This document shows, one piece after another, positions 1 through 59,545 of a stretch of 59,545 nucleotides of DNA (positions are counted from its first letter, which is position 1; every line of letters begins with the position of its first letter). The notes beneath the pieces were generated by a model. It worked only from the letters and a program-made list of their open reading frames with translations, had not been told where the DNA came from and ran no database searches. The stretch spans positions 1 through 59,545 of the forward strand of contig JAAEQW010000309.1 in NCBI GenBank assembly GCA_024231025.1, read 5' to 3'. The DNA is from Candidatus Omnitrophota bacterium (GTDB lineage Bacteria; Omnitrophota; Gorgyraeia; Duberdicusellales; 4484-171). A program made the translations under genes and the position numbers.

Positions 1-531
1 ATTCCGCCAACCGCCTATGCTCATTTGACAAAGGCTAATATTGACGACTGCGTTGAGTTGATCACATACCACTACTTAAGTCTCGATAAGAGCCGTGCAA
101 TACCGGTGATGATTGGTTTTTGTGACGAACTTGAACGTGATTTTTTTGAAAAATTTATTAGTGTTTCCGGAATTGGTCCGAAAGCTGCATTGCGTGCTTT
201 TGATAAGCCGATTCCCTTAATCGCGAAAGCGATCGAGAGCGGAGATTTAACTTTTTTGAAAACGTTGGCGGGGATTGGCGCTCAGAAAGCAAAACAGATT
301 GTGGCCCACTTACAAGGAAAAGTCGGTCGATTTGCTTTAATTAAAGATGAGCCGGCCATTACGCCGCAAAGAAATGAAATCGTAGAAGAGGCAAAGCAGG
401 TTTTAAAACGCTTGCAATACAATCCTAAAGAAGCAGAAGACATGGTTAAGCGCGCGTATGAGGCAAAACCAGATATTGATAATATTAGCGACTTTTTAAA
501 TGAAATATATCGTCAACGTAAAGTAATATGA
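1..531 (+). CDS. ruvA: Holliday junction branch migration protein RuvA (5' end lies outside the window)
   Basis: Frame open from base 1; HhH motifs VSGIGPKAA and LAGIGAQKA; C-terminal ..LKRLQYN..EA domain. Confidence 0.9.
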   Translation: MPPTAYAHLTKANIDDCVELITYHYLSLDKSRAIPVMIGFCDELERDFFEKFISVSGIGPKAALRAFDKPIPLIAKAIESGDLTFLKTLAGIGAQKAKQIVAHLQGKVGRFALIKDEPAITPQRNEIVEEAKQVLKRLQYNPKEAEDMVKRAYEAKPDIDNISDFLNEIYRQRKVI

Positions 532-1184
532 GCGAAGAATTAAACGACATTCAACTTAAAACGATACTTGAGTCAATTCTCTTTGTTAATGAGAATCCGG
601 TTGAGACTTCAGAGTTTGTTCAGGTTTTGAGTGTTGATAAAAAGAAAATCGAAAAATTATTAATCGAACTTGGCCAAGATTATAAGAGCCGCGCTTCTGG
701 AATTTGCGTGGTCAAAGTAGCTGGGGGATATCAAATGTGCTCATCCCCTGATAATGCTGCTTGGGTCAAAAAGATGTTTCGCGAGCGCACAAAACAAAAA
801 ATGTCGGTTGCCGGCCTTGAAACGTTGGCAATCATTGCCTATAAGCAACCAATAACCAGAATGGAGATTGAGGCAATTCGCGGTGTCAACGCCGATGGCG
901 TTACAAGAAATCTTCTCAGTCTTGGTTTAATAAAGACTGCCGGTCGAAAAGAAGTTCCGGGTAGACCATTTTTACACATAACAACACGTAAATTTTTGGA
1001 GTATTTTGGTCTTAACAGTGTAAAAGATTTACCAAAATTAGAGGAGTTCGCGGCTTTAGCCGAAAAAGACAGCATTGTTGATGAAATAATTCACGCCGAT
1101 GAAGCAGGCGAAGGAAATACTAGTGAACAAAATGAAAGCGTAGTTTGTCAGGAAACTAACAATCAAGGGGAGGCTGAAAAATGA
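528..1184 (+). CDS. scpB: SMC-Scp complex subunit ScpB
   Basis: [42 protein letters not shown] motifs. Confidence 0.95.
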
Positions 1185-2284
1185 AATGTTATTTTACATC
1201 TGAATCTGTAGGGCATGGACATCCGGATAAAGTGTCAGACGCGATTTCCGATGCGGTATTGGATAAAATGCTAGAACAGGATCCAAAATCACGTGTTGCA
1301 TGTGAAACAATGTGCGCAAAAGGAACAATTGTTGTTTCCGGTGAGGTTACAACTCAAGCATATGTGGATGTCCAACGTGTGGTTGCTGATACTTTAACGC
1401 GTATTGGCTACAATGCGGATAATTTCGGTGTCCTAACTTCAATTCATACTCAATCACCGGATATCGCTCAGGGTGTTGACACCGGTGGAGCAGGTGATCA
1501 GGGCTTAATGTTTGGATATGCCTGTAAGCAAACCGAAGAATTGATGCCGTTGCCGATTAGTTTGGCTCATAAACTGGTTAAAACCCTTGACGAATACGGA
1601 CGTGGTACCGAATATTTACGACCGGATACAAAATCTCAGGTAACTATTGAGTATGAAGGTAAAGAACCGAAAAGAATTGAGGCGGTTGTTGTTGCGGCGT
1701 CGCATGATTCAACAGTTACTATGGATCAACTGCGTAAGGATATTCGTAAAAATGTAATTGATAAAGTTATCCCAGAAAAAATGATCGATAGCGATACCAA
1801 ATTCCATATTAACGCAACTGGTCGCTTTGAAGAACACGGTCCGGCGGCTGATGTTGGTTTAACTGGTCGCAAAATCATTGTTGATACTTATGGTGGGTGG
1901 TCACGTCACGGTGGAGGAGCGTTTTCCGGAAAAGATTCCACAAAAGTTGACCGTTCTGCCGCTTATATGGCGCGCTATATTGCAAAAAACATTGTTGCTG
2001 CTGATCTAGCTGATGAAGTAGAAATACAACTTGCTTATTGCATTGGTGTTGCTGAACCGGTTTCGGTTATGGTTGATAGCTTTGGAACCGGAAAAATCGA
2101 CGACAAAAAGCTTTCAGAAGCGGTAAGAGAGGTTTTTCCGCTATGCCCGCAGAAAATTATTGAACATTTAGAGCTTCGTAAGCCAGTTTTTGCTAAAACA
2201 TCGGCTTATGGACATTTTGGCAATCCTAACTTTCGTTGGGAAAAAGTTGATAAGGTTGAAGAACTTAAAAAAGCTGTTAAATAA
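1181..2284 (+). CDS. metK: S-adenosylmethionine synthetase
   Basis: [32 protein letters not shown]. Confidence 0.98.
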
Positions 2285-2298
2285 ACCCCGGAGGAGTA

Positions 2299-3696
2299 AT
2301 GCAGGATTATAAAGTTGCGGATATTAATTTAGCTGATTTTGGCCGTCGAGAAATTGAGATTGCCGAGTTGGAAATGCCGGGTCTTATGGCGATTCGCCAA
2401 AAATACGGAAAAGAAAAACCGTTAAAAGATTTGCGAATTATGGGGTCGTTGCATATGACGGTTCAGACCGCTGTTTTAATTGAAACGCTAGTTGCTCTTG
2501 GCGCTGATGTGCGCTGGGCATCTTGTAATATTTTTTCAACTCAAGATCATGCTGCTGCGGCTATTGCTAAAACCGGCGTGCCTGTTTTTGCATGGAAGGG
2601 GGAAACCTTAGAAGAATATTGGCAATGTGCGCTCGCGGCTCTTTCTTTTTCGGGCGGTAAAGGACCGGAGCTTATTGTGGACGATGGCGGTGATGCAACT
2701 TTGCTTATTCATCTTGGCTACAAAGGTGAGAATGATGCATCTGTCTTAGACAAAAAACCTTCAAGTACCGAAGAGGGTGTAATTCTTCAGCTATTAAAGC
2801 AGGAATTAAAAAATGATCCTGATAAATGGCATCGTTTTGTTAAAGAGTGGAAAGGTGTTTCCGAAGAAACAACAACCGGTGTTCATCGTCTTTACCAAAT
2901 GCTTGAGAACAAAGAACTTCTTGTTCCGGCAATTAATGTGAATGATTCTGTAACAAAATCAAAGTTTGATAATCTATATGGTTGTCGTGAATCATTGGCC
3001 GACGGTATTAAGCGTGCTACTGATGTTATGGTAGCCGGAAAGGTGGTTTGTGTTGTTGGCTATGGTGACGTTGGAAAAGGGTGCGCTCAGTCGATGAAGG
3101 GTTTTGGTGCACGAGTGCTAATTACTGAAATTGATCCCATTTGCGCGCTTCAAGCGGCTTTAGAGGGGTTTGAAGTTACAACAGTAGAGGACGCGCTAGC
3201 GCAAGCTAATATTTTTGTGACCGCAACGGGTAATGAATCGGTTATTACAATTGAACATATGCGAAACATGAAGGATCAAGCTATTCTTTGTAATATTGGT
3301 CATTTTGATTCAGAAATCGAGGTCGACAAGTTATTCAGTGAAAAAGATATTAAGCGAGTTGAAATCAAACCCCAAGTTGATAAATTTACCTTTCCCGATA
3401 ACCATTCAATTTATTTATTAGCTGAGGGCAGACTTGTAAACCTTGGTTGTGCCACGGGGCATCCATCATTTGTTATGTCGAACTCATTCACTAATCAAGT
3501 GCTTGCACAAATAGATTTGGTAAAAAATAATTATGAGATTGGTGTATATCGATTATCAAAAAAACTTGATGAAGAAGTTGCTAGGCTTCACTTGGATAAA
3601 TTGGGAGTTAAACTAACGCAACTTACTTTGCGTCAAGCAGAATACATCGGAGTTAAAATCGATGGACCATATAAACCGGAGCACTATCGATACTAA
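2299..3696 (+). CDS. ahcY: Adenosylhomocysteinase
   Basis: [42 protein letters not shown]; GGAG SD upstream. Confidence 0.98.
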
Positions 3697-3706
3697 AAAG
3701 TAAATT

Positions 3707-4660
3707 ATGAAAAAAATAGGAATTTTAACAAGAGATTGCGCGGGTGTTAATGCCTGCATTCGTTCGGTGGTTCGGGTTGCAGTTCATCAAGGTGTTGAAG
3801 TCCTGGGTGTTATGCGTGGATACGAAGGGTTAATCGACGGTGACTTTAAACAGCTTAATCGTCGTTCGGTTTCAGGGGTTATCGGTCTTGGCGGGACTAT
3901 TTTAAAGACAGCTCGTGCGAGTAGATTTCGAACTGAAAAATGGCAGATTGAGGCGGTTAAGAATATCAAAGATAATAATCTCGACGGTTTGATTGTTGTC
4001 GGAGGAAATGGTTCTTTGACTGCTGCACATATTTTAGCAAGCAAGTATGGCGTTCCATTGATTGGGATACCAGCAACAATTGATAATGATGTTAATGGTG
4101 TAAATGATACAATCGGAGCAGATACGGCAATTAACGTTGCGCTAGATGCACTAGATAAGATTCGCGACACTGCAACTTCTCTTGAGCGAATATTCGTTGT
4201 GGAGGTTATGGGGCGCGATTGCGGATATATTGCCTTGCAGGTTGCTTTAGCCGGAGGGTGTGAAGAGGTAATTTTGCCTGAGCGTGACTTTGATATTGAT
4301 GCAATGTGTGACGAGATCACCGCGGGAAACACGCGTGGTAAAGTGAGTTGGATAATTGCCGTGGCCGAGGGGAAAGCTAAAGCTTACGACATTGCCAATA
4401 AAATTAATGAAAAAACTGGCCTTGAAACCAGAGAGGTGGTTTTAGGTCATGTTCAACGAGGCGGAGCGCCTACTGCAAAAGATAGAATTTTAGCTGCTCG
4501 CTTAGGGCAGGCGGCGGTCAATAAATTGTTAAGTGGAGAAACCGACAAGTGCGTAACAATGTGTTGCGGCGAAACGAAAACGGTTTCGTTAGAAGAAGCA
4601 GTAAAGCCAAAAGCATTTAAGGTGGATTGCTGCTATCAACTAATAAAAATTCTTACATAA
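3707..4660 (+). CDS. pfkA: 6-phosphofructokinase (PfkA family) with an atypical N-terminal loop
   Basis: GGTIL.TAR, PATIDND, VEVMGR, LGHVQRGG.PT..DR. Confidence 0.9.
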   Translation: MKKIGILTRDCAGVNACIRSVVRVAVHQGVEVLGVMRGYEGLIDGDFKQLNRRSVSGVIGLGGTILKTARASRFRTEKWQIEAVKNIKDNNLDGLIVVGGNGSLTAAHILASKYGVPLIGIPATIDNDVNGVNDTIGADTAINVALDALDKIRDTATSLERIFVVEVMGRDCGYIALQVALAGGCEEVILPERDFDIDAMCDEITAGNTRGKVSWIIAVAEGKAKAYDIANKINEKTGLETREVVLGHVQRGGAPTAKDRILAARLGQAAVNKLLSGETDKCVTMCCGETKTVSLEEAVKPKAFKVDCCYQLIKILT

Positions 4661-4661
4661 T

Positions 4662-6041
4662 ATGGTAATTTACAAAAAAGTTGCTGACATATTTAACTCT
4701 GGCATTATTGCCCAAGAAAATGGCCAAATTGTAATTCAGGATCAGAGTCAGTTTAATGACATCATGATCGACGATTTAGCAACTACGATTGCTAAGAGTG
4801 ATGATCCAAACATGAAAAAAATCTGCTATTGGATTGCTCACCAGGCGGCAATAAGCAGAGGTGTGGTTTCCTCATCAATTCAAGGGCTTTACAGCGCGAT
4901 GGGGCAAAAAAAGATAGGCGGCTTTACAGTTCCAGCGATTAACATTAGAACTTTAACCTACGATGTTGCGCGAGCGGTATTTCGGTGCGTGAAAAAAATC
5001 AATGCCGGAGCTTTCATCTTTGAAATCGCAACAAGTGAAATTGCCTATACTCAACAATGTCCGATGGAATATACTTCTGCGATTCTTCTTGCTGCATTAA
5101 AGGAGAATTATCGTGGACCAATTTTTATTCTTGGTGATCATTTTCAGGTGAAAGTAAACAAATATTTAAAAAACAGCGAAACAGAAATCAAGTTGCTGCG
5201 AACTTTGATTGATGATGCTATTGACGCGGGATTTTACAATATTGATATTGATGCTTCAACTTTGGTTGATTTGTCTGAAGAAAATGTTGATATTCAGCAA
5301 GAATTAAATTGTGAAGTGTCGGCATTGTTTACTAAGCATATTCGATCAGTTCAGCCTGAAGGTATTGAAATTTCAATTGGTGCTGAAATTGGCGAAGTTG
5401 GTGAGAGAAATTCAACTTCAAGTGATCTTAAAGCATTTATGGAGCGCTATATGGTGTCGACAAGCAGCCTTAAAGGCTTGTCGAAAATGAGTATACAAAC
5501 GGGAACCAGTCACGGAGGTGTTGTGCTGCCGGATGGTTCAATCGCAAAAGTTAAAATTGATTTCGATACCTTAAGAAGGTTGTCTGAAATTTGTCGTTCT
5601 AATTATGCGTTGGCGGGTTGCGTTCAACATGGTGCGTCAACACTTCCTAATGAGGCATTTCATACTTTTCCGCAGGTTGGTTGTGCTGAAATTCACTTGG
5701 CAACACAGTTTCAAAATATCATATATGAGCATATGCCGATTTCGTTAAAGGGTAGGATTTATGATTGGCTGAAGGAGAATTGCGCTAACGAAAGAAAGCC
5801 TGGCCAAACGGATGATCAGTTTATATATAAAACCAGAAAAAAAGCTCTTGGGCCGTTTAAGAAAGAAATTTTTTCTCTTCCACAAGATTTAAAGGATAAG
5901 ATATCTACCGTGCTGGAAGGTGAATTTGATTTTATGTTTAGTCAGTTACAAATTAGTGACACAAGGGAAATTGTTGATAAATATACCGATGTTGTTGCCG
6001 TTAAACACAATAAAGAACATTTTTTAAAAGATAAAGAATGA
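4662..6041 (+). CDS. Class II fructose-bisphosphate aldolase, long form
   Basis: VPAIN.R, GDHFQ, IDIDAS, EIGEVG, GTSHGG, VQHGASTLP; follows pfkA. Confidence 0.85.
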   Translation: MVIYKKVADIFNSGIIAQENGQIVIQDQSQFNDIMIDDLATTIAKSDDPNMKKICYWIAHQAAISRGVVSSSIQGLYSAMGQKKIGGFTVPAINIRTLTYDVARAVFRCVKKINAGAFIFEIATSEIAYTQQCPMEYTSAILLAALKENYRGPIFILGDHFQVKVNKYLKNSETEIKLLRTLIDDAIDAGFYNIDIDASTLVDLSEENVDIQQELNCEVSALFTKHIRSVQPEGIEISIGAEIGEVGERNSTSSDLKAFMERYMVSTSSLKGLSKMSIQTGTSHGGVVLPDGSIAKVKIDFDTLRRLSEICRSNYALAGCVQHGASTLPNEAFHTFPQVGCAEIHLATQFQNIIYEHMPISLKGRIYDWLKENCANERKPGQTDDQFIYKTRKKALGPFKKEIFSLPQDLKDKISTVLEGEFDFMFSQLQISDTREIVDKYTDVVAVKHNKEHFLKDKE

Positions 6042-6181
6042 AATTCCAAATCACAAGCCACAAATTACGAATCACAAATGATACTCAGTTCCGAATTACC
6101 AAATAATTAAAACTGTTTGGGAAATTGGATTTATTGGTTATTGTGATTTGCTTGTAACTTGTGTATTGTATATTGTAATTT
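6041..6181. repeat. Intergenic heptamer-repeat imperfect hairpin
   Basis: Left arm AAATTCC AAATCAC AAGCCAC AAATTAC GAATCAC; right arm TTGTGATT..TTGTAAC TTGTGTA TTGTATA TTGTAAT. Confidence 0.65.
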
Positions 6182-6211
6182 TTGACAGAATGCTTTTAAG
6201 TAAGGGGGAAC

Positions 6212-7891
6212 ATGAAACCAGCAAAAAAAATCACAACAGCGTCATCAAAAATGAAAAAGGGTCTTGAACGGATGCCTAATCGTGCGCTGCTTTATGGGAC
6301 GGGGCTTCATTCTTCGCATATGAAGCGGCCGTTTATTGGTATTGCTTCTTCTTTTACCGATATTATTCCTGGACACACAAATATGCGCACTCTTGAACGG
6401 TATATTGAACGAGGCATCGAGAATAAAAATGGAACACCTTTTATTTTTGGTGTACCTGGCATTTGTGACGGTATTGCGATGGGTCATGCCGGAATGAAGC
6501 AGTCGCTTCCTTCGCGGGAATTAATTGCCGATATCATTGAAAGCATTACTTCTGCGCATGCGCTTGACGGTTTAGTGCTGCTTACCAATTGTGATAAAAT
6601 TACTCCCGGAATGGTTATGGGTGCTTTGCGCCTTAATATTCCGACTATTGTTGTGACTGCTGGTCCAATGCTTGGTGGGCACCACGGCAGAAAGAGGCTT
6701 TCGTTGGTTCGTGATACATTTGAAGCTGTCGGGCGGTTTAAATCTGGTGAAATGGATGAATCTGAGAGAAAAGCATTAGAGACCGAAGCTTGCCCGTCTT
6801 GTGGGTCATGTCAGGGGATGTATACCGCAAACACGATGGCGTGTTTAGTTGAGGCAATGGGCATGTCACTGCCGCATTGTGCGGCTACTCCTGCTGTATT
6901 TAACCGAAAGACACGCATTGCCTATGAAAGTGGGCAAAAAATAGTTAATTTGGTTGAAAAGGATGTTAAATCTCGCAACATCGTGAATAAAAAATCATTA
7001 GAGAACGCAATTATGGCTGACATGGCGTTGGGTGGATCTACCAATTCGGTATTACACCTAATGGCAATTGCTCATGAAGCGAAAGTGAAGCTTGATTTAA
7101 GTGATTTTCACCGCATAAGTGAACAAACTTTTCACCTTGCCAACTTGCGTCCGGGTGGCGAACACTTTATGGAAGATCTCAACAACGCTGGTGGTATTCC
7201 TGCAATATTGCAGCGCTTATTTGAGAAATTGCAAGACAACCCAACCGTTTCTGGTAAAAAAATTAAACAAATTGCTCAAGAAGCAATTATATATGATAAT
7301 GATGTTATTCGTTCGATGCATAATCCATATCATAAAAAAGGTGGAATTGCTATTTTATATGGTAATTTAGCCGAAGATGGCTGCGTTATTAAGCAGTCGG
7401 CGGTTGAACCTGATACAATGAAGTTTACAGGCTTTGCTCATGTATTTAATTCAGAAGAAGAAGCAATGCACGCGATTTTAGGAAAAAAAATAAAAAAAGG
7501 CGAGGTTGTGGTTATACGCTATGAGGGTCCTTCAGGGGGGCCGGGCATGAGGGAGATGCTTTCTCCAACATCAGCAATTGTTGGTATGGGGTTGCATAAG
7601 TCAGTTGCTTTAATCACCGATGGTCGGTTTTCCGGTGGAACACGCGGTCCATGCGTTGGGCATATTTCACCTGAAGCAGCTGCCGGGGGGCTTTTAGCTT
7701 ACTTAAAAAATGGTGACGTAATTACAATTGATATAAAAAAACAAAGAATTGCCGTGAAACTAAGCGATAAAGAGATAGAGCAGCGCAAAAAGAAAATAAA
7801 AGTTTTGCCACCCAAAGCTAAAACCGGATATTTGTCTCGCTACTCTAAGATGGTAACGTCTGCATCAACCGGAGCAGTATTTAAAGATTAG
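6212..7891 (+). CDS. ilvD: Dihydroxy-acid dehydratase
   Basis: [47 protein letters not shown]. Confidence 0.97.
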
Positions 7892-7904
7892 TTATAACTA
7901 CAAT

Positions 7905-8082
7905 TAAAAACTAAAAGCATAAAACGTAAAGCCATAATTCAAAGCTTAAAACTGTATTCGGAAAGTAAGCTATACGTGTGAAATGTGTTATAATTCAAAA
8001 ATCAGTTGAAAATATTGAGGTTTTAAGCGTTTTTAATTTCGAGCTATAGTTTTTCGCTTTTCGCTTTCAATTTTTAGTTTTC
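7905..8082. repeat. Intergenic heptamer-repeat imperfect hairpin
   Basis: AAAACTAAAA pairs with TTTTAGTTTT and GCTTAAAAC pairs with GTTTTAAGC; ~7-nt periodic arms (TTTTCGC TTTTCGC). Confidence 0.6.
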
Positions 8083-8132
8083 TGGAGTTGACCAGTAAAA
8101 ATTTTTTGGGAAAACTCCATTTATAATTACTA

Positions 8133-8161
8133 TTGACATTGTACTGGTGCTTTGATAACCT
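8133..8161 (+). promoter_or_regulatory. Sigma70-type promoter for mreB
   Basis: TTGACA-17 nt-TAACCT with extended -10 TG. Confidence 0.55.
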
Positions 8162-8170
8162 ATTTTTAGG

Positions 8171-9229
8171 ATGAAAACACGCAATATTATTATTAGAACA
8201 ATAAACGAACTGTTGGGAACATTCTCAAACGATGTCGGTATCGATTTGGGTACTGCAACTACTCTTGTTTATCTGCGAGGCGAAGGTATTGTTTTGTGTG
8301 AACCTTCAGTAGTTGCAATTTATAAAAATGCTGGAAATATCTTAGCGGTTGGTGAAGAAGCTAAAAGAATGCTTGGTAAAACACCTGGCAGTATTGTGGC
8401 CATTCGCCCGATGAAGGATGGTGTTATTGCTGACTTTGATATAACCGAAGAAATGCTGCGATACTTTATTCGAAAAGTGCACCCGCCACGTGTTTTTATT
8501 CGTCCAAGAATTGTTATTGCGGTTCCGTCAGGTATCACTGAGGTTGAAAAGCGAGCAGTTAAAGATTCAGCACTACGCGCTGGAGCAAGGGAAGTGATTC
8601 CACTGGAAGAGCCAATTGCTGCGGCGATCGGTGTAGGTTTGCCAATTGCTGAGCCACAGGGCAATATGATTATTGATATTGGCGGTGGAACAACTGAGAT
8701 TGCTGTAATTTCCTTAGGTGGTATAGTTTATGCTCGATCAATAAGAGTTGGTGGTGACGAAATGGATGAAGCGATTATCGAGCATATGAAAAAAACTTAC
8801 AATCTCATGATTGGCGTTAGAACTGCTGAAGAGATAAAGATTAAAGTTGGCTCGGCATGGCCCTTAGAAGAAGAGCTGACTATTGAAGTTAGGGGCCGAG
8901 ATTTGATTACCGGTTTACCTAAATTTATCAGAGCAAGCTCTGAAGAAATAAGAGAAGCCTTGCAGATCCCTCTAAAGGAGATTCTTGAGGCTACCAAAGT
9001 CACTCTAGAACGAACCCCTCCTGAATTAGCGGCTGATTTAATTGAGCGAGGAATTGTTTTATGCGGTGGGGGTTCATTGTTGCGTGGTTTAGATAAGTTA
9101 ATTTCAGAGGAGACAGGGTTGGCATCTTTTGTCGCCGATGATCCGCTAACTGCTGTAGCCCTGGGAACTGGAAAGATCCTCGAGGACCCAAAAATCCTAA
9201 AGAAGATTACCCTTGTATCTACCTTCTAA
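8171..9229 (+). CDS. mreB: Rod shape-determining actin homolog MreB
   Basis: [33 protein letters not shown]. Confidence 0.97.
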
Positions 9230-9938
9230 AATACGATCCAAATATGTAGCGGTCGCTGCCCTTTTCGCTCTTCTTCTGCTTGTGCCTTTTAAAAATACAG
9301 TTCAGAATTTGTTTATATTTTTCTCTCAAAAATTTACAGTTAGCTCCAACAAAATCGATGCAAAGCTTACCGAATTAAAGAAACAAAACCTAAAGCTATC
9401 CTTAAAGCTCAGTGAATATCAGGATTTGGCCCAAGAGAATCAAAAGTTAAAAAAAGCATTAAATTTTAAAACCGACAAAGCATTAGAGTTAATCGGAGGT
9501 GAGATCATTTCATTTGATCCTTCCAGCTGGCGAAGGGTAGTTGCGATTAATATCGGAGAAAAAAACGGATTAAGCGAAGGTCTGTATGCGGTAGATGAAG
9601 GAGGTTGGCTGGTAGGTAAAATAACTTTGGTTAAGAAAAATTACTCAAGGCTAGTGTTCATTACTGATCCAGATTTTCGAATGCCTGTTTTTGTGGGCGA
9701 TAGTTCGTTTGGGTTTTTGCAAGGCGGCTTAGGGCAGATAAAGGTTCTTTATATTGAGAGCAATGACTCTGTTAAAAAAGGCGATAAGGTATGGTTTAGA
9801 ACACCTGTTTCTGCAATGCCGATATACATTGGTGAGATCCGAAATGTTAAAAAAACTTCAGATAGTCTTTTTCAGGATATCGACGTTAAGCTTTATTCTG
9901 AGGATACAGTATTTAGAAAAATATTCGTTATTAAATAA
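9213..9938 (+). CDS. mreC: Rod shape-determining protein MreC
   Basis: N-terminal TM, coiled coil ending EN.KLK..L, IN.G...G, LVGKI; lies after mreB. Confidence 0.85.
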
Positions 9939-10441
9939 TGCCATATAATAATATTTTCTCTAGCGCAGAAAAAGTTTTTAATATGAAGGAAAGGTATATA
10001 AGAATTATTCTTATATATTTTATTCTTTTATTAGTTGATTTAGTAAAACCTTTTGGTTATTCGTTGAATGTAGAATTTCTTTTTCTTGGTATTGTTTCGG
10101 TGTTTTTAATTTATCCATATTTTCCGGCGTTGGCCTGGGGTGGCATTTTCGGGTATTTTAAAGATGCGGTTTCCGGTGGTGGTGTACCACTTAATTTGAT
10201 CGAGTTTTTTTGCCTTTTTATGGTGATTCGTTTTGCTCTGCATAAGTTAAACAGAAAATTTGCTAAAGTGTTATTGATTTCTGTGATTCTTATAGTGCAT
10301 ATTATAATGCATAGTTTATATGTTGATATGTTCTCATTTGGTGGGGCGTTGATTTTCTTTATACAGTCAATTGTAATCTTCTTTCCTTTAAACTACTTAT
10401 TACGAAAATGGATGAAAATTTCACCCGTAGGGTATATTTAG
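9938..10441 (+). CDS. mreD: Probable MreD membrane protein (alternative start 9983)
   Basis: Multi-TM protein with G.F.D motif between mreC and mrdA. Confidence 0.6.
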   Translation: MPYNNIFSSAEKVFNMKERYIRIILIYFILLLVDLVKPFGYSLNVEFLFLGIVSVFLIYPYFPALAWGGIFGYFKDAVSGGGVPLNLIEFFCLFMVIRFALHKLNRKFAKVLLISVILIVHIIMHSLYVDMFSFGGALIFFIQSIVIFFPLNYLLRKWMKISPVGYI

Positions 10442-12099
10442 GCGGTTTCTTAATTCTTGTTTTCTCTCTTTTTTACTATCAAGTTATTAAAGGAGATTAC
10501 TATTTAAGCCGAGCAAAAAATAATTATGTACGTGCCATTCCTATACGCTCTATTCGTGGGCAGATTCTTGATCGCAATGCAGTAGCATTAGCTCGTGATC
10601 GAGCAGCTTACAATATTGCTGTTATTCCTTATCAAATCATTAAAAACAAAGATGCTGCGTTTGGAAAGATAGCTGATTTTTTAGGAGTTGATTTAAAAAG
10701 CATTAAACGTAATTATAAGCGTGGCGTAACAGGAATGTTTAGCCCGGTTGATGTGGTTACCGACGTAGATAAAAAAGAAGCTCTCACGCTTAAGGAAAAA
10801 TATCCTACCGATATAACCATTAACTCTCAACCACAGCGTTATTATCCGTATAGCTATGAGTGCTCACATATTCTAGGATACGTTAAAAGTGCAAGTGCCT
10901 TTTACGATGACTTAAAAAAGTACGGTTATACCCCCCTTGAACGAGCAGGATTTTCCGGTTTGGAACAATATTACGATGTTTACCTAAAAGGTGAAGATGG
11001 TGGTGATCTAATCGAAGTTGATTCGGTTGGCAGAACGGTTGGTTTTTTGGGTAAACGAAAGCCCACCAAAGGCAAGGATATCTATATAACGATTGATTCA
11101 CGAATTCAGAATATTATTCATCGACACATAAAGAACCGGCGAGGAACTGTGATAGTTATGAATTCAGATACCGGTGAAATAATAAGTCTTGTGTCGTCGC
11201 CGTCCTATGACGCAAATCAATTTATTGTCGGACGTGGTGTAGGTAAATTTTTTACCGACAGCAATAAACCACTACTTAACCGTGCTATACAGGCAACGTA
11301 TCCGCTGGGATCAACATTTAAACCAATTATGGCCACTGCTGGTTTGGAAGAAATGAAAATTACACCGTTTACGCCTTTTATGTGTAACGGATCACTAAAA
11401 TTGGGTCGCGCGCGTTTTCGTTGTTGGAGCACTCACGGAAAACAAGATTTGTATCGTGCTCTTGCGCATTCGTGCAATGTGTATTTCTATAATCTAGGTT
11501 TAATTTTAGAGGCCGATGCTATTTCTCTTTGGGCTAAAAGGTTTCACCTTGATGCACTAACTGAAATCGATTTACCTTACGAGAAAAAAGGTTTTGTTCC
11601 TAGCGAAGGGTGGAAGCGAAGCGAAATGAATACTGCTTGGTACGGAGGAGACACGGTAAATTTTTCGATTGGTCAGGGGTTTATGGAAGGCTCACCGATT
11701 GCGTTGCTCGTTGCGATTAATGCATTTGCGGTAAATGGTTATATTGTAAAGCCGTATTTATTAAAATCGGTTGGTGGGATTGAGTCTCGCTTAGTTGAGC
11801 GAGTTAATATTGGCATACCAAGAAAAACACTTGATGTAGTGCGAAAAGGTATTAAGATGGTTGTCCACTCGCCAAGTGGTACTGCTCGCAAGCTTAAGGG
11901 GCTTGGGCTTGGCATTTCCGGTAAAACTGGAACCGCGCAAACAAATGGCAAATCACATGGTTGGTTTGCTGGGTTTTTCGAATACAATAAAACTAAATAT
12001 AGTTTTTGTGTGTTTTTGGAAAATTCCGGATCAAGCCATTTTGCGGTAGACTTAAGTTATGATTTTTTAAAAGAATTAAAAGAAAAGAAACTCCTTTAA
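10408..12099 (+). CDS. mrdA: Penicillin-binding protein 2
   Basis: RG.ILDRN, STFK (SxxK), SCN (SxN), KTGTAQ. Confidence 0.93.
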   Translation: MDENFTRRVYLGGFLILVFSLFYYQVIKGDYYLSRAKNNYVRAIPIRSIRGQILDRNAVALARDRAAYNIAVIPYQIIKNKDAAFGKIADFLGVDLKSIKRNYKRGVTGMFSPVDVVTDVDKKEALTLKEKYPTDITINSQPQRYYPYSYECSHILGYVKSASAFYDDLKKYGYTPLERAGFSGLEQYYDVYLKGEDGGDLIEVDSVGRTVGFLGKRKPTKGKDIYITIDSRIQNIIHRHIKNRRGTVIVMNSDTGEIISLVSSPSYDANQFIVGRGVGKFFTDSNKPLLNRAIQATYPLGSTFKPIMATAGLEEMKITPFTPFMCNGSLKLGRARFRCWSTHGKQDLYRALAHSCNVYFYNLGLILEADAISLWAKRFHLDALTEIDLPYEKKGFVPSEGWKRSEMNTAWYGGDTVNFSIGQGFMEGSPIALLVAINAFAVNGYIVKPYLLKSVGGIESRLVERVNIGIPRKTLDVVRKGIKMVVHSPSGTARKLKGLGLGISGKTGTAQTNGKSHGWFAGFFEYNKTKYSFCVFLENSGSSHFAVDLSYDFLKELKEKKLL

Positions 12100-12150
12100 A
12101 ATTATGTATTATTAATTATGGTGTGAAATTAAGTTTTTTTGTATTTTCCG

Positions 12151-12184
12151 AACTTAAAACTTACAACTTATAACTTAAAACTAA
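12151..12184 (+). repeat. Heptamer tandem repeat (AACTTAN)x4-5
   Basis: AACTTAA AACTTAC AACTTAT AACTTAA AACTAA just upstream of rodA. Confidence 0.7.
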
Positions 12185-12187
12185 TTT

Positions 12188-13282
12188 ATGATAGTCAAAT
12201 CAATTAACGCACGCTCAACGCTAACAACCACTAAAATGCTTGCCGGTTGTTTATTGGTTTTAAACTTATTAAGTTTGTTGTCATTATATAGCAGTCTTCA
12301 TTTAGCCGGAGAGTTTAAAAGCGGGGCAATTCTTTATCGCCAAATTGTTTGGGTTGTTGCTTCGTGGATATTCTTAATTATTTTTGCAATAATTAATTAC
12401 CGTCTTTATTACGATTTCGGTTATATTTTTTATGGATTTAATATCCTGCTTTTAATTGCCGTTTTTGCATTTGGCAGCAAGGCAATGGGTGCTCAGCGAT
12501 GGATTAATTTTATTGGATTTAAGTTTCAACCGTCTGAGCTTTGTAAGATTGCGGCAATTTTTGTTTTTGCGCGTTTATTTTCCGGCGATCGAAGGGGTCC
12601 TTTGTTGCAATTTCTTTTGCCGCTTGGGTTAGCATCGCTAATGGCTCTGCTAATATTTAAACAACCGGATTTAGGAACATCGTTGATTATTGTGTTTCTT
12701 TTCTTTGCGATTGGCATTTCAAGCAAGGTTTCAAAGCGTTATTTTATTGCCTTAATATTGGCAGGGTTGATTGCTGCCCCGTTTGCCTGGGGTATGCTGA
12801 AAAATTATCAAAGAAAACGCCTTGTTGTGTTTGTAAATCCTGATGTTGACCCTCTTGGTGCCGGATATACCATTATTCAATCGAAAATCGCGATTGGTTC
12901 CGGCAGAATTTTCGGTAAAGGTTTTTTATCCGGAACACAAAACCAATTCAACTTTCTTCCTGAGCGTCACACAGATTTTATATTTACGGTTGTGGCTGAA
13001 GAGTGGGGTTTTGTGGGGGGGCTGTTTCTTTTGATAGTTTACTGGCTAATACTATATAATATTTTAAATATTGCAAGATCCGCTAAAGACGACTTTGCCC
13101 GTTTATTAGCATTGGGGATTGGATCGTTGTTTTTCTTACATATTTTCATTAATATTGGGATGACTCTTGGTATCTTACCGGTGGTAGGGTTGCCTTTAAT
13201 TTTTATGAGCTACGGAGGAAGTAATCTGCTTATTAACTTTGTTCTAATGGGAATACTTATCAATATTTCCCGCCAAGCGTAA
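12188..13282 (+). CDS. rodA: SEDS peptidoglycan glycosyltransferase RodA
   Basis: GAQRWI, FQPSE..K, QPDLGT, QS.IAIGSG, PERHTDFIF, SYGGS. Confidence 0.95.
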   Translation: MIVKSINARSTLTTTKMLAGCLLVLNLLSLLSLYSSLHLAGEFKSGAILYRQIVWVVASWIFLIIFAIINYRLYYDFGYIFYGFNILLLIAVFAFGSKAMGAQRWINFIGFKFQPSELCKIAAIFVFARLFSGDRRGPLLQFLLPLGLASLMALLIFKQPDLGTSLIIVFLFFAIGISSKVSKRYFIALILAGLIAAPFAWGMLKNYQRKRLVVFVNPDVDPLGAGYTIIQSKIAIGSGRIFGKGFLSGTQNQFNFLPERHTDFIFTVVAEEWGFVGGLFLLIVYWLILYNILNIARSAKDDFARLLALGIGSLFFLHIFINIGMTLGILPVVGLPLIFMSYGGSNLLINFVLMGILINISRQA

Positions 13283-13291
13283 TCATTTGAA

Positions 13292-14953
13292 ATGATCAAC
13301 TTCCTAGATTTTAGAAAACCACAACGTTACATTGGCAATGAGTACAATGTTATTAAAAAAACCCACAAGAATCGAATAAAGGTTTGCATTTCTTATCCGG
13401 ATCTCTATGAAATTGGAATGAGCAATCTTGGATTGCGCATAATTTATGGATTATTGAATGAGTACGACGATGTTGTTTGTGAGCGAGTGTTTATGCCGGA
13501 TAAAGATTTGCTCAGCTATCTTAAAGAATCAAAAATAAAACTACCTTCCCTTGAAACTAAAACTAAACTTTGTGATTTTGATGTTATAGGTTTTAATTTT
13601 AATTATGAACTTAATTTTACTAACTTTTTACATATTCTTGCCCTTGGCGGTGTAGCTTTAAAGGCAAACGAGCGAAAAGACATAATCGTCTTAGGTGGAG
13701 GAGGCGCTAATCCTGAGCCAATTGCAGAATTCGTAGATGTTTTTTGCCTAGGTGAATTTGAAGCAGTAGCAGCGAGTTTTATTGATGTTTTACGCAAGTA
13801 CAATGGCAAAGAAGAGCGCCTCAAGGCTTTATCTGAAATTGACGGATTCTATGTGCCAAGTCTTTATGAGGTAAGTTTTAGCGGCGATCAATACATCATT
13901 AAGAAGAAGTACGAGAAAGCAAAGCTTCCAATTAAAAAAGTACACGTAAAGGATTTGGATAACTCATATTATCCGCTAAAGTGGCTCACTCCACACACTC
14001 AAATCATACATGACCGCGTTCCGATTGAAATTGCTAGGGGGTGTCCAAATAGTTGCACATTTTGCCAGGCACGCGCGCTGTTTTATCCGTATCGTGAAAG
14101 AAAAATTGAAACCATAAAGCGCATGGTTGAGTTGATCTATAAAAACTCCGGTTATGAAAATTTTTCATTTTTATCATTTTCGGCGTCGAATTATTCAAAA
14201 ATCGAGCAGTTAATTGATGAGACTTTTGATTATTTTAAAGAGCGCCGAATCGGAATTTCATTTCCATCATTGAGAGTTGATGATATTGCCGGTCGGCTTT
14301 ATCAGCGAATATCACAATTGAAAAAAGCTAACATTACATTGGCGGTGGAGGCGGCGGGAGCGGATTTACGTCGTAACATCAAGAAGAATATCGATATTAG
14401 CAGAGTATTTGAAGCGGCAGAGATCGTCAGTTCTTTAAACGCAAGGCATATGAAGCTTTACTTTATGTATGGCTTCCCTCAAGAAACAAATGATGATTTG
14501 TGTGCAATCGGTGATTTTTTAACGGCACTTCAAAAAAGGAGTCGTTTAAATCTTAATGTAAGCATAAATGTTTTTATTCCTAAACCTTTTTCATCATGGG
14601 AAAAATATCCGATGGATACCGAAGCGCTTATTGCCCAGAAAAAAATGACCATCTTAACAAATATGCCTCGGCGAAAGTCAATTAAATTGTCGTTTTCAGA
14701 TCCAAAGAAAAGCATTTTAGAGGGTATTATGTCTCGCGCTGATCGAGATTTCTCTAAAGTTATTCATTCTGTTTTTTTAAGTGGTGGGTGTTTTGATGGT
14801 TATAACGAAAATTTTTCTTGGGACGTTTGGGAGCGCGCAATGAAAGAAGCAGACATTGATTACTCACGCTATATAAATAAAGAGCTTAAGAGTTATCCGT
14901 GGTCACACATTGTATGTGGAATGATCAAACATCAAGATACAATAACCAAATAA
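13292..14953 (+). CDS. Radical SAM protein (TIGR03960-like family)
   Basis: KP.RYIGNE.N, YPDLYEIGMSNLG, RGCPNSCTFC (CxxxCxxC), FIPKP. Confidence 0.85.
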   Translation: MINFLDFRKPQRYIGNEYNVIKKTHKNRIKVCISYPDLYEIGMSNLGLRIIYGLLNEYDDVVCERVFMPDKDLLSYLKESKIKLPSLETKTKLCDFDVIGFNFNYELNFTNFLHILALGGVALKANERKDIIVLGGGGANPEPIAEFVDVFCLGEFEAVAASFIDVLRKYNGKEERLKALSEIDGFYVPSLYEVSFSGDQYIIKKKYEKAKLPIKKVHVKDLDNSYYPLKWLTPHTQIIHDRVPIEIARGCPNSCTFCQARALFYPYRERKIETIKRMVELIYKNSGYENFSFLSFSASNYSKIEQLIDETFDYFKERRIGISFPSLRVDDIAGRLYQRISQLKKANITLAVEAAGADLRRNIKKNIDISRVFEAAEIVSSLNARHMKLYFMYGFPQETNDDLCAIGDFLTALQKRSRLNLNVSINVFIPKPFSSWEKYPMDTEALIAQKKMTILTNMPRRKSIKLSFSDPKKSILEGIMSRADRDFSKVIHSVFLSGGCFDGYNENFSWDVWERAMKEADIDYSRYINKELKSYPWSHIVCGMIKHQDTITK

Positions 14954-15061
14954 TAACCAAACACCAAGAACCAATCGGTTTGGTCTTTGAATATTGATTA
15001 TTGGTAATTGTTTGCCTGCCCGCCGGTAGGCGGGTATCTTGTAACTTGGTCATTGGTTATT
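14921..15061. repeat. Heptamer-repeat hairpin overlapping the radical SAM 3' end, with a nested 20-bp GC palindrome
   Basis: Left AAACATC AAGATAC AATAACC..AAACACC AAGAACC; right TTGATTA TTGGTAA..TTGTAAC TTGGTCA TTGGTTA; insert CCTGCCCGCCGGTAGGCGGG at 15015-15034. Confidence 0.7.
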
Positions 15062-15073
15062 CTAATAGTAAAT

Positions 15074-15376
15074 ATGGAAATAATAAAGTATCCATTAAAG
15101 GTGAGATATTGTAAAAGTGGAGAAATGGTCTATTTTTCTCAACTCGATATTATGCACATATTTGATCGAGCGTTACGCCGTACAGAACTGCCGCTATACT
15201 TTACTCAAGGATTCACCCCTCGCCTTAAAATGAGTTTCGGCAATGCCTTAAAGCTTGGGGTAGCGGGAGAAAGCGAGGTAACTTTTTACTTTCTGCAGGA
15301 AGTTAGCTATGATCAATTATGTCAATTATTATCTAATCAGCTCCCAGAAGGCCTCCATTTAAAGGGAGCAGACTGA
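15074..15376 (+). CDS. Radical SAM-linked protein (DUF2344/TIGR03936-like), short
   Basis: Y.K.G...YFSQLD....DRALRR..LP..FTQGF.P..KMSFG.AL..G; ATG at 15074 is preferred because the 15008 start runs through repeat DNA. Confidence 0.8.
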   Translation: MEIIKYPLKVRYCKSGEMVYFSQLDIMHIFDRALRRTELPLYFTQGFTPRLKMSFGNALKLGVAGESEVTFYFLQEVSYDQLCQLLSNQLPEGLHLKGAD

Positions 15377-15384
15377 GCTACCCC

Positions 15385-15636
15385 GTTACCTTTGGGGCTT
15401 TGGTAACGTGGTGGAGAAAATATATTTGGTGAATATAAAAATATAAATGTCGTAGGGGCCGCCCTTGTGTCGGCCCGTAATAATATAAAATTATCGAAAA
15501 TGGTCAAATAATTGATAATCAATGGTGATGCCTAATCATATTCATTGCATCATAATCATAAATGATCGGGCGCAGACAAGCAGCGCCCCTACGATTTTTA
15601 AAATTACACCTCTTTACCAAACCCCCCAAAGGTAGC
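15385..15636. mobile_element. Decayed REP-associated tyrosine transposase (RAYT, IS200-like HUH) remnant with two REPs and ~31-bp terminal inverted repeats
   Basis: Ends GTTACCTTTGGGGCTTTGGTAACGTGGTGGA and revcomp GCTACCTTTGGGGGGTTTGGTAAAGAGGTGTA; GTAG-footed REPs at 15452-15476 and inverted at 15568-15592; broken reading ENIFGE..KLSK/GQIIDNQW/VMPNHIHCII. Confidence 0.7.
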
Positions 15637-15725
15637 GTGGTGACAATTTGATATTGAAAATCCGGGCAGAATTGGTAACATGTAAGTAAGTATTTATTTA
15701 ATCGGGGAAATAATTTTTTAAATTC

Positions 15726-17348
15726 ATGAATTCATTTGCTATCTCCTCTATTTTGGTGATTATAACCAGCTCTGTTATTGCTATTAGCCTTCTTGTAAAA
15801 AATCGGTCGTTAAAGGCTAGTAACCTCTGGGTATGCATTTCTATCTGTATAACTATCTGGGGAATAGGTGGTTATAAGGTCGCAACGACTACCAACAAGG
15901 TTGAGGCTCTTTTTTGGTGGCAATTTTCATATATGTGCGTAATATCAGCGTGTATATTTTTCACCCATTTTATTATGGAGTTTTGCCATGTAAAGAAAAA
16001 ATATTTTTTGCAGCTTATCTACCTGATGGGCTCTATTTTTATTTTTTTTACCTGGTACGATAATTCAAGCTTATTTTTAAAAGACCTGCGCTTAACGTCC
16101 GAACAATTTTACTGGACCGATTGGCTTACCAGTAAAAGCATTATATGGATAATTTTCTATATCGGGTTCTACTGGATGCTATTAGTCTACGCCTTTATTG
16201 TATTACTAAAAGAATTTACTATTTCGACCGGTAAGCGCCGCAATCAAATAAAATATTTTATTTTAGCAACTACTATAGGGTGGTTAGGAGCGCATGGTGA
16301 TCTTTTAAGCAATTTTCATCTTGATGTTTATCAATATGCCAATTACTGCATTGCGCTACACACTTTCATATTTGCTTACGCAATTATTAAGTATCAACTA
16401 CTTGACATCCGAGTTGCAATTACTCGGATTGGATTATTCTTTTTTATCTATTCGATAATTCTTGGTATTCCTTTATGGATAGGGTATCACTATCAATTAT
16501 GGATTCACGCCTTTTTGCTTCTTTTCGTATTTGCTACCATTGGACCATACGTATTTAACTATCTCAGAAAAAAAACCGAACAACTGCTTGTTGAGCAACA
16601 TCAGGTAAAATTACAAAACCTGGCTCAAGAGGAACAAATCCGTCGTCACCGCGCAATGGATCATTTCTCAAGCTCTCTTGCTCATGAAATAGATAATCCA
16701 ATGCATTCGGTTAGTGGGTTAGCTGAAGTAATCAGATTAAAGGTAACTGAAGATCTAAAAGGGCAGATATCTGAGCAGGACCAAAACTACCTACGCAGTA
16801 GATTAGGTCAATTAATAAAGGATAGTGGCAGAGTATCCAAGATGGTCAAAGCAATCAGGGAGTTTTCATCTAAAACCAGTGGTGAGCTCACTACAGTCAA
16901 AATAGATGAAGTAATCGATGCCTTCATGAGCATTGTAGGCCCTCAATTCAAAGAAGACAACATAACCTTTGAAAAGAAAATAGAAGAAAACATCCAACTA
17001 AAAGGAAATAAAATCCACCTTGAAGAAGTGCTCATGAACCTAAGCATCAACGCAATCCATGCGGTAAATAATAACAACTTAAACGAAAAGATCATTCACC
17101 TTAGAATATACCGTAACAGCCCGAAAACCTTTATGATTGAATTAGAAGACAACGGCTATGGCATAAAGCAAGATATGTTAGACGATATATTCTTAGACTT
17201 TGTAACTACTAAAGCTTCAACCGTTGGCATTGGCATGGGTCTTGCCCGAGTCAGAAAGATTGTTCAAAATCACAAAGGTAAAGTCTGGGCGCAATCTGAT
17301 GGAGCAGGCAAAGGTGGCAGTTTTTTTGTTGAGTTAGTTGGTGGGTAG
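15726..17348 (+). CDS. Membrane sensor histidine kinase with N-terminal multi-TM (HisKA_7TM-like) sensor
   Basis: About 9 hydrophobic segments; H-box LAHEIDNP; N-box NL..NA; DNGYGI; F.TTK; G.GMGL. Confidence 0.9.
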   Translation: MNSFAISSILVIITSSVIAISLLVKNRSLKASNLWVCISICITIWGIGGYKVATTTNKVEALFWWQFSYMCVISACIFFTHFIMEFCHVKKKYFLQLIYLMGSIFIFFTWYDNSSLFLKDLRLTSEQFYWTDWLTSKSIIWIIFYIGFYWMLLVYAFIVLLKEFTISTGKRRNQIKYFILATTIGWLGAHGDLLSNFHLDVYQYANYCIALHTFIFAYAIIKYQLLDIRVAITRIGLFFFIYSIILGIPLWIGYHYQLWIHAFLLLFVFATIGPYVFNYLRKKTEQLLVEQHQVKLQNLAQEEQIRRHRAMDHFSSSLAHEIDNPMHSVSGLAEVIRLKVTEDLKGQISEQDQNYLRSRLGQLIKDSGRVSKMVKAIREFSSKTSGELTTVKIDEVIDAFMSIVGPQFKEDNITFEKKIEENIQLKGNKIHLEEVLMNLSINAIHAVNNNNLNEKIIHLRIYRNSPKTFMIELEDNGYGIKQDMLDDIFLDFVTTKASTVGIGMGLARVRKIVQNHKGKVWAQSDGAGKGGSFFVELVGG

Positions 17349-17369
17349 GTGAAACACCAGCTTTCAATC

Positions 17370-17398
17370 TTGAAAAATAAGTAGGGCTGTGATAAAAT
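17370..17398 (+). promoter_or_regulatory. Sigma70-type promoter for the KS cluster (long ~160-nt leader)
   Basis: TTGAAA-17 nt-TAAAAT with extended -10 TG. Confidence 0.5.
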
Positions 17399-17565
17399 AC
17401 AGTTGTACTTAATTTTTTAAGTTCCTTTTGCTAGTTTAGCTATGGCGCATGAGTTAAGTTAAGCTGTCTGGATTATTTTTAGCTACGGAAAAATTGACGA
17501 TAACTACAGCCACGGGTGGGTCTTCGTTTTATTTTTGGTAAGTTTAATTTAGGGATGTAAATTAA

Positions 17566-18780
17566 ATGCCAGATAAGGAAGCTGTTATAAGTGGAGTAGG
17601 TGTTGTTGTTCCGGGAGCGCTTGGCAAAGATGCGTTTTGGGCATTACAAGCAGAAGGTAAAGACTGCGCCTCTTTAATCGATTCATTTCCTACCGATGAT
17701 TTCGCGGTAAAAGTTGCTTGCGAAATTAAAAATTTCAATCCAAAAGATATTCTTGGTTTTAAAGGTTTACGCAATCTTGACCGGACAACTCTTCTTTTGT
17801 TGGCTAGTTCCAAATACGCGATCAACGATGCTAATTTAGGGATTACCGATAATAATACCGACGATATTGGCGTATGCACCGGTACAACCTTTTCGCACCT
17901 TTGGTCAATTTTAGAATTTGATAAAGAAGTGTTTACCGATGGCATAGGTTTTTCGAATCCGGCTTTATTTCCATCGAATGTGATGAATGCGGCATCCTCA
18001 CACGTTTCAATTCGTTTTAATATTCAAGGTTTTAATGCAACGATTAGTACTGGGTATACTTCAGGCATTGAGGCATTAAAATATTCCACGAATGCCTTAA
18101 AAACAGGTGCGGCAAACACAGTTTTAGTTAATGGAGTCGATTCGCTAACTTATCCGGTATTCTTTGGTTTTGACCGTTTGGGTTATATGGCTGGACTGAA
18201 AGGAATTCCTTTGAGTTGTCCTTTTGATAAACGAAGAAATGGTCCAATTTTAGGCGAAGGGTCAGTTAGTCTTTGTGTGGAAAGTGAAGAAACCGCCAAA
18301 AAACGTAATGCGTCTGTTTTGGCTAGGATAAAGGGAGTAAGTACATATTTTGATAGCTCAAAAAATAGTAACGGTCTTAAAATTGCCATAGAAAGGCTTT
18401 TCGATAAAACAGGGATGGGACCTAACGATATTGATTATATATCAAGTTCGGCAAATTCATCATATATTGACAAAAAAGAGGTGAGCGCCCTCAGTAATGT
18501 TTTTGGTAAAAGGCTAAAAAATGTACCCCTGAGTTCTATAAAATCCATGTTCGGGGAAACAGTTTCCGCGTCTTCATCATTGCAAATTGCTTCGTGCTTG
18601 GGTTGCATGCAAACGGAGATGATTCCTCCGACAATTAATTATCGTGATTTTGATTTAGATTGCGATATTGATTGCGTTGCGAATAAAGCACAGAAAAAAG
18701 ATGTAAAAACCGCTTTAGTCACTTCTCTAGGGTTGGGAGGTTATAGCGCGGCGTGTATTTTGGAGAAATACCAAAATTAG
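17566..18780 (+). CDS. Ketosynthase-like chain-length factor (catalytically inactive KS)
   Basis: FabF fold (PFDKRRNG..LGEG, PPTIN); catalytic Cys region reads STGYTSG; His motifs read SSSANSS and KSMFGE. Confidence 0.85.
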   Translation: MPDKEAVISGVGVVVPGALGKDAFWALQAEGKDCASLIDSFPTDDFAVKVACEIKNFNPKDILGFKGLRNLDRTTLLLLASSKYAINDANLGITDNNTDDIGVCTGTTFSHLWSILEFDKEVFTDGIGFSNPALFPSNVMNAASSHVSIRFNIQGFNATISTGYTSGIEALKYSTNALKTGAANTVLVNGVDSLTYPVFFGFDRLGYMAGLKGIPLSCPFDKRRNGPILGEGSVSLCVESEETAKKRNASVLARIKGVSTYFDSSKNSNGLKIAIERLFDKTGMGPNDIDYISSSANSSYIDKKEVSALSNVFGKRLKNVPLSSIKSMFGETVSASSSLQIASCLGCMQTEMIPPTINYRDFDLDCDIDCVANKAQKKDVKTALVTSLGLGGYSAACILEKYQN

Positions 18781-18782
18781 TT

Positions 18783-19529
18783 ATGAGTAACTTTCAAGAT
18801 AAAACAGTAATTATAACCGGCGGTTCACGTGGAATCGGCAAGGCCTGTTGCTTGGCTTTTGCAAGGGCAGGTGCGAACATAGCGTTTACTTACAACAATA
18901 GCGCTAACGATGCAAGCCTTCTTGGTGACGAAATCAAAAAACTTGGCGTAGGTTGCATACCTTTTAAAGCTAACGTACGAGATTACAATCGATGCCGCGA
19001 TGTGGTGCGAGAAACGGTTGATAATTTTGGAAAACTCGATATTTTAATCAACAATGCTGGAATAACTAAAGATAAAGCCTTAGTTATGATGCCAATTGCC
19101 GACTGGACCGATGTTGTCGATACAAATCTGGGCGGAATTTTTAACATGACAAGAGCGGCGATCACCACGTTTTTAAAGCAAAAAGAGGGGTGCATCATTA
19201 ATATGAGCTCGATAAGTGGTATTTCAGGGTTGCCGCGCCAAACTAATTATAGCGCTTCAAAAGCGGGGATTATTGGTTTCTCTAAATCATTAGCTAAAGA
19301 GGTAGCTGCCTATAATGTGCGAGTTAATGTTGTGTGTCCCGGTTACATTAATACCGACATGGTAAATGCGTTACAAGAAAACATGCGTAATGAAATTTTA
19401 AAAAATATTCCACTGAAGCGAATGGGTGCTTCAAGTGAAGTAGCCGATCTTTGCCTTTTTCTTGCTTCTAATAAAGCATCATATATAACCGGCGAGGTTA
19501 TAAAAATAGATGGGGGCTTAGCAGTATAA
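18783..19529 (+). CDS. fabG: 3-oxoacyl-ACP reductase (FabG-like ketoreductase)
   Basis: TGGSRGIG, NNAGIT.D, NYSASKAG (YxxxK), PGYI.TDM; ATG at 18783. Confidence 0.9.
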   Translation: MSNFQDKTVIITGGSRGIGKACCLAFARAGANIAFTYNNSANDASLLGDEIKKLGVGCIPFKANVRDYNRCRDVVRETVDNFGKLDILINNAGITKDKALVMMPIADWTDVVDTNLGGIFNMTRAAITTFLKQKEGCIINMSSISGISGLPRQTNYSASKAGIIGFSKSLAKEVAAYNVRVNVVCPGYINTDMVNALQENMRNEILKNIPLKRMGASSEVADLCLFLASNKASYITGEVIKIDGGLAV

Positions 19530-19559
19530 ATAAAAATTGGCATAGCGAGAGGAGGTTTT

Positions 19560-19799
19560 ATGGGGAATAGCAATTTTGACACACTACAAAAGGAAATCAA
19601 GGAGCTCGTTGCTGAAATCGGTGAAATACCGGAAGAGGAAATAAAGGATGACTCACGTCTTGTTGAAGATTTAGGCATTGACAGCATGATGGCGCTTGAA
19701 ATTGTTGCAAAATTAGAGAAAAAGTATAAGGTTTCCATTCCCGAAGAAAAAATACCGACAATTACGTCGTTAACAAATATCTATGAGCTTTTTAAGTAG
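19560..19799 (+). CDS. Acyl carrier protein
   Basis: Acidic 79-aa protein with DLGIDSM phosphopantetheine site; GGAGG SD. Confidence 0.92.
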   Translation: MGNSNFDTLQKEIKELVAEIGEIPEEEIKDDSRLVEDLGIDSMMALEIVAKLEKKYKVSIPEEKIPTITSLTNIYELFK

Positions 19800-20226
19800 T
19801 GCTGAAATTAATAATTTATTGCCGCAAAAATACCCATTTGTGTTTGTCGATCAAGTTATCGATATCGACAAAGAAAATGGAGAGATAACTTGTTTAAAAA
19901 ATTTTTCAATTAATGATTACTTTTTTACTGGTCATTTTCCCGGAAAACCGATTGTGCCGGGGGTAATAATCGTTGAGGCTTTAGCCCAGGCAGCGATTAT
20001 TCTTTATGCGGTGCTGAAACCTGATATTGCCAAAAAGAAACCGGATTATTTTTTGGGCAAGGTGGAGGCTAAATTTGTTGGATCGGTTTTACCAGGGGAT
20101 CAATTGAATTTAATGGTAAAAAAAGAAAAATTAACCAATACTGCCGGTATTGTTGAATGTGTCGCTAAAGTTAAAGATAGAACCGTTGTGAAGGGAAGAA
20201 TCTTTTTAGGAGTTAAGGTAAAATAG
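19783..20226 (+). CDS. fabZ: 3-hydroxyacyl-ACP dehydratase (FabZ-like)
   Basis: LPQKYPF.FVD, F.GHFPG.PI.PGV...EALAQ. Confidence 0.9.
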   Translation: MSFLSSAEINNLLPQKYPFVFVDQVIDIDKENGEITCLKNFSINDYFFTGHFPGKPIVPGVIIVEALAQAAIILYAVLKPDIAKKKPDYFLGKVEAKFVGSVLPGDQLNLMVKKEKLTNTAGIVECVAKVKDRTVVKGRIFLGVKVK

Positions 20227-21434
20227 TGAAAAGCATTAAAGTTGCTGTAACAGGTTTGGGGGTAGTTTCACCAATCGGTATTGGTAAGGATGTTTTTTGG
20301 AATAATTTAATTGCGGCTAAATCAGGAATAAGTGAGATTACGGCTTTTGATACGTCTAATTATAACCGTCACTTTGGCGGTCAAGTGCATGATTTTACCA
20401 CGTCGCAATTTATACCTGGGAAAGTGGCAAAGCTCATAGGGAGGGCGTCACAATTTGCTTTAGTTGCCACGCAATTGGCCCTAGCGGATGCTGCAGTAGC
20501 TATAGATTCACTTTGTGACAGAAGAGTCGCTGTTATTATTGGAGCTACAATCCCTGAGGGAAATGTAGTTGATCAAACAACGTTAGCGATGTTTCGTAAG
20601 GAGGACGAAAGGTTTTCTGATCGAATAATATCAAGTGTCTTTGCGCCGTCAATCGCTCGTAATATAGGTAGTGTCTTGAAAATAAACGGAGCAAATATGC
20701 TAACTCCTTGCGCTTGTGCGGCAGGTAATTATGCAATTGGTTATGGGTATGATCTTATAAAAAACGGAGAAGTTGACTTGGCAATTGTTGGAGGAACGGA
20801 AGCTTTCTCGAGGATAGCATTCCAGGGTTTTCAACGATTACACGCTATGGCTGAGAACAAGGTAATGCCTTTCGACCAAAACCGTAAAGGCATGCTTTTA
20901 GGGGAAGGCGCAGGCATTTTAATTTTAGAGCCTTTTAATGAAGCAGCCAAAAGAAAAGCCAATATATACTCTGAAATACTGGGTTATGGCTTATCGTGCG
21001 ATGCCAGTCACATCACTATTCCCAAAAAAGACGGAATAAAAAAAGCCATGGCAAAAGCCCTGCGTAATTCAAATGTCAGTTCGGATAAAATTGATTACAT
21101 TTGTGCCCATGGAACTGGCACCCCGGCCAACGATAAAGCAGAATCTATCGCAATAAATGAGGTGTTCTCTTCTCGACGAGTACCGGTTAGTTCAATTAAA
21201 TCAATGATTGGCCATTGCATGGGGGCGGCATCAAGCATTGAGGCAATAACTTGCTGTTTAGCGTTGCAGAATGGAGTTGTGCCGCCAACAATTAACTTTA
21301 ACACGTCTGATCCAGAGTGCGATATAGATTGTGTGCCAAATGAGGCACGAAAACAAAATATAAAAATTGCTTTAAATAATGGGTTTGCTTTTGGTGGTAA
21401 TAATTGTTGTGTCAGCTTTAAGAGAAATAATTAA
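20226..21434 (+). CDS. fabF: Beta-ketoacyl-ACP synthase (active, FabF-like)
   Basis: CACAAG catalytic Cys, AHGTGT, KSMIGH, FAFGG. Confidence 0.88.
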   Translation: MKSIKVAVTGLGVVSPIGIGKDVFWNNLIAAKSGISEITAFDTSNYNRHFGGQVHDFTTSQFIPGKVAKLIGRASQFALVATQLALADAAVAIDSLCDRRVAVIIGATIPEGNVVDQTTLAMFRKEDERFSDRIISSVFAPSIARNIGSVLKINGANMLTPCACAAGNYAIGYGYDLIKNGEVDLAIVGGTEAFSRIAFQGFQRLHAMAENKVMPFDQNRKGMLLGEGAGILILEPFNEAAKRKANIYSEILGYGLSCDASHITIPKKDGIKKAMAKALRNSNVSSDKIDYICAHGTGTPANDKAESIAINEVFSSRRVPVSSIKSMIGHCMGAASSIEAITCCLALQNGVVPPTINFNTSDPECDIDCVPNEARKQNIKIALNNGFAFGGNNCCVSFKRNN

Positions 21435-21437
21435 AGA

Positions 21438-22517
21438 ATGAAAACAAAAATAAAACGATGCAAGCGTTGTGGCCTTGTGGAAACTTTTCCTGGAGTCGAT
21501 TTCAATAACGACCAGATCTGTAATTATTGTGCGTATTACGATTTGTATAAGGAACGTCATAATCTTATCAAAGCAGAGTTAAAAAATAAGTTCTCTAAAA
21601 TTATTCACAAGACAAAACAAAATAAAAATAAATACGACTGTATTGTTGCTTATAGCGGAGGTAAAGACAGTACTTTTCTTCTTAATTTTCTTAAGACAGA
21701 GTTTAAATTAAATATTTTGGCTCATGTTTTAGATAATAATTTTATCTCTCCATCTGCATTTAAAAATATTGATAAAGTAACGAAGGCTTTAGGTGTTGAT
21801 TGCGTAACAACAAAGCTGGACAAACAATTGTCATACGATGCTTTTACCTATGCTCTAAAAGGAAAAATCCCTTACCCTAAAGAAATCCTAGCTTTAACTA
21901 GCCCGGTTTGTGGCGTATGTATTGGTATGGTTTTAGGAAGCACCTTCAATTTAGCCATAAAACACAAGATACCAATTATGTTTATTGGCTTTACTCCGGG
22001 GCAATACCCGGCAATAAGTTTGGAAAACTTTCTTAAAGTTGAGTCGTGCATATTTACTTCGGATAAGGTGCATCGCGATGACCCGCTCGATGTACTTAAA
22101 ATATTGGCTGATCCAATTTGTGAAAAATTTGGCGATAAAGCGAGTAAATACTACTTTCGAAGTCAATATCACCATAAGGGGCTAAAAGTTCCCAGAGTGC
22201 TCTTTCCATTTCATGCATTTCTTGATTATGACGAAAAAGAAATTATTGCTGAAATTTCCAAGCTTGGTTGGGAAAGACCAAAAGATACCGACCCATGTTC
22301 TACCAACTGTTTGCTAAATGCTGTGGGAAATTACGCCTCAATGAAGCAACTTAATTATCATCCTTATATTGGCGAATTAGCTCATTTAGTTAGAGAGGGC
22401 AAAATAACGAAAGCAGAGGCATTATTAAGTGAAAAGATTGACGAAAATTCACACCCTTTGGAATACTCTTTAAAACGCTTGAAGTTAACAAAAGAGATGA
22501 TTGGTGGATCGTTATGA
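21438..22517 (+). CDS. PP-loop ATPase (N-acetyl sugar amidotransferase-like, adenine nucleotide alpha hydrolase superfamily)
   Basis: N-terminal CKRC..CNYC; YSGGKDS PP-loop; CGVC; STNCLLN. Confidence 0.75.
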   Translation: MKTKIKRCKRCGLVETFPGVDFNNDQICNYCAYYDLYKERHNLIKAELKNKFSKIIHKTKQNKNKYDCIVAYSGGKDSTFLLNFLKTEFKLNILAHVLDNNFISPSAFKNIDKVTKALGVDCVTTKLDKQLSYDAFTYALKGKIPYPKEILALTSPVCGVCIGMVLGSTFNLAIKHKIPIMFIGFTPGQYPAISLENFLKVESCIFTSDKVHRDDPLDVLKILADPICEKFGDKASKYYFRSQYHHKGLKVPRVLFPFHAFLDYDEKEIIAEISKLGWERPKDTDPCSTNCLLNAVGNYASMKQLNYHPYIGELAHLVREGKITKAEALLSEKIDENSHPLEYSLKRLKLTKEMIGGSL

Positions 22518-24148
22518 GGAATAAAGCTAATTTTCCTTGGTCTGACGTGAAAAATTTTCAAAAAGTACTAGCGGTTACTGGTCAGATTTTGGAAAATATT
22601 GACCCCGAATACTTTATTTCACCATATTCTGTAATACCTGTTATTTCGCAAATATTAGGGCTAAATACTCCGGATATGGGTGGTGGTAAATCAATCTACT
22701 CGATAACCTCAATTGTGTTTGAGCTGACAAATAAAAAAGAGCTTTTTGTCGAGCTTTTTGAAATTTCTCTGGATGAAAAACGAAAAATAATTGATGAAAT
22801 GTATGAAATGATTGCGCCAATCTTGTTGTCGGAGGAGGCTGAGTACATAGATTTATTAATAAAGGCCCGATATAAAAATGACTTGAATGATAATGCGGTA
22901 TTGATTAATGTTTTTCAAGAAGATACTAATAAAAAATTGCATATATTTGAAAAATTTGTTAAACGATTTAACACTAAAAAAGGAGATTTCGGTTATATTG
23001 TTCATTATGGTTCTTCCGGTGATTTGTATAGAGAATATCCTTTTTTAGAGAAAGTACCAGGATCTGTAGCTACAGAATGGAGAGAAAGCTCTTTTCCTGT
23101 TGTTAATGAAGTTGTTTTTGCTAATTTTCCTTCAAGTGATTTACAAACGAAAAAAACGATACGCGGTTGGGTTATTTTTATAACTAATGACACTAAAGAA
23201 CTTTTAGGAAGCTATAAACTGCGAAAAAATAAAATTATAAAAGCTGCAAAACTAGCAAAAATACTTGGGAGTAAAATAATTGGTATGGGGGGGCTGATTG
23301 CTTCTTTTGCCCAAGGAGGGCATTTTCTATCTAAAAAAATTCCCGATGTCGGCTTTACAACCGGTCACGCCTACACTATCGGTAATATTATTGAAATGAT
23401 GATAAATTGCGCAAAGAAAGTGGAATTAAGCATCGAAAATGCAACGGTTGCGGTGGTTGGAGCTGCTGGTTCTATTGGTTCAGGGTGTGCATCTCTATTA
23501 GTTTACGAAGACCCAAAAAAAATTATATTGATTGATCGAAACTCTTTTGGTGGGCGTAATAAGTTAGTTGATTTGAGCAAAATTATGAAGAACAAAAATT
23601 CCAAAATTGATATCATGGTATCTGATTCTTTAGCAGCACTAAATCAAGCTGATATTGTAATTGTTGCAACCAATTCACCCACAGCAATTATATCGTCAAA
23701 ACATTTAAAACCCGGTGCAATTGTGATCGATGACTCGTTTCCTAAAAATGTTCCCAAATCAATCATAAAAGAACGTAAAGATATAATTTTATTAGAGGGG
23801 GGAATCATGCAGTTACCCTTTTCTTTAGATATGTTTTTTGCAAGGAATATGCCAGATTTGATGGATGCCCCCTTAATTAGGATCATTAGTTGCAAGGAAA
23901 CCTACGGATGCTTTGCGGAAATTCTAGTTTTAGCATTGTCAGGGCACAAAACTAATTACGGATTAGGGCAATCGTCTCCATTTCTGGCAAAGAGAATTTT
24001 GAAAATAGCTAAAAAATTAGGGTTTATGAATGCGCCATTGCAATGCTTTAATAAGGCGACAGAAAAAGAGAGAATGTTTATAGTGAAGGAGGCAATAAAA
24101 GAAGATGGATATGCTAAAACGTATAAGGGAACGCACAGCCATACGTAA
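22514..24148 (+). CDS. Acyl-ACP reductase-like protein (aldehyde-forming family) with ~155-aa N-terminal extension
   Basis: FGYIVH, FTTGHAYT, ATVAVVGAAGSIGS, IDDSFPKN, EGG, YGCFAE; these follow the order of cyanobacterial AAR motifs, including the catalytic Cys. Confidence 0.7.
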   Translation: MRNKANFPWSDVKNFQKVLAVTGQILENIDPEYFISPYSVIPVISQILGLNTPDMGGGKSIYSITSIVFELTNKKELFVELFEISLDEKRKIIDEMYEMIAPILLSEEAEYIDLLIKARYKNDLNDNAVLINVFQEDTNKKLHIFEKFVKRFNTKKGDFGYIVHYGSSGDLYREYPFLEKVPGSVATEWRESSFPVVNEVVFANFPSSDLQTKKTIRGWVIFITNDTKELLGSYKLRKNKIIKAAKLAKILGSKIIGMGGLIASFAQGGHFLSKKIPDVGFTTGHAYTIGNIIEMMINCAKKVELSIENATVAVVGAAGSIGSGCASLLVYEDPKKIILIDRNSFGGRNKLVDLSKIMKNKNSKIDIMVSDSLAALNQADIVIVATNSPTAIISSKHLKPGAIVIDDSFPKNVPKSIIKERKDIILLEGGIMQLPFSLDMFFARNMPDLMDAPLIRIISCKETYGCFAEILVLALSGHKTNYGLGQSSPFLAKRILKIAKKLGFMNAPLQCFNKATEKERMFIVKEAIKEDGYAKTYKGTHSHT

Positions 24149-24692
24149 GTATTGCGACAAAATGGTCCCCAAGGAAATCATCGACCAAATTATACAGGCT
24201 GGAATTTGGGGTCCATCATTGATGGGTCCTGGTTTTCAACCATGGAAAATTGTTGTTGTTAAGGGTAAAGGTAATATAGAAAAAATTAACAAAATAATTA
24301 CAGAGGAATTGTGTATGCCTGGAGTTGGCAAAAATTTAATCCTCCGTACTACAATAGGTGTAATTTCAAGCGCACCGGTTGTATTTTTTGTTTATAGCGA
24401 TTCAGCCGTAATTAATTTTGTGAAAAGGCTGGATGATGGATATGAGAGTTTTGCTGATATGGCGGAAGTGTCTGCTATTTCAGCTGCAATTCAAAATATG
24501 ATACTCGTTGCAGACAGTTTAGGAGTAGGTTCATGTTGGTTAGATGCTCCTTTATTCTGTCAAAAAGAAATTAATAATTTTTTTAATACAAACCAGAAAT
24601 TAATTGCTGTTCTAACTCTAGGCTATTCTGTTAAAAAAAGTAGTCGTTCACCGCGAAAACCAATAGGCGAATCTGTGGTGTACTTTGATTGA
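24105..24692 (+). CDS. Nitroreductase-family flavoprotein
   Basis: R.R.AIRKY, GPS..QPW, AIQNMIL.A.SLGVGSCW, LGY. Confidence 0.88.
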   Translation: MDMLKRIRERTAIRKYCDKMVPKEIIDQIIQAGIWGPSLMGPGFQPWKIVVVKGKGNIEKINKIITEELCMPGVGKNLILRTTIGVISSAPVVFFVYSDSAVINFVKRLDDGYESFADMAEVSAISAAIQNMILVADSLGVGSCWLDAPLFCQKEINNFFNTNQKLIAVLTLGYSVKKSSRSPRKPIGESVVYFD

Positions 24693-26109
24693 TATGGATA
24701 ATAAATGTGACGTTGTTGTGATTGGTGCTGGAATTGGTGGGTTAACCGCTGGTTGTTATATGGCAAAATATGGTTTAAGGGTAAGTGTAATTGAACAGCA
24801 TGACAAACCGGGTGGATATTGCTCATCTTTCAGTAAAAATGGTTATCATTTTGATGCTGGAGCGCATTCGCTTGGATCTATGCGTAATGAAGGAGTAATA
24901 TCAAATGTATTGAATGATTTAGGAGTTTTAAAAAAATTTAAATACATAACTAGCGATATAACCGATAGGGTCATAATGCCAGATGAAACTGTATATGTAT
25001 ACAGAGATTCGGCAAGAACCATAAATGAGCTCAAATCATTTTTTCCAAAAGAAAGTAAGAATATTGATAACTTTTTTAAGTTTGTCCTAGAAAGCAAGTT
25101 GTTAACGCTAGTTTCAAAAACGAAATCATTAACATTTGGTGAGCTATTAAATGATTTTTTTACGGAAAAAAAACTGAAGTCAATATTGTCTGTTTTTATG
25201 GGTAATTTAGGCCTACCTCCTTCCAGAGCGTCAGCATTGGCTAGTGTAACATTATTTAAAGAGTTTGTTTTTGATGGCGGATATTACCCTAAAGGGGGTA
25301 TGCAGGAATTTGCTAACTTATTGACAAAAACTTTTGTTGATTATGGTGGAAAAATAACGCTATCCACTAAGGTTGTGGAAATTATGACTGAGAGGAATAG
25401 AGCTGTCGGGGTACGGACTAATCATAATGATCATATTAAATCTAAAGTTGTTTTGTCTAATGCCGATGCGACGACTACTCTCAATAAGATGGTAAAAAAT
25501 ACATCTTCAAAATTAACGTTTCGGAGATTACAGCCATCGATTTCAGCATTTGCGGTTTATTTAGGTATCAACGATCGATTAAAAGACGTCCCAAGGCACT
25601 TAACAACATGGTTTTTTTCGACATATGATATAGACAAATGCTATAGTCCGCAACCACACATCGCTGACATTGATTACTTAATTTGCAGTCTTCCATCGTT
25701 GGTCGATGACTCTATCGCTCCGAAAGAAAAAAATGCAATACGAATAATGATTGCTGCTAATTATGAAACGACTGATACATGGAATGCTAGAAAAGACTTT
25801 GTATCGTCAAAGCTATTAAAAAAATTAAACAATCTAATTCCGAATGTGATAAACTGTATAGAAGTAAAGGAAATCGCTACCCCTTGTGCATTTGCCAAGA
25901 TTACATCAAATAGGTCTGGAGCACTTTTTGGGTGGGCTGCAACTAAAGATCAGATTGATATGTGTCACTGTCCATCTGATACTCGATTTAAAAATTTATA
26001 CCTAACGGGTCACTGGGTTACCAAGGGTGTTGGGCAGTCAAGCATTCCTCTTGTTATTCTTTGTGGGAAAAATGCCGCTAAAAAAATTATAAGAAATATA
26101 AAGTCATGA
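24685..26109 (+). CDS. Phytoene desaturase (CrtI)/retinol saturase-like FAD oxidoreductase
   Basis: DVVVIGAGIGGL, EQ...PGG, G..FD.G, YPKGG, E.ATP, NLYL.G. Confidence 0.85.
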   Translation: MIDMDNKCDVVVIGAGIGGLTAGCYMAKYGLRVSVIEQHDKPGGYCSSFSKNGYHFDAGAHSLGSMRNEGVISNVLNDLGVLKKFKYITSDITDRVIMPDETVYVYRDSARTINELKSFFPKESKNIDNFFKFVLESKLLTLVSKTKSLTFGELLNDFFTEKKLKSILSVFMGNLGLPPSRASALASVTLFKEFVFDGGYYPKGGMQEFANLLTKTFVDYGGKITLSTKVVEIMTERNRAVGVRTNHNDHIKSKVVLSNADATTTLNKMVKNTSSKLTFRRLQPSISAFAVYLGINDRLKDVPRHLTTWFFSTYDIDKCYSPQPHIADIDYLICSLPSLVDDSIAPKEKNAIRIMIAANYETTDTWNARKDFVSSKLLKKLNNLIPNVINCIEVKEIATPCAFAKITSNRSGALFGWAATKDQIDMCHCPSDTRFKNLYLTGHWVTKGVGQSSIPLVILCGKNAAKKIIRNIKS

Positions 26110-28217
26110 ATATACTCAGTATTTTAGGCACAGTAACTGCAATAACGAATTTTGGTATATCTATTTTTGTACTTTTCCGTTTAAAAAATAGTACTCATGT
26201 GCGTGTATTTGCGGCTATTGCGCTGGCAAGTGGTGTATGGGGATTAGCCGGTGCAGTTTTCTCGACTATACCAAAGGAATCACATGATTTGGCTATGTTT
26301 TGGTGGCAAGTTGGGTACACTGGAGCGATACTTACAGTTCCGTTTTTTTTACATTTTATTGCTTCTTATTTGAAATTGGACAACCAAAAAAATGTCATAA
26401 GAATAGTTTATTTTTTATCTTTTCTCTTTTTATTTTTTAATTGGTTTGATAGGTCGAGTTTGTTTATTGGTGATTTACAATTTGTATTCGGTAAATTTTA
26501 TTGGGGGGATTGGTTTAAGCGCAGAGGCGTAATTTGGTTGATTTTTTACATAGGTTTTTATTGGATAATATTGGGTTATTCTTTTATTTTGCTGGTTAGG
26601 GGGTATTTGAAGTCGACAGGAATGTTGAGAAATCAGCTTAAATATTTCATGCTCGGGTCAATTATAGGATGGTTAGGGGCAGAATTTCAATATTTACCAA
26701 CATTACGAATTTACATTTTTCCTTACTCTATGCTTCTTATAGGTGTATATCCAGCCATATGGGCTTATGCAATCATAAAGTATCACCTTATGGACATCCG
26801 AGTTGCAATTACTCGTGCCGGAATATTTTTAACTATTTACACAATTGTTATTGGCCTGCCTCTGTGGTTTACATATCAATTCGGAGGGCATTTTTGGGCG
26901 GTATTGTCGATGGCGATATTAGCATTGGCGGGACCATTTATTTACGATCATCTTCGTCAACGAGTTGAACGAATTCTTTTGCGCAGGCAAATGGAACACC
27001 AGCTCGCCATTCGTGAGTTTGCCGAAGCATTAACAAAGATAAAACAGCTAAATATGATTTTCAGTAAAATTAAATTAAAAATGGAGGAGATTGTAGGACC
27101 TGAATTTATTGGAATATACACATTTTCTAGAACAACCAATGCCTACACATTAAAAGAAGAGCATTCAACGGCGGATTACAAACTTAATCGCGTAATTAAA
27201 AAAGATTCATCACTAGCGCGAGTTTTTAACGAACTTCGCCAACCAATATTTTCTGAACTTTGTGATGATAAGTGCCTTGGTGATGCCGCTCACGAAACAA
27301 TGATTATCCCGTTTTATGCCGAAGGTAGCTTGTTTGGATTCATTGTCCTTGGTCCGAAAATGGAAAATAATCCCTATACGCTAGATATATATGTTCAACA
27401 AGACGTTGGTATTTTTGAAATACTTTCCAGTCAGATATCACTAGCAGTGGAGAACTGTCTTTTCTGGAGAAGTGAAAAAATTCGTGCCATGAAGGAGGAG
27501 CAAATCCGTCGTCAAAAAGCAATGGATCACTTTTCTGCATCACTGGCCCATGAGGTTGATAATCCAATCTTTACCGTACAATGCACTGCTGAGCTTCTAA
27601 AGGAAACTTTGGTGGAAGAGTGTTCCCAGCACCTCCAACAAGAAAAACTAACGCCACTAACCGGTGAATTAGATAACATTATAACGAGTATTAAGCGTAT
27701 TTCGCGCATTGTGAAATCAGTGCGGGAATTTTCGGCCCAGACTGATGGTGAGTTTACAGAAATATCGATGAATGATGTGGCTTATAGCTTTACAAGCATC
27801 TTAGGGCCGCAAGCTAAGTATGACGGTATAATATTTGAAAAGCATATTGAAAGCGATATATTTGTGAATGGGAATAAAATCCATTTGGTTGAAATTTTTA
27901 TGAATTTGGCAGTAAACGCGTTGCATGCGGTAAAGAATCATACTGGTAATGATAAAAAAATTATCTTCTCTATCGCTAAAACAGATAAAGACAAATGCTT
28001 AATAAGTCTTGCCGATGATGGCTACGGCATTGACGAAGATTTAGCCGGCGATATATTTTTAGATTTTGTAACAACAAAACCGCCTACTGAAGGAAGTGGA
28101 ATGGGTCTGCCGCGAGTAAAAAATATGGTTGAAAAGCATGGTGGTAAAATTTGGTTTGAGTCAAAAGGAAAAGGAAAGGGTACTACCTTTTTTATTGAAC
28201 TACCACTATTAAATTAA
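26106..28217 (+). CDS. Membrane sensor histidine kinase (multi-TM + GAF-like + HisKA + HATPase)
   Basis: Paralog of 15726..17348 with an added GAF-like block (IIPF...LFGFIVLG.K); LAHEVDNP; DDGYGI; GSGMGL. Confidence 0.9.
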   Translation: MNILSILGTVTAITNFGISIFVLFRLKNSTHVRVFAAIALASGVWGLAGAVFSTIPKESHDLAMFWWQVGYTGAILTVPFFLHFIASYLKLDNQKNVIRIVYFLSFLFLFFNWFDRSSLFIGDLQFVFGKFYWGDWFKRRGVIWLIFYIGFYWIILGYSFILLVRGYLKSTGMLRNQLKYFMLGSIIGWLGAEFQYLPTLRIYIFPYSMLLIGVYPAIWAYAIIKYHLMDIRVAITRAGIFLTIYTIVIGLPLWFTYQFGGHFWAVLSMAILALAGPFIYDHLRQRVERILLRRQMEHQLAIREFAEALTKIKQLNMIFSKIKLKMEEIVGPEFIGIYTFSRTTNAYTLKEEHSTADYKLNRVIKKDSSLARVFNELRQPIFSELCDDKCLGDAAHETMIIPFYAEGSLFGFIVLGPKMENNPYTLDIYVQQDVGIFEILSSQISLAVENCLFWRSEKIRAMKEEQIRRQKAMDHFSASLAHEVDNPIFTVQCTAELLKETLVEECSQHLQQEKLTPLTGELDNIITSIKRISRIVKSVREFSAQTDGEFTEISMNDVAYSFTSILGPQAKYDGIIFEKHIESDIFVNGNKIHLVEIFMNLAVNALHAVKNHTGNDKKIIFSIAKTDKDKCLISLADDGYGIDEDLAGDIFLDFVTTKPPTEGSGMGLPRVKNMVEKHGGKIWFESKGKGKGTTFFIELPLLN

Positions 28218-28223
28218 ATAAAA

Positions 28224-28583
28224 TTAACGGGTTAAGAAACGAGATTTGACTTTTCCTGCCTTAAAAAAAGTTTTCGTAAACTCTTCGGCTTTTTTCTCGT
28301 CATATGGCTTACAAGAAAAAATATTAATGTAGGCGGTTTTCCAATGGTCAGAAAAGTGACCGGTAATTGAGCTGGTTTCAATTAACTGCACAAGCGAATA
28401 ACCTTTAGTAAATTCTTCTTTTTCGCCAAAGTAGGGAATAAGCGTTTCACCGAATTTAACCATTTCAATCAAATCACAGAGTTCGTCAACATATTGCTGT
28501 AGGCTTTCTTTTGAAGAAATCACACTCAGGTCGCAATCAGAGAGATCCATAATTAACTCATAGCCATAATCTTGTGCGCTCAT
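28224..28583 (-). CDS. SpeD-like pyruvoyl-dependent decarboxylase (divergent; substrate uncertain)
   Basis: YG.ELIMDL..C, GYSLVQLIETSSITGHF, YINIFSCK. Confidence 0.75.
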   Translation of the reverse strand: MSAQDYGYELIMDLSDCDLSVISSKESLQQYVDELCDLIEMVKFGETLIPYFGEKEEFTKGYSLVQLIETSSITGHFSDHWKTAYINIFSCKPYDEKKAEEFTKTFFKAGKVKSRFLTR

Positions 28584-29416
28584 CTTAATTCTTCTCCTAT
28601 ATAATTTGGTAATTTAGTGCAGGCAAAATGAATATCGGGATTATAGTATTTTGTTTTCAATTTTAGCTTTGCGTAACGTTGATTGATTGCTTTTTGGGTA
28701 ACTTTTGCGGTATCAATTGTTTTTGAACCAATCGTAAGGCTAAAGAATCCACCAATATACGTTGGAACGGCTATAATTTGCGTTCTAACGATAGGGAAGA
28801 CCTTTTTTAAGGTTTTGGTGCTGTTTTTTAATGTTGTAAGCTGTAAGGTGGCAGAGCCAGTTTGTCTAATCATTAATCCGTTTTTCGTAAGGATGCGATA
28901 AATATCTAGATAAAAATTCTCTGAAAACAACACTTTAGCTGGTCCAATCGGATCAGTAGAATCAACAACAATTACATCAAATTTTTCTTTTGTGTTTTTA
29001 ACAAATTTTGCTCCATCACCGACAACTATTTTTGCTCTTTTGTCGTTAAAGGAGCCCTTGTTAATAGTAGCAAGGTGTTTTTTAGACACCTCAATTACTG
29101 CTTGATCGATCTCAACTAAAGTAACTTTTTTTACCTTATGTTTTAAAACTTCCCTAAGTATTCCGCCGTCGCCAGCACCAATAATTAATACGTTTTGGGG
29201 TTTCGGATGAGATAGTAGTAAAGGGTGAGTTAGCATCTCGTGATATATAAACTCATCTTTTTGAGTCGTTTGAATTACACCGTCTAAGGTTAATACCTTG
29301 CCGTAACGGGAGGTGTGGTAAATTTTCATATCCTGAAAAGGAGTTTTTTCCTCGTGGATAATGTCTCCTTTAACCCCGATTTTTAAATCTGGATAAAGCG
29401 TTTCAAAAAACCACAT
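28580..29416 (-). CDS. speE: Spermidine synthase / polyamine aminopropyltransferase
   Basis: LDGVIQTT..DEFIYHEM, IGAGDGG..RE, VEID, DSTDP.GP. Confidence 0.95.
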   Translation of the reverse strand: MWFFETLYPDLKIGVKGDIIHEEKTPFQDMKIYHTSRYGKVLTLDGVIQTTQKDEFIYHEMLTHPLLLSHPKPQNVLIIGAGDGGILREVLKHKVKKVTLVEIDQAVIEVSKKHLATINKGSFNDKRAKIVVGDGAKFVKNTKEKFDVIVVDSTDPIGPAKVLFSENFYLDIYRILTKNGLMIRQTGSATLQLTTLKNSTKTLKKVFPIVRTQIIAVPTYIGGFFSLTIGSKTIDTAKVTQKAINQRYAKLKLKTKYYNPDIHFACTKLPNYIGEELR

Positions 29417-29790
29417 TAAAAAATGCCTCGCTTATGTTCTACAATTTGAATTTTTTCTGGTTTAAAATCGCGTTTAAGGATGGGGATCGCGTTGTATGGG
29501 TCGACGTTTCCACACACAAATATATCAAAAGCGGCATATTTGTATTCTGGCCAGGTGTGAATGCTTAAGTGTGATTCTTGAATTATGCCAACACCGGAAA
29601 TTCCACCTGATGGTGAAAATTTATGCAGATCAACTTTCAGTAGTGTTGCACCTACTGCGTCTACAGCGTCTCTAAAAGTTTGTTCTATTTTTTCAAGGGA
29701 AGTGAGGTTAATAGCCCCCCAGAGCTCAACTACGAGGTGAACCCCCGCATACTTGATATGACCGTTAGTGGAACAATAGTCTTTTTTCAT
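29416..29790 (-). CDS. speD: S-adenosylmethionine decarboxylase proenzyme
   Basis: G.HL..EL, H.F.P.GGISGV, ESHLSIHTWPE cleavage motif, D.FVCG. Confidence 0.93.
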   Translation of the reverse strand: MKKDYCSTNGHIKYAGVHLVVELWGAINLTSLEKIEQTFRDAVDAVGATLLKVDLHKFSPSGGISGVGIIQESHLSIHTWPEYKYAAFDIFVCGNVDPYNAIPILKRDFKPEKIQIVEHKRGIF

Positions 29791-29824
29791 CCCCCAGTTT
29801 TATATGTCCTTCTTCTACTTGCAT
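29765..29824 (-). other. Putative 19-codon upstream ORF overlapping the speD start (MQVEEGHIKLGDEKRLLFH*)
   Basis: ATG at 29824, TAA at 29767-29765, read directly from the minus strand; first AUG after the predicted promoter. Confidence 0.4.
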
Positions 29825-29845
29825 AAAATGCTCTTATAGTTTGAT

Positions 29846-29874
29846 ATTAAAACAGATTTTCACTGATTTTGCAA
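29846..29874 (-). promoter_or_regulatory. Possible promoter of the speD operon
   Basis: Minus strand TTGCAA-17 nt-TTTAAT. Confidence 0.4.
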
Positions 29875-29992
29875 GTATTTTTTTTATTTTTTTATACGTT
29901 ACTTTTTGAAAAAAGTTACACAACTTACTGAATTTATTAATTTTATCTTAAAAATTCTCATTTATTGACTTCAAAATCCTTTCCAGATTAGT

Positions 29993-30020
29993 TTGACTTT
30001 TATATCCTAGAATGTATAAT
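29993..30020 (+). promoter_or_regulatory. Sigma70-type promoter for the XRE regulator
   Basis: TTGACT-16 nt-TATAAT. Confidence 0.55.
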
Positions 30021-30062
30021 TGGCTATAAGTTACACCACTTTAATGAACATGGTAGCATAAT

Positions 30063-30602
30063 ATGAAGAATATAGGGCAAAAAATTCGTCTTCTGAGGCA
30101 GAAAAAAAATCTGGCATTAAAGGATTTAGCTGAAAAAACTGGTCTTTCTTCGAGCTTTTTATCGCAATTGGAGAAAGGATTAACCCTTCCCTCGGTTGAC
30201 TCATTAAGAAAAATCGCACATGCGTTATGTACAACTGTAGGGAATTTCTTTGATGAGACTGAATCTAAAGAGTTTGTTTTTATAAAACATCAGCAAAAAA
30301 ATCCTCCCGATCCAATATCTAATTATGAGATACTGGCTTCAAGCGTTTTGGACATAGGTATGTTGCCGATGATGCTTAGGCTCAAGCCAAAAGAAGTTTT
30401 AACCGCTGATAAATGTCCTCAAGGTGAAGAAATGTTGGCAGTAATAGTGAAAGGCGAAATAGTAGTAAGAGTTAACGAAAAAGAATTTAAACAGACTGCC
30501 GGTGATAGTCTTTATCTTGTGCGACCCCGTTTTCAAAGCATTGAAAACGGCGGTCAAAAGGATGCCGCGGTGCTATGGACTATTTTAAGACAAAACGGAT
30601 AA
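30063..30602 (+). CDS. XRE-family HTH + cupin transcriptional regulator (PuuR-like architecture)
   Basis: IGQKIR.LR..LAEKTGLS.SFLSQLEKG...PS; C-terminal cupin GEE....KG, GDS. Confidence 0.88.
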   Translation: MKNIGQKIRLLRQKKNLALKDLAEKTGLSSSFLSQLEKGLTLPSVDSLRKIAHALCTTVGNFFDETESKEFVFIKHQQKNPPDPISNYEILASSVLDIGMLPMMLRLKPKEVLTADKCPQGEEMLAVIVKGEIVVRVNEKEFKQTAGDSLYLVRPRFQSIENGGQKDAAVLWTILRQNG

Positions 30603-30605
30603 ATC

Positions 30606-31055
30606 ATGCCTGCAAAAAAAAATTACAGCAATAAATCAAAATCTGCATCATTCGATAATGACTGGGGCAAAAAGGAACATTCATCAGACACCGAACGAAG
30701 GTTGCACCCACGAATAAAAGACAGAATTTTTGTTTTCGGTTGGACCGCAAACGAACCGATAACTTTAGTGGAGGGTATAACAAATAACTTATCTGTTGGG
30801 GGAGTATCATTCGATACCAATGTCGAAATTAAAAAAAATAATGTGTTGTGGCTTGAGATATATTTGCCTAGCGACTACCGAAAGCAGATTCTAGAATCGC
30901 TTTACCTAAAAGCTCGTGTGATATGGAGAAAAGCTCTAAAAAACGAAAAAGGGTCAAATAAATATCGCATTGGTTTACGATTTGAAAATGTTGCCAAAAA
31001 AGAACTCAAGATGCTTACGCGTTATGTTGAGGACGGGTTTACCAGCCGAAAATAA
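30606..31055 (+). CDS. PilZ-domain (c-di-GMP-binding) protein
   Basis: ERRLHPR (RxxxR) and NLSVGG (D/NxSxxG); ARVIW; IGLRF. Confidence 0.85.
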   Translation: MPAKKNYSNKSKSASFDNDWGKKEHSSDTERRLHPRIKDRIFVFGWTANEPITLVEGITNNLSVGGVSFDTNVEIKKNNVLWLEIYLPSDYRKQILESLYLKARVIWRKALKNEKGSNKYRIGLRFENVAKKELKMLTRYVEDGFTSRK

Positions 31056-31062
31056 TTGTTTA

Positions 31063-31566
31063 ATGGAAGACCTTAAAAAATTTGAAATCTTAATTGTTGA
31101 AGACGAAAAGGAGCTTTGTGCCGCGTTAAAGCAAGTTCTTTCAAAAAATCATCGTTGCTGTGTTGATACAGCCTTCTCGGTAGATCAGGCATTTGCCGCT
31201 ATCGATCAAAAGGAATATGCCTTAATATTATGCGACTACAAGCTTGGTGAAGAACGAGACGGACTGGATATATTGTTTCATGCTAAAGCAAAAAACCCTC
31301 ATATCATCACCATCCTAATGACTGGCTATGGAACCGCGACTTTAGCAACAAGAGCGGTTGCTGAAGGCGTTTACGACTATATAACCAAACCATTTAAAAG
31401 CATTATGGATGTTCGAAATGTTGTAGATAGGGGATTGAACTACTACTCCCTTTTAATTCGTTACAATAAAAAAGTTAAAGATGCCACTATTCAAAAAGAA
31501 CTGCTGAAAGAAACTCTACTAAAAGTGAAACGAACCGAAGAAATCCTAGATAGTCTTACTGAATAA
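31063..31566 (+). CDS. Response regulator receiver protein with short C-terminal helix
   Basis: ILIVEDE, LCD (phosphoacceptor), MTG, YITKPF; ATG at 31063. Confidence 0.88.
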   Translation: MEDLKKFEILIVEDEKELCAALKQVLSKNHRCCVDTAFSVDQAFAAIDQKEYALILCDYKLGEERDGLDILFHAKAKNPHIITILMTGYGTATLATRAVAEGVYDYITKPFKSIMDVRNVVDRGLNYYSLLIRYNKKVKDATIQKELLKETLLKVKRTEEILDSLTE

Positions 31567-31615
31567 GGGGTAGCCATTTTAATTACACTAAAATCGACAA
31601 CGAACCTATTTATTC

Positions 31616-31643
31616 TTGCGGTGATAAGGAATTAAGGTATAAT
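31616..31643 (+). promoter_or_regulatory. Promoter for tRNA-Thr and possibly the downstream MFS/rnf genes
   Basis: TTGCGG-16 nt-TATAAT. Confidence 0.55.
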
Positions 31644-31675
31644 AATTGAATTGTTAAATCTACCGGCGTAATTTT

Positions 31676-31748
31676 GCCGGCGTAGCTCAGTTGGCAGAGC
31701 AGGTCATTCGTAATGATCAGGTCGAAGGTTCGACTCCTTTCGCCGGCT
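31676..31748 (+). tRNA. tRNA-Thr(CGT), CCA not encoded
   Basis: Acceptor GCCGGCG/CGCCGGC; D-arm GCTC..GAGC; anticodon stem GGTCA/TGATC with loop TTCGTAA; T-loop TTCGACT. Confidence 0.95.
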
Positions 31749-31763
31749 TTAAAAAATATATCT

Positions 31764-33044
31764 ATGTTAGTTGCCTACTTTAAAATTTTACGAAAAAGAA
31801 ATTTCTTTTGCCTTTGGTTCGGGCAGATAGTATCGCAATTTGGCGATCGCCTTACCCAAATGGCGCTAATCGGTCTTGTTTACAAACTCCAACATGGTGT
31901 TTCTCCGCTAGGGCTATTTAAAATGATGAGTTTAGCTATAATTCCGGTTTTTTTATTCTCTCCTGTAGCCGGAGTGTATATCGACCGTTGGGACAAGCGA
32001 CGCACGATGTACGTAAGCGATCTCATTAGGGCCCTGTTTATCTTTCTAATCCCTTTACTCTGTTTTCGTTTTAAATCTTTAGGTCTAGCGTATGTTTTCA
32101 TTTTTCTGTCGTTCTCAATGGGCAGATTCTTTATACCAGCTAAAATGGCAATGATCCCATCAATTGTGCCGAAAAAAGATCTCTTAGCGGCAAATTCTCT
32201 AGTATCCGTTACCGCCATGATTGCCGCTGTGCTTGGTTTGGGTTTTGGTGGTATGATAGTCGAAAAATGGGGAGTTAAAACAACTTTTTACCTGGATTCT
32301 TTAACTTTTATTGTTTCGGGAGTGTTTATTTACCTGATATCGATGAAGGAAAATACCCATTTTCACGCTAAAGATCTATTGGATATGAGTAAAGACGCCT
32401 TGGAAACAGTTAAAAATTCAGTTATATTTGAGCTAAAAGAAGGCATTCAGTATATTGCTAAGTCTCCGGAAACGAAATATGCCATAAAGGTAAAAATCAC
32501 ACTGTTCGCGATTATTGGAGCACTATATACAGTTTTTATTGCTTTTATACAGGAAGCTCTATCCACAATTACTCTAGAACTGGGCTGGCTTGCGGTAGGT
32601 GCTGGTGGAGGGCTTTTTGTTGGAACAATACTCTATGGCCGGTTCGGTAAGAAATTATCGGTAAACAAAACAATAAGCCTTTCGCTATTGCTAAGCAGTG
32701 CCCACTTGATCTTTTTTACCTCAGTATTGCGTTGGCATCCTTGGAAAATGTTTGCTTTTATATCTTGTGTAATTTTAGGTATTCTTTGTTCTCCAATTGA
32801 AATTGCAATAACCACTTTTATCCATAAAAAAACTAAGAATGAATTTTTAGGACGCATATTCAGTTCAATAGAGGTAGTACTTCATTTAACACTTCTTATA
32901 TCAATGGGAATTTCATCTTTGCTGGCAGAACTAATGACACCCTTTACAATTATCTTAACTGTGGGCATAGTAATGTTTCTTTTTTCGCTAAAAAATTTAT
33001 TAACCGATAACGGAAATTTACATGATACACGTAGAAGAACATAA
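31764..33044 (+). CDS. MFS transporter (DHA3/macrolide efflux-like)
   Basis: LWFGQ.VSQFGD, AGV..DRWDKRR.M..SD, ~12 TM; the 31713 start overlaps the tRNA, so 31764 is used. Confidence 0.88.
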   Translation: MLVAYFKILRKRNFFCLWFGQIVSQFGDRLTQMALIGLVYKLQHGVSPLGLFKMMSLAIIPVFLFSPVAGVYIDRWDKRRTMYVSDLIRALFIFLIPLLCFRFKSLGLAYVFIFLSFSMGRFFIPAKMAMIPSIVPKKDLLAANSLVSVTAMIAAVLGLGFGGMIVEKWGVKTTFYLDSLTFIVSGVFIYLISMKENTHFHAKDLLDMSKDALETVKNSVIFELKEGIQYIAKSPETKYAIKVKITLFAIIGALYTVFIAFIQEALSTITLELGWLAVGAGGGLFVGTILYGRFGKKLSVNKTISLSLLLSSAHLIFFTSVLRWHPWKMFAFISCVILGILCSPIEIAITTFIHKKTKNEFLGRIFSSIEVVLHLTLLISMGISSLLAELMTPFTIILTVGIVMFLFSLKNLLTDNGNLHDTRRRT

Positions 33045-34302
33045 AGATCCACAGCAGAATCTAAAGAGCGAATCGTTTTTATTGCCAAAAAAATTATATT
33101 TGCCAATATCACAACATGTTGGCGCTCCATCTAAACTGTTAGTAAAGAAGGGCGACGAAGTTAATGAAGGCGATATGATTGCCGATGTAAATGGCTTTGT
33201 TTCGGCTGCTTTGCATGCACCTGCCAGTGGAAAAATCACAGAAATTAAAACCATATCTCACCCCAGTCTGAAACAATCTCAAGGAATAGTACTCAACTGT
33301 CAGCATCAGCAAAAGCAAGATTCACCAAGAAAAAATATTGAAGAGCTGACCTCTGAGCAATTGATAGAAATAGTTAAAAATAGCGGTATTGTTGGCATGG
33401 GAGGGGCAGCTTTTCCAACTCATGTTAAACTAAAACCACCAAAAGAGATTAGTACACTAATTATAAATGGTTGTGAATGTGAGCCGTATCTTGCCTGTGA
33501 TTGTCGTTTAATGATTGAAAAAATAAAAGAAATCTTCGCTGGAATTGACATTATCCGTAAGCTCATAAATCCAAAAGAAATAATTTTTGCGGTTGAAAAC
33601 AACAAACCCGAAGCAATCAAAAAAATCAATCTCGCAATCAGCACAAAAAAAATTGGGTTGTCCAATGTTCGTCTGGCAATCGTAGAAAGTGCTTACCCAC
33701 AAGGGGGAGAAAAGCAATTGATTAAAGCCGTAACCGCCAAGGAGGTTCCTCCAGCAGGACTGCCCTTTGATGTTGGATGTCTTGTTTTTAATGTTGCGAC
33801 TTGTTTTGCGATATATGAAGCAGTTCATTTTAGCAAACCACTTATTGAACGTTTGGTTAGCTTTGCTGGTGATGCATTGGTCAAACCAAAAAACGTATGG
33901 ATAAAAATCGGCACAACTCTAAAAGAACTATTCGACAGCAAAGTACTTGAATTTAAGGTTTCGCCAAAAGTAATTGTATCCGGTGGGCCGATGATGGGTG
34001 TTGCTTTAACTGGTTTAAATTTTCCTATATTGAAGGGGACTGGAGGCTTTTTATTTTTGGCTAATACTTCAAAAGTTGACGAATCCGTTTGCTTAAAATG
34101 TGCTCGTTGCGTTGATGTCTGCTCAATGAATTTACTCCCATTAGAATATTCCAAGCTAGTTAAAAATAATGAGTTTGATAGTTTAGATGATTTCAATATT
34201 AATGACTGCATTGAATGTGGCTGTTGCGCGTATAGTTGCCCAGCCAAAATACCGATTGTTCACTATATAAAGGTAGGTAAAGCTTGCAAACCGAAAAAAT
34301 AA
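33022..34302 (+). CDS. rnfC: Rnf complex subunit C
   Basis: QHVGAP, GIVGMGGAAFPTHVK, NGCECEPYL, YPQGGEK, two CxxCxxCxxxC motifs. Confidence 0.95.
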   Translation: MIHVEEHKDPQQNLKSESFLLPKKLYLPISQHVGAPSKLLVKKGDEVNEGDMIADVNGFVSAALHAPASGKITEIKTISHPSLKQSQGIVLNCQHQQKQDSPRKNIEELTSEQLIEIVKNSGIVGMGGAAFPTHVKLKPPKEISTLIINGCECEPYLACDCRLMIEKIKEIFAGIDIIRKLINPKEIIFAVENNKPEAIKKINLAISTKKIGLSNVRLAIVESAYPQGGEKQLIKAVTAKEVPPAGLPFDVGCLVFNVATCFAIYEAVHFSKPLIERLVSFAGDALVKPKNVWIKIGTTLKELFDSKVLEFKVSPKVIVSGGPMMGVALTGLNFPILKGTGGFLFLANTSKVDESVCLKCARCVDVCSMNLLPLEYSKLVKNNEFDSLDDFNINDCIECGCCAYSCPAKIPIVHYIKVGKACKPKK

Positions 34303-35225
34303 CACTAAACGTAAGTGCATCTCCGCATTTGGAATCAGCGGCAACTACACCGTTTATAATGCGCCAAGTTATTATTGCTTTAATTCCGGCAACTATTGCT
34401 GGGTTGATATTGTTTAGAATTCGCGCTGCATTACTTATTGTAATTTGCGTTTTTGTTTCGATCGCAACTGAAGAAGTTATATCTAGAATACGGAAAAAAC
34501 CGTCAACGATAACTGATTATAGCGCCGCGCTTACGGGTTTATTGCTGGCTTTAATATTGCCCCCGACTACAAGTTGGTATGGTGCGATTCTTGGTTCGAT
34601 ATTTGCTATTTTAGTCGGAAAGCATTTATTTGGCGGTCTTGGAATGAACATATTTAATCCAGCATTAATTGGGCGAGCTTTTTTAATGGCATCTTACCCT
34701 AAGATGCTAACAACTTATATAAAGCCATTTGCGGCTGATTCAATAAGCTGTGCTACTCCGTTAGCGCTTAATAAGTTTAGTCAAATTGGAACTCCGCTTA
34801 CTGATCTGTTTTTCGGTGGAGTTAGCGGTTCAATCGGAGAAACTTCAGCGATTTGTTTGATTGTTGGAGGAATCTATATATTAATTCGTAAGATTGCCGA
34901 TTGGCGCATTCCAGTAAGCATGCTTGTGACAACAATTGTTTTTTCCACCATCTTATATTTAACAAACAATGCCTATGGTTCGCCGTTGTTTCATATTTTA
35001 AGCGGAGGACTTTTGCTTGGTGTTTTTTTTATGGCAACCGATCCGGTTACAACTCCGGTAACTAAAAAAGGACGCTATGTTTTTGGAATTACGGCAGCAA
35101 TAATGATTATGGTGATTCGTGTTTTTGGTGGTCTTTCTGAGGGGGTTATGTACTCAATTCTTTTTATGAACGCACTAACACCATTAATTAATCGCTACAC
35201 AAAACCAAAAAGGTTTGGAGCATAA
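34284..35225 (+). CDS. rnfD: Rnf complex subunit D
   Basis: SPH, FGGLG.NIFNPA, S.ATPL (FMN-Thr), GETS, MATDPVT. Confidence 0.95.
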   Translation: MQTEKITLNVSASPHLESAATTPFIMRQVIIALIPATIAGLILFRIRAALLIVICVFVSIATEEVISRIRKKPSTITDYSAALTGLLLALILPPTTSWYGAILGSIFAILVGKHLFGGLGMNIFNPALIGRAFLMASYPKMLTTYIKPFAADSISCATPLALNKFSQIGTPLTDLFFGGVSGSIGETSAICLIVGGIYILIRKIADWRIPVSMLVTTIVFSTILYLTNNAYGSPLFHILSGGLLLGVFFMATDPVTTPVTKKGRYVFGITAAIMIMVIRVFGGLSEGVMYSILFMNALTPLINRYTKPKRFGA

Positions 35226-35243
35226 TTTTGGAGGCTTAACGAA

Positions 35244-35789
35244 GTGAAAGAAGTTATAAAAATTATCAGTGTATTAACTATTGTGTGTCTTGTGTGCGGA
35301 TTTCTGCTGTCTTTTGTTTACAGCGGAGCGAGTGAAAAAATTGAGTCAAACACAAAGAAAGCAATAAGCGATGCGATTGCTAATTTAGCTCCTTTTGCAG
35401 AAAATATCGAGGAAATTAAATTAGGTGAAAAAATCGCATATAAGCTTTTCGATAAAACGGGTAATCTTACTGGATATGCTTTCATTGCTGAAGGGCAAGG
35501 GTATCAAGGCAAAATTAAAATGCTTGCAGTGATTGACATTAATTTGGAGATTTTAGAAGGAATTGAAATTATTGAATCAATTGAAACACCTGGCCTGGGA
35601 GCAAGAATTCAAGAGGAATTTTTTCGCAAACAATTTCAAAGTTTATCGGTGTTACCACAAATAACATACACAAAGGATATACCAGAAAACAGCAATCAAA
35701 TAAAAGCAATAACCGGAGCTACAGTTTCGTCAAAGGCGGTAGTTAATATTTTAAACAAGAGAATTAAAGAACTGAGTACGCACTTTTGA
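35244..35789 (+). CDS. rnfG: Rnf complex subunit G
   Basis: GYQG.I, ETPGLG, ITGATVSS. Confidence 0.93.
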   Translation: MKEVIKIISVLTIVCLVCGFLLSFVYSGASEKIESNTKKAISDAIANLAPFAENIEEIKLGEKIAYKLFDKTGNLTGYAFIAEGQGYQGKIKMLAVIDINLEILEGIEIIESIETPGLGARIQEEFFRKQFQSLSVLPQITYTKDIPENSNQIKAITGATVSSKAVVNILNKRIKELSTHF

Positions 35790-35817
35790 AACTAACGATC
35801 GGACACAGAAGGTTGAA

Positions 35818-36396
35818 ATGAAAGATTTTTTAAAAGGACTATGGGGGCAGCATCCAGTATTTCGCCAATTGCTTGGCATGTGTCCAACTTTGGCAGTTAC
35901 TACGTCGGCGCTTAACGGAATATCGATGGGGCTGGCAGTAATTTTTGTTTTGTTCTTTTCAAGTCTGGTTGTGTCACTAATCAAAAAAATAGTACCAAAC
36001 CAAGTTCGCATTGCTGTTTATACGGTAATCATAGCAACTTTTGTAACGATTGTTGATATTTTCTTTAAGGCGAACTTTCCTCAAATAAGCCGCGCTTTGG
36101 GGCCATATATACCACTAATTGTTGTAAATTGTATTATTCTTGGCCGATGTGAAGCTTTTGCTTCTCGCTGTAGCGTTGCTAAGTCGCTTCTCGATGCTCT
36201 TGGTATGGGGCTTGGCTTTACTTGGGGGGTATTTTTACTTGGTTCTATAAGGGAAGTTTTAGGGATGGGCACTATTTTAGGTTTTCAAATTATGCCGCAA
36301 GGCTATAATCATCTGATTATTATGATCCTGCCGGCAGGAGCCTTTATTGTTTTAGGGCTTTTAATAGCACTAATGAATAGAATCGAGGAGAGATGA
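35818..36396 (+). CDS. rnfE: Rnf complex subunit E
   Basis: LGMCPTLAVT, IPLIVVNCIILGR.E, PAGAF. Confidence 0.95.
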   Translation: MKDFLKGLWGQHPVFRQLLGMCPTLAVTTSALNGISMGLAVIFVLFFSSLVVSLIKKIVPNQVRIAVYTVIIATFVTIVDIFFKANFPQISRALGPYIPLIVVNCIILGRCEAFASRCSVAKSLLDALGMGLGFTWGVFLLGSIREVLGMGTILGFQIMPQGYNHLIIMILPAGAFIVLGLLIALMNRIEER

Positions 36397-36974
36397 AAGA
36401 TTTAATATTAATTTTTGTATCAACTGTTTTAATTAACAATTTGGTTCTTTCTTATTTTTTAGGGATTTGTCCGTTTCTTGGTGTATCTGGTAAAATTGAA
36501 TCTGCAATCGGAATGGGGGCGGCAGTTACTTTTGTTATGACTTTGGCGACAACCATTGGTTGGCTTATTTACCATTTAGCGCTAGTTAAGTTTAATCTAA
36601 TTTTTCTTGAATATGTAATCTTTATTTTAGTAATTGCGTCTCTTGTGCAGATAGTTGAGATGTTTATACGAAAGTTTTCTCAACCGCTTTATGATGCACT
36701 GGGTATATATTTACCGCTAATTACCACAAACTGTGCAATATTAGGTGCCGCATTATTTATGGTAACTAAGAATTACTCTTTTCTTGAGTCGGCAGTATTT
36801 GGTTTTTCCGGTGGATTAGGATTTTCAATTGTTTTAATAATCATGGCCGGAATAAGAGAAGACTTAAGCTACGCCGATATTCCTAAGCACTTTAAGGGTG
36901 CTCCGATTACATTAATCGTCGCAGGATTGCTTGCGTTAATATTTATGGGATTTTCAGGTTTAATTAGTGCTTAA
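36393..36974 (+). CDS. rnfA: Rnf complex subunit A
   Basis: FLGICPFLGVS, LGIYLPLITTNCAILG, F.GF. Confidence 0.95.
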   Translation: MKDLILIFVSTVLINNLVLSYFLGICPFLGVSGKIESAIGMGAAVTFVMTLATTIGWLIYHLALVKFNLIFLEYVIFILVIASLVQIVEMFIRKFSQPLYDALGIYLPLITTNCAILGAALFMVTKNYSFLESAVFGFSGGLGFSIVLIIMAGIREDLSYADIPKHFKGAPITLIVAGLLALIFMGFSGLISA

Positions 36975-37779
36975 AATGAATATGATTTTAATTGCAATGA
37001 TAGTATTAGGATTAACCGGCTTTGCTTTTGCACTTTTGCTTGCAATTTTAAGCAAGAAGTTGCATGTTGAGCAGGATTCTCGCATTGAGCAAGTTAACAA
37101 AATTTTGCCCGGACTTAATTGCGGTGCTTGCGGCTTTAGCGGTTGCCTGGCTTTTGCCCAAGCCGTTATTAAGGAAAGAAAAATATTTAATGGTTGCCTG
37201 CCTGCAGGGGAAGAGCTTAATAAGGAAATTGTCGCGATTATTGGTGCGGGTGAAACACGAAGTGGTAAGAAGAAAATTACTGCCATTTGTGTTTGTGGTG
37301 CTGATTGCAAAGAAAAGCTAAAAACTTCTATTTATTTGGGGCCGCAAACCTGCCAAGCCGCTCACATTACCGCCGGGTCTATCAGTTGTAATTATGGTTG
37401 TCTTGGGTTTGGTGATTGTATAAAAGTTTGCCCAACAGAGGCAATCCGCCTTGAAAAAGAAAAAATATATATTGAACACGAAAAATGTATTGGATGCGCA
37501 AAATGCATAAAGGCGTGCCCAAGAAAAGTACTAAAGATAACCGCACTTACCGATCTCGGAACATACTACATTGCCTGTAGCAATATAACAACTGCCCTAG
37601 AAACTAAAGCAGTATGCACTCGAGGTTGCATAGGATGCACTCTTTGCACAAGAGTGCAAAATTCACCATACATAATGAATGGAAACCTTGCCTGCGTAAA
37701 CGCATCAAAAGTAAGCGATGAGGTGCCCTTAGAGGCAGCAAAACAGAAATGCCCTACTCAATGTATCGCTAATGTTTAA
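36967..37779 (+). CDS. rnfB: Rnf complex subunit B
   Basis: LPG.NCGACG..GC; several ferredoxin CxxCxxC motifs. Confidence 0.92.
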   Translation: MLKMNMILIAMIVLGLTGFAFALLLAILSKKLHVEQDSRIEQVNKILPGLNCGACGFSGCLAFAQAVIKERKIFNGCLPAGEELNKEIVAIIGAGETRSGKKKITAICVCGADCKEKLKTSIYLGPQTCQAAHITAGSISCNYGCLGFGDCIKVCPTEAIRLEKEKIYIEHEKCIGCAKCIKACPRKVLKITALTDLGTYYIACSNITTALETKAVCTRGCIGCTLCTRVQNSPYIMNGNLACVNASKVSDEVPLEAAKQKCPTQCIANV

Positions 37780-38167
37780 AGAAACTGTTGAAGTTATAGA
37801 TGTTAATGGCACCGAGATAAGTATAAAATTTCAACGTCACAGTGCCTGTGGCTGTTGTCGCGCTAAGGTTGTTTGCGGTATTGATCAACGACATCCAATA
37901 ATTGTAAAAAATAATTCGTTTGCTCTTTCGGTTGGCGATACGATTGTTGTTGGTATCGAAGAGAGAAAAACACTACAGGCAACAGCAATAAGTTTTATTT
38001 TCCCGGCGATTATCTTTATGGTAACACTGCTATTTTTTAAAAACGTTGGTGAATTAATTAGTTTTTTACTTGCTATCTCTATACTTTTTGTTTATTATTT
38101 AATTGTAAAGGTATTAATTAAAAAAAAGGCCGAGCATTTTAGCCTAAAAATCATAAAAAAAATATGA
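37772..38167 (+). CDS. rseC: RseC/MucC family membrane protein
   Basis: SACGCC....C, VGD.I, two C-terminal TM; follows rnfB. Confidence 0.75.
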   Translation: MFKETVEVIDVNGTEISIKFQRHSACGCCRAKVVCGIDQRHPIIVKNNSFALSVGDTIVVGIEERKTLQATAISFIFPAIIFMVTLLFFKNVGELISFLLAISILFVYYLIVKVLIKKKAEHFSLKIIKKI

Positions 38168-38766
38168 AGAATATAGCAATACTTGCCTCAGGAAGCGGAA
38201 CAAATTTTCAAGCAATTGTGAAAGCACGCAAAAAGGGTATTTTTAAGGCTAATATTAAGTTGTTAGTTACTGATACAAAAAATGCATTTGCGCGCCAACG
38301 CGCACGCCATTTAAATATTTCTGAAATATTTGTTGACCCAAAAAAATCAAAATCTCGTATCGACTTTGATAGAGAGATTGTTAAACTTTTAAAAAAAGAA
38401 AAAATTGATTATGTTATTTTAGCGGGCTACATGCGGCTGCTTAGTCCAATTTTTGTAAATGCTTTTAAAAATAAAATTTTAAACATTCACCCCGCACTTT
38501 TGCCGTCTTTTAAAGGTATTCATTCAATTAAGCGTGCTTTTGAATATGGCTGCAAAGTTACCGGCGTAACCGTGCATCTCATCGATGAAAAAGTTGATAA
38601 CGGCCCCATTGTCCTGCAGGAGTCAGTGCGGATAACAAAAGCTACAACGCTAAAATCCCTTGAAAGCAAGATCCACAAACTCGAACACGAGTTATATCCC
38701 AAAGCTATAAGTTTACTAGTTGAAAATCGCCTAAAAATCAGAAAAAGAAAAGTTACATTTAGATAA
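38164..38766 (+). CDS. purN: Phosphoribosylglycinamide formyltransferase
   Basis: ASGSGTN, LAGYMR, NIHPALLP, GVTVH..D..VD.GPI. Confidence 0.95.
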   Translation: MKNIAILASGSGTNFQAIVKARKKGIFKANIKLLVTDTKNAFARQRARHLNISEIFVDPKKSKSRIDFDREIVKLLKKEKIDYVILAGYMRLLSPIFVNAFKNKILNIHPALLPSFKGIHSIKRAFEYGCKVTGVTVHLIDEKVDNGPIVLQESVRITKATTLKSLESKIHKLEHELYPKAISLLVENRLKIRKRKVTFR

Positions 38767-38773
38767 GCCTACA

Positions 38774-39598
38774 TCAATCTTCCATTAAGGCGTTTAGGGT
38801 GTAAAGTCGGCGTTTTTTGTTGGCGGTGTCATTAATCTCTATTTCAATAACATCTTTAAAGCCATAGATTGTAAGATATTTTTTAACTGTTTTGATTGCT
38901 TCTTCAAAAGGAGAGGGTAGGCCTTCTTTTTCATCGATAACTTTAATGTTAAACATTATCCCTAGTGACTTATTGTAGTAGTAACAACGTAGGTCGAGCA
39001 CTTGAAAATGCTTTTTAAACTCTTCGGCGTTAAACTTATCTTGCAGGTTTTGACGAATTAGGTAACTTATAAATTCACCCATTGTTAACTCATATTTAGG
39101 AATATGCTTTCCTTCAAGATCACCAATTGCGCCAGGGTTAGGTAAATAATTGGAAACTTTGCGTTCCTGGATTTCACCTCGAGAAATAAAACCAAGTTGA
39201 TATTTAACCATATCGGGCGTAAAACCAATATAGAAAAGATCAGCACCAATTTTGATATCGGCAGCAACGAAAAAGTAAAACTTTGGTGGTTTATCCATAC
39301 TCAGAACAACCCTTTGTATGGAAAGAAGTATTTTTTGTATTTTATCTATCGCTTCTTTATCGAGCTGGTTATCGTCATTAAGCATTTTGTTAAAAGACGC
39401 ATATATCCAAAAAGTATCGCCAACGTTCCAGGCGTGAACATCAATATCAAATTCTTGATGGCATATTTTTTTTAGTATATCTTCAATTTCGTTACGGGAA
39501 TAAGTTGATGAAACGGGAGTGGGGGAGCAGGAAATAGTAGAGAGCGCTAATAAGCTACAGAGCTGTATTAGCAGGACGTTCTTTGCCATATTTTTCAA
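38774..39598 (-). CDS. Hypothetical lipoprotein
   Basis: Hydrophobic N-terminus ending in lipobox-like STISC; overlaps the end of the ftsH-like gene. Confidence 0.6.
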   Translation of the reverse strand: MKNMAKNVLLIQLCSLLALSTISCSPTPVSSTYSRNEIEDILKKICHQEFDIDVHAWNVGDTFWIYASFNKMLNDDNQLDKEAIDKIQKILLSIQRVVLSMDKPPKFYFFVAADIKIGADLFYIGFTPDMVKYQLGFISRGEIQERKVSNYLPNPGAIGDLEGKHIPKYELTMGEFISYLIRQNLQDKFNAEEFKKHFQVLDLRCYYYNKSLGIMFNIKVIDEKEGLPSPFEEAIKTVKKYLTIYGFKDVIEIEINDTANKKRRLYTLNALMED

Positions 39599-41207
39599 AT
39601 ATTTCTACAATTTCATCAAATTCCAACTCATCTTTTCTTAAAAGTTCGCTGGCGAAGTGTTCGATTAATTCTCGTTCAGCAGTTAAAATTTCTTCAACTT
39701 CTCTCAAACACTTTGTCATTATTTTTTGCATGTCGTCGTCAAGTTTTCTTTTAGTTTCTTCGGAAACATTACCTTGGTTTAAAGCGCAAAAATCACCGAT
39801 CATGCCGCTTTCACCCATGCCGTATCGGCAAACCATACTATGTGCTAATTTAGTGGCATAATTAAAGTCGCTAGTTACACCCGAGGTGGTTTGTCCAAAT
39901 TTTATTTTTTCAGCCGCATAACCACCTAAGCAAGTTTTAATATTTGCGAAAAACCAGTCACTTGACGGAGCATGGATTTCTTCTGTTGGTCGATGCCCAA
40001 CATAACCCAACGCACCCTTTCTGGGCACAATCGATGCTTTAATAACATCATCTGTGGGGTGAGTAAGGTAGGCAATAATTGCGTGGCCGGTTTCATGATA
40101 GGCGGTCCAATATCTTTCTTTCTCGCTTAAAACGATTTGGCTCTTCAGTCCAAATACAACTCGATCATAAGCTTCTGACAGATCTTTATAGGTTACTTGT
40201 TTTTGCTTATTTCTTACAACAATTAATGAAGCTTCCCTAACCATGTTGGCAATGTCTGCCGGAGAAAAACCTACTGCTTTTTGCGCCAACACGTCGGTTT
40301 TAATTTCGGGATCACAGCTTACTTTCTTTAAATAAAAATCAAATAAATCTTTTCGATCCTTAAGTCCGGGCTTTCCTACATATATTTTTCGATCAAATCT
40401 TCCTGCACGCATCAATGCTGGATCAAGTTGATCTTCAGGCACGTTAGTTGCTGCAACAACAACAATATTATTTTCAGTGTGACTCAAGCCATCAAGTTCA
40501 GTTAAAAGTTGATTAACCGTAGCGTTATAGCTCATTCCGCCGCCAAGACCGCTTACGCCAACTCGCGGGCGAGCGATTGTGTCGATTTCATCAATAAAAA
40601 TAAGACAGCCGCCATGATATTCGGCAAGCATTCGTGCTTCCTTGAAAAGATTACGAATTTTTGTTGCACCAACGCCAACAAACATTCCGATAAATTCACT
40701 ACCAACAGCAGCTAAAAAAGGCATTCCAGTTTCAGTTGCAATTGCTTTAGCGAGGTAAGTTTTACCGCAACCCGGAGGACCAACCATTAAAAGACCTTTA
40801 ATGATTCTTCCACCGACCATTTTTAGGTGTGTGCGGTCGCGCAACAGGCTTATTACTTCGGCAACCTCACGTTTCATGCCTTCCATGCCGATAACGTCGG
40901 ACCACTTAACATTAACTTGTTCAGGCTTTACTTTCTTTTGCCCCATTTTTGCTACTCCGCCGCCGAACATAAACCAGTAGTGAAAGCCCATGTAAATACT
41001 GGCGAAAGTAAAAGCTTGAATTACACCCATGAATAGTTGTAGGGGAACACTGGCAAGGGTCATTTTTTTGTAGAATGACTCAAGAGTTAGGAAGTTCTTA
41101 ACACCAACAATAATCAATGTCACCAGTCCAACTAACATAGTCACCCCAACGGTGATACCGATTATTTTTAGCCAATTATATTTTATGAATTTTTTGAGTT
41201 TGTTCAT
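39555..41207 (-). CDS. FtsH-like AAA+ zinc metalloprotease
   Basis: GPPGCGKT, FIDEID, ATN..LDPALMRAGRFDR, HETGH; two closely spaced N-terminal TM helices. Confidence 0.9.
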   Translation of the reverse strand: MNKLKKFIKYNWLKIIGITVGVTMLVGLVTLIIVGVKNFLTLESFYKKMTLASVPLQLFMGVIQAFTFASIYMGFHYWFMFGGGVAKMGQKKVKPEQVNVKWSDVIGMEGMKREVAEVISLLRDRTHLKMVGGRIIKGLLMVGPPGCGKTYLAKAIATETGMPFLAAVGSEFIGMFVGVGATKIRNLFKEARMLAEYHGGCLIFIDEIDTIARPRVGVSGLGGGMSYNATVNQLLTELDGLSHTENNIVVVAATNVPEDQLDPALMRAGRFDRKIYVGKPGLKDRKDLFDFYLKKVSCDPEIKTDVLAQKAVGFSPADIANMVREASLIVVRNKQKQVTYKDLSEAYDRVVFGLKSQIVLSEKERYWTAYHETGHAIIAYLTHPTDDVIKASIVPRKGALGYVGHRPTEEIHAPSSDWFFANIKTCLGGYAAEKIKFGQTTSGVTSDFNYATKLAHSMVCRYGMGESGMIGDFCALNQGNVSEETKRKLDDDMQKIMTKCLREVEEILTAERELIEHFASELLRKDELEFDEIVEIFEKYGKERPANTAL

Positions 41208-41265
41208 TTTTTACCTTTTAAAAACGATACCACATAATAATATTTTTGTCCAGATGTTATGGAAA

Positions 41266-41298
41266 AGACCATAGACCATATACCGAAGACTATAGACC
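41266..41298 (+). repeat. Heptamer tandem repeat (AGACCAT-like)
   Basis: AGACCAT AGACCAT ATACCGA AGACTAT AGACC. Confidence 0.6.
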
Positions 41299-41299
41299 T

Positions 41300-41327
41300 G
41301 TAGGGAACGGGCATGTCCGTTCCCTAC
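41300..41327. repeat. GTAG-type REP-like palindrome
   Basis: GTAGGGAACGG-GCATGT-CCGTTCCCTAC, perfect 11-bp stem. Confidence 0.75.
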
Positions 41328-41395
41328 TTTAGATCAAAAAAAGAAGACCAAAAATCCGAAACAAATTCGAATGATCAAAATTCCAAATTTTCTTC

Positions 41396-41423
41396 TTGCC
41401 AGAAATAGACCTTATGTTACAAT
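41396..41423 (+). promoter_or_regulatory. Promoter for hflKC
   Basis: TTGCCA-16 nt-TACAAT with extended -10 TG. Confidence 0.5.
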
Positions 41424-41432
41424 ACCACTATT

Positions 41433-42422
41433 ATGGATTTTGGAAATAAAAACCCTGACGAAATAATACACGAGTTTCAAAAAAAGATGGCTAAAAAGGC
41501 ACCGTCACCGGTGTTGATAATTGGCTTAATCGTGCTTTTTATTCTCTTAAAGGGGCTTTTCTACACTGTCCAAAAAGATGAAGTTGGTATGGTTTTACGC
41601 TTTGGTAAATCAGTGAGAACTGCGTCTCCCGGACTTCATTTTAAGATCCCTCTCGGAATTGAAAAGGTTTTCCCAGTTAAGGTCACTCACATATATAAGG
41701 AAGAATTTGGGTTTAGAACCCGTTCAGCCGGAGTTAAAACCATCTACAATCGAAAAGCTTATGACGAGGAATCGCTGATGTTAACCGGTGACTTAAACGT
41801 TATGGACATCGAATGGACTGTTCAGTTTCAAATCAACGATCCCTTTAACGCATTATTTAAAATCAGAAACTTGGTTAAAACGCTGCGCGATGTTTCTGAG
41901 TCGGTAATGCGTAAGGTTATTGGCGACTACACTTTTGACGAAGTTTTAACTAAGCGAATCGAAATAAATGATTTAGTTCAATTGAAAATGCAGGAAACGT
42001 TAAAAAGTTACGAAACCGGAATAAAAATCGTTACCGTAAAACTCCAAGATGTTAATCCGCCTGACCCGGTAAAGCCAGCCTTTAATGAAGTTAACGAGGC
42101 AAAGCAGGAAAGGGAGAAAATGATTAATCAGGCTTGGGAAGTGTATAATCAGAAAATACCTCAAGCTCGAGGTGAAGCACAAAAAATAATAAAAGAAGCT
42201 GAAGGGTATGCGTTGGAAAGGGTAAATAAGGCCCTCGGTGATGCCAATCGCTTTGATCTGCTAAGAAGCGAATATGCATTAGCCAAGGAAATAACCTTAC
42301 AGCGTTTATATTTGGAAAATATGAGCGATGTTCTAAAACGCGCCGGTAAGAAATACATAACCGATCCAGATGAAAAGGGAATTTTACCTCTGCTAAGGTT
42401 AGACGGAGATTTAACAAAATGA
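41433..42422 (+). CDS. hflK: FtsH modulator HflK
   Basis: SPFH domain; RFG, PGLH.K.P, MLTGD.N, PP..V..AF.EV..A.QE, P.ARGEA. Confidence 0.92.
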   Translation: MDFGNKNPDEIIHEFQKKMAKKAPSPVLIIGLIVLFILLKGLFYTVQKDEVGMVLRFGKSVRTASPGLHFKIPLGIEKVFPVKVTHIYKEEFGFRTRSAGVKTIYNRKAYDEESLMLTGDLNVMDIEWTVQFQINDPFNALFKIRNLVKTLRDVSESVMRKVIGDYTFDEVLTKRIEINDLVQLKMQETLKSYETGIKIVTVKLQDVNPPDPVKPAFNEVNEAKQEREKMINQAWEVYNQKIPQARGEAQKIIKEAEGYALERVNKALGDANRFDLLRSEYALAKEITLQRLYLENMSDVLKRAGKKYITDPDEKGILPLLRLDGDLTK

Positions 42423-43372
42423 AGAATAAAGGGTTAGGTCCAATTGCAATTGTTATACTAATTACGGTTATTTTGGTTGGAAACCCCTTCTACATAACCA
42501 CTGAGGCACAACAGGCAATTGTAACACAATTTGGTGAACCGATCGGTGAGGCAGTTGTAAATGCGGGGTTGCATTTTAAAGTGCCTTTTATCCAAAAGGT
42601 AAATTATTTTGAGAAGCGGATTTTAGAGTGGGACGGTTACCCAAACCAAATCCCCACAAAAGATAAGCGCTATATTTGGGTTGATACAACTGCACGTTGG
42701 CGCATTAGCGATCCGTTAAAATTCTTTCAAACTGTAGATAATGAACAAAAAGCCCACGGCAGACTTGATGATATCATTGACGCTGCGGTAAGAGATATCG
42801 TTACCTCTGGGAACCTTATCGAAATTGTTCGATCTTCAAACCGTCTCGTTGATGAGTTAAAGTTTAAGAAAGAGGAGAAAGAATTTATCGAAGAAGGAGC
42901 TTTAGAGGAAATCACCATTGGTCGAGAAGCAATGCGAACGGCAATCATCAAAAGGGTTAGAAGTGATGTTCCGCAATACGGTATTGAGTTGATTGATGTG
43001 CGCATAAAGCGGGTTAGCTATGTTGAAGATGTGAGGCGTAAAGTTTACGACAGAATGATTGCCGAACGAAAACGCGCCGCTGAAGAGTATCGCTCGGAAG
43101 GAAGAGGAGTAAGGGCCGAAATCCAGGGTCGCACCGATAAGGAGCTAAAAAATGTACTTTCTCAGGCCTACAAAACCGCTCAAGGGGTTAAAGGTAGCGC
43201 TGATGCTGAATCAACTAAAATTTATGCACAAGCCTACAGCAAAGATCCGGAATTGTATTCTTTCCTTAAAACATTAGAAACGTATAAAAACACAGTAGAT
43301 AAGCAAACTACGATTATTCTTACCACTGACGGAGATTATTTTAAGTATCTTAAAGAAATTTCCCCGAAATAA
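42419..43372 (+). CDS. hflC: FtsH modulator HflC
   Basis: QFGEP, GLHFKVPFIQ, WRISDP..F, DVRIKR, RM.AER. Confidence 0.92.
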   Translation: MKNKGLGPIAIVILITVILVGNPFYITTEAQQAIVTQFGEPIGEAVVNAGLHFKVPFIQKVNYFEKRILEWDGYPNQIPTKDKRYIWVDTTARWRISDPLKFFQTVDNEQKAHGRLDDIIDAAVRDIVTSGNLIEIVRSSNRLVDELKFKKEEKEFIEEGALEEITIGREAMRTAIIKRVRSDVPQYGIELIDVRIKRVSYVEDVRRKVYDRMIAERKRAAEEYRSEGRGVRAEIQGRTDKELKNVLSQAYKTAQGVKGSADAESTKIYAQAYSKDPELYSFLKTLETYKNTVDKQTTIILTTDGDYFKYLKEISPK

Positions 43373-43380
43373 AACTTTCC

Positions 43381-44232
43381 ATGAACACAGCAATTCTCCT
43401 TATTTCTTGTCCTGATCGAAAAGGAATTACCGCTAGTGTAACAAATTTTGTCTATGACAACGGTGGTAATATCGAGCATGCTGATCAGCATATTGATTCG
43501 CAAACTAACACATTTTTTATGCGGATACAATGGTCATTAGAAGAATTTAGGATTTCCCCATCTGACATAAAAGACCGTTTCCAACCGTTGGCGGAAAAAT
43601 TTTACATGGATTCCAACCTTTATTTCGACGACCATACGCCACGTGTAGCGATTTTTACATCAAAGCAAGACCATTGCCTTTACGATCTTCTCCTACGTCA
43701 TAAAGAAGGGCAATTTAAATGTTCGATACCACTGGTAATTAGCAACCATCCCAATAGTGCTAAAACTGCAGCTAGTTTTGGTATAAAATTTGCTCAATTA
43801 GAGAAAACCCCTGCTAACAAAAGTGAAACTGAGAAAAAAGAAGTAGCTTTATTAAAGAACGAAAACATTGAGTTGGTAATTTTAGCACGCTACATGCAGG
43901 TTCTTACGGCTGATTTTTTAAATCACTTTAAAAATCAAATCATAAACATCCATCACTCATTCTTGCCGGCTTTTGCCGGAAATAACCCCTACGCTCAAGC
44001 CTATCGACGAGGAGTAAAAATTATTGGAGCAACAAGTCACTACGTAACTGCCGAATTGGATCAGGGCCCAATTATTGAACAGAATACGGTACGCATAAGT
44101 CATCGGGATTCATTGGCAGATTTGCAAAGAAAAGGCAAAGATTTAGAGAAAAATGTCTTAAGTGAAGCTGTACGGCTCCATTTAGAGCGAAAAATACTGG
44201 TTTACGACAATAAAACAGTAATTTTCGACTAA
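43381..44232 (+). CDS. purU: Formyltetrahydrofolate deformylase
   Basis: CPDRKGI (ACT), LARYMQ, INIHHSFLPAF.G, GATSHYVT.ELD.GPII. Confidence 0.96.
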   Translation: MNTAILLISCPDRKGITASVTNFVYDNGGNIEHADQHIDSQTNTFFMRIQWSLEEFRISPSDIKDRFQPLAEKFYMDSNLYFDDHTPRVAIFTSKQDHCLYDLLLRHKEGQFKCSIPLVISNHPNSAKTAASFGIKFAQLEKTPANKSETEKKEVALLKNENIELVILARYMQVLTADFLNHFKNQIINIHHSFLPAFAGNNPYAQAYRRGVKIIGATSHYVTAELDQGPIIEQNTVRISHRDSLADLQRKGKDLEKNVLSEAVRLHLERKILVYDNKTVIFD

Positions 44233-44248
44233 AAAGCTCCAAAAAAAG

Positions 44249-44277
44249 TTGCACTACGCCTAGTTTTATGATAAATT
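44249..44277 (+). promoter_or_regulatory. Possible promoter of the sugar ABC/glycoside hydrolase operon
   Basis: TTGCAC-17 nt-TAAATT with extended -10 TG. Confidence 0.4.
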
Positions 44278-44304
44278 GTAAGTCTTTCTAGGTAGGAGGT
44301 TTAA

Positions 44305-45594
44305 GTGAGATTTTACTCAAAAATTATATGCCTTATAGTAGTTAGCGTCCTATTCGTTTCTGGCTGCGGTAAAAAACCTGAACAGCAAAATAAGCTGGTA
44401 GTTTGGCATTGGTTAAATGATCGAAAAGATGCTCTCGATCAACTTGCTGAAAAATATACTGAACAAACAGGCATTGAAGTAGAATTTAAACTTTTTTTTC
44501 CTCCTGACATATACGCGCAAAAAGTTATTGCCGCAGCACGCGCCGGTAACCTGCCTGATATTTTCGGAATTCTTGCTGAAAAACTAACAATTGCATCTTT
44601 TGTTCAAGCCGGGCACATTCCAAACTTATTGCCGTATATGAATGCCGATTACGGCAGATGGAAAAATAGTTTTTACCCTCAAACATTAGACGTTGTTAGC
44701 TTTCAAGAAAATAACACTTATGGTGCACCAGCGGGAATTTACGGGGTTCCTATCGACACTGCAATTATGCAATTTGTTTACAACAAAGCCCTATTCAAAA
44801 AATCCGGTATCGACCCTGATACGCCACCAACAACAATTAACGAATTTATCAATTACGCCAATGTTATCAGGAAGGATTCGCATGTTTATGGTTTTACTTG
44901 TGGGTGGGGCGAAAGCTGGATGCTTAACTGTTTGGTTACTGAATGGGCAATTAATGTTATGGGGGAAGAGAAATTTTTGAAAACTATTAGCGGTGAAATA
45001 CCTTATACGGATGAAGAATGGATAGAGGTATTCTCGTTATTTGAAAAACTTCGCAGGTCAGGGATTTTAGCGCCAAATGTGACAGCCTTGTACAACAAGG
45101 AGTCAGAAGATTCTTTTGCTAGAGGTAAAGCGGCGTTTTCTTTTAACGGGAGTTGGTCGGTAAATGTTTACCGGCAGCTTAATCCCAGTTTAGATTACGC
45201 GTTTTTTCCATTGCCTGCGGTTTCAACCAAACATCCAGTTAAGGTTTGGGGTGGTGGGGGATCATCCTTTATGGTAAATGCGAAATCACCTCGTAAAGAA
45301 AAAGCAATTAATTTCCTAAAGTGGATTACGGCGCAGCAGCAGCAAAAATTTCTAGCAAAAGAAACAAATAACTTGCCGGCAATAAGGCTTAGCAAGGAGG
45401 ATTTACCAGAAATGCTACAGACAACAATTGATGACCTAGGCAAATCAACTCATCCCAACGTTTGGCCACATAACGAAGATTCTAGGGTAATCGAGGCGTT
45501 GAATAAAGGATTGCAGCAAGTCGTAATGGGCATTAAGACTGCTCAACAAATTGCAAAAGAAATTCAAGAGGTAAATATAAGGGTTTCTAAGTAA
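44305..45594 (+). CDS. Carbohydrate ABC transporter substrate-binding lipoprotein
   Basis: Lipobox VSGC; PDIF, YGVP, YNK.LF...G, F..GKAA..NGSW; GGAGG SD with GTG start. Confidence 0.92.
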   Translation: MRFYSKIICLIVVSVLFVSGCGKKPEQQNKLVVWHWLNDRKDALDQLAEKYTEQTGIEVEFKLFFPPDIYAQKVIAAARAGNLPDIFGILAEKLTIASFVQAGHIPNLLPYMNADYGRWKNSFYPQTLDVVSFQENNTYGAPAGIYGVPIDTAIMQFVYNKALFKKSGIDPDTPPTTINEFINYANVIRKDSHVYGFTCGWGESWMLNCLVTEWAINVMGEEKFLKTISGEIPYTDEEWIEVFSLFEKLRRSGILAPNVTALYNKESEDSFARGKAAFSFNGSWSVNVYRQLNPSLDYAFFPLPAVSTKHPVKVWGGGGSSFMVNAKSPRKEKAINFLKWITAQQQQKFLAKETNNLPAIRLSKEDLPEMLQTTIDDLGKSTHPNVWPHNEDSRVIEALNKGLQQVVMGIKTAQQIAKEIQEVNIRVSK

Positions 45595-46494
45595 ATGACC
45601 GAATACACTACAAATAATCGATTTTCTAGTTTTTCCTTTATAATCCCTGCTTTAGTTATTTTTGCGGTATTTTATCTTTATCCGTTTTTTTATTCTTTTG
45701 CCCTAAGCCTGTACGAGGGTGATGGAATATCAACAATGAGGTTCGTGGGTTTAAATAATTACAAAACCGCACTTTGCCTTGACCGAGAATGGTGGCGCTC
45801 AATGTATAATGGCGCTTTTATAACTTTCTTGGCACTCACTTTGCAAAATATTTTGGCTTTTGCCCTGGCATTAGGCGTCAATAAAACGGTTAGAACAAAC
45901 AAAATCTATTGCACGGTATTCTTTATTTTACCTGTGCTTTCTGAAATCATAATCGGCTTACTTATGCGCGAGATCTTAAAATCTGATCCTGGTGTTTTCA
46001 ACCAGATACTTGGAAAAATTGGCCTTGGTGGTTTTGCTTCTAATTGGCTAGAAGGCGAAAAAACCGCACTTTTGACCACTGCCTTGGTTCATTGCTGGAG
46101 GGGTTTTGGATGGGCTTTTGTGATCATTTTGGCTGGTCTACAAACAATTCCCGAGCAACTTTACGAAGCCGCTCGTATTGATGGAGCAAATGCATGGCAT
46201 AAATTTACGAAAATTACAATACCGCTTCTGATGCCGGTGTTATCGCTAGTTTTTATATTGACTATTCTGGGAACAATGCAGGTTTTTACGATGATTTTAG
46301 CATTAACTAGAGGTGCTGGTGGATTGACTGAGGTTCCGGTTATGAGGATATATAATCACCTTCGTGGCGGTCGCTTAATTGGCTATGCTTGCACCGAAGG
46401 CGTTGTTTTAGGGGTAATTCTTATTGCAGTATCTTTTGTTACGCTTTATATTTCAAAACAGATGAGGAAACATTACGGTGTACTACCAAACTAA
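45595..46494 (+). CDS. Carbohydrate ABC transporter permease
   Basis: FVGL.NY; EAA motif LQTIPEQLYEAARIDGA. Confidence 0.93.
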   Translation: MTEYTTNNRFSSFSFIIPALVIFAVFYLYPFFYSFALSLYEGDGISTMRFVGLNNYKTALCLDREWWRSMYNGAFITFLALTLQNILAFALALGVNKTVRTNKIYCTVFFILPVLSEIIIGLLMREILKSDPGVFNQILGKIGLGGFASNWLEGEKTALLTTALVHCWRGFGWAFVIILAGLQTIPEQLYEAARIDGANAWHKFTKITIPLLMPVLSLVFILTILGTMQVFTMILALTRGAGGLTEVPVMRIYNHLRGGRLIGYACTEGVVLGVILIAVSFVTLYISKQMRKHYGVLPN

Positions 46495-47314
46495 AAAAAT
46501 TATTTTTCTGCTCGTTCTGCATACCTTCCTAATCAGTGTTGCTTTAAGTTGTATTGGTCCATTCATTTGGATGATAAATACCTCCTTGCAAACCGAAACC
46601 GAATTTAGCGACAGTCACGGACTAAAACGGGCTGAAAGCTTTAATTTATCTAATTATAAAAAAGTTCTTGTTGATAAAAAACTTTGGGTCTATTTCTTAA
46701 ACAGTCTTTTTTACACCTTCATTACCGTGACGTTGATTGTGTTTATTTCGTCATTGGCGGCGTATGCATTTTCTAGGTTGGATTTTCCATTTAAAAACAC
46801 AATATTTCTTATGTTCTTGACCGCGATGATGATTCCGCTTCCTGCGGGTTTTGTGCCGGTATATGTCTTGTTGAATAAGCTCGGTTTAGTAAATCGAGTT
46901 GGTTATGTGCTTGCAATGACCAACATGGGGTTATCTCTGAGTATCTATCTGCTAAAAACATTCTTCGACACTCTCCCGCGCGACCTTGAGGATGCTGCGC
47001 ATATCGACGGCTGCAACAAGCTACAAATTTGGTGGAACGTGGGCCTGCCTCTAACCGCACCGGCATTAGCTGTTGTGATCGTTTTTAACGCCTTGAATGT
47101 TTGGAATGAGTTTGTATTGGCATCGTTGATGTTTACCGAAGATGCTCTTATGCCGTTACAGGTGGGGTTAATGGAAATATACAATCGAAATATAATCCAA
47201 CACACTCTTGTTATGGCCGCATTGACTATTGCGGCAGTGCCGATAATTATTTTATACCTTAGGATGCAAAAACAATTTATTAAAGGACTTACTGCTGGAG
47301 CAGTATTTGGTTAA
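46478..47314 (+). CDS. Carbohydrate ABC transporter permease
   Basis: NS, AAYAFSR..F, LP.DLEDAA.IDG, WNEF. Confidence 0.93.
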   Translation: MYYQTKKIIFLLVLHTFLISVALSCIGPFIWMINTSLQTETEFSDSHGLKRAESFNLSNYKKVLVDKKLWVYFLNSLFYTFITVTLIVFISSLAAYAFSRLDFPFKNTIFLMFLTAMMIPLPAGFVPVYVLLNKLGLVNRVGYVLAMTNMGLSLSIYLLKTFFDTLPRDLEDAAHIDGCNKLQIWWNVGLPLTAPALAVVIVFNALNVWNEFVLASLMFTEDALMPLQVGLMEIYNRNIIQHTLVMAALTIAAVPIIILYLRMQKQFIKGLTAGAVFG

Positions 47315-47318
47315 CATT

Positions 47319-49631
47319 ATGATGTACAAAAAACAAAATTTTAAACTTTATCTCGTTATTGTTGCGACTACGCTTTGTGTGTTTGCCAGTTTCGCGCAAA
47401 CTTCTCAAGAATATGTTAAAAAAGCATGGACAATGCAGGGAAAAGGCGATCACAATGCGGCGATTAACGCTGCTGATAAGTGTATTGATGCCTTTAGCAA
47501 AGATGCCACAGCGCTTAGTGCGGATTTGACTGATTTTCCTCCAAAAGGCAAGGAAGATAATTACCAAATAATGAACGATGTGGCAATCTGTTACTTCATT
47601 AAGGGAGAAACTCTGCGCAATATGGCTGTTGAGCAAGAAAATGAGACCAAAGAAGAAACGCTGGAGCGAGCAATTGCAACCTTAGAGGAAGTTATTGAAA
47701 AATATCCATACGCACAAGCTTTTGACCCACGCGGGTGGTATTGGTCAATAAAAGAAAAAGCTGAAAATATAATCATCGAAATTAATCAAGGTGATGGATG
47801 CAAAATCGAAGAAAATACCATCCAACAAGATACTGAGATTACACTTTATGACGAAGGAAGTGAATTTCCGGTTAATTATGAAAGATACGGTGAGTTTAGC
47901 GGTTTAGGGACTGACAACTACCGCTACACAGTAAACGATCCGATTGAGCTCGCTAAGGCAACCGGAGAGGGAGTGTATCCAAATTCAACATCAATTAAAT
48001 TTGATCCGGAATTCGTTAAGCTAAAAAAGGGACTCTCCTCAATTAATCATTGGGAAATATTAAATAGCCGTGACTTAAATACTGCTTTTTACAGATGGAG
48101 CATCGCTCCTGAACCAACCGGTGTTAAGCAATTTTATATTGCTGACATTCTAGAACGCGCCGGATTGTTCGAGCACGCGATAAAAGCCTATTATTCAGTA
48201 ATTGTTCATTTTCCTAAAACTTACAGTTGGACGTATTGGCATACCCCATGGTATCCAAGTAAGGCTGCTATCTATCGGATAAAACACATCATCGAGGAAA
48301 ACCCCGAAATTAATTTAAGACTTCAAGAAACGCAGATTACCATTCAAAACGGCTATGACAATAGTATCCGCAATGATGTTTACATTGTAAATCCCGGAAA
48401 ATTGACACGAACATCTTTTTTAAATAAGGGAAAACACAAGAAGGAAAAACGAAACGATCAAGGCAAAATCGTTAAAACTATTGGCGGTGATATATCAAAA
48501 CTAGTGAAATATGCCAATGGTGACTGGAAAATGATTGTTAATCAGAAACCATTTATTATAAAAGGCATAACTTACGACCCCTCTCGCGTTGGAGAATCAC
48601 CGGACAAAGGCACAAAAGCCAATTGGACAACCCAGGATACCAATAAAAACAACATTATTGATGCTCCGTTTGAATCATGGGTCGATGAAAATGGCAACAA
48701 TGTTCAAGACGAAAACGAAGAATCTATTGGAGATTTCGCCCTAATGAAGGAAATGGGAGCAAATTGTTTGCGGCTTTATCACCAACCAGAGGAATTAAAT
48801 AAGAAACTTCTTCGACAAATGCATGAAAAATATGGTATATATATAGTAATGGGGGACTTTTTAGGCAAATACGTCCTCGGTAGCGGTGCTGATTGGGAAA
48901 AGGGCACTGATTATGAAAATGCACTTCATAAGGAAAACATGCTCAAAAGCGTGGAAAAAATGGTGCAAGAATTTAAAGATGAGCCATATGTAGTAATGTG
49001 GCTGCTAGGTAATGAAAATGTATATGGGCTGGGTTGCAATGCCGACAAAAAACCGGAAAGTTTTTTTAAATTCGTTAATGATGCAGCTTTGCTCATTAAA
49101 TCCTTGGATCCCTACAAGCGTCCTGTTGGCATTGTTTCCGGAGATGTTTTGTTTTTGGACGTGTTTGCCAAGGAATGCCCAGATGTTGACGTGTTTGGAA
49201 CAAATGCCTACCGAGGACGTCATGGATTTCTGGATTTATGGAATGAGGTGAAAAAAGTAGTTGATAAGCCCCTCATGCTTACTGAATTTGGGGCACCAAG
49301 CTATGCAACAGGCTATACTATTGAAGAAACAGAGCAATATCAGGCAAAATATCATAAAACTTGCTGGGAAGACATATACTACAATTCTGCCTATTTTGGT
49401 GAAGGTAATGCTATCGGCGGATTTGTCTTTGAGTGGATCGATGAATGGTGGAAGGCATACAGTCCACATTGCCATGACACTGCGCGCCTTTCTGCGGGAC
49501 CGTTTCTCGATGGATACTATCGCGAGGAGTGGTTTGGTCTTTGCGGGCAAGGTGATGGAACAAAATCACCATTTTTGAGACATTTGAAAAAGGCGTATTA
49601 CGTTTATAAAGATCTTTGGAACAACAACTAA
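47319..49631 (+). CDS. Secreted TPR-like + clan GH-A (GH2-like TIM barrel) glycoside hydrolase
   Basis: Signal peptide; TPR-like helices; WLLGNE (acid/base) and LTEFG (nucleophile); FEWIDEWWK; Dx[DN]x[ND] Ca-loop-like inserts. Confidence 0.75.
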   Translation: MMYKKQNFKLYLVIVATTLCVFASFAQTSQEYVKKAWTMQGKGDHNAAINAADKCIDAFSKDATALSADLTDFPPKGKEDNYQIMNDVAICYFIKGETLRNMAVEQENETKEETLERAIATLEEVIEKYPYAQAFDPRGWYWSIKEKAENIIIEINQGDGCKIEENTIQQDTEITLYDEGSEFPVNYERYGEFSGLGTDNYRYTVNDPIELAKATGEGVYPNSTSIKFDPEFVKLKKGLSSINHWEILNSRDLNTAFYRWSIAPEPTGVKQFYIADILERAGLFEHAIKAYYSVIVHFPKTYSWTYWHTPWYPSKAAIYRIKHIIEENPEINLRLQETQITIQNGYDNSIRNDVYIVNPGKLTRTSFLNKGKHKKEKRNDQGKIVKTIGGDISKLVKYANGDWKMIVNQKPFIIKGITYDPSRVGESPDKGTKANWTTQDTNKNNIIDAPFESWVDENGNNVQDENEESIGDFALMKEMGANCLRLYHQPEELNKKLLRQMHEKYGIYIVMGDFLGKYVLGSGADWEKGTDYENALHKENMLKSVEKMVQEFKDEPYVVMWLLGNENVYGLGCNADKKPESFFKFVNDAALLIKSLDPYKRPVGIVSGDVLFLDVFAKECPDVDVFGTNAYRGRHGFLDLWNEVKKVVDKPLMLTEFGAPSYATGYTIEETEQYQAKYHKTCWEDIYYNSAYFGEGNAIGGFVFEWIDEWWKAYSPHCHDTARLSAGPFLDGYYREEWFGLCGQGDGTKSPFLRHLKKAYYVYKDLWNNN

Positions 49632-49646
49632 ATAAGGAGGTTCGTT

Positions 49647-50813
49647 ATGCGAAAAGGAATGGTTCTAGTTTTTGCAATGCTAGCTGTATTTGCAGTTGCA
49701 TCTTACGCTGAGGCAGAAGAATTTTATGTATATAAAGATAAAAGCTCTGCTGATAATCACTTTATTCCCAGCGGTTGGATGGGTGATTACGGAGATTTAA
49801 AAATCAGTGATCAATGCACCACCGAATCACATTCGGGGACAACATCGATCGAAGTTACATATTCCGCAAAGAAAAGCCAAGGTAATGGTTGGGGTGGCGT
49901 TTATTGGCAATCAGCAGAAAATAACTGGGGAACAAAAGACAGCGGCTATGATTTGAGCGATTTCAATAAATTAGTTTTTATGGCTAAGGGTAAAAAGGGT
50001 GGTGAAATAATAACGACTATAAAAGTTGGTGGAATTATTAGAGGTGCCAACGATGAAACAGTTGAATTTGCTGACACCACTAGTGTTGAATATGGACCAG
50101 TAAGGCTAACTAAAGAGTGGCAAGAGTATTCAATAAACTTGGCTAACAAAGATCTTTCTTACGTTAACGGTGGATTCTCGTTAATTTTGAATGCAGATCA
50201 AGCGGGGGGGCATCAAACTTTTTACATTGATGATATTCACTATGCTTTTGAGGAGGATTTGGAAAGAGCTGATTCTGGTGTAAATTTTCCGTTTTATGTG
50301 TATGCTGACATAAATTCACTGGATAATCACTTCATTCCAAGCGGATGGATGCCAGCAACTGCGGCACGCGATATAAGGATGGATACCGCCTGGAAAAATG
50401 AGCCGTTCAGCGGAGAAACATGCATAAAAGCTGGATACAAAAATACCTCAGGAACACGTTGGGCAGGCATCTATTGGCAACAACCCGCCAACAACTGGGG
50501 CTCCATCCCTAATGCTGGATTCAATCTTCAGGGCGCAACAAAGGTAACTTTCTGGGCAAAAGGAGAGAAAGGGAATGAGTTAGTTAATGAGTTTAAAGTC
50601 GGTGGTATCGTTAGCGGAGAATTCATTGATTCCGACAGCGTAAGCATTGGCCCAATTCAACTAACTAAAGAGTGGAAACAATATGAGATGGACCTTCGCG
50701 GACGTGATCTCTCTTATGTTATTGGCGGATTTGGCTGGGCCACTAACATTGACGTAAACGATCCGGAAGGTATTACCTTCTTCATTGACGAAATCAAGTA
50801 TGAAAACGAGTAA
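49647..50813 (+). CDS. Secreted protein with two tandem carbohydrate-binding-like (beta-sandwich) domains
   Basis: Signal peptide; duplicated DNHFIPSGWM..W.G.YWQ...NNWG..F.AKG.KG.E..LTKEW..Y..DLSYV.GGF..IDDI/IDEI. Confidence 0.7.
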   Translation: MRKGMVLVFAMLAVFAVASYAEAEEFYVYKDKSSADNHFIPSGWMGDYGDLKISDQCTTESHSGTTSIEVTYSAKKSQGNGWGGVYWQSAENNWGTKDSGYDLSDFNKLVFMAKGKKGGEIITTIKVGGIIRGANDETVEFADTTSVEYGPVRLTKEWQEYSINLANKDLSYVNGGFSLILNADQAGGHQTFYIDDIHYAFEEDLERADSGVNFPFYVYADINSLDNHFIPSGWMPATAARDIRMDTAWKNEPFSGETCIKAGYKNTSGTRWAGIYWQQPANNWGSIPNAGFNLQGATKVTFWAKGEKGNELVNEFKVGGIVSGEFIDSDSVSIGPIQLTKEWKQYEMDLRGRDLSYVIGGFGWATNIDVNDPEGITFFIDEIKYENE

Positions 50814-52023
50814 ATTTGTTATTATCACAAGCAGCCTGCTTATCGCAGGCTGCTTGTTGTTTAACTGCTACGCTTTTAGTTCATCGGTTGAAATCAAAAC
50901 GACCAAAGATAACGGCTACTATTTAGAAGTCGACGGTAAACCATTCATAATGAAAGGTGTAATTTACAACCCGGTTCCAATCGGAAAGGGCTATGATTAC
51001 GATTTTTTCACTGATAAAAATAAACCATGGCTCGTTGACGGTAAATTAATGAAGGAAATGGGTATAAATTGTGTTCGTCTTTACTCAGCAGGGAAGGACC
51101 TAGACGCCGTTAAATCTTTTATTAGCGATATGTATGAAAAATTTGGCATTTACACTATCATGAGTGATTGGTTGGGACTTTGGAGTTATCCATCAGCAAA
51201 TTATGCTAATAAGGATGCACAAGAAAAAACAAAAAAAAGAGTTCTAGGGGTTGTTAACGCTCTTAAAAATGAGAAAGGCTTACTTATTTGGATTTTAGGT
51301 AATGAAAATAATTACACTTTCTCCGGAAAAATTGGCTTCTGGACATCACCGGAAATTGAAGAAATGAGTAACCCTCAGGAAAAAACTTTAAAAAAGGCAG
51401 AAATATACTATAAGTTTATAAATGATATCGCAAAAGAGATTAAGAAAATTGATAAATCGCATCCTGTCGCTCTCGGCAACGGTGAGGCAAGTTTTCTTAA
51501 TATTGCCGGTAAAAACGCTCCTGATGTTGATGCTTTGGCGATAATACTTTATCGTGGCAAAAAATTTGGAAACTTCTTTAAGCATGTACAAAAGTTTTTT
51601 GATCGACCAATTTTTCTTTCGGAATTTGGTTGCGACTCATATAACTCTTACACAAAAGAAGAGGACCAGCAGTCACAATCTCAATTTCTTCTTTCACAAT
51701 GGGAGGATCTATACAAAAACACGGTCTTTAGCGGCAATCAGAGTGGTAATTGTCTTGGCGGTATAATTTTTGAATGGAGCGACGAGTGGTGGAAGCATAA
51801 CGAAGGCTACACCGCCGATTGGAGCGTCCATAATAGTGAAGCCGGCTGGTCCGATGGATCGTACTACTTTGACATAAAAGCTGAGAATGGATTTAACATG
51901 AGCGAAGAATGGTTTGGTATTGTTGCCTTAGGAGAAACCGAAGACGGCATAAACAAACGAATCCCAAAAAAAGCCTTCTACACCATCAAAGAATGGCTCT
52001 CCCAAATTAACCAATCACTTTAA
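50800..52023 (+). CDS. Secreted clan GH-A (GH2-like TIM barrel) glycoside hydrolase
   Basis: Signal peptide; KGVIY.P, MG.NCVRLY, WILGNE, LSEFG, FEWSDEWWK, EEWFG. Confidence 0.78.
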   Translation: MKTSKFVIITSSLLIAGCLLFNCYAFSSSVEIKTTKDNGYYLEVDGKPFIMKGVIYNPVPIGKGYDYDFFTDKNKPWLVDGKLMKEMGINCVRLYSAGKDLDAVKSFISDMYEKFGIYTIMSDWLGLWSYPSANYANKDAQEKTKKRVLGVVNALKNEKGLLIWILGNENNYTFSGKIGFWTSPEIEEMSNPQEKTLKKAEIYYKFINDIAKEIKKIDKSHPVALGNGEASFLNIAGKNAPDVDALAIILYRGKKFGNFFKHVQKFFDRPIFLSEFGCDSYNSYTKEEDQQSQSQFLLSQWEDLYKNTVFSGNQSGNCLGGIIFEWSDEWWKHNEGYTADWSVHNSEAGWSDGSYYFDIKAENGFNMSEEWFGIVALGETEDGINKRIPKKAFYTIKEWLSQINQSL

Positions 52024-52037
52024 TCCTCACAACCCAA

Positions 52038-52065
52038 TGTACACCGCGTAGGTGTACACAGGTTA
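52038..52065. repeat. 28-bp palindromic repeat, copy 1
   Basis: TGTACACCGCGTAGGTGTACACAGGTTA, identical to 55692-55719. Confidence 0.9.
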
Positions 52066-52174
52066 GTGCGTAATCGCTTTCAAAGAAATAGCGTTTTAGC
52101 CTTGTTTTCCAACCACTTAAATGTTACCTTTTAACAAGGATATATGCATATTAATACCTATTAATGGAGGATTT

Positions 52175-55100
52175 ATGAATAAAAATCAACTTTTTCGCCG
52201 TGGATCAATGTCTTTCGATGTAACGATATGGGTTTTAGTGGCAGCGATTTTAACCGCCGGAATAGCGTTTTTGGCCTCAGATATTATTCGTTCGTCACTA
52301 TCTCGATCTAAAGAGATGTCGGCTTCGGTGCTTAGCTACATGCCGCCACCAACAAAAATAATTGAAGTTAGCGATTCTTTTGATGCACCGCTTTTGCGTG
52401 GGATAAAATTATTCGCTGATGATCCGTTTAAATTTGCATTTATTCTCGATGAAGGCGACCGGCACTTTAGCGAGGAAGAACTAAAAACAGAGGCTTCACG
52501 GTTGGTTAAATATTTCTTAGCGGGTTTGACTATGCCCGAAGATGACCTTTGGGTTAACTTATCTCCTCATGAAAAAAACCGAATTATCCCCCAGAAGCTT
52601 GCGTTAACCGATATGGGGAAAGATATGCTTGGTCAGGATTACTGTCTGAAACAGCTTTCTTCTTCGTTGATTTACCCGGAAAGCGAATTAGGTAAAGAGT
52701 ATTGGCAACAGCTATATGCTAAAATTAATCAGCAATACGGTACGACCAATTTAAATATGGACACACGCAATAAAGTATGGATTGTTCCTGATGAATCGTT
52801 AATATATGAAGATCAAGACCGTGCATTTATTGCTAAAAGTCATCTTAAAGTGATGACCGAAAACGATTATATTGCATTATCGCATCAAACCACAGGCAAC
52901 AAGTCGCAATCAAAAGTCGTAAATGAGCTCTCTTCAGAAGTAATGAAAGACATTATTATTCCCGAGATCGAAAAAGACATAAACTATGGTACAAATTTCA
53001 CTCGATTACGTCAAATTTACAACTCGCTTTTACTGGCAGTTTGGTTTAAGGACAAACTAAGAAACCATGTAGTCACCCAACTCGTTGCTAATCAACGCAA
53101 AATTAACGGAGTCCAAATTGACGATCCCGCGCTTAAAGATAAGATTTACAAACAATATTTAGAAGCTTACAGAAAAGGGGTTTTTAATTATTTAAAAAAA
53201 GACCACGACATAGCATCCGGAAAAAAAATTAATCGCCATTACTATTCTGGCGGTGTCACGCTTAAGAATCCTTTGGGCAAAGCAGAGCGAGAACCACTTT
53301 CGCCCAATGCATCTAAAGCAAAAAATACAATGAATGGTGCAGCAAAAATGCTAGTTGTTGGATTGTCTTCTGCATCGGCTGTTGCTGCCTTGCCCGCTTA
53401 TGCCAGTCAAGGAAGCGTAACGCCAGTGACAGTTGTTCAAAAAGCAGATAAAAATCAAGCTCCGCTTAAAAAAGCAAGGAAAGTGTTAGCTCCTTTTTTA
53501 GGTACAACCTCATCTATGACCTCTCTTCTCGTAAAAGGAGATGATTGGGCACAAATTCGCATCGCTCCGGTCACCAATGTTGTTGAAAGCCAAATTAGCG
53601 AACTAGAAAGCTTATTAGGTAAAATGCCGTCTGAGCAAATCCCTCAACTTCCGTTGGGGCGAGCGATTAATCGCGTTTACTATTATCGAAAAATTCAGGG
53701 ACGTCTATTGAAAATGTTGCTTAATGCAGCAAAAAAACATGATGATTATTATGCGAGCCGTTATTTGATTGATGCAGCCATCGAAGCGTTAAATGGAGAA
53801 ATGAGCCAGGGCGGAACAGGTGCAATGCTTTATGATATGTTTAAGGATTATTTTTCTGAGGCTAAAAGCGATCTAAAAAAACGTTTTCCAGAACACTATA
53901 AAGAAGCAAAAGATAGTTTGAATCAAACACTCACGATGCTCGCAGATTTAAGCCAAGCTGACCGTGACTCTTATCAAGCCCGAACTCAAATTAGCAATAA
54001 AGATGCTGAAAACAGGTTAAAAGAGGCGATACCGAATTATGATGATTTGCTTAGTGGTGCATCATTTACAATTGCTGATGGAAATAGCCGTGTTTTATCG
54101 ACTAGGCTTAATCCAACAACCGGAGGGGTAACAACAGTTAGTGTTAGTCAGCATTACTCTGAAGGGCAACGATTTTTAATTGAGGTAGGTAGTGCGATAT
54201 ACGATAATCATATTCATGGCACATCACACCAGCAAGCCTGGCAAAAAGTTGCACAGGGGGAAATGGTTGATGGAGGTAAAAACGAAGAGCTTCGTTATCT
54301 TTTCGGTGAAGATTTTATGATGGTTGTTTTGACAGGTCATGTTACCGACATTCACTGGTGGGCCAGAGGCGATGACAAAATTGCCGGAGGATTCAGCGCC
54401 CAAGAAACAGCCGCACAACGAACTAAATTTTTTAAAAATAATTTTACTGGCATGCTACACTCCAATCGCACAAAACCCAGTGCTATACAACGATTGAGAA
54501 AGCGAATTAAAGTTTTACCGACTGAAGATAAACTAAAAAACACACTAAAAAGGCTAGAATGGAATTTACACACAATGCCACTAATGAAATTACAGCCACC
54601 AAAAGAAATCATTACTGAAACACATCGCCCGGGTGCTGTAATTTTTACTGCAATGTTCTATACACTTACTGCCGTAAGCGCTGGTACTATTGACGATGTA
54701 AAAAAGACAATTCGCGAAAAAGTAAAAGACAAGCGCGTGCGAAGACGCCTGCTAAGAAAAATTAATTCGTTCAAAACCCCTTACGCTGAATTTACTTGGT
54801 CTAATAACGATGGCAAAATGGGGAATTTTAAGCTTAAAAGCTTAACGGAAAAACCGAATTTCGATGGTTCAAATGACGGAATAACTACAGATATTAAAAT
54901 TGTATCACCGTCAGAGCCCAATAAAGAATATAAACCGCTAATGATCAATGGTCAGTTGATGGGTTTGTATTATTATGACGCCCAAGGAATTAAACACATC
55001 GCTCTTGACCGTATTGCGATTAGCCAAAACTTAAGTTATTTTCAAAAACACATGCAACTTAATCGACCGGTTACGCTTGAAGAAGCAATGCGTTTTACTG

Positions 55101-55660
55101 ATTTACATGAAACAATGCATGCTTTAATCGATTGGACCGGTGTTGTGCTCGAAAGCAATTTGGAAGAGCAAATCGCTAACATTACTGCTACTGCCGCGGT
55201 ATTGGGCACCATACCAGGTGGTATGCTGACTAAGCCAGTAGCTTCAGGAATACTAAGCGTGCAAAAAGCACTTAACGCTCGCTTAAAAACCGACGGAAAA
55301 AGTCCAATACTTAATTTAATTGAGTACCTCCAAGATAAAGATCATTTTGACGGTAAAGACATTGAAAGTTTTGAAAAGTCACTGGCACAACTTGGCATCG
55401 CAGACGTGCGAGTTGAATTTGCTGATAGCCAAAAACAAGCCGAAGCCAAGCAAGAGGCAATTGATGACGGTCGTAAAGTCGAAGGAGATGTCGGCGGTAT
55501 TGATTTAAATCGCATTAAGGCCGCGGTTATTGGAAATGGAATTAATGTGTTTGCTCACCAAAAATTAACCGATGAAGCAATTAAAGGTTTCCCTGGATTT
55601 AAATTTGACATAATCGACCAGAATGACATTATTGACTTGCAGTCAGAACTACTAAACTAA
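52175..55660 (+). CDS. Large hypothetical membrane-anchored protein with prepilin-like N-terminus, HExxH motif and C-terminal GGID motif
   Basis: GGAGG SD before ATG 52175; RRG|SMSFD followed by a hydrophobic helix; DLWVNLSP.EK.RI..NKVWIVPD block; LHETMH; VGGIDL. Confidence 0.75.
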   Translation: MNKNQLFRRGSMSFDVTIWVLVAAILTAGIAFLASDIIRSSLSRSKEMSASVLSYMPPPTKIIEVSDSFDAPLLRGIKLFADDPFKFAFILDEGDRHFSEEELKTEASRLVKYFLAGLTMPEDDLWVNLSPHEKNRIIPQKLALTDMGKDMLGQDYCLKQLSSSLIYPESELGKEYWQQLYAKINQQYGTTNLNMDTRNKVWIVPDESLIYEDQDRAFIAKSHLKVMTENDYIALSHQTTGNKSQSKVVNELSSEVMKDIIIPEIEKDINYGTNFTRLRQIYNSLLLAVWFKDKLRNHVVTQLVANQRKINGVQIDDPALKDKIYKQYLEAYRKGVFNYLKKDHDIASGKKINRHYYSGGVTLKNPLGKAEREPLSPNASKAKNTMNGAAKMLVVGLSSASAVAALPAYASQGSVTPVTVVQKADKNQAPLKKARKVLAPFLGTTSSMTSLLVKGDDWAQIRIAPVTNVVESQISELESLLGKMPSEQIPQLPLGRAINRVYYYRKIQGRLLKMLLNAAKKHDDYYASRYLIDAAIEALNGEMSQGGTGAMLYDMFKDYFSEAKSDLKKRFPEHYKEAKDSLNQTLTMLADLSQADRDSYQARTQISNKDAENRLKEAIPNYDDLLSGASFTIADGNSRVLSTRLNPTTGGVTTVSVSQHYSEGQRFLIEVGSAIYDNHIHGTSHQQAWQKVAQGEMVDGGKNEELRYLFGEDFMMVVLTGHVTDIHWWARGDDKIAGGFSAQETAAQRTKFFKNNFTGMLHSNRTKPSAIQRLRKRIKVLPTEDKLKNTLKRLEWNLHTMPLMKLQPPKEIITETHRPGAVIFTAMFYTLTAVSAGTIDDVKKTIREKVKDKRVRRRLLRKINSFKTPYAEFTWSNNDGKMGNFKLKSLTEKPNFDGSNDGITTDIKIVSPSEPNKEYKPLMINGQLMGLYYYDAQGIKHIALDRIAISQNLSYFQKHMQLNRPVTLEEAMRFTDLHETMHALIDWTGVVLESNLEEQIANITATAAVLGTIPGGMLTKPVASGILSVQKALNARLKTDGKSPILNLIEYLQDKDHFDGKDIESFEKSLAQLGIADVRVEFADSQKQAEAKQEAIDDGRKVEGDVGGIDLNRIKAAVIGNGINVFAHQKLTDEAIKGFPGFKFDIIDQNDIIDLQSELLN

Positions 55661-55681
55661 CCACTACAACCTATCTTCTGC

Positions 55682-55722
55682 TTATAACCTGTGTACACCG
55701 CGTAGGTGTACACAGGTTATAA
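55682..55722. repeat. Perfect 18-bp-stem palindrome containing repeat copy 2 (may act as a terminator)
   Basis: TTATAACCTGTGTACACC-GCGTA-GGTGTACACAGGTTATAA. Confidence 0.9.
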
Positions 55723-55725
55723 ATG

Positions 55726-55754
55726 TTGACACACAAGGCAATTACGTTTAAAAT
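55726..55754 (+). promoter_or_regulatory. Sigma70-type promoter
   Basis: TTGACA-17 nt-TAAAAT. Confidence 0.65.
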
Positions 55755-55795
55755 TAAAGCTTAATAAAATTACAATCGCAGCAGAAGGGAATGGA

Positions 55796-56368
55796 ATGAA
55801 AAAAGTACTACTTATCGTCTGTGTTTTAACGGTCTTTTCAGTTGGAGCTTACGCGTTAGACGGTGTCGACGTGCTCACCGGACAATTAAGAGCGAAATTA
55901 AAGGATCAGAGCGGAGATACCATAGTTGCTAGATATGATGCAATCCCTCTTTATGTTGGGTTTCGTTTTGACGCAAAACCCTTTCTTGAAAAATTTAACA
56001 TTGAAAGTGCCGGTCGATGGGATTTCGTGATTGAACCTTTTATTAGTGCGGTTTTTAAACCATCTGCAAATGTTGAGATTGGGTCAAATTTTCTCTTGGA
56101 ATATGCTTTTCCCCTTACTGAAAAATTACACCCTTATTTAAAGGGTGGTTTAGGGATGCTTTGGATGAGCCATCATACTCGTGAACAAGGAACGCAATAT
56201 AATTTTCTTCCTCAAATGGCAGCCGGCATTCATTATTTTATAAATGACACTGCCGCCATTACTTGTGAATATCGTTTTCGTCACTTATCTAATAACAGCT
56301 TCAAAGAACCTAATCGAGGTATCGACTCCGATATTGTAGTTGGTGGTATATCTTTCTTTTTTGAGTAG
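55796..56368 (+). CDS. PagL-like outer-membrane lipid A 3-O-deacylase / acyloxyacyl hydrolase
   Basis: Signal peptide; beta-barrel pattern; YNF..Q..G, RHLSN (HxSN), PN.GID; aromatic C-terminus. Confidence 0.78.
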   Translation: MKKVLLIVCVLTVFSVGAYALDGVDVLTGQLRAKLKDQSGDTIVARYDAIPLYVGFRFDAKPFLEKFNIESAGRWDFVIEPFISAVFKPSANVEIGSNFLLEYAFPLTEKLHPYLKGGLGMLWMSHHTREQGTQYNFLPQMAAGIHYFINDTAAITCEYRFRHLSNNSFKEPNRGIDSDIVVGGISFFFE

Positions 56369-56370
56369 AG

Positions 56371-56829
56371 ATGATACGCAAGGCAACTATTACTGACGCC
56401 AAAAAAATACGCTCTTTGATACAATTCTGGGCAAAAAAGGGTAAAGTTTTAGATAGATCACTGAACTATATTTATGAAAACATACGCGACTTCTGGATAT
56501 ACCAGGAGAAAAATAAAGTAATCGGATGTTGCGCCTTACACGTAGTTGGTTGGGATAACTTAGCTGAAATAAAGGCGTTGGTAGTTAATGAAAACTATCA
56601 CCGAAAAGGTGTTGGAGATAAGCTTGTAATAAAGTGCCTAAAAGAGGCAGGACAGCTGCAAATAACTGCTGTTTTCGCATTAACATTTGTTCCGGAATTT
56701 TTTAAAAAAATTGGTTTTAGAAAAACTAGCCGCAATAAGCTCCCTCATAAAATATGGAGCGATTGTGTTAATTGCAATTCATTTCCTGACTGCAATGAAG
56801 AAGCAATGATTTTTAAGCTAAGGAGGTAA
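56371..56829 (+). CDS. GNAT N-acetyltransferase (short ArgA-like N-acetylglutamate synthase)
   Basis: LAEIKAL.V, VFALT, FF...GF, LPHKIWSDC..C..FP.C.E.A. Confidence 0.8.
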   Translation: MIRKATITDAKKIRSLIQFWAKKGKVLDRSLNYIYENIRDFWIYQEKNKVIGCCALHVVGWDNLAEIKALVVNENYHRKGVGDKLVIKCLKEAGQLQITAVFALTFVPEFFKKIGFRKTSRNKLPHKIWSDCVNCNSFPDCNEEAMIFKLRR

Positions 56830-56831
56830 GG

Positions 56832-57995
56832 ATGTCGATGGTAAACTATAATTTAACTGAAGATCAACTAATGTTGAAAGAATTAACCAGAAAGATTGCT
56901 GAAGAAAAAATTCGCCCTTTTTCTCAGGAGCTTGATGAAAAGGAGGAATTTCCCTCAGACATCGTCAAAACGCTTGCGCAATCTGATTTGTTCTCAGTAT
57001 CTATTCCTGAAAAATACGGAGGAATGGGAGAAAGCTTGCTTGATTTGGTTGTAGCAACTGAGGAAATTGCTCGCGTTGATGGTGGAGTTTCTGCCGTATA
57101 TGCGGCTTCATTCTTGGGATTGCTGCCAATTTTACTTTCTGGAACCGAAGAGCAGAAAGAAAGATATCTACCCGACATTGCCGCCGGAAAACACCTTTGC
57201 GCCTTTGGTCTAACTGAGCCCGAGGCAGGATCTGACGCATCAGGCATAAAAACTACTGCCAAAAAAGACGGCGATCACTACATAATTAATGGTTCAAAAT
57301 GCTTTATCACCAATGGTGGAGACGCTCAAATTTATTCAATATTAGCAGTAACCAATAAAAATAAGGGGCCCCGCGGAATTTCTGCGTTCGTTCTCGAAAA
57401 AGGAATGGACGGCTTTACCTTTGGCAAAAAGGAAGAGAAGCTGGGGATCAGATGTTCATCTACGCGAGAGTTGATTTTTACTGATGTAAAAGTGCCAAAA
57501 GAAAATCTTATTGGCGGCAAAGAAGGGATTGGTTTTATAACAACATTGAAGACTTTTGATCATTCCCGTCCGGGTGTTGCCGCTCAAGCGGTTGGAATGG
57601 CTCAAGGAGCGCTTGAGCTTGCCACCCAGTATGCTCATGAACGAATTCAGTTTGGAAAGCAAATCAGTTCTTTTCAAGGCATTCAGTGGATGCTTGCCGA
57701 TATGGCCACCAAAACCGAGGCCGCCAGAAGCTTGCTTTACGCCACTGCCGCAATGGTCGACAGAAAAGAAAAAAATATATCTGGACCAAGCGCAATGGTT
57801 AAAATGTTTGCCTCAGATGTTGGAATGGAAGTTGCCACAAATGCAGTACAAATTTTCGGCGGATATGGTTATACTCGCGAATATCCGGTTGAAAAATTTA
57901 TGCGTGATGTTAAAATCACTCAAATTTATGAAGGCACTAACCAAATTCAACGCAGCATTATCGCGCTTAATCTGATTAAAAAATACGCAAAATAA
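56832..57995 (+). CDS. Acyl-CoA dehydrogenase
   Basis: FGLTEP.AGSD, NGSK.FITNG, R.QFGK.I, GGYGY, IYEGTNQIQR. Confidence 0.95.
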   Translation: MSMVNYNLTEDQLMLKELTRKIAEEKIRPFSQELDEKEEFPSDIVKTLAQSDLFSVSIPEKYGGMGESLLDLVVATEEIARVDGGVSAVYAASFLGLLPILLSGTEEQKERYLPDIAAGKHLCAFGLTEPEAGSDASGIKTTAKKDGDHYIINGSKCFITNGGDAQIYSILAVTNKNKGPRGISAFVLEKGMDGFTFGKKEEKLGIRCSSTRELIFTDVKVPKENLIGGKEGIGFITTLKTFDHSRPGVAAQAVGMAQGALELATQYAHERIQFGKQISSFQGIQWMLADMATKTEAARSLLYATAAMVDRKEKNISGPSAMVKMFASDVGMEVATNAVQIFGGYGYTREYPVEKFMRDVKITQIYEGTNQIQRSIIALNLIKKYAK

Positions 57996-57997
57996 GC

Positions 57998-58073
57998 AGA
58001 TACAAACCATAGACGATAGACTGTAGACCACAGACCTCATATCTAATACCTGCTATCCCCAAAGTCTACGGTC
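57998..58073. repeat. Heptamer repeat with partial complement (AGACNAY-like)
   Basis: AGACGAT AGACTGT AGACCAC AGACC, followed by GTCTACGGTC; resembles 41266-41298. Confidence 0.5.
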
Positions 58074-58086
58074 GGCAAAGCCTCAC

Positions 58087-58115
58087 TTGACAAATCCCGC
58101 AATTTTGTTGATAAT
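58087..58115 (+). promoter_or_regulatory. Promoter for aroK-dprA
   Basis: TTGACA-17 nt-GATAAT. Confidence 0.5.
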
Positions 58116-58148
58116 ACTACAAATAATAGAAAACATATATAGGTAAGT

Positions 58149-58661
58149 ATGAAAAATATCTATTTAGTTGGTTTTATGGGTACTGGGAAGACTTACGTTG
58201 GTAAAATCATCGCCAATCGTCTCGGGCGCAGCTTTGTCGAAATGGATGAAACCATTGAAAAACAACAAAATAGAAAAATCGTTGATATTTTTGCCAAAGA
58301 CGGCCAAGCGCACTTTAGAGCACTAGAAAATAAACTTCTCAATGAATTAGCCGAAAAAAACAATTTAATTGTAAGCTGTGGCGGAGGAGTTATTTGCAAC
58401 GATGAAAATATTAAGCTTTTAAAAAAAAGCGGAGTAGTTTTTAACCTGCACTCATCAGCTCAAAAAGTATACGATCGAACAAAAATGCACAAAACTAGGC
58501 CAATACTCAATGTTGATGATCCACTGAGCAGAATTAAAGAACTGATGGCTGAGCGAGCCAAATACTATAATCAGGCTGACTACACGGTGCTTTCAGAAGA
58601 TCAAACTCCGCAAGAAGTGGCTGAAAACATCATAAACCTACTGGATAAGAATGATCAATAA
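58149..58661 (+). CDS. aroK: Shikimate kinase
   Basis: GFMGTGKT, FR.LE, SCGGG, RPIL, R...Y..AD. Confidence 0.95.
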   Translation: MKNIYLVGFMGTGKTYVGKIIANRLGRSFVEMDETIEKQQNRKIVDIFAKDGQAHFRALENKLLNELAEKNNLIVSCGGGVICNDENIKLLKKSGVVFNLHSSAQKVYDRTKMHKTRPILNVDDPLSRIKELMAERAKYYNQADYTVLSEDQTPQEVAENIINLLDKNDQ

Positions 58662-59523
58662 GGGCTTACTTTTTTTAAATATGCTGGGTATTGAAGCAAA
58701 AAAAATCAAAAAGATTCTTAGCGCATTCAAGGACCCCAATGCCATAATTACCCCTACTGCGAGTAGTTTGAAAAAAATACCTTTGTTAACTACCAAAGAT
58801 ATTGAAAAGATTACCAATAAACAAGCTTTTTTTGCGCTAGAAAGAGAATTGGAGCTCATTAAAAAACATAATATCGATGTGATTGATATTTTAAACAGCG
58901 ATTATCCCAAGCTTTTACGCGAAATCGCGCATCCACCAATCGTTTTATACCTAAAAGGTAGTCGTAACATCTTAAAAGATCCTCAAATGGGGATTGTCGG
59001 GTCAAGAACATCTACAGAATATGGCATATCTACCGCTTTTAAGTTTGCGAAAGAACTTTCAGACGCCGGCTTAGTCGTTACGTCTGGATTGGCACGTGGC
59101 ATTGATACCGCTGCCCACAAAGGGGCGTTAGCTAATAAAACAATCGCGGTGCTCGGCAGTGGGATTCTTAACATATATCCACCCGAAAACAGACTACTGG
59201 CTCAGGAAATTTCTCGCAATGGAGCGATAATTTCTGAATTCCCGTTATTAACATCGCCGGCCAGAGAAAATTTTCCGCGCAGAAATCGAATTATCAGTGG
59301 TCTATCAATTGGCTTATTGGTTGTTGAGGCAGCAGAAAGAAGCGGTGCGCTAATTACTGCCAATTTTGCTTTAGAGCAAAATCGCGATGTTTTTGCAGTA
59401 CCTGGAAAAACCAATTCAAGTCAAAGCAAAGGCACAAATTCGCTCATAAAAGATGGTGCAAAATTAGTTGATTCAATTGAAGATATATTATCTGAGCTAA
59501 ATATTAACCTTGCAATGGAGTAA
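58651..59523 (+). CDS. dprA: DNA processing protein DprA (no C-terminal winged helix)
   Basis: YP.LL.EI..PP..LY..G, IVGSR, SGLARGID..AH, FPRRNRIISG, SGALITA. Confidence 0.95.
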   Translation: MINKGLLFLNMLGIEAKKIKKILSAFKDPNAIITPTASSLKKIPLLTTKDIEKITNKQAFFALERELELIKKHNIDVIDILNSDYPKLLREIAHPPIVLYLKGSRNILKDPQMGIVGSRTSTEYGISTAFKFAKELSDAGLVVTSGLARGIDTAAHKGALANKTIAVLGSGILNIYPPENRLLAQEISRNGAIISEFPLLTSPARENFPRRNRIISGLSIGLLVVEAAERSGALITANFALEQNRDVFAVPGKTNSSQSKGTNSLIKDGAKLVDSIEDILSELNINLAME

Positions 59524-59527
59524 CACT

Positions 59528-59545
59528 ATGGAAAAATCTAAAAAG
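59528..59545 (+). CDS. Start of the next gene (MEKSKK...), truncated by the window; topA commonly follows dprA
   Basis: ATG 4 nt after the dprA stop with GGAG upstream; only 6 codons are visible. Confidence 0.3.

Follow-up and report, generated by a model that had tools for sequence, protein, structure and literature searches.

Does an operon of fatty-acid-synthase-like genes that runs between two related membrane kinases make a molecule that these kinases detect, or is the arrangement to be explained in another way? The question is raised by an island at positions 15726-28217 of contig JAAEQW010000309.1 from a Candidatus Omnitrophota bacterium (genome G000). Here, the window refers to the whole stretch of DNA analysed, which is 59,545 nucleotides long. 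The initial annotation proposed that the island makes a modified polyene or fatty-aldehyde-derived molecule and that the flanking receptors sense it. A polyene or aldehyde product is a guess. It appears that the kinases could instead be intramembrane sensors that monitor and tune a specialised lipid pathway.

Gene content of the island

The positions and families of the eleven island genes agree with those in the initial annotation, based on an ORF check and on Pfam and NCBIfam searches. They are listed here together with four genes downstream.

15726..17348, +, HK1, upstream paralogue, HisKA_7TM sensor histidine kinase of 540 aa (Pfam HisKA_7TM 52.5 bits, HisKA, HATPase_c; 305 bits to a custom 7TM HMM)
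17566..18780, +, catalytically dead ketosynthase, chain-length-factor-like (CLF), amxFabFmut-like (Pfam ketoacyl-synt N and C domains; best PDB match 9s5h_C, 269 bits)
18753..19529, +, FabG-like KR, 3-oxoacyl-ACP reductase (TIGR01830 303.7 bits, above the cut-off of 297.75)
19560..19799, +, dedicated acyl carrier protein, amxACP-like (PP-binding; best PDB matches 7qv0_D, 7auf, 9s5i_E)
19783..20226, +, FabZ, 3-hydroxyacyl-ACP dehydratase, amxFabZ-like (FabA-like domain; best PDB matches 7qv0, 8ayb, 8ayc, 8ayi and 8ayd, which are amxFabZ entries)
20226..21434, +, active ketosynthase (KS), amxFabF2-like (Cys-His-His kept; 438 bits to 9s5h_B, 328 to 6kxd, then FabF)
21438..22517, +, PP-loop ATP pyrophosphatase, NASAT/QueC-like (TIGR03573 128 bits over the full length, below the cut-off of 203; SGGKDS)
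22514..24148, +, AAR/TAD-like thioester-processing enzyme of 544 aa (profile matches to AAR 6jzq, E 2.8e-24, PigE N-domain 4ppm and TAD 9e4x)
24105..24692, +, nitroreductase-family flavoprotein, optional tailoring (PF00881 84 bits)
24685..26109, +, CrtI/amine-oxidase-like FAD oxidoreductase (Amino_oxidase 76.6 bits; crtI_fam 175 bits, below the cut-off of 238)
26106..28217, +, HK2, HisKA_7TM sensor kinase of 703 aa with a GAF-like insert (Pfam HisKA_7TM, HisKA, HATPase_c)
30063..30602, +, HTH_3 and cupin regulator, probably part of the signalling set (Pfam)
30606..31055, +, PilZ-domain protein of the c-di-GMP receptor type, tentative member (Pfam)
30970..31566, +, receiver-only response regulator, candidate phosphoacceptor (Response_reg at residues 40-143, no output domain; true start probably after 30970)
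31713..33044, +, MFS transporter (MFS_1/MFS_3), possible exporter (Pfam; weak link to the island)

The tight packing noted earlier is borne out by measurement: intergenic spacing from CLF to HK2 ranges from -44 to +31 bp, and the CrtI-like gene overlaps HK2 by 4 bp. Domain searches found no enoyl reductase, FabD, FabH, thioesterase, exporter or other transporter within 15726-28217, as first described; the MFS gene lies outside. FabG, ACP and FabZ are ordinary members of their families (Pfam, NCBIfam). Pairwise alignment of the two ketosynthases confirms the reading of one as dead and the other as active: CLF has lost all three catalytic residues (Cys to Tyr, His to Ser, His to Glu), and the KS retains Cys-His-His. 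Gene content and active-site status, like the homologies and the conserved linkage given below, are direct observations.

The sensor kinases

HK1 and HK2, which flank the operon, are paralogues as first described, with 38% identity in the membrane part and 49% in the kinase core. They resemble known kinases (NCBIfam) in the catalytic core only. A structural model of HK2 residues 1-300 (pLDDT 87) is an all-helical membrane bundle with short loops only, which leaves no space for a ligand-binding domain outside the membrane. A domain check found their sensor domain, PF16927, in 24 of 26 neighbouring sensors; a literature search for its ligand found none. HK2 carries an extra segment of about 160 aa, and Pfam detects no GAF domain in HK1. 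The cytoplasmic GAF-like segment of HK2 could be the real sensor, and this counts against sensing by the membrane bundle.

The PP-loop and AAR/TAD-like core

The invariant core of the locus is the pair of PP-loop and AAR/TAD-like genes, the former lying immediately upstream of the latter in all 15 loci that have upstream sequence. The PP-loop protein has an N-terminal CxxC...CxxC and additional invariant Cys motifs, and its neighbours in a structure atlas are NASAT/QueC-like (TM 0.77-0.86). In the AAR-like protein, the acyl-ACP reductase (AAR) match spans residues ~160-530 and the catalytic Cys is conserved; no relatives were found for residues 1-155, an orphan helical domain. The earlier label of acyl-ACP reductase homologue holds in part, the enzyme being equally close to the putative TAD: Foldseek searches with its model (pLDDT 87.7) gave TAD 9e4s and AAR 6jzu as top matches. 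That the PP-loop partner is obligate suggests that the chain end undergoes nitrogen (or sulfur) chemistry, and the product may terminate as an aldehyde, amide, amidine or nitrile.

Genes that supply the chain vary across loci. Elsewhere a lone KS, or in L002 a FAAL, takes the place of the KS/CLF set, and L015 has a FeeM-like GNAT near the core. The nitroreductase occurs in five other distinct loci.

Conserved linkage of lipid enzymes and sensors

The AAR-like orthologue is rare and patchy, being found in 4 of 401 sampled Omnitrophota genomes. Among 20 orthologous AAR-like loci (duplicates L016 and L017 and the unreadable L028 left out; gene models of relatives are the output of a simple ORF caller), 14 have a HisKA_7TM gene on the same strand downstream of the AAR-like gene, often with a 4-bp overlap. 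Another three are cut off too soon for a verdict, and three lack a sensor (L002, L024 and L026, each followed by 1.8 kb of sequence or more); the L002 genome has eight HisKA_7TM genes elsewhere. Across 41 related genomes, 13 of 22 AAR-like loci show the linkage, which also extends to distant AAR-like subfamilies (L034, L035, L098, L099, L101 and G000:C332). The linkage of biosynthetic genes to multi-TM kinases seen in the window thus recurs, and kinases accompany most homologous loci, which answers the initial annotation's concern that these might usually lack them. The sensors have their conserved partner in the AAR-like enzyme and other lipid enzymes rather than in the KS/CLF set.

A census of the same 41 genomes gave 76 HisKA_7TM ORFs, 64 of them with an upstream partner, defined as an ORF no more than 200 bp away on the same strand. 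Among these neighbours, enzymes of lipid type form the largest group. BLAST on the 64 identified CrtI-like (14), AAR-like (6), KS (5) and B12-rSAM (2) proteins; Pfam, applied to 60 of them, identified Amino_oxidase (13), 'male sterility' acyl reductase (FAR-like; 6), methyltransferase (6) and KS (5). The CrtI-like family is therefore the commonest immediate upstream neighbour (13-14 cases). Thirty of the 64 matched none of the BLAST queries, and some of these were later typed as non-lipid, e.g., generic methyltransferases and an aminotransferase. The sensor family is not tied to the AAR-like enzyme alone, since 11 of the 23 related genomes that have no AAR-like match contain it. In G000, three of the six HisKA_7TM genes have as neighbours the only CrtI-like gene and the two AAR-like genes of that genome. 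We found no description of an association between lipid enzymes and HisKA_7TM in the literature. That an orphan sensor family so often lies directly behind a lipid-modifying enzyme points to lipid sensing.

Receiver-HMG-CoA reductase and receiver-PilZ-methyltransferase fusions occur upstream of sensors, and PilZ-AAR-like fusions exist among relatives; receiver and PilZ domains fused to relatives of these enzymes mark the enzymes as signalling outputs. Receiver-only genes lie beside the kinases in most loci, HTH-cupin homologues adjoin kinases in L019, L021, L029 and L102 (the second AAR-like/7TM locus of G000), and in L015 a PilZ gene is immediately upstream of the ACP, PP-loop and AAR-like genes.

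A model of pathway and sensing

Gene order would be compatible both with a sensor that reads the product and with one that controls the enzyme for another reason. The explanation we favour, with a probability of roughly 0.45, is a self-monitoring loop: sensors lying within the membrane would read a specialised lipid pathway and adjust it. The chemistry of every step, the nature of the ligand and the way in which control runs are deduced here. The amx/'ladderane'-type KS/CLF, FabG and FabZ would assemble a chain, probably short and unsaturated, on the dedicated ACP. The AAR/TAD-like enzyme would take the chain onto its catalytic Cys and release it in an NAD(H)-dependent manner as an aldehyde or possibly an amide, and the PP-loop partner would adenylate a carbonyl and insert nitrogen, or possibly sulfur, to form an amide, amidine or nitrile. 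The two flavoproteins, nitroreductase-family and CrtI-like, may adjust the oxidation state. Inside the membrane, HK1 and HK2 would then use their helical bundles to read the hydrophobic product, or a bilayer property altered by it, and would signal through receiver-only regulators, PilZ/c-di-GMP components and the HTH-cupin factor to feed back onto the pathway. The window holds no acyltransferase able to load the product into a membrane lipid, and this counts against such a loop.

It is also conceivable, although rather unlikely, that HK1 and HK2 respond to something other than the product, be it temperature, envelope stress or, through the GAF segment, a cytoplasmic metabolite, and only switch a lipid-remodelling operon on or off, the linkage reflecting nothing but proximity of regulator and target. 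The receiver- and PilZ-fused enzymes immediately upstream of sensors mark the enzymes as targets, GAF domains are found in 13 of the 26 neighbouring sensors, and HD-GYP-type outputs and PilZ proteins link these regions with c-di-GMP networks. A kinase that adjoins its lipid-enzyme target has a precedent in DesK/DesR beside des, but the DesK loop is closed, since the enzyme alters the cue. Moreover, it is the membrane bundle, not GAF, that is kept across all variants, HK1 being without GAF and L032 having a 7TM-only ORF beside its AAR-like gene, and a lipid cue is the simplest account of why dozens of different operons place a membrane-buried sensor behind lipid enzymes.

Cell-to-cell signalling, as the initial annotation envisaged, is possible but improbable, and less likely than the self-monitoring loop. 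The operon would make a diffusible lipid-derived autoinducer that exits the cell and is detected by HK1/HK2 on neighbours. Synthase-kinase operons with diffusible signals are known (CqsA/CqsS, PhcB/PhcS, agr-type), and the order synthase-kinase(-receiver) is conserved here, with several paralogous sensors around one pathway in the window, L013 and L097. Few genomes have the cluster, and sensors occur also where the enzyme is missing, as receptor 'solos' do; reductive or amidative release would yield a free molecule, not a glycerolipid; and a class I/II aminotransferase, of the superfamily that includes CqsA, precedes one sensor elsewhere. Transporters are near (the MFS gene in the window; FtsX and ABC genes upstream of the PP-loop gene in L097), but the MFS gene has no homologue at the other loci compared. 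Pfam and NCBIfam searches place no window gene in a known autoinducer synthase family, and the genes for chain building have their homologues in a cluster presumed to make a structural lipid. A great variety of enzymes, including KS and HMG-CoA reductase, partner the sensors, a pattern that membrane-lipid homeostasis explains better than a family of autoinducers would. The fusions to receiver and PilZ domains indicate enzymes controlled by signalling rather than producers of a signal, and favour a self-regulating loop over a CqsA/CqsS-type signal. Of the earlier claim that the receptors detect the product, the recurrent enzyme-kinase linkage stands and the cell-to-cell aspect is disfavoured.

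Least probable is a purely structural Omnitrophota version of the anammox ladderane-type pathway with functionally unrelated kinases: the best solved relatives of KS, CLF, FabZ and ACP are anammox Cluster I proteins, L001 resembles Cluster I in having, in addition, three B12-radical-SAM genes, one methyltransferase gene and a pair of CrtI-like genes, and antiSMASH 'ladderane' clusters are, in the accessible part of the source, reported and found expressed in Omnitrophota MAGs, but sensor linkage recurs far above chance and persists without KS/CLF genes, and L001 also ends in a full-length HisKA_7TM gene.

Comparison with known systems

The chain-building half of the island, judged by homology, is not new. 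Anammox Cluster I (amxACP, amxFabZ, amxFabF2, amxFabFmut, a phytoene-dehydrogenase homologue and a B12 radical SAM) is a putative ladderane lipid cluster. The island shares with it an active KS with an inactive partner, a dedicated ACP, FabZ and a CrtI-like gene; 9s5h, the best match of KS and CLF, is presumed to be the Cluster I pair, and the best matches of FabZ and ACP are the amxFabZ/amxACP entries 7QV0 and 8AYB-8AYI. In its available text, a 2026 preprint shows the anammox pair to function as a KS/CLF-like heterodimer. The operon lacks a B12 radical SAM and, compared with the genes listed for Cluster I in the portion of the source at hand, adds FabG, the PP-loop and AAR/TAD-like proteins, the nitroreductase and two sensor kinases. 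Therefore, the earlier statement that no characterised cluster resembles this one is too strong: a close anammox relative of the FAS-like genes, with a structural lipid as its supposed product, is partly characterised.

The highly reducing type II PKS of ishigamide (Iga11/Iga12) likewise has KS-CLF, KR and DH in a cluster without ER. Among solved structures, Iga11 (6kxd) ranks second as a relative of the window KS, above FabF, whereas the best relatives of CLF after 9s5h are FabF enzymes, not Iga12, and the release chemistry differs.

N-acetyl sugar amidotransferases (NASAT; WbuX/WbpG/LpNASAT, TIGR03573) are matched by the PP-loop protein over its full length, although below the cut-off. As far as the source is accessible, they are defined by the SGGKDS PP-loop and the N-terminal CxxC...CxxC, both of which the window protein carries. 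Its further invariant Cys motifs set it apart, and its context is ACP-linked lipid genes rather than O-antigen genes.

AAR and TAD, a putative terminal amidation domain of carmabin-type NRPS, share a two-domain fold with the window enzyme (Foldseek E 3e-18 and 3.5e-19, respectively). An Asp closing the second Rossmann strand, the textbook sign of NAD preference, is common to the window enzyme and the NAD-specific TAD. NAD synthetase genes adjoin some TAD clusters according to the available part of the TAD preprint, and L032 has an AAR-like and NadE pair. The window enzyme falls well below the AAR cut-off (TIGR04058 84 bits against 449.7), stands alone where TAD is fused to NRPS, and differs from both in its orphan N-terminal domain of ~155 aa, its obligate NASAT/QueC-like partner and its adjacent sensor kinases.

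In the MAP branch of prodigiosin synthesis, the PigE N-terminal domain is AAR-like (the window enzyme scores 120.7 bits to the PigE model, cut-off 850). Both systems combine an AAR-like, thioester-reductase-type domain with a flavin amine-oxidase-family enzyme, to which family PigB belongs, but the window has neither the aminotransferase domain nor PigD.

Finally, in CqsA/CqsS, LqsA/LqsS, RpfF/RpfC and PhcB/PhcS, as in DesK/DesR-des, a multi-pass kinase without an external sensor domain lies beside a lipid enzyme, as in the island. The island differs in that it contains none of the synthase families of those quorum-sensing pairs (Pfam/NCBIfam searches) and in that its sensor domain is PF16927.

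Gene content and layout of the island

The source genome (2.5 Mb in 401 contigs, 93% complete) carries the following features in and directly beyond the island. All gene families listed for the island in the initial annotation are upheld by Pfam and NCBIfam.

15726-28217, forward strand: eleven-gene island (Pfam, NCBIfam), in the order sensor kinase HK1, CLF (dead KS), FabG, ACP, FabZ, active KS, PP-loop protein, AAR-like protein, nitroreductase, CrtI-like protein, sensor kinase HK2
Downstream of the island, past speD-speE-speD: HTH-cupin regulator, PilZ protein, receiver-only response regulator and MFS transporter (Pfam)

HK1 consists of HisKA_7TM, HisKA and HATPase_c domains in Pfam. The two kinases are indeed paralogous, sharing 38% identity over their membrane parts and 49% over their kinase cores, and HK2 has a GAF-like segment as an extra. 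FabG matches TIGR01830 at 303.7 bits, over the cut-off of that NCBIfam model. In a two-protein alignment, the active KS has an intact Cys-His-His triad, and the CLF has Tyr/Ser/Glu at these positions, all three catalytic residues being lost. The tight packing described from CLF to HK2 also holds, with gene overlaps or gaps of at most 31 bp. An active KS and a Cys-less KS-like partner with a dedicated ACP, a KR, a DH and no ER in the island agree with the proposed layout of a highly reducing type II PKS. FabD, FabH, thioesterase and transporter are likewise without a match inside 15726-28217 in Pfam and NCBIfam, as is ER; an ER may act in trans, or the CrtI-like protein may have a reductive role. 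The housekeeping FabG-ACP-FabF genes of the genome sit on a different contig from the island. A promoter/terminator scan of 15000-31800 gave fewer sites than shuffles (48 vs 58.6; 9 vs 13.4) and did not resolve the operon limits; its notable sites are 17370-17398 and 29993-30020 only.

Several other gene groups lie in the window. At 28224-29790 on the reverse strand, convergent with HK2, a spermidine synthase gene is found between two S-adenosylmethionine decarboxylase genes. This speD-speE-speD group was considered as the source of a polyamine acceptor and rejected; it has no homologue near the cluster at any other locus compared and is therefore probably unrelated. The segment 10408-15376 encodes PBP2, RodA, and then a Radical_SAM_N2-type radical SAM protein with a short DUF2344 ORF, whose 122 aa cover just the initial half of the 176-position model; truncation or a miscall of this ORF is possible. 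Genes for a complete Rnf-type complex (RnfC, D, G, E, A, B), with an RseC/MucC-like gene behind them, occupy 33022-38167.

Chain-building genes

By homology, the chain-building half of the island belongs to an already known, functionally unsolved kind, the amx-type cluster of anammox bacteria. The active KS matches PDB entry 9s5h chain B (438 bits) better than the ishigamide KS 6kxd (328 bits), which in turn precedes FabF enzymes, and the best PDB match of the dead KS is 9s5h chain C (269 bits). FabZ and ACP have their best PDB matches in 7qv0, 8ayb, 8ayc, 8ayi, 8ayd and 7auf. Entries 7QV0 and 8AYB-8AYI are described as anammox-specific amxFabZ, alone or with amxACP (PMC10139942). In anammox 'Cluster I', a putative ladderane cluster, amxFabF2 and amxFabFmut form a heterodimer whose crystal structure is reported in a preprint; besides ACP and FabZ, the cluster encodes two FabF homologues, a homologue of phytoene dehydrogenase and a B12 radical SAM protein (10.64898/2026.05.19.726425). 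We infer that 9s5h is that structure; the code is absent from the preprint text. With 9s5h so identified, the island contains an amxFabF2/amxFabFmut-like pair together with amxACP- and amxFabZ-like genes, and it also has a phytoene-dehydrogenase homologue (CrtI-like, 24685-26109). Unlike in Cluster I, Pfam finds no cobalamin-dependent radical SAM in 15726-28217. The radical SAM gene at 13292-14953 was rejected as the missing enzyme, as it is of the Radical_SAM_N2 type with DUF2344 and is located behind rodA.

The assignment to a known kind rests on this homology and on the earlier flagging of antiSMASH 'ladderane' clusters of unassigned function in Omnitrophota MAGs (10.1101/2022.12.20.521206). 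Thus, the statement that no characterised cluster has this combination is too strong for the chain-building half, which has relatives in Cluster I. A combination of AAR with PP-loop and polyketide was not found in the literature searched. One related locus, L001, resembles Cluster I more closely, having a methyltransferase gene in addition to three B12 radical SAM and two CrtI-like genes. The second CrtI-like gene of L001 (19584-21034) is broken into ORFs of 95 and 387 aa. On another contig of the source genome (C327, locus L105), a second adjacent pair of KS-like genes, near an SDR gene and a B12 radical SAM gene, is possibly another lipid cluster.

The PP-loop and AAR/TAD-like pair

Relatives of the 544-aa AAR-like protein (22514-24148) were gathered from genomes and metagenomes, and the window proteins were mapped onto their loci. 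In all 15 orthologous loci for which upstream sequence exists, the gene immediately before the AAR-like gene encodes a PP-loop protein, and judged by gene order this pair is the invariant core; an ACP gene is present at most of the 15. The chain supply differs between loci. Some have the full KS/CLF/FabG/FabZ set, three (L022, L023, L097) have a lone KS, and a spirochaete MAG (L002) has a fatty-acyl-AMP-ligase-type enzyme. At L015 no chain-building gene is seen, and a FeeM-like N-acyltransferase is near the core. The nitroreductase and CrtI-like genes are optional across the orthologous loci. The orthologue is rare (4 of 401 Omnitrophota genomes sampled), with about ten full-length representatives at 50% identity inside a superfamily of 509 representatives (E <= 1e-30). 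At L014 (8639-9313; duplicate L016), where the cluster is otherwise syntenic, an IS200-like (Y1_Tnp) transposase gene separates the KS and PP-loop genes.

The AlphaFold model of the AAR-like protein (pLDDT 87.7) consists of a helical domain of about 155 residues followed by a region (residues ~160-530) that in Foldseek is about equally close to the carmabin TAD, a putative terminal amidation domain (9e4s, E 3.5e-19), and to a cyanobacterial AAR (6jzu, E 3e-18). An Atlas search with residues 1-165 gave no usable match and hence no detectable relative of the N-terminal domain. Profile matches are to AAR, to the PigE N-terminal domain (4ppm) and to TAD. The catalytic Cys aligns with the AAR Cys mutated in 6jzz (C294S according to the entry title) and hardly varies across 23 relatives. 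Like TAD, the protein has a nearly invariant Asp at the end of the second Rossmann strand; AAR carries Thr-Ala-Arg there. An Asp at this position favours NAD(H) over NADPH by a textbook rule, which suggests that the AAR-like protein uses NAD(H). In contrast to cyanobacterial AAR, it scores 84.1 bits with TIGR04058 against a curated cut-off of 449.7, and no aldehyde-deformylating oxygenase, the partner of AAR, is recognisable in the window by Pfam. With TAD it shares the two-domain fold, the NAD site and the invariant Cys; unlike TAD, it is a stand-alone protein and not the C-terminus of an NRPS module, the TAD position in four of five SSN clusters; Cluster 4 of that network is made up of discrete proteins (10.1101/2024.10.28.620694). 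TAD is proposed to take the acyl group onto its Cys and then release a primary amide; the same preprint leaves the nitrogen source unassigned and notes NAD synthetase genes adjoining a few TAD clusters (10.1101/2024.10.28.620694). A fusion search for longer proteins containing the AAR-like domain, as weak evidence, returned one PigE-like fusion and no kinase fusion.

Over its full length the PP-loop protein fits TIGR03573, the model for N-acetyl sugar amidotransferases, at 128.2 bits, below the cut-off of 203.2, and its neighbours in the Atlas carry the names NASAT, QueC-like or PP-loop. It has SGGKDS, an N-terminal CxxC...CxxC and other invariant Cys motifs. NASAT is defined by a PP-loop SGGXDS and a tetracysteine motif, and is thought to convert an amide to an amidine using ammonia (PMC10607449). 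Both motifs are present in the PP-loop protein, with the residue preceding the third Cys deviating from the published pattern. At locus L032 (2-2325), which belongs to a distant subfamily, a kinase-less ORF with only HisKA_7TM stops 8 bp short of a 378-aa AAR-like gene, and a NadE-type NAD synthase gene comes next; such an arrangement suggests a joint role of membrane domain and enzyme that needs no kinase. Taken together, the NASAT likeness of the PP-loop protein, the TAD likeness of its partner and the AAR-like/NadE pair of L032 suggest that the core pair processes the ACP-bound chain end by nitrogen chemistry to an aldehyde, amide, amidine or nitrile. Sulfur chemistry at the chain end may also be considered, given the extra cysteines of the PP-loop protein.

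Linkage of lipid enzymes to HisKA_7TM sensors

The linkage was examined from both sides. From the side of the AAR-like genes, HMMs were built from alignments A4 (membrane domain) and A2 (AAR-like family) and run on ORF calls, which for relatives were made with a simple caller. Of 20 orthologous loci, 14 have a same-strand HisKA_7TM ORF downstream (window, L001, L013, L015, L018, L019, L021, L022, L023, L027, L029, L030, L031, L097), with the near-identical L019 and L030 both counted. It is missing from L002, L024 and L026, each of which has 1.8 kb or more of sequence downstream, and the 20 include three that end within about 1 kb downstream (L014, L020, L025); L016 and L017 (duplicates of L014 and L013) and L028 (masked by the ORF caller) were left out. 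In seven loci the AAR-like and sensor genes overlap by a few bases. In L001 a full-length 724-aa sensor gene 9.5 kb downstream closes the extended operon. Distant AAR-like subfamilies (~25-35% identity) also have sensor linkage (L034, L035, L098, L099, L101 and contig C332 of the source genome); there the PP-loop enzyme is replaced by PlsC-type acyltransferases, an SRPBCC fusion, a FadE-like dehydrogenase or a FAR-like reductase. There are 22 AAR-like loci in 41 related genomes; 13 of them are followed within 2.5 kb by a same-strand HisKA_7TM match, and four of the other nine run off contigs. Among the neighbouring sensor proteins, 24 of 26 carry PF16927, the HisKA_7TM domain, and in two an HD domain takes the place of the kinase.

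Three of these loci have further features. C332 carries the second AAR-like/HisKA_7TM locus of the source genome (L102 6293-13435, reverse strand), in the order zinc-ribbon-like ORF, methyltransferase, 421-aa AAR-like protein, 691-aa kinase, three receiver-only genes and an unassigned 257-aa ORF; an HTH-cupin gene adjoins it. At L097 (4175-8343, reverse strand) the AAR-like gene is followed by two sensors with HisKA_7TM, GAF and HD and no kinase, the first apparently split into 96-aa and 587-aa ORFs by a frameshift or assembly error. L002 (4411-7359, reverse strand) has no HisKA_7TM nearby; a divergent 7TMR-DISM hybrid kinase-receiver-SpoIIE phosphatase gene lies 1.1 kb upstream of its ACP, PP-loop, AAR-like and FAAL genes.

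From the side of the sensor genes, upstream DNA was taken for nearly all 78 HisKA_7TM matches in the 41 genomes, yielding 76 sensor ORFs; in 64 cases an ORF on the same strand lies no more than 200 bp upstream. The related genomes are kin, and so the counts from them are not independent.

Genes directly upstream of HisKA_7TM sensors
BLAST, 64 ORFs: CrtI-like 14; AAR-like 6; KS 5; another 7TM kinase 3; receiver-containing 3; B12 radical SAM 2; weak FAAL 1; no match to the query set 30
Pfam, 60 of the 64 (left out: two kinases, one 80-aa fragment, one further ORF): Amino_oxidase 13; 'male sterility' acyl reductase 6; methyltransferases 6; ketosynthase 5; AAR-type NAD domain 5; receiver domains 3

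Ten upstream ORFs, mostly unmatched in BLAST, were scanned singly and include a CMAS-like methyltransferase, an aldehyde dehydrogenase and a GMC oxidoreductase. In the source genome, the sole CrtI-like gene and both AAR-like genes adjoin three of the six HisKA_7TM genes. Receiver-only regulators and HD-GYP-type and PilZ proteins recur around the sensors, and an HTH-cupin gene is found in the window, L019, L021, L029 and L102. Among 10 long AAR-like relatives examined, three are fused to PilZ and three to a PlsC-type acyltransferase. Also among the ten upstream ORFs scanned singly are a receiver-HMG-CoA reductase (L114 2098-3657), a receiver-PilZ-methyltransferase (L118 1837-3579), a PilZ-methyltransferase (L107 712-2061) and a class I/II aminotransferase (L132 736-1935, reverse strand). 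The class I/II aminotransferase superfamily includes the CqsA/LqsA autoinducer synthases.

The association of biosynthesis with sensors is therefore real, and wider than the initial annotation supposed, as it extends to distant subfamilies and other enzymes. As for the proposed recurrence of a CLF-KS-AAR-PP-loop set with HisKA_7TM kinases, the PP-loop/AAR pair does recur with sensors; the KS/CLF set is not constant.

How the island may work

The sensors sit behind many acyl-lipid enzymes, some with receiver or PilZ domains, and on this pattern the enzymes are, at least in part, outputs of signalling. The membrane part of HK2 (residues 1-300) is modelled as a helix bundle with short loops (pLDDT 87), which in the model leaves no space for an external ligand-binding domain. 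If the model is right, the cue must act inside or at the membrane. Foldseek gave this model only weak, GPCR-like matches (best E 4e-3, TM <= 0.5), which were not taken as homology. W45, P206, Y221 and D230 are conserved positions in the membrane part of HK2.

The simplest model covering the evidence is a closed, self-monitoring loop, to which we give a probability of roughly 45%. The pathway would change a membrane lipid, the membrane bundle of the sensor would read that lipid or its physical effect, and the resulting signal would tune the pathway. Gene linkage is compatible both with a sensor that reads the product and with a sensor that controls the enzyme. The latter alone would amount to open-loop regulation by a cue unrelated to the product, which is the strongest competitor of the closed loop and still rather unlikely. 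A diffusible autoinducer, as first proposed, has the general gene arrangement in its favour; no known autoinducer synthase family (CqsA/LqsA, RpfF, PhcB, LuxI) is found among the window genes in Pfam and NCBIfam, and this reading is unlikely. That the kinases and lipid genes share a contig with no functional link is very improbable given how widely the linkage recurs.

There is also a bolder proposal, which we regard as speculative and improbable as a whole. HisKA_7TM proteins would be receptors for membrane-soluble lipids, each paralogue tuned to the product of its upstream enzyme in a modular lipid-signal code; the window pathway would make a new class of nitrogen- or sulfur-terminated unsaturated lipid via a PP-loop and AAR/TAD-like release system not described before, signalling between ultra-small, probably host-dependent Omnitrophota cells or to hosts.

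Significance and comparison with known systems

HisKA_7TM is widespread in bacteria and archaea, and in the literature found it is only listed as a sensor domain, with no cue named. The neighbourhood pattern names lipids as a candidate cue class for this family and provides specific enzyme-sensor pairs. Literature searches combining acyl-ACP reductase with PP-loop and polyketide, or with histidine kinase/PilZ, returned nothing relevant. The obligate PP-loop partner and the AAR-like/NadE pair of L032 suggest a partner enzyme for the putative amidation chemistry of the AAR/TAD superfamily. Finally, the window places a 'ladderane-like' cluster outside anammox bacteria within a regulatory circuit, and this speaks for a specialised lipid under regulation.

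The island resembles lipid quorum-sensing pairs in that a membrane kinase gene lies beside synthase genes. On the HK2 model and the upstream census, it also resembles the DesK type, a multi-pass sensor without an extracytoplasmic domain beside a lipid-modifying enzyme. DesK has five TM segments and a HisKA_3 dimerisation domain, in contrast to the PF16927 and PF00512 domains found here. Hence, a synthase beside a kinase, a kinase beside a lipid enzyme and an amx-type FAS-like cluster are already known kinds. As far as literature searches go, the obligate pair of PP-loop and AAR/TAD-like proteins and the general pairing of the orphan HisKA_7TM sensor family with lipid enzymes are new.
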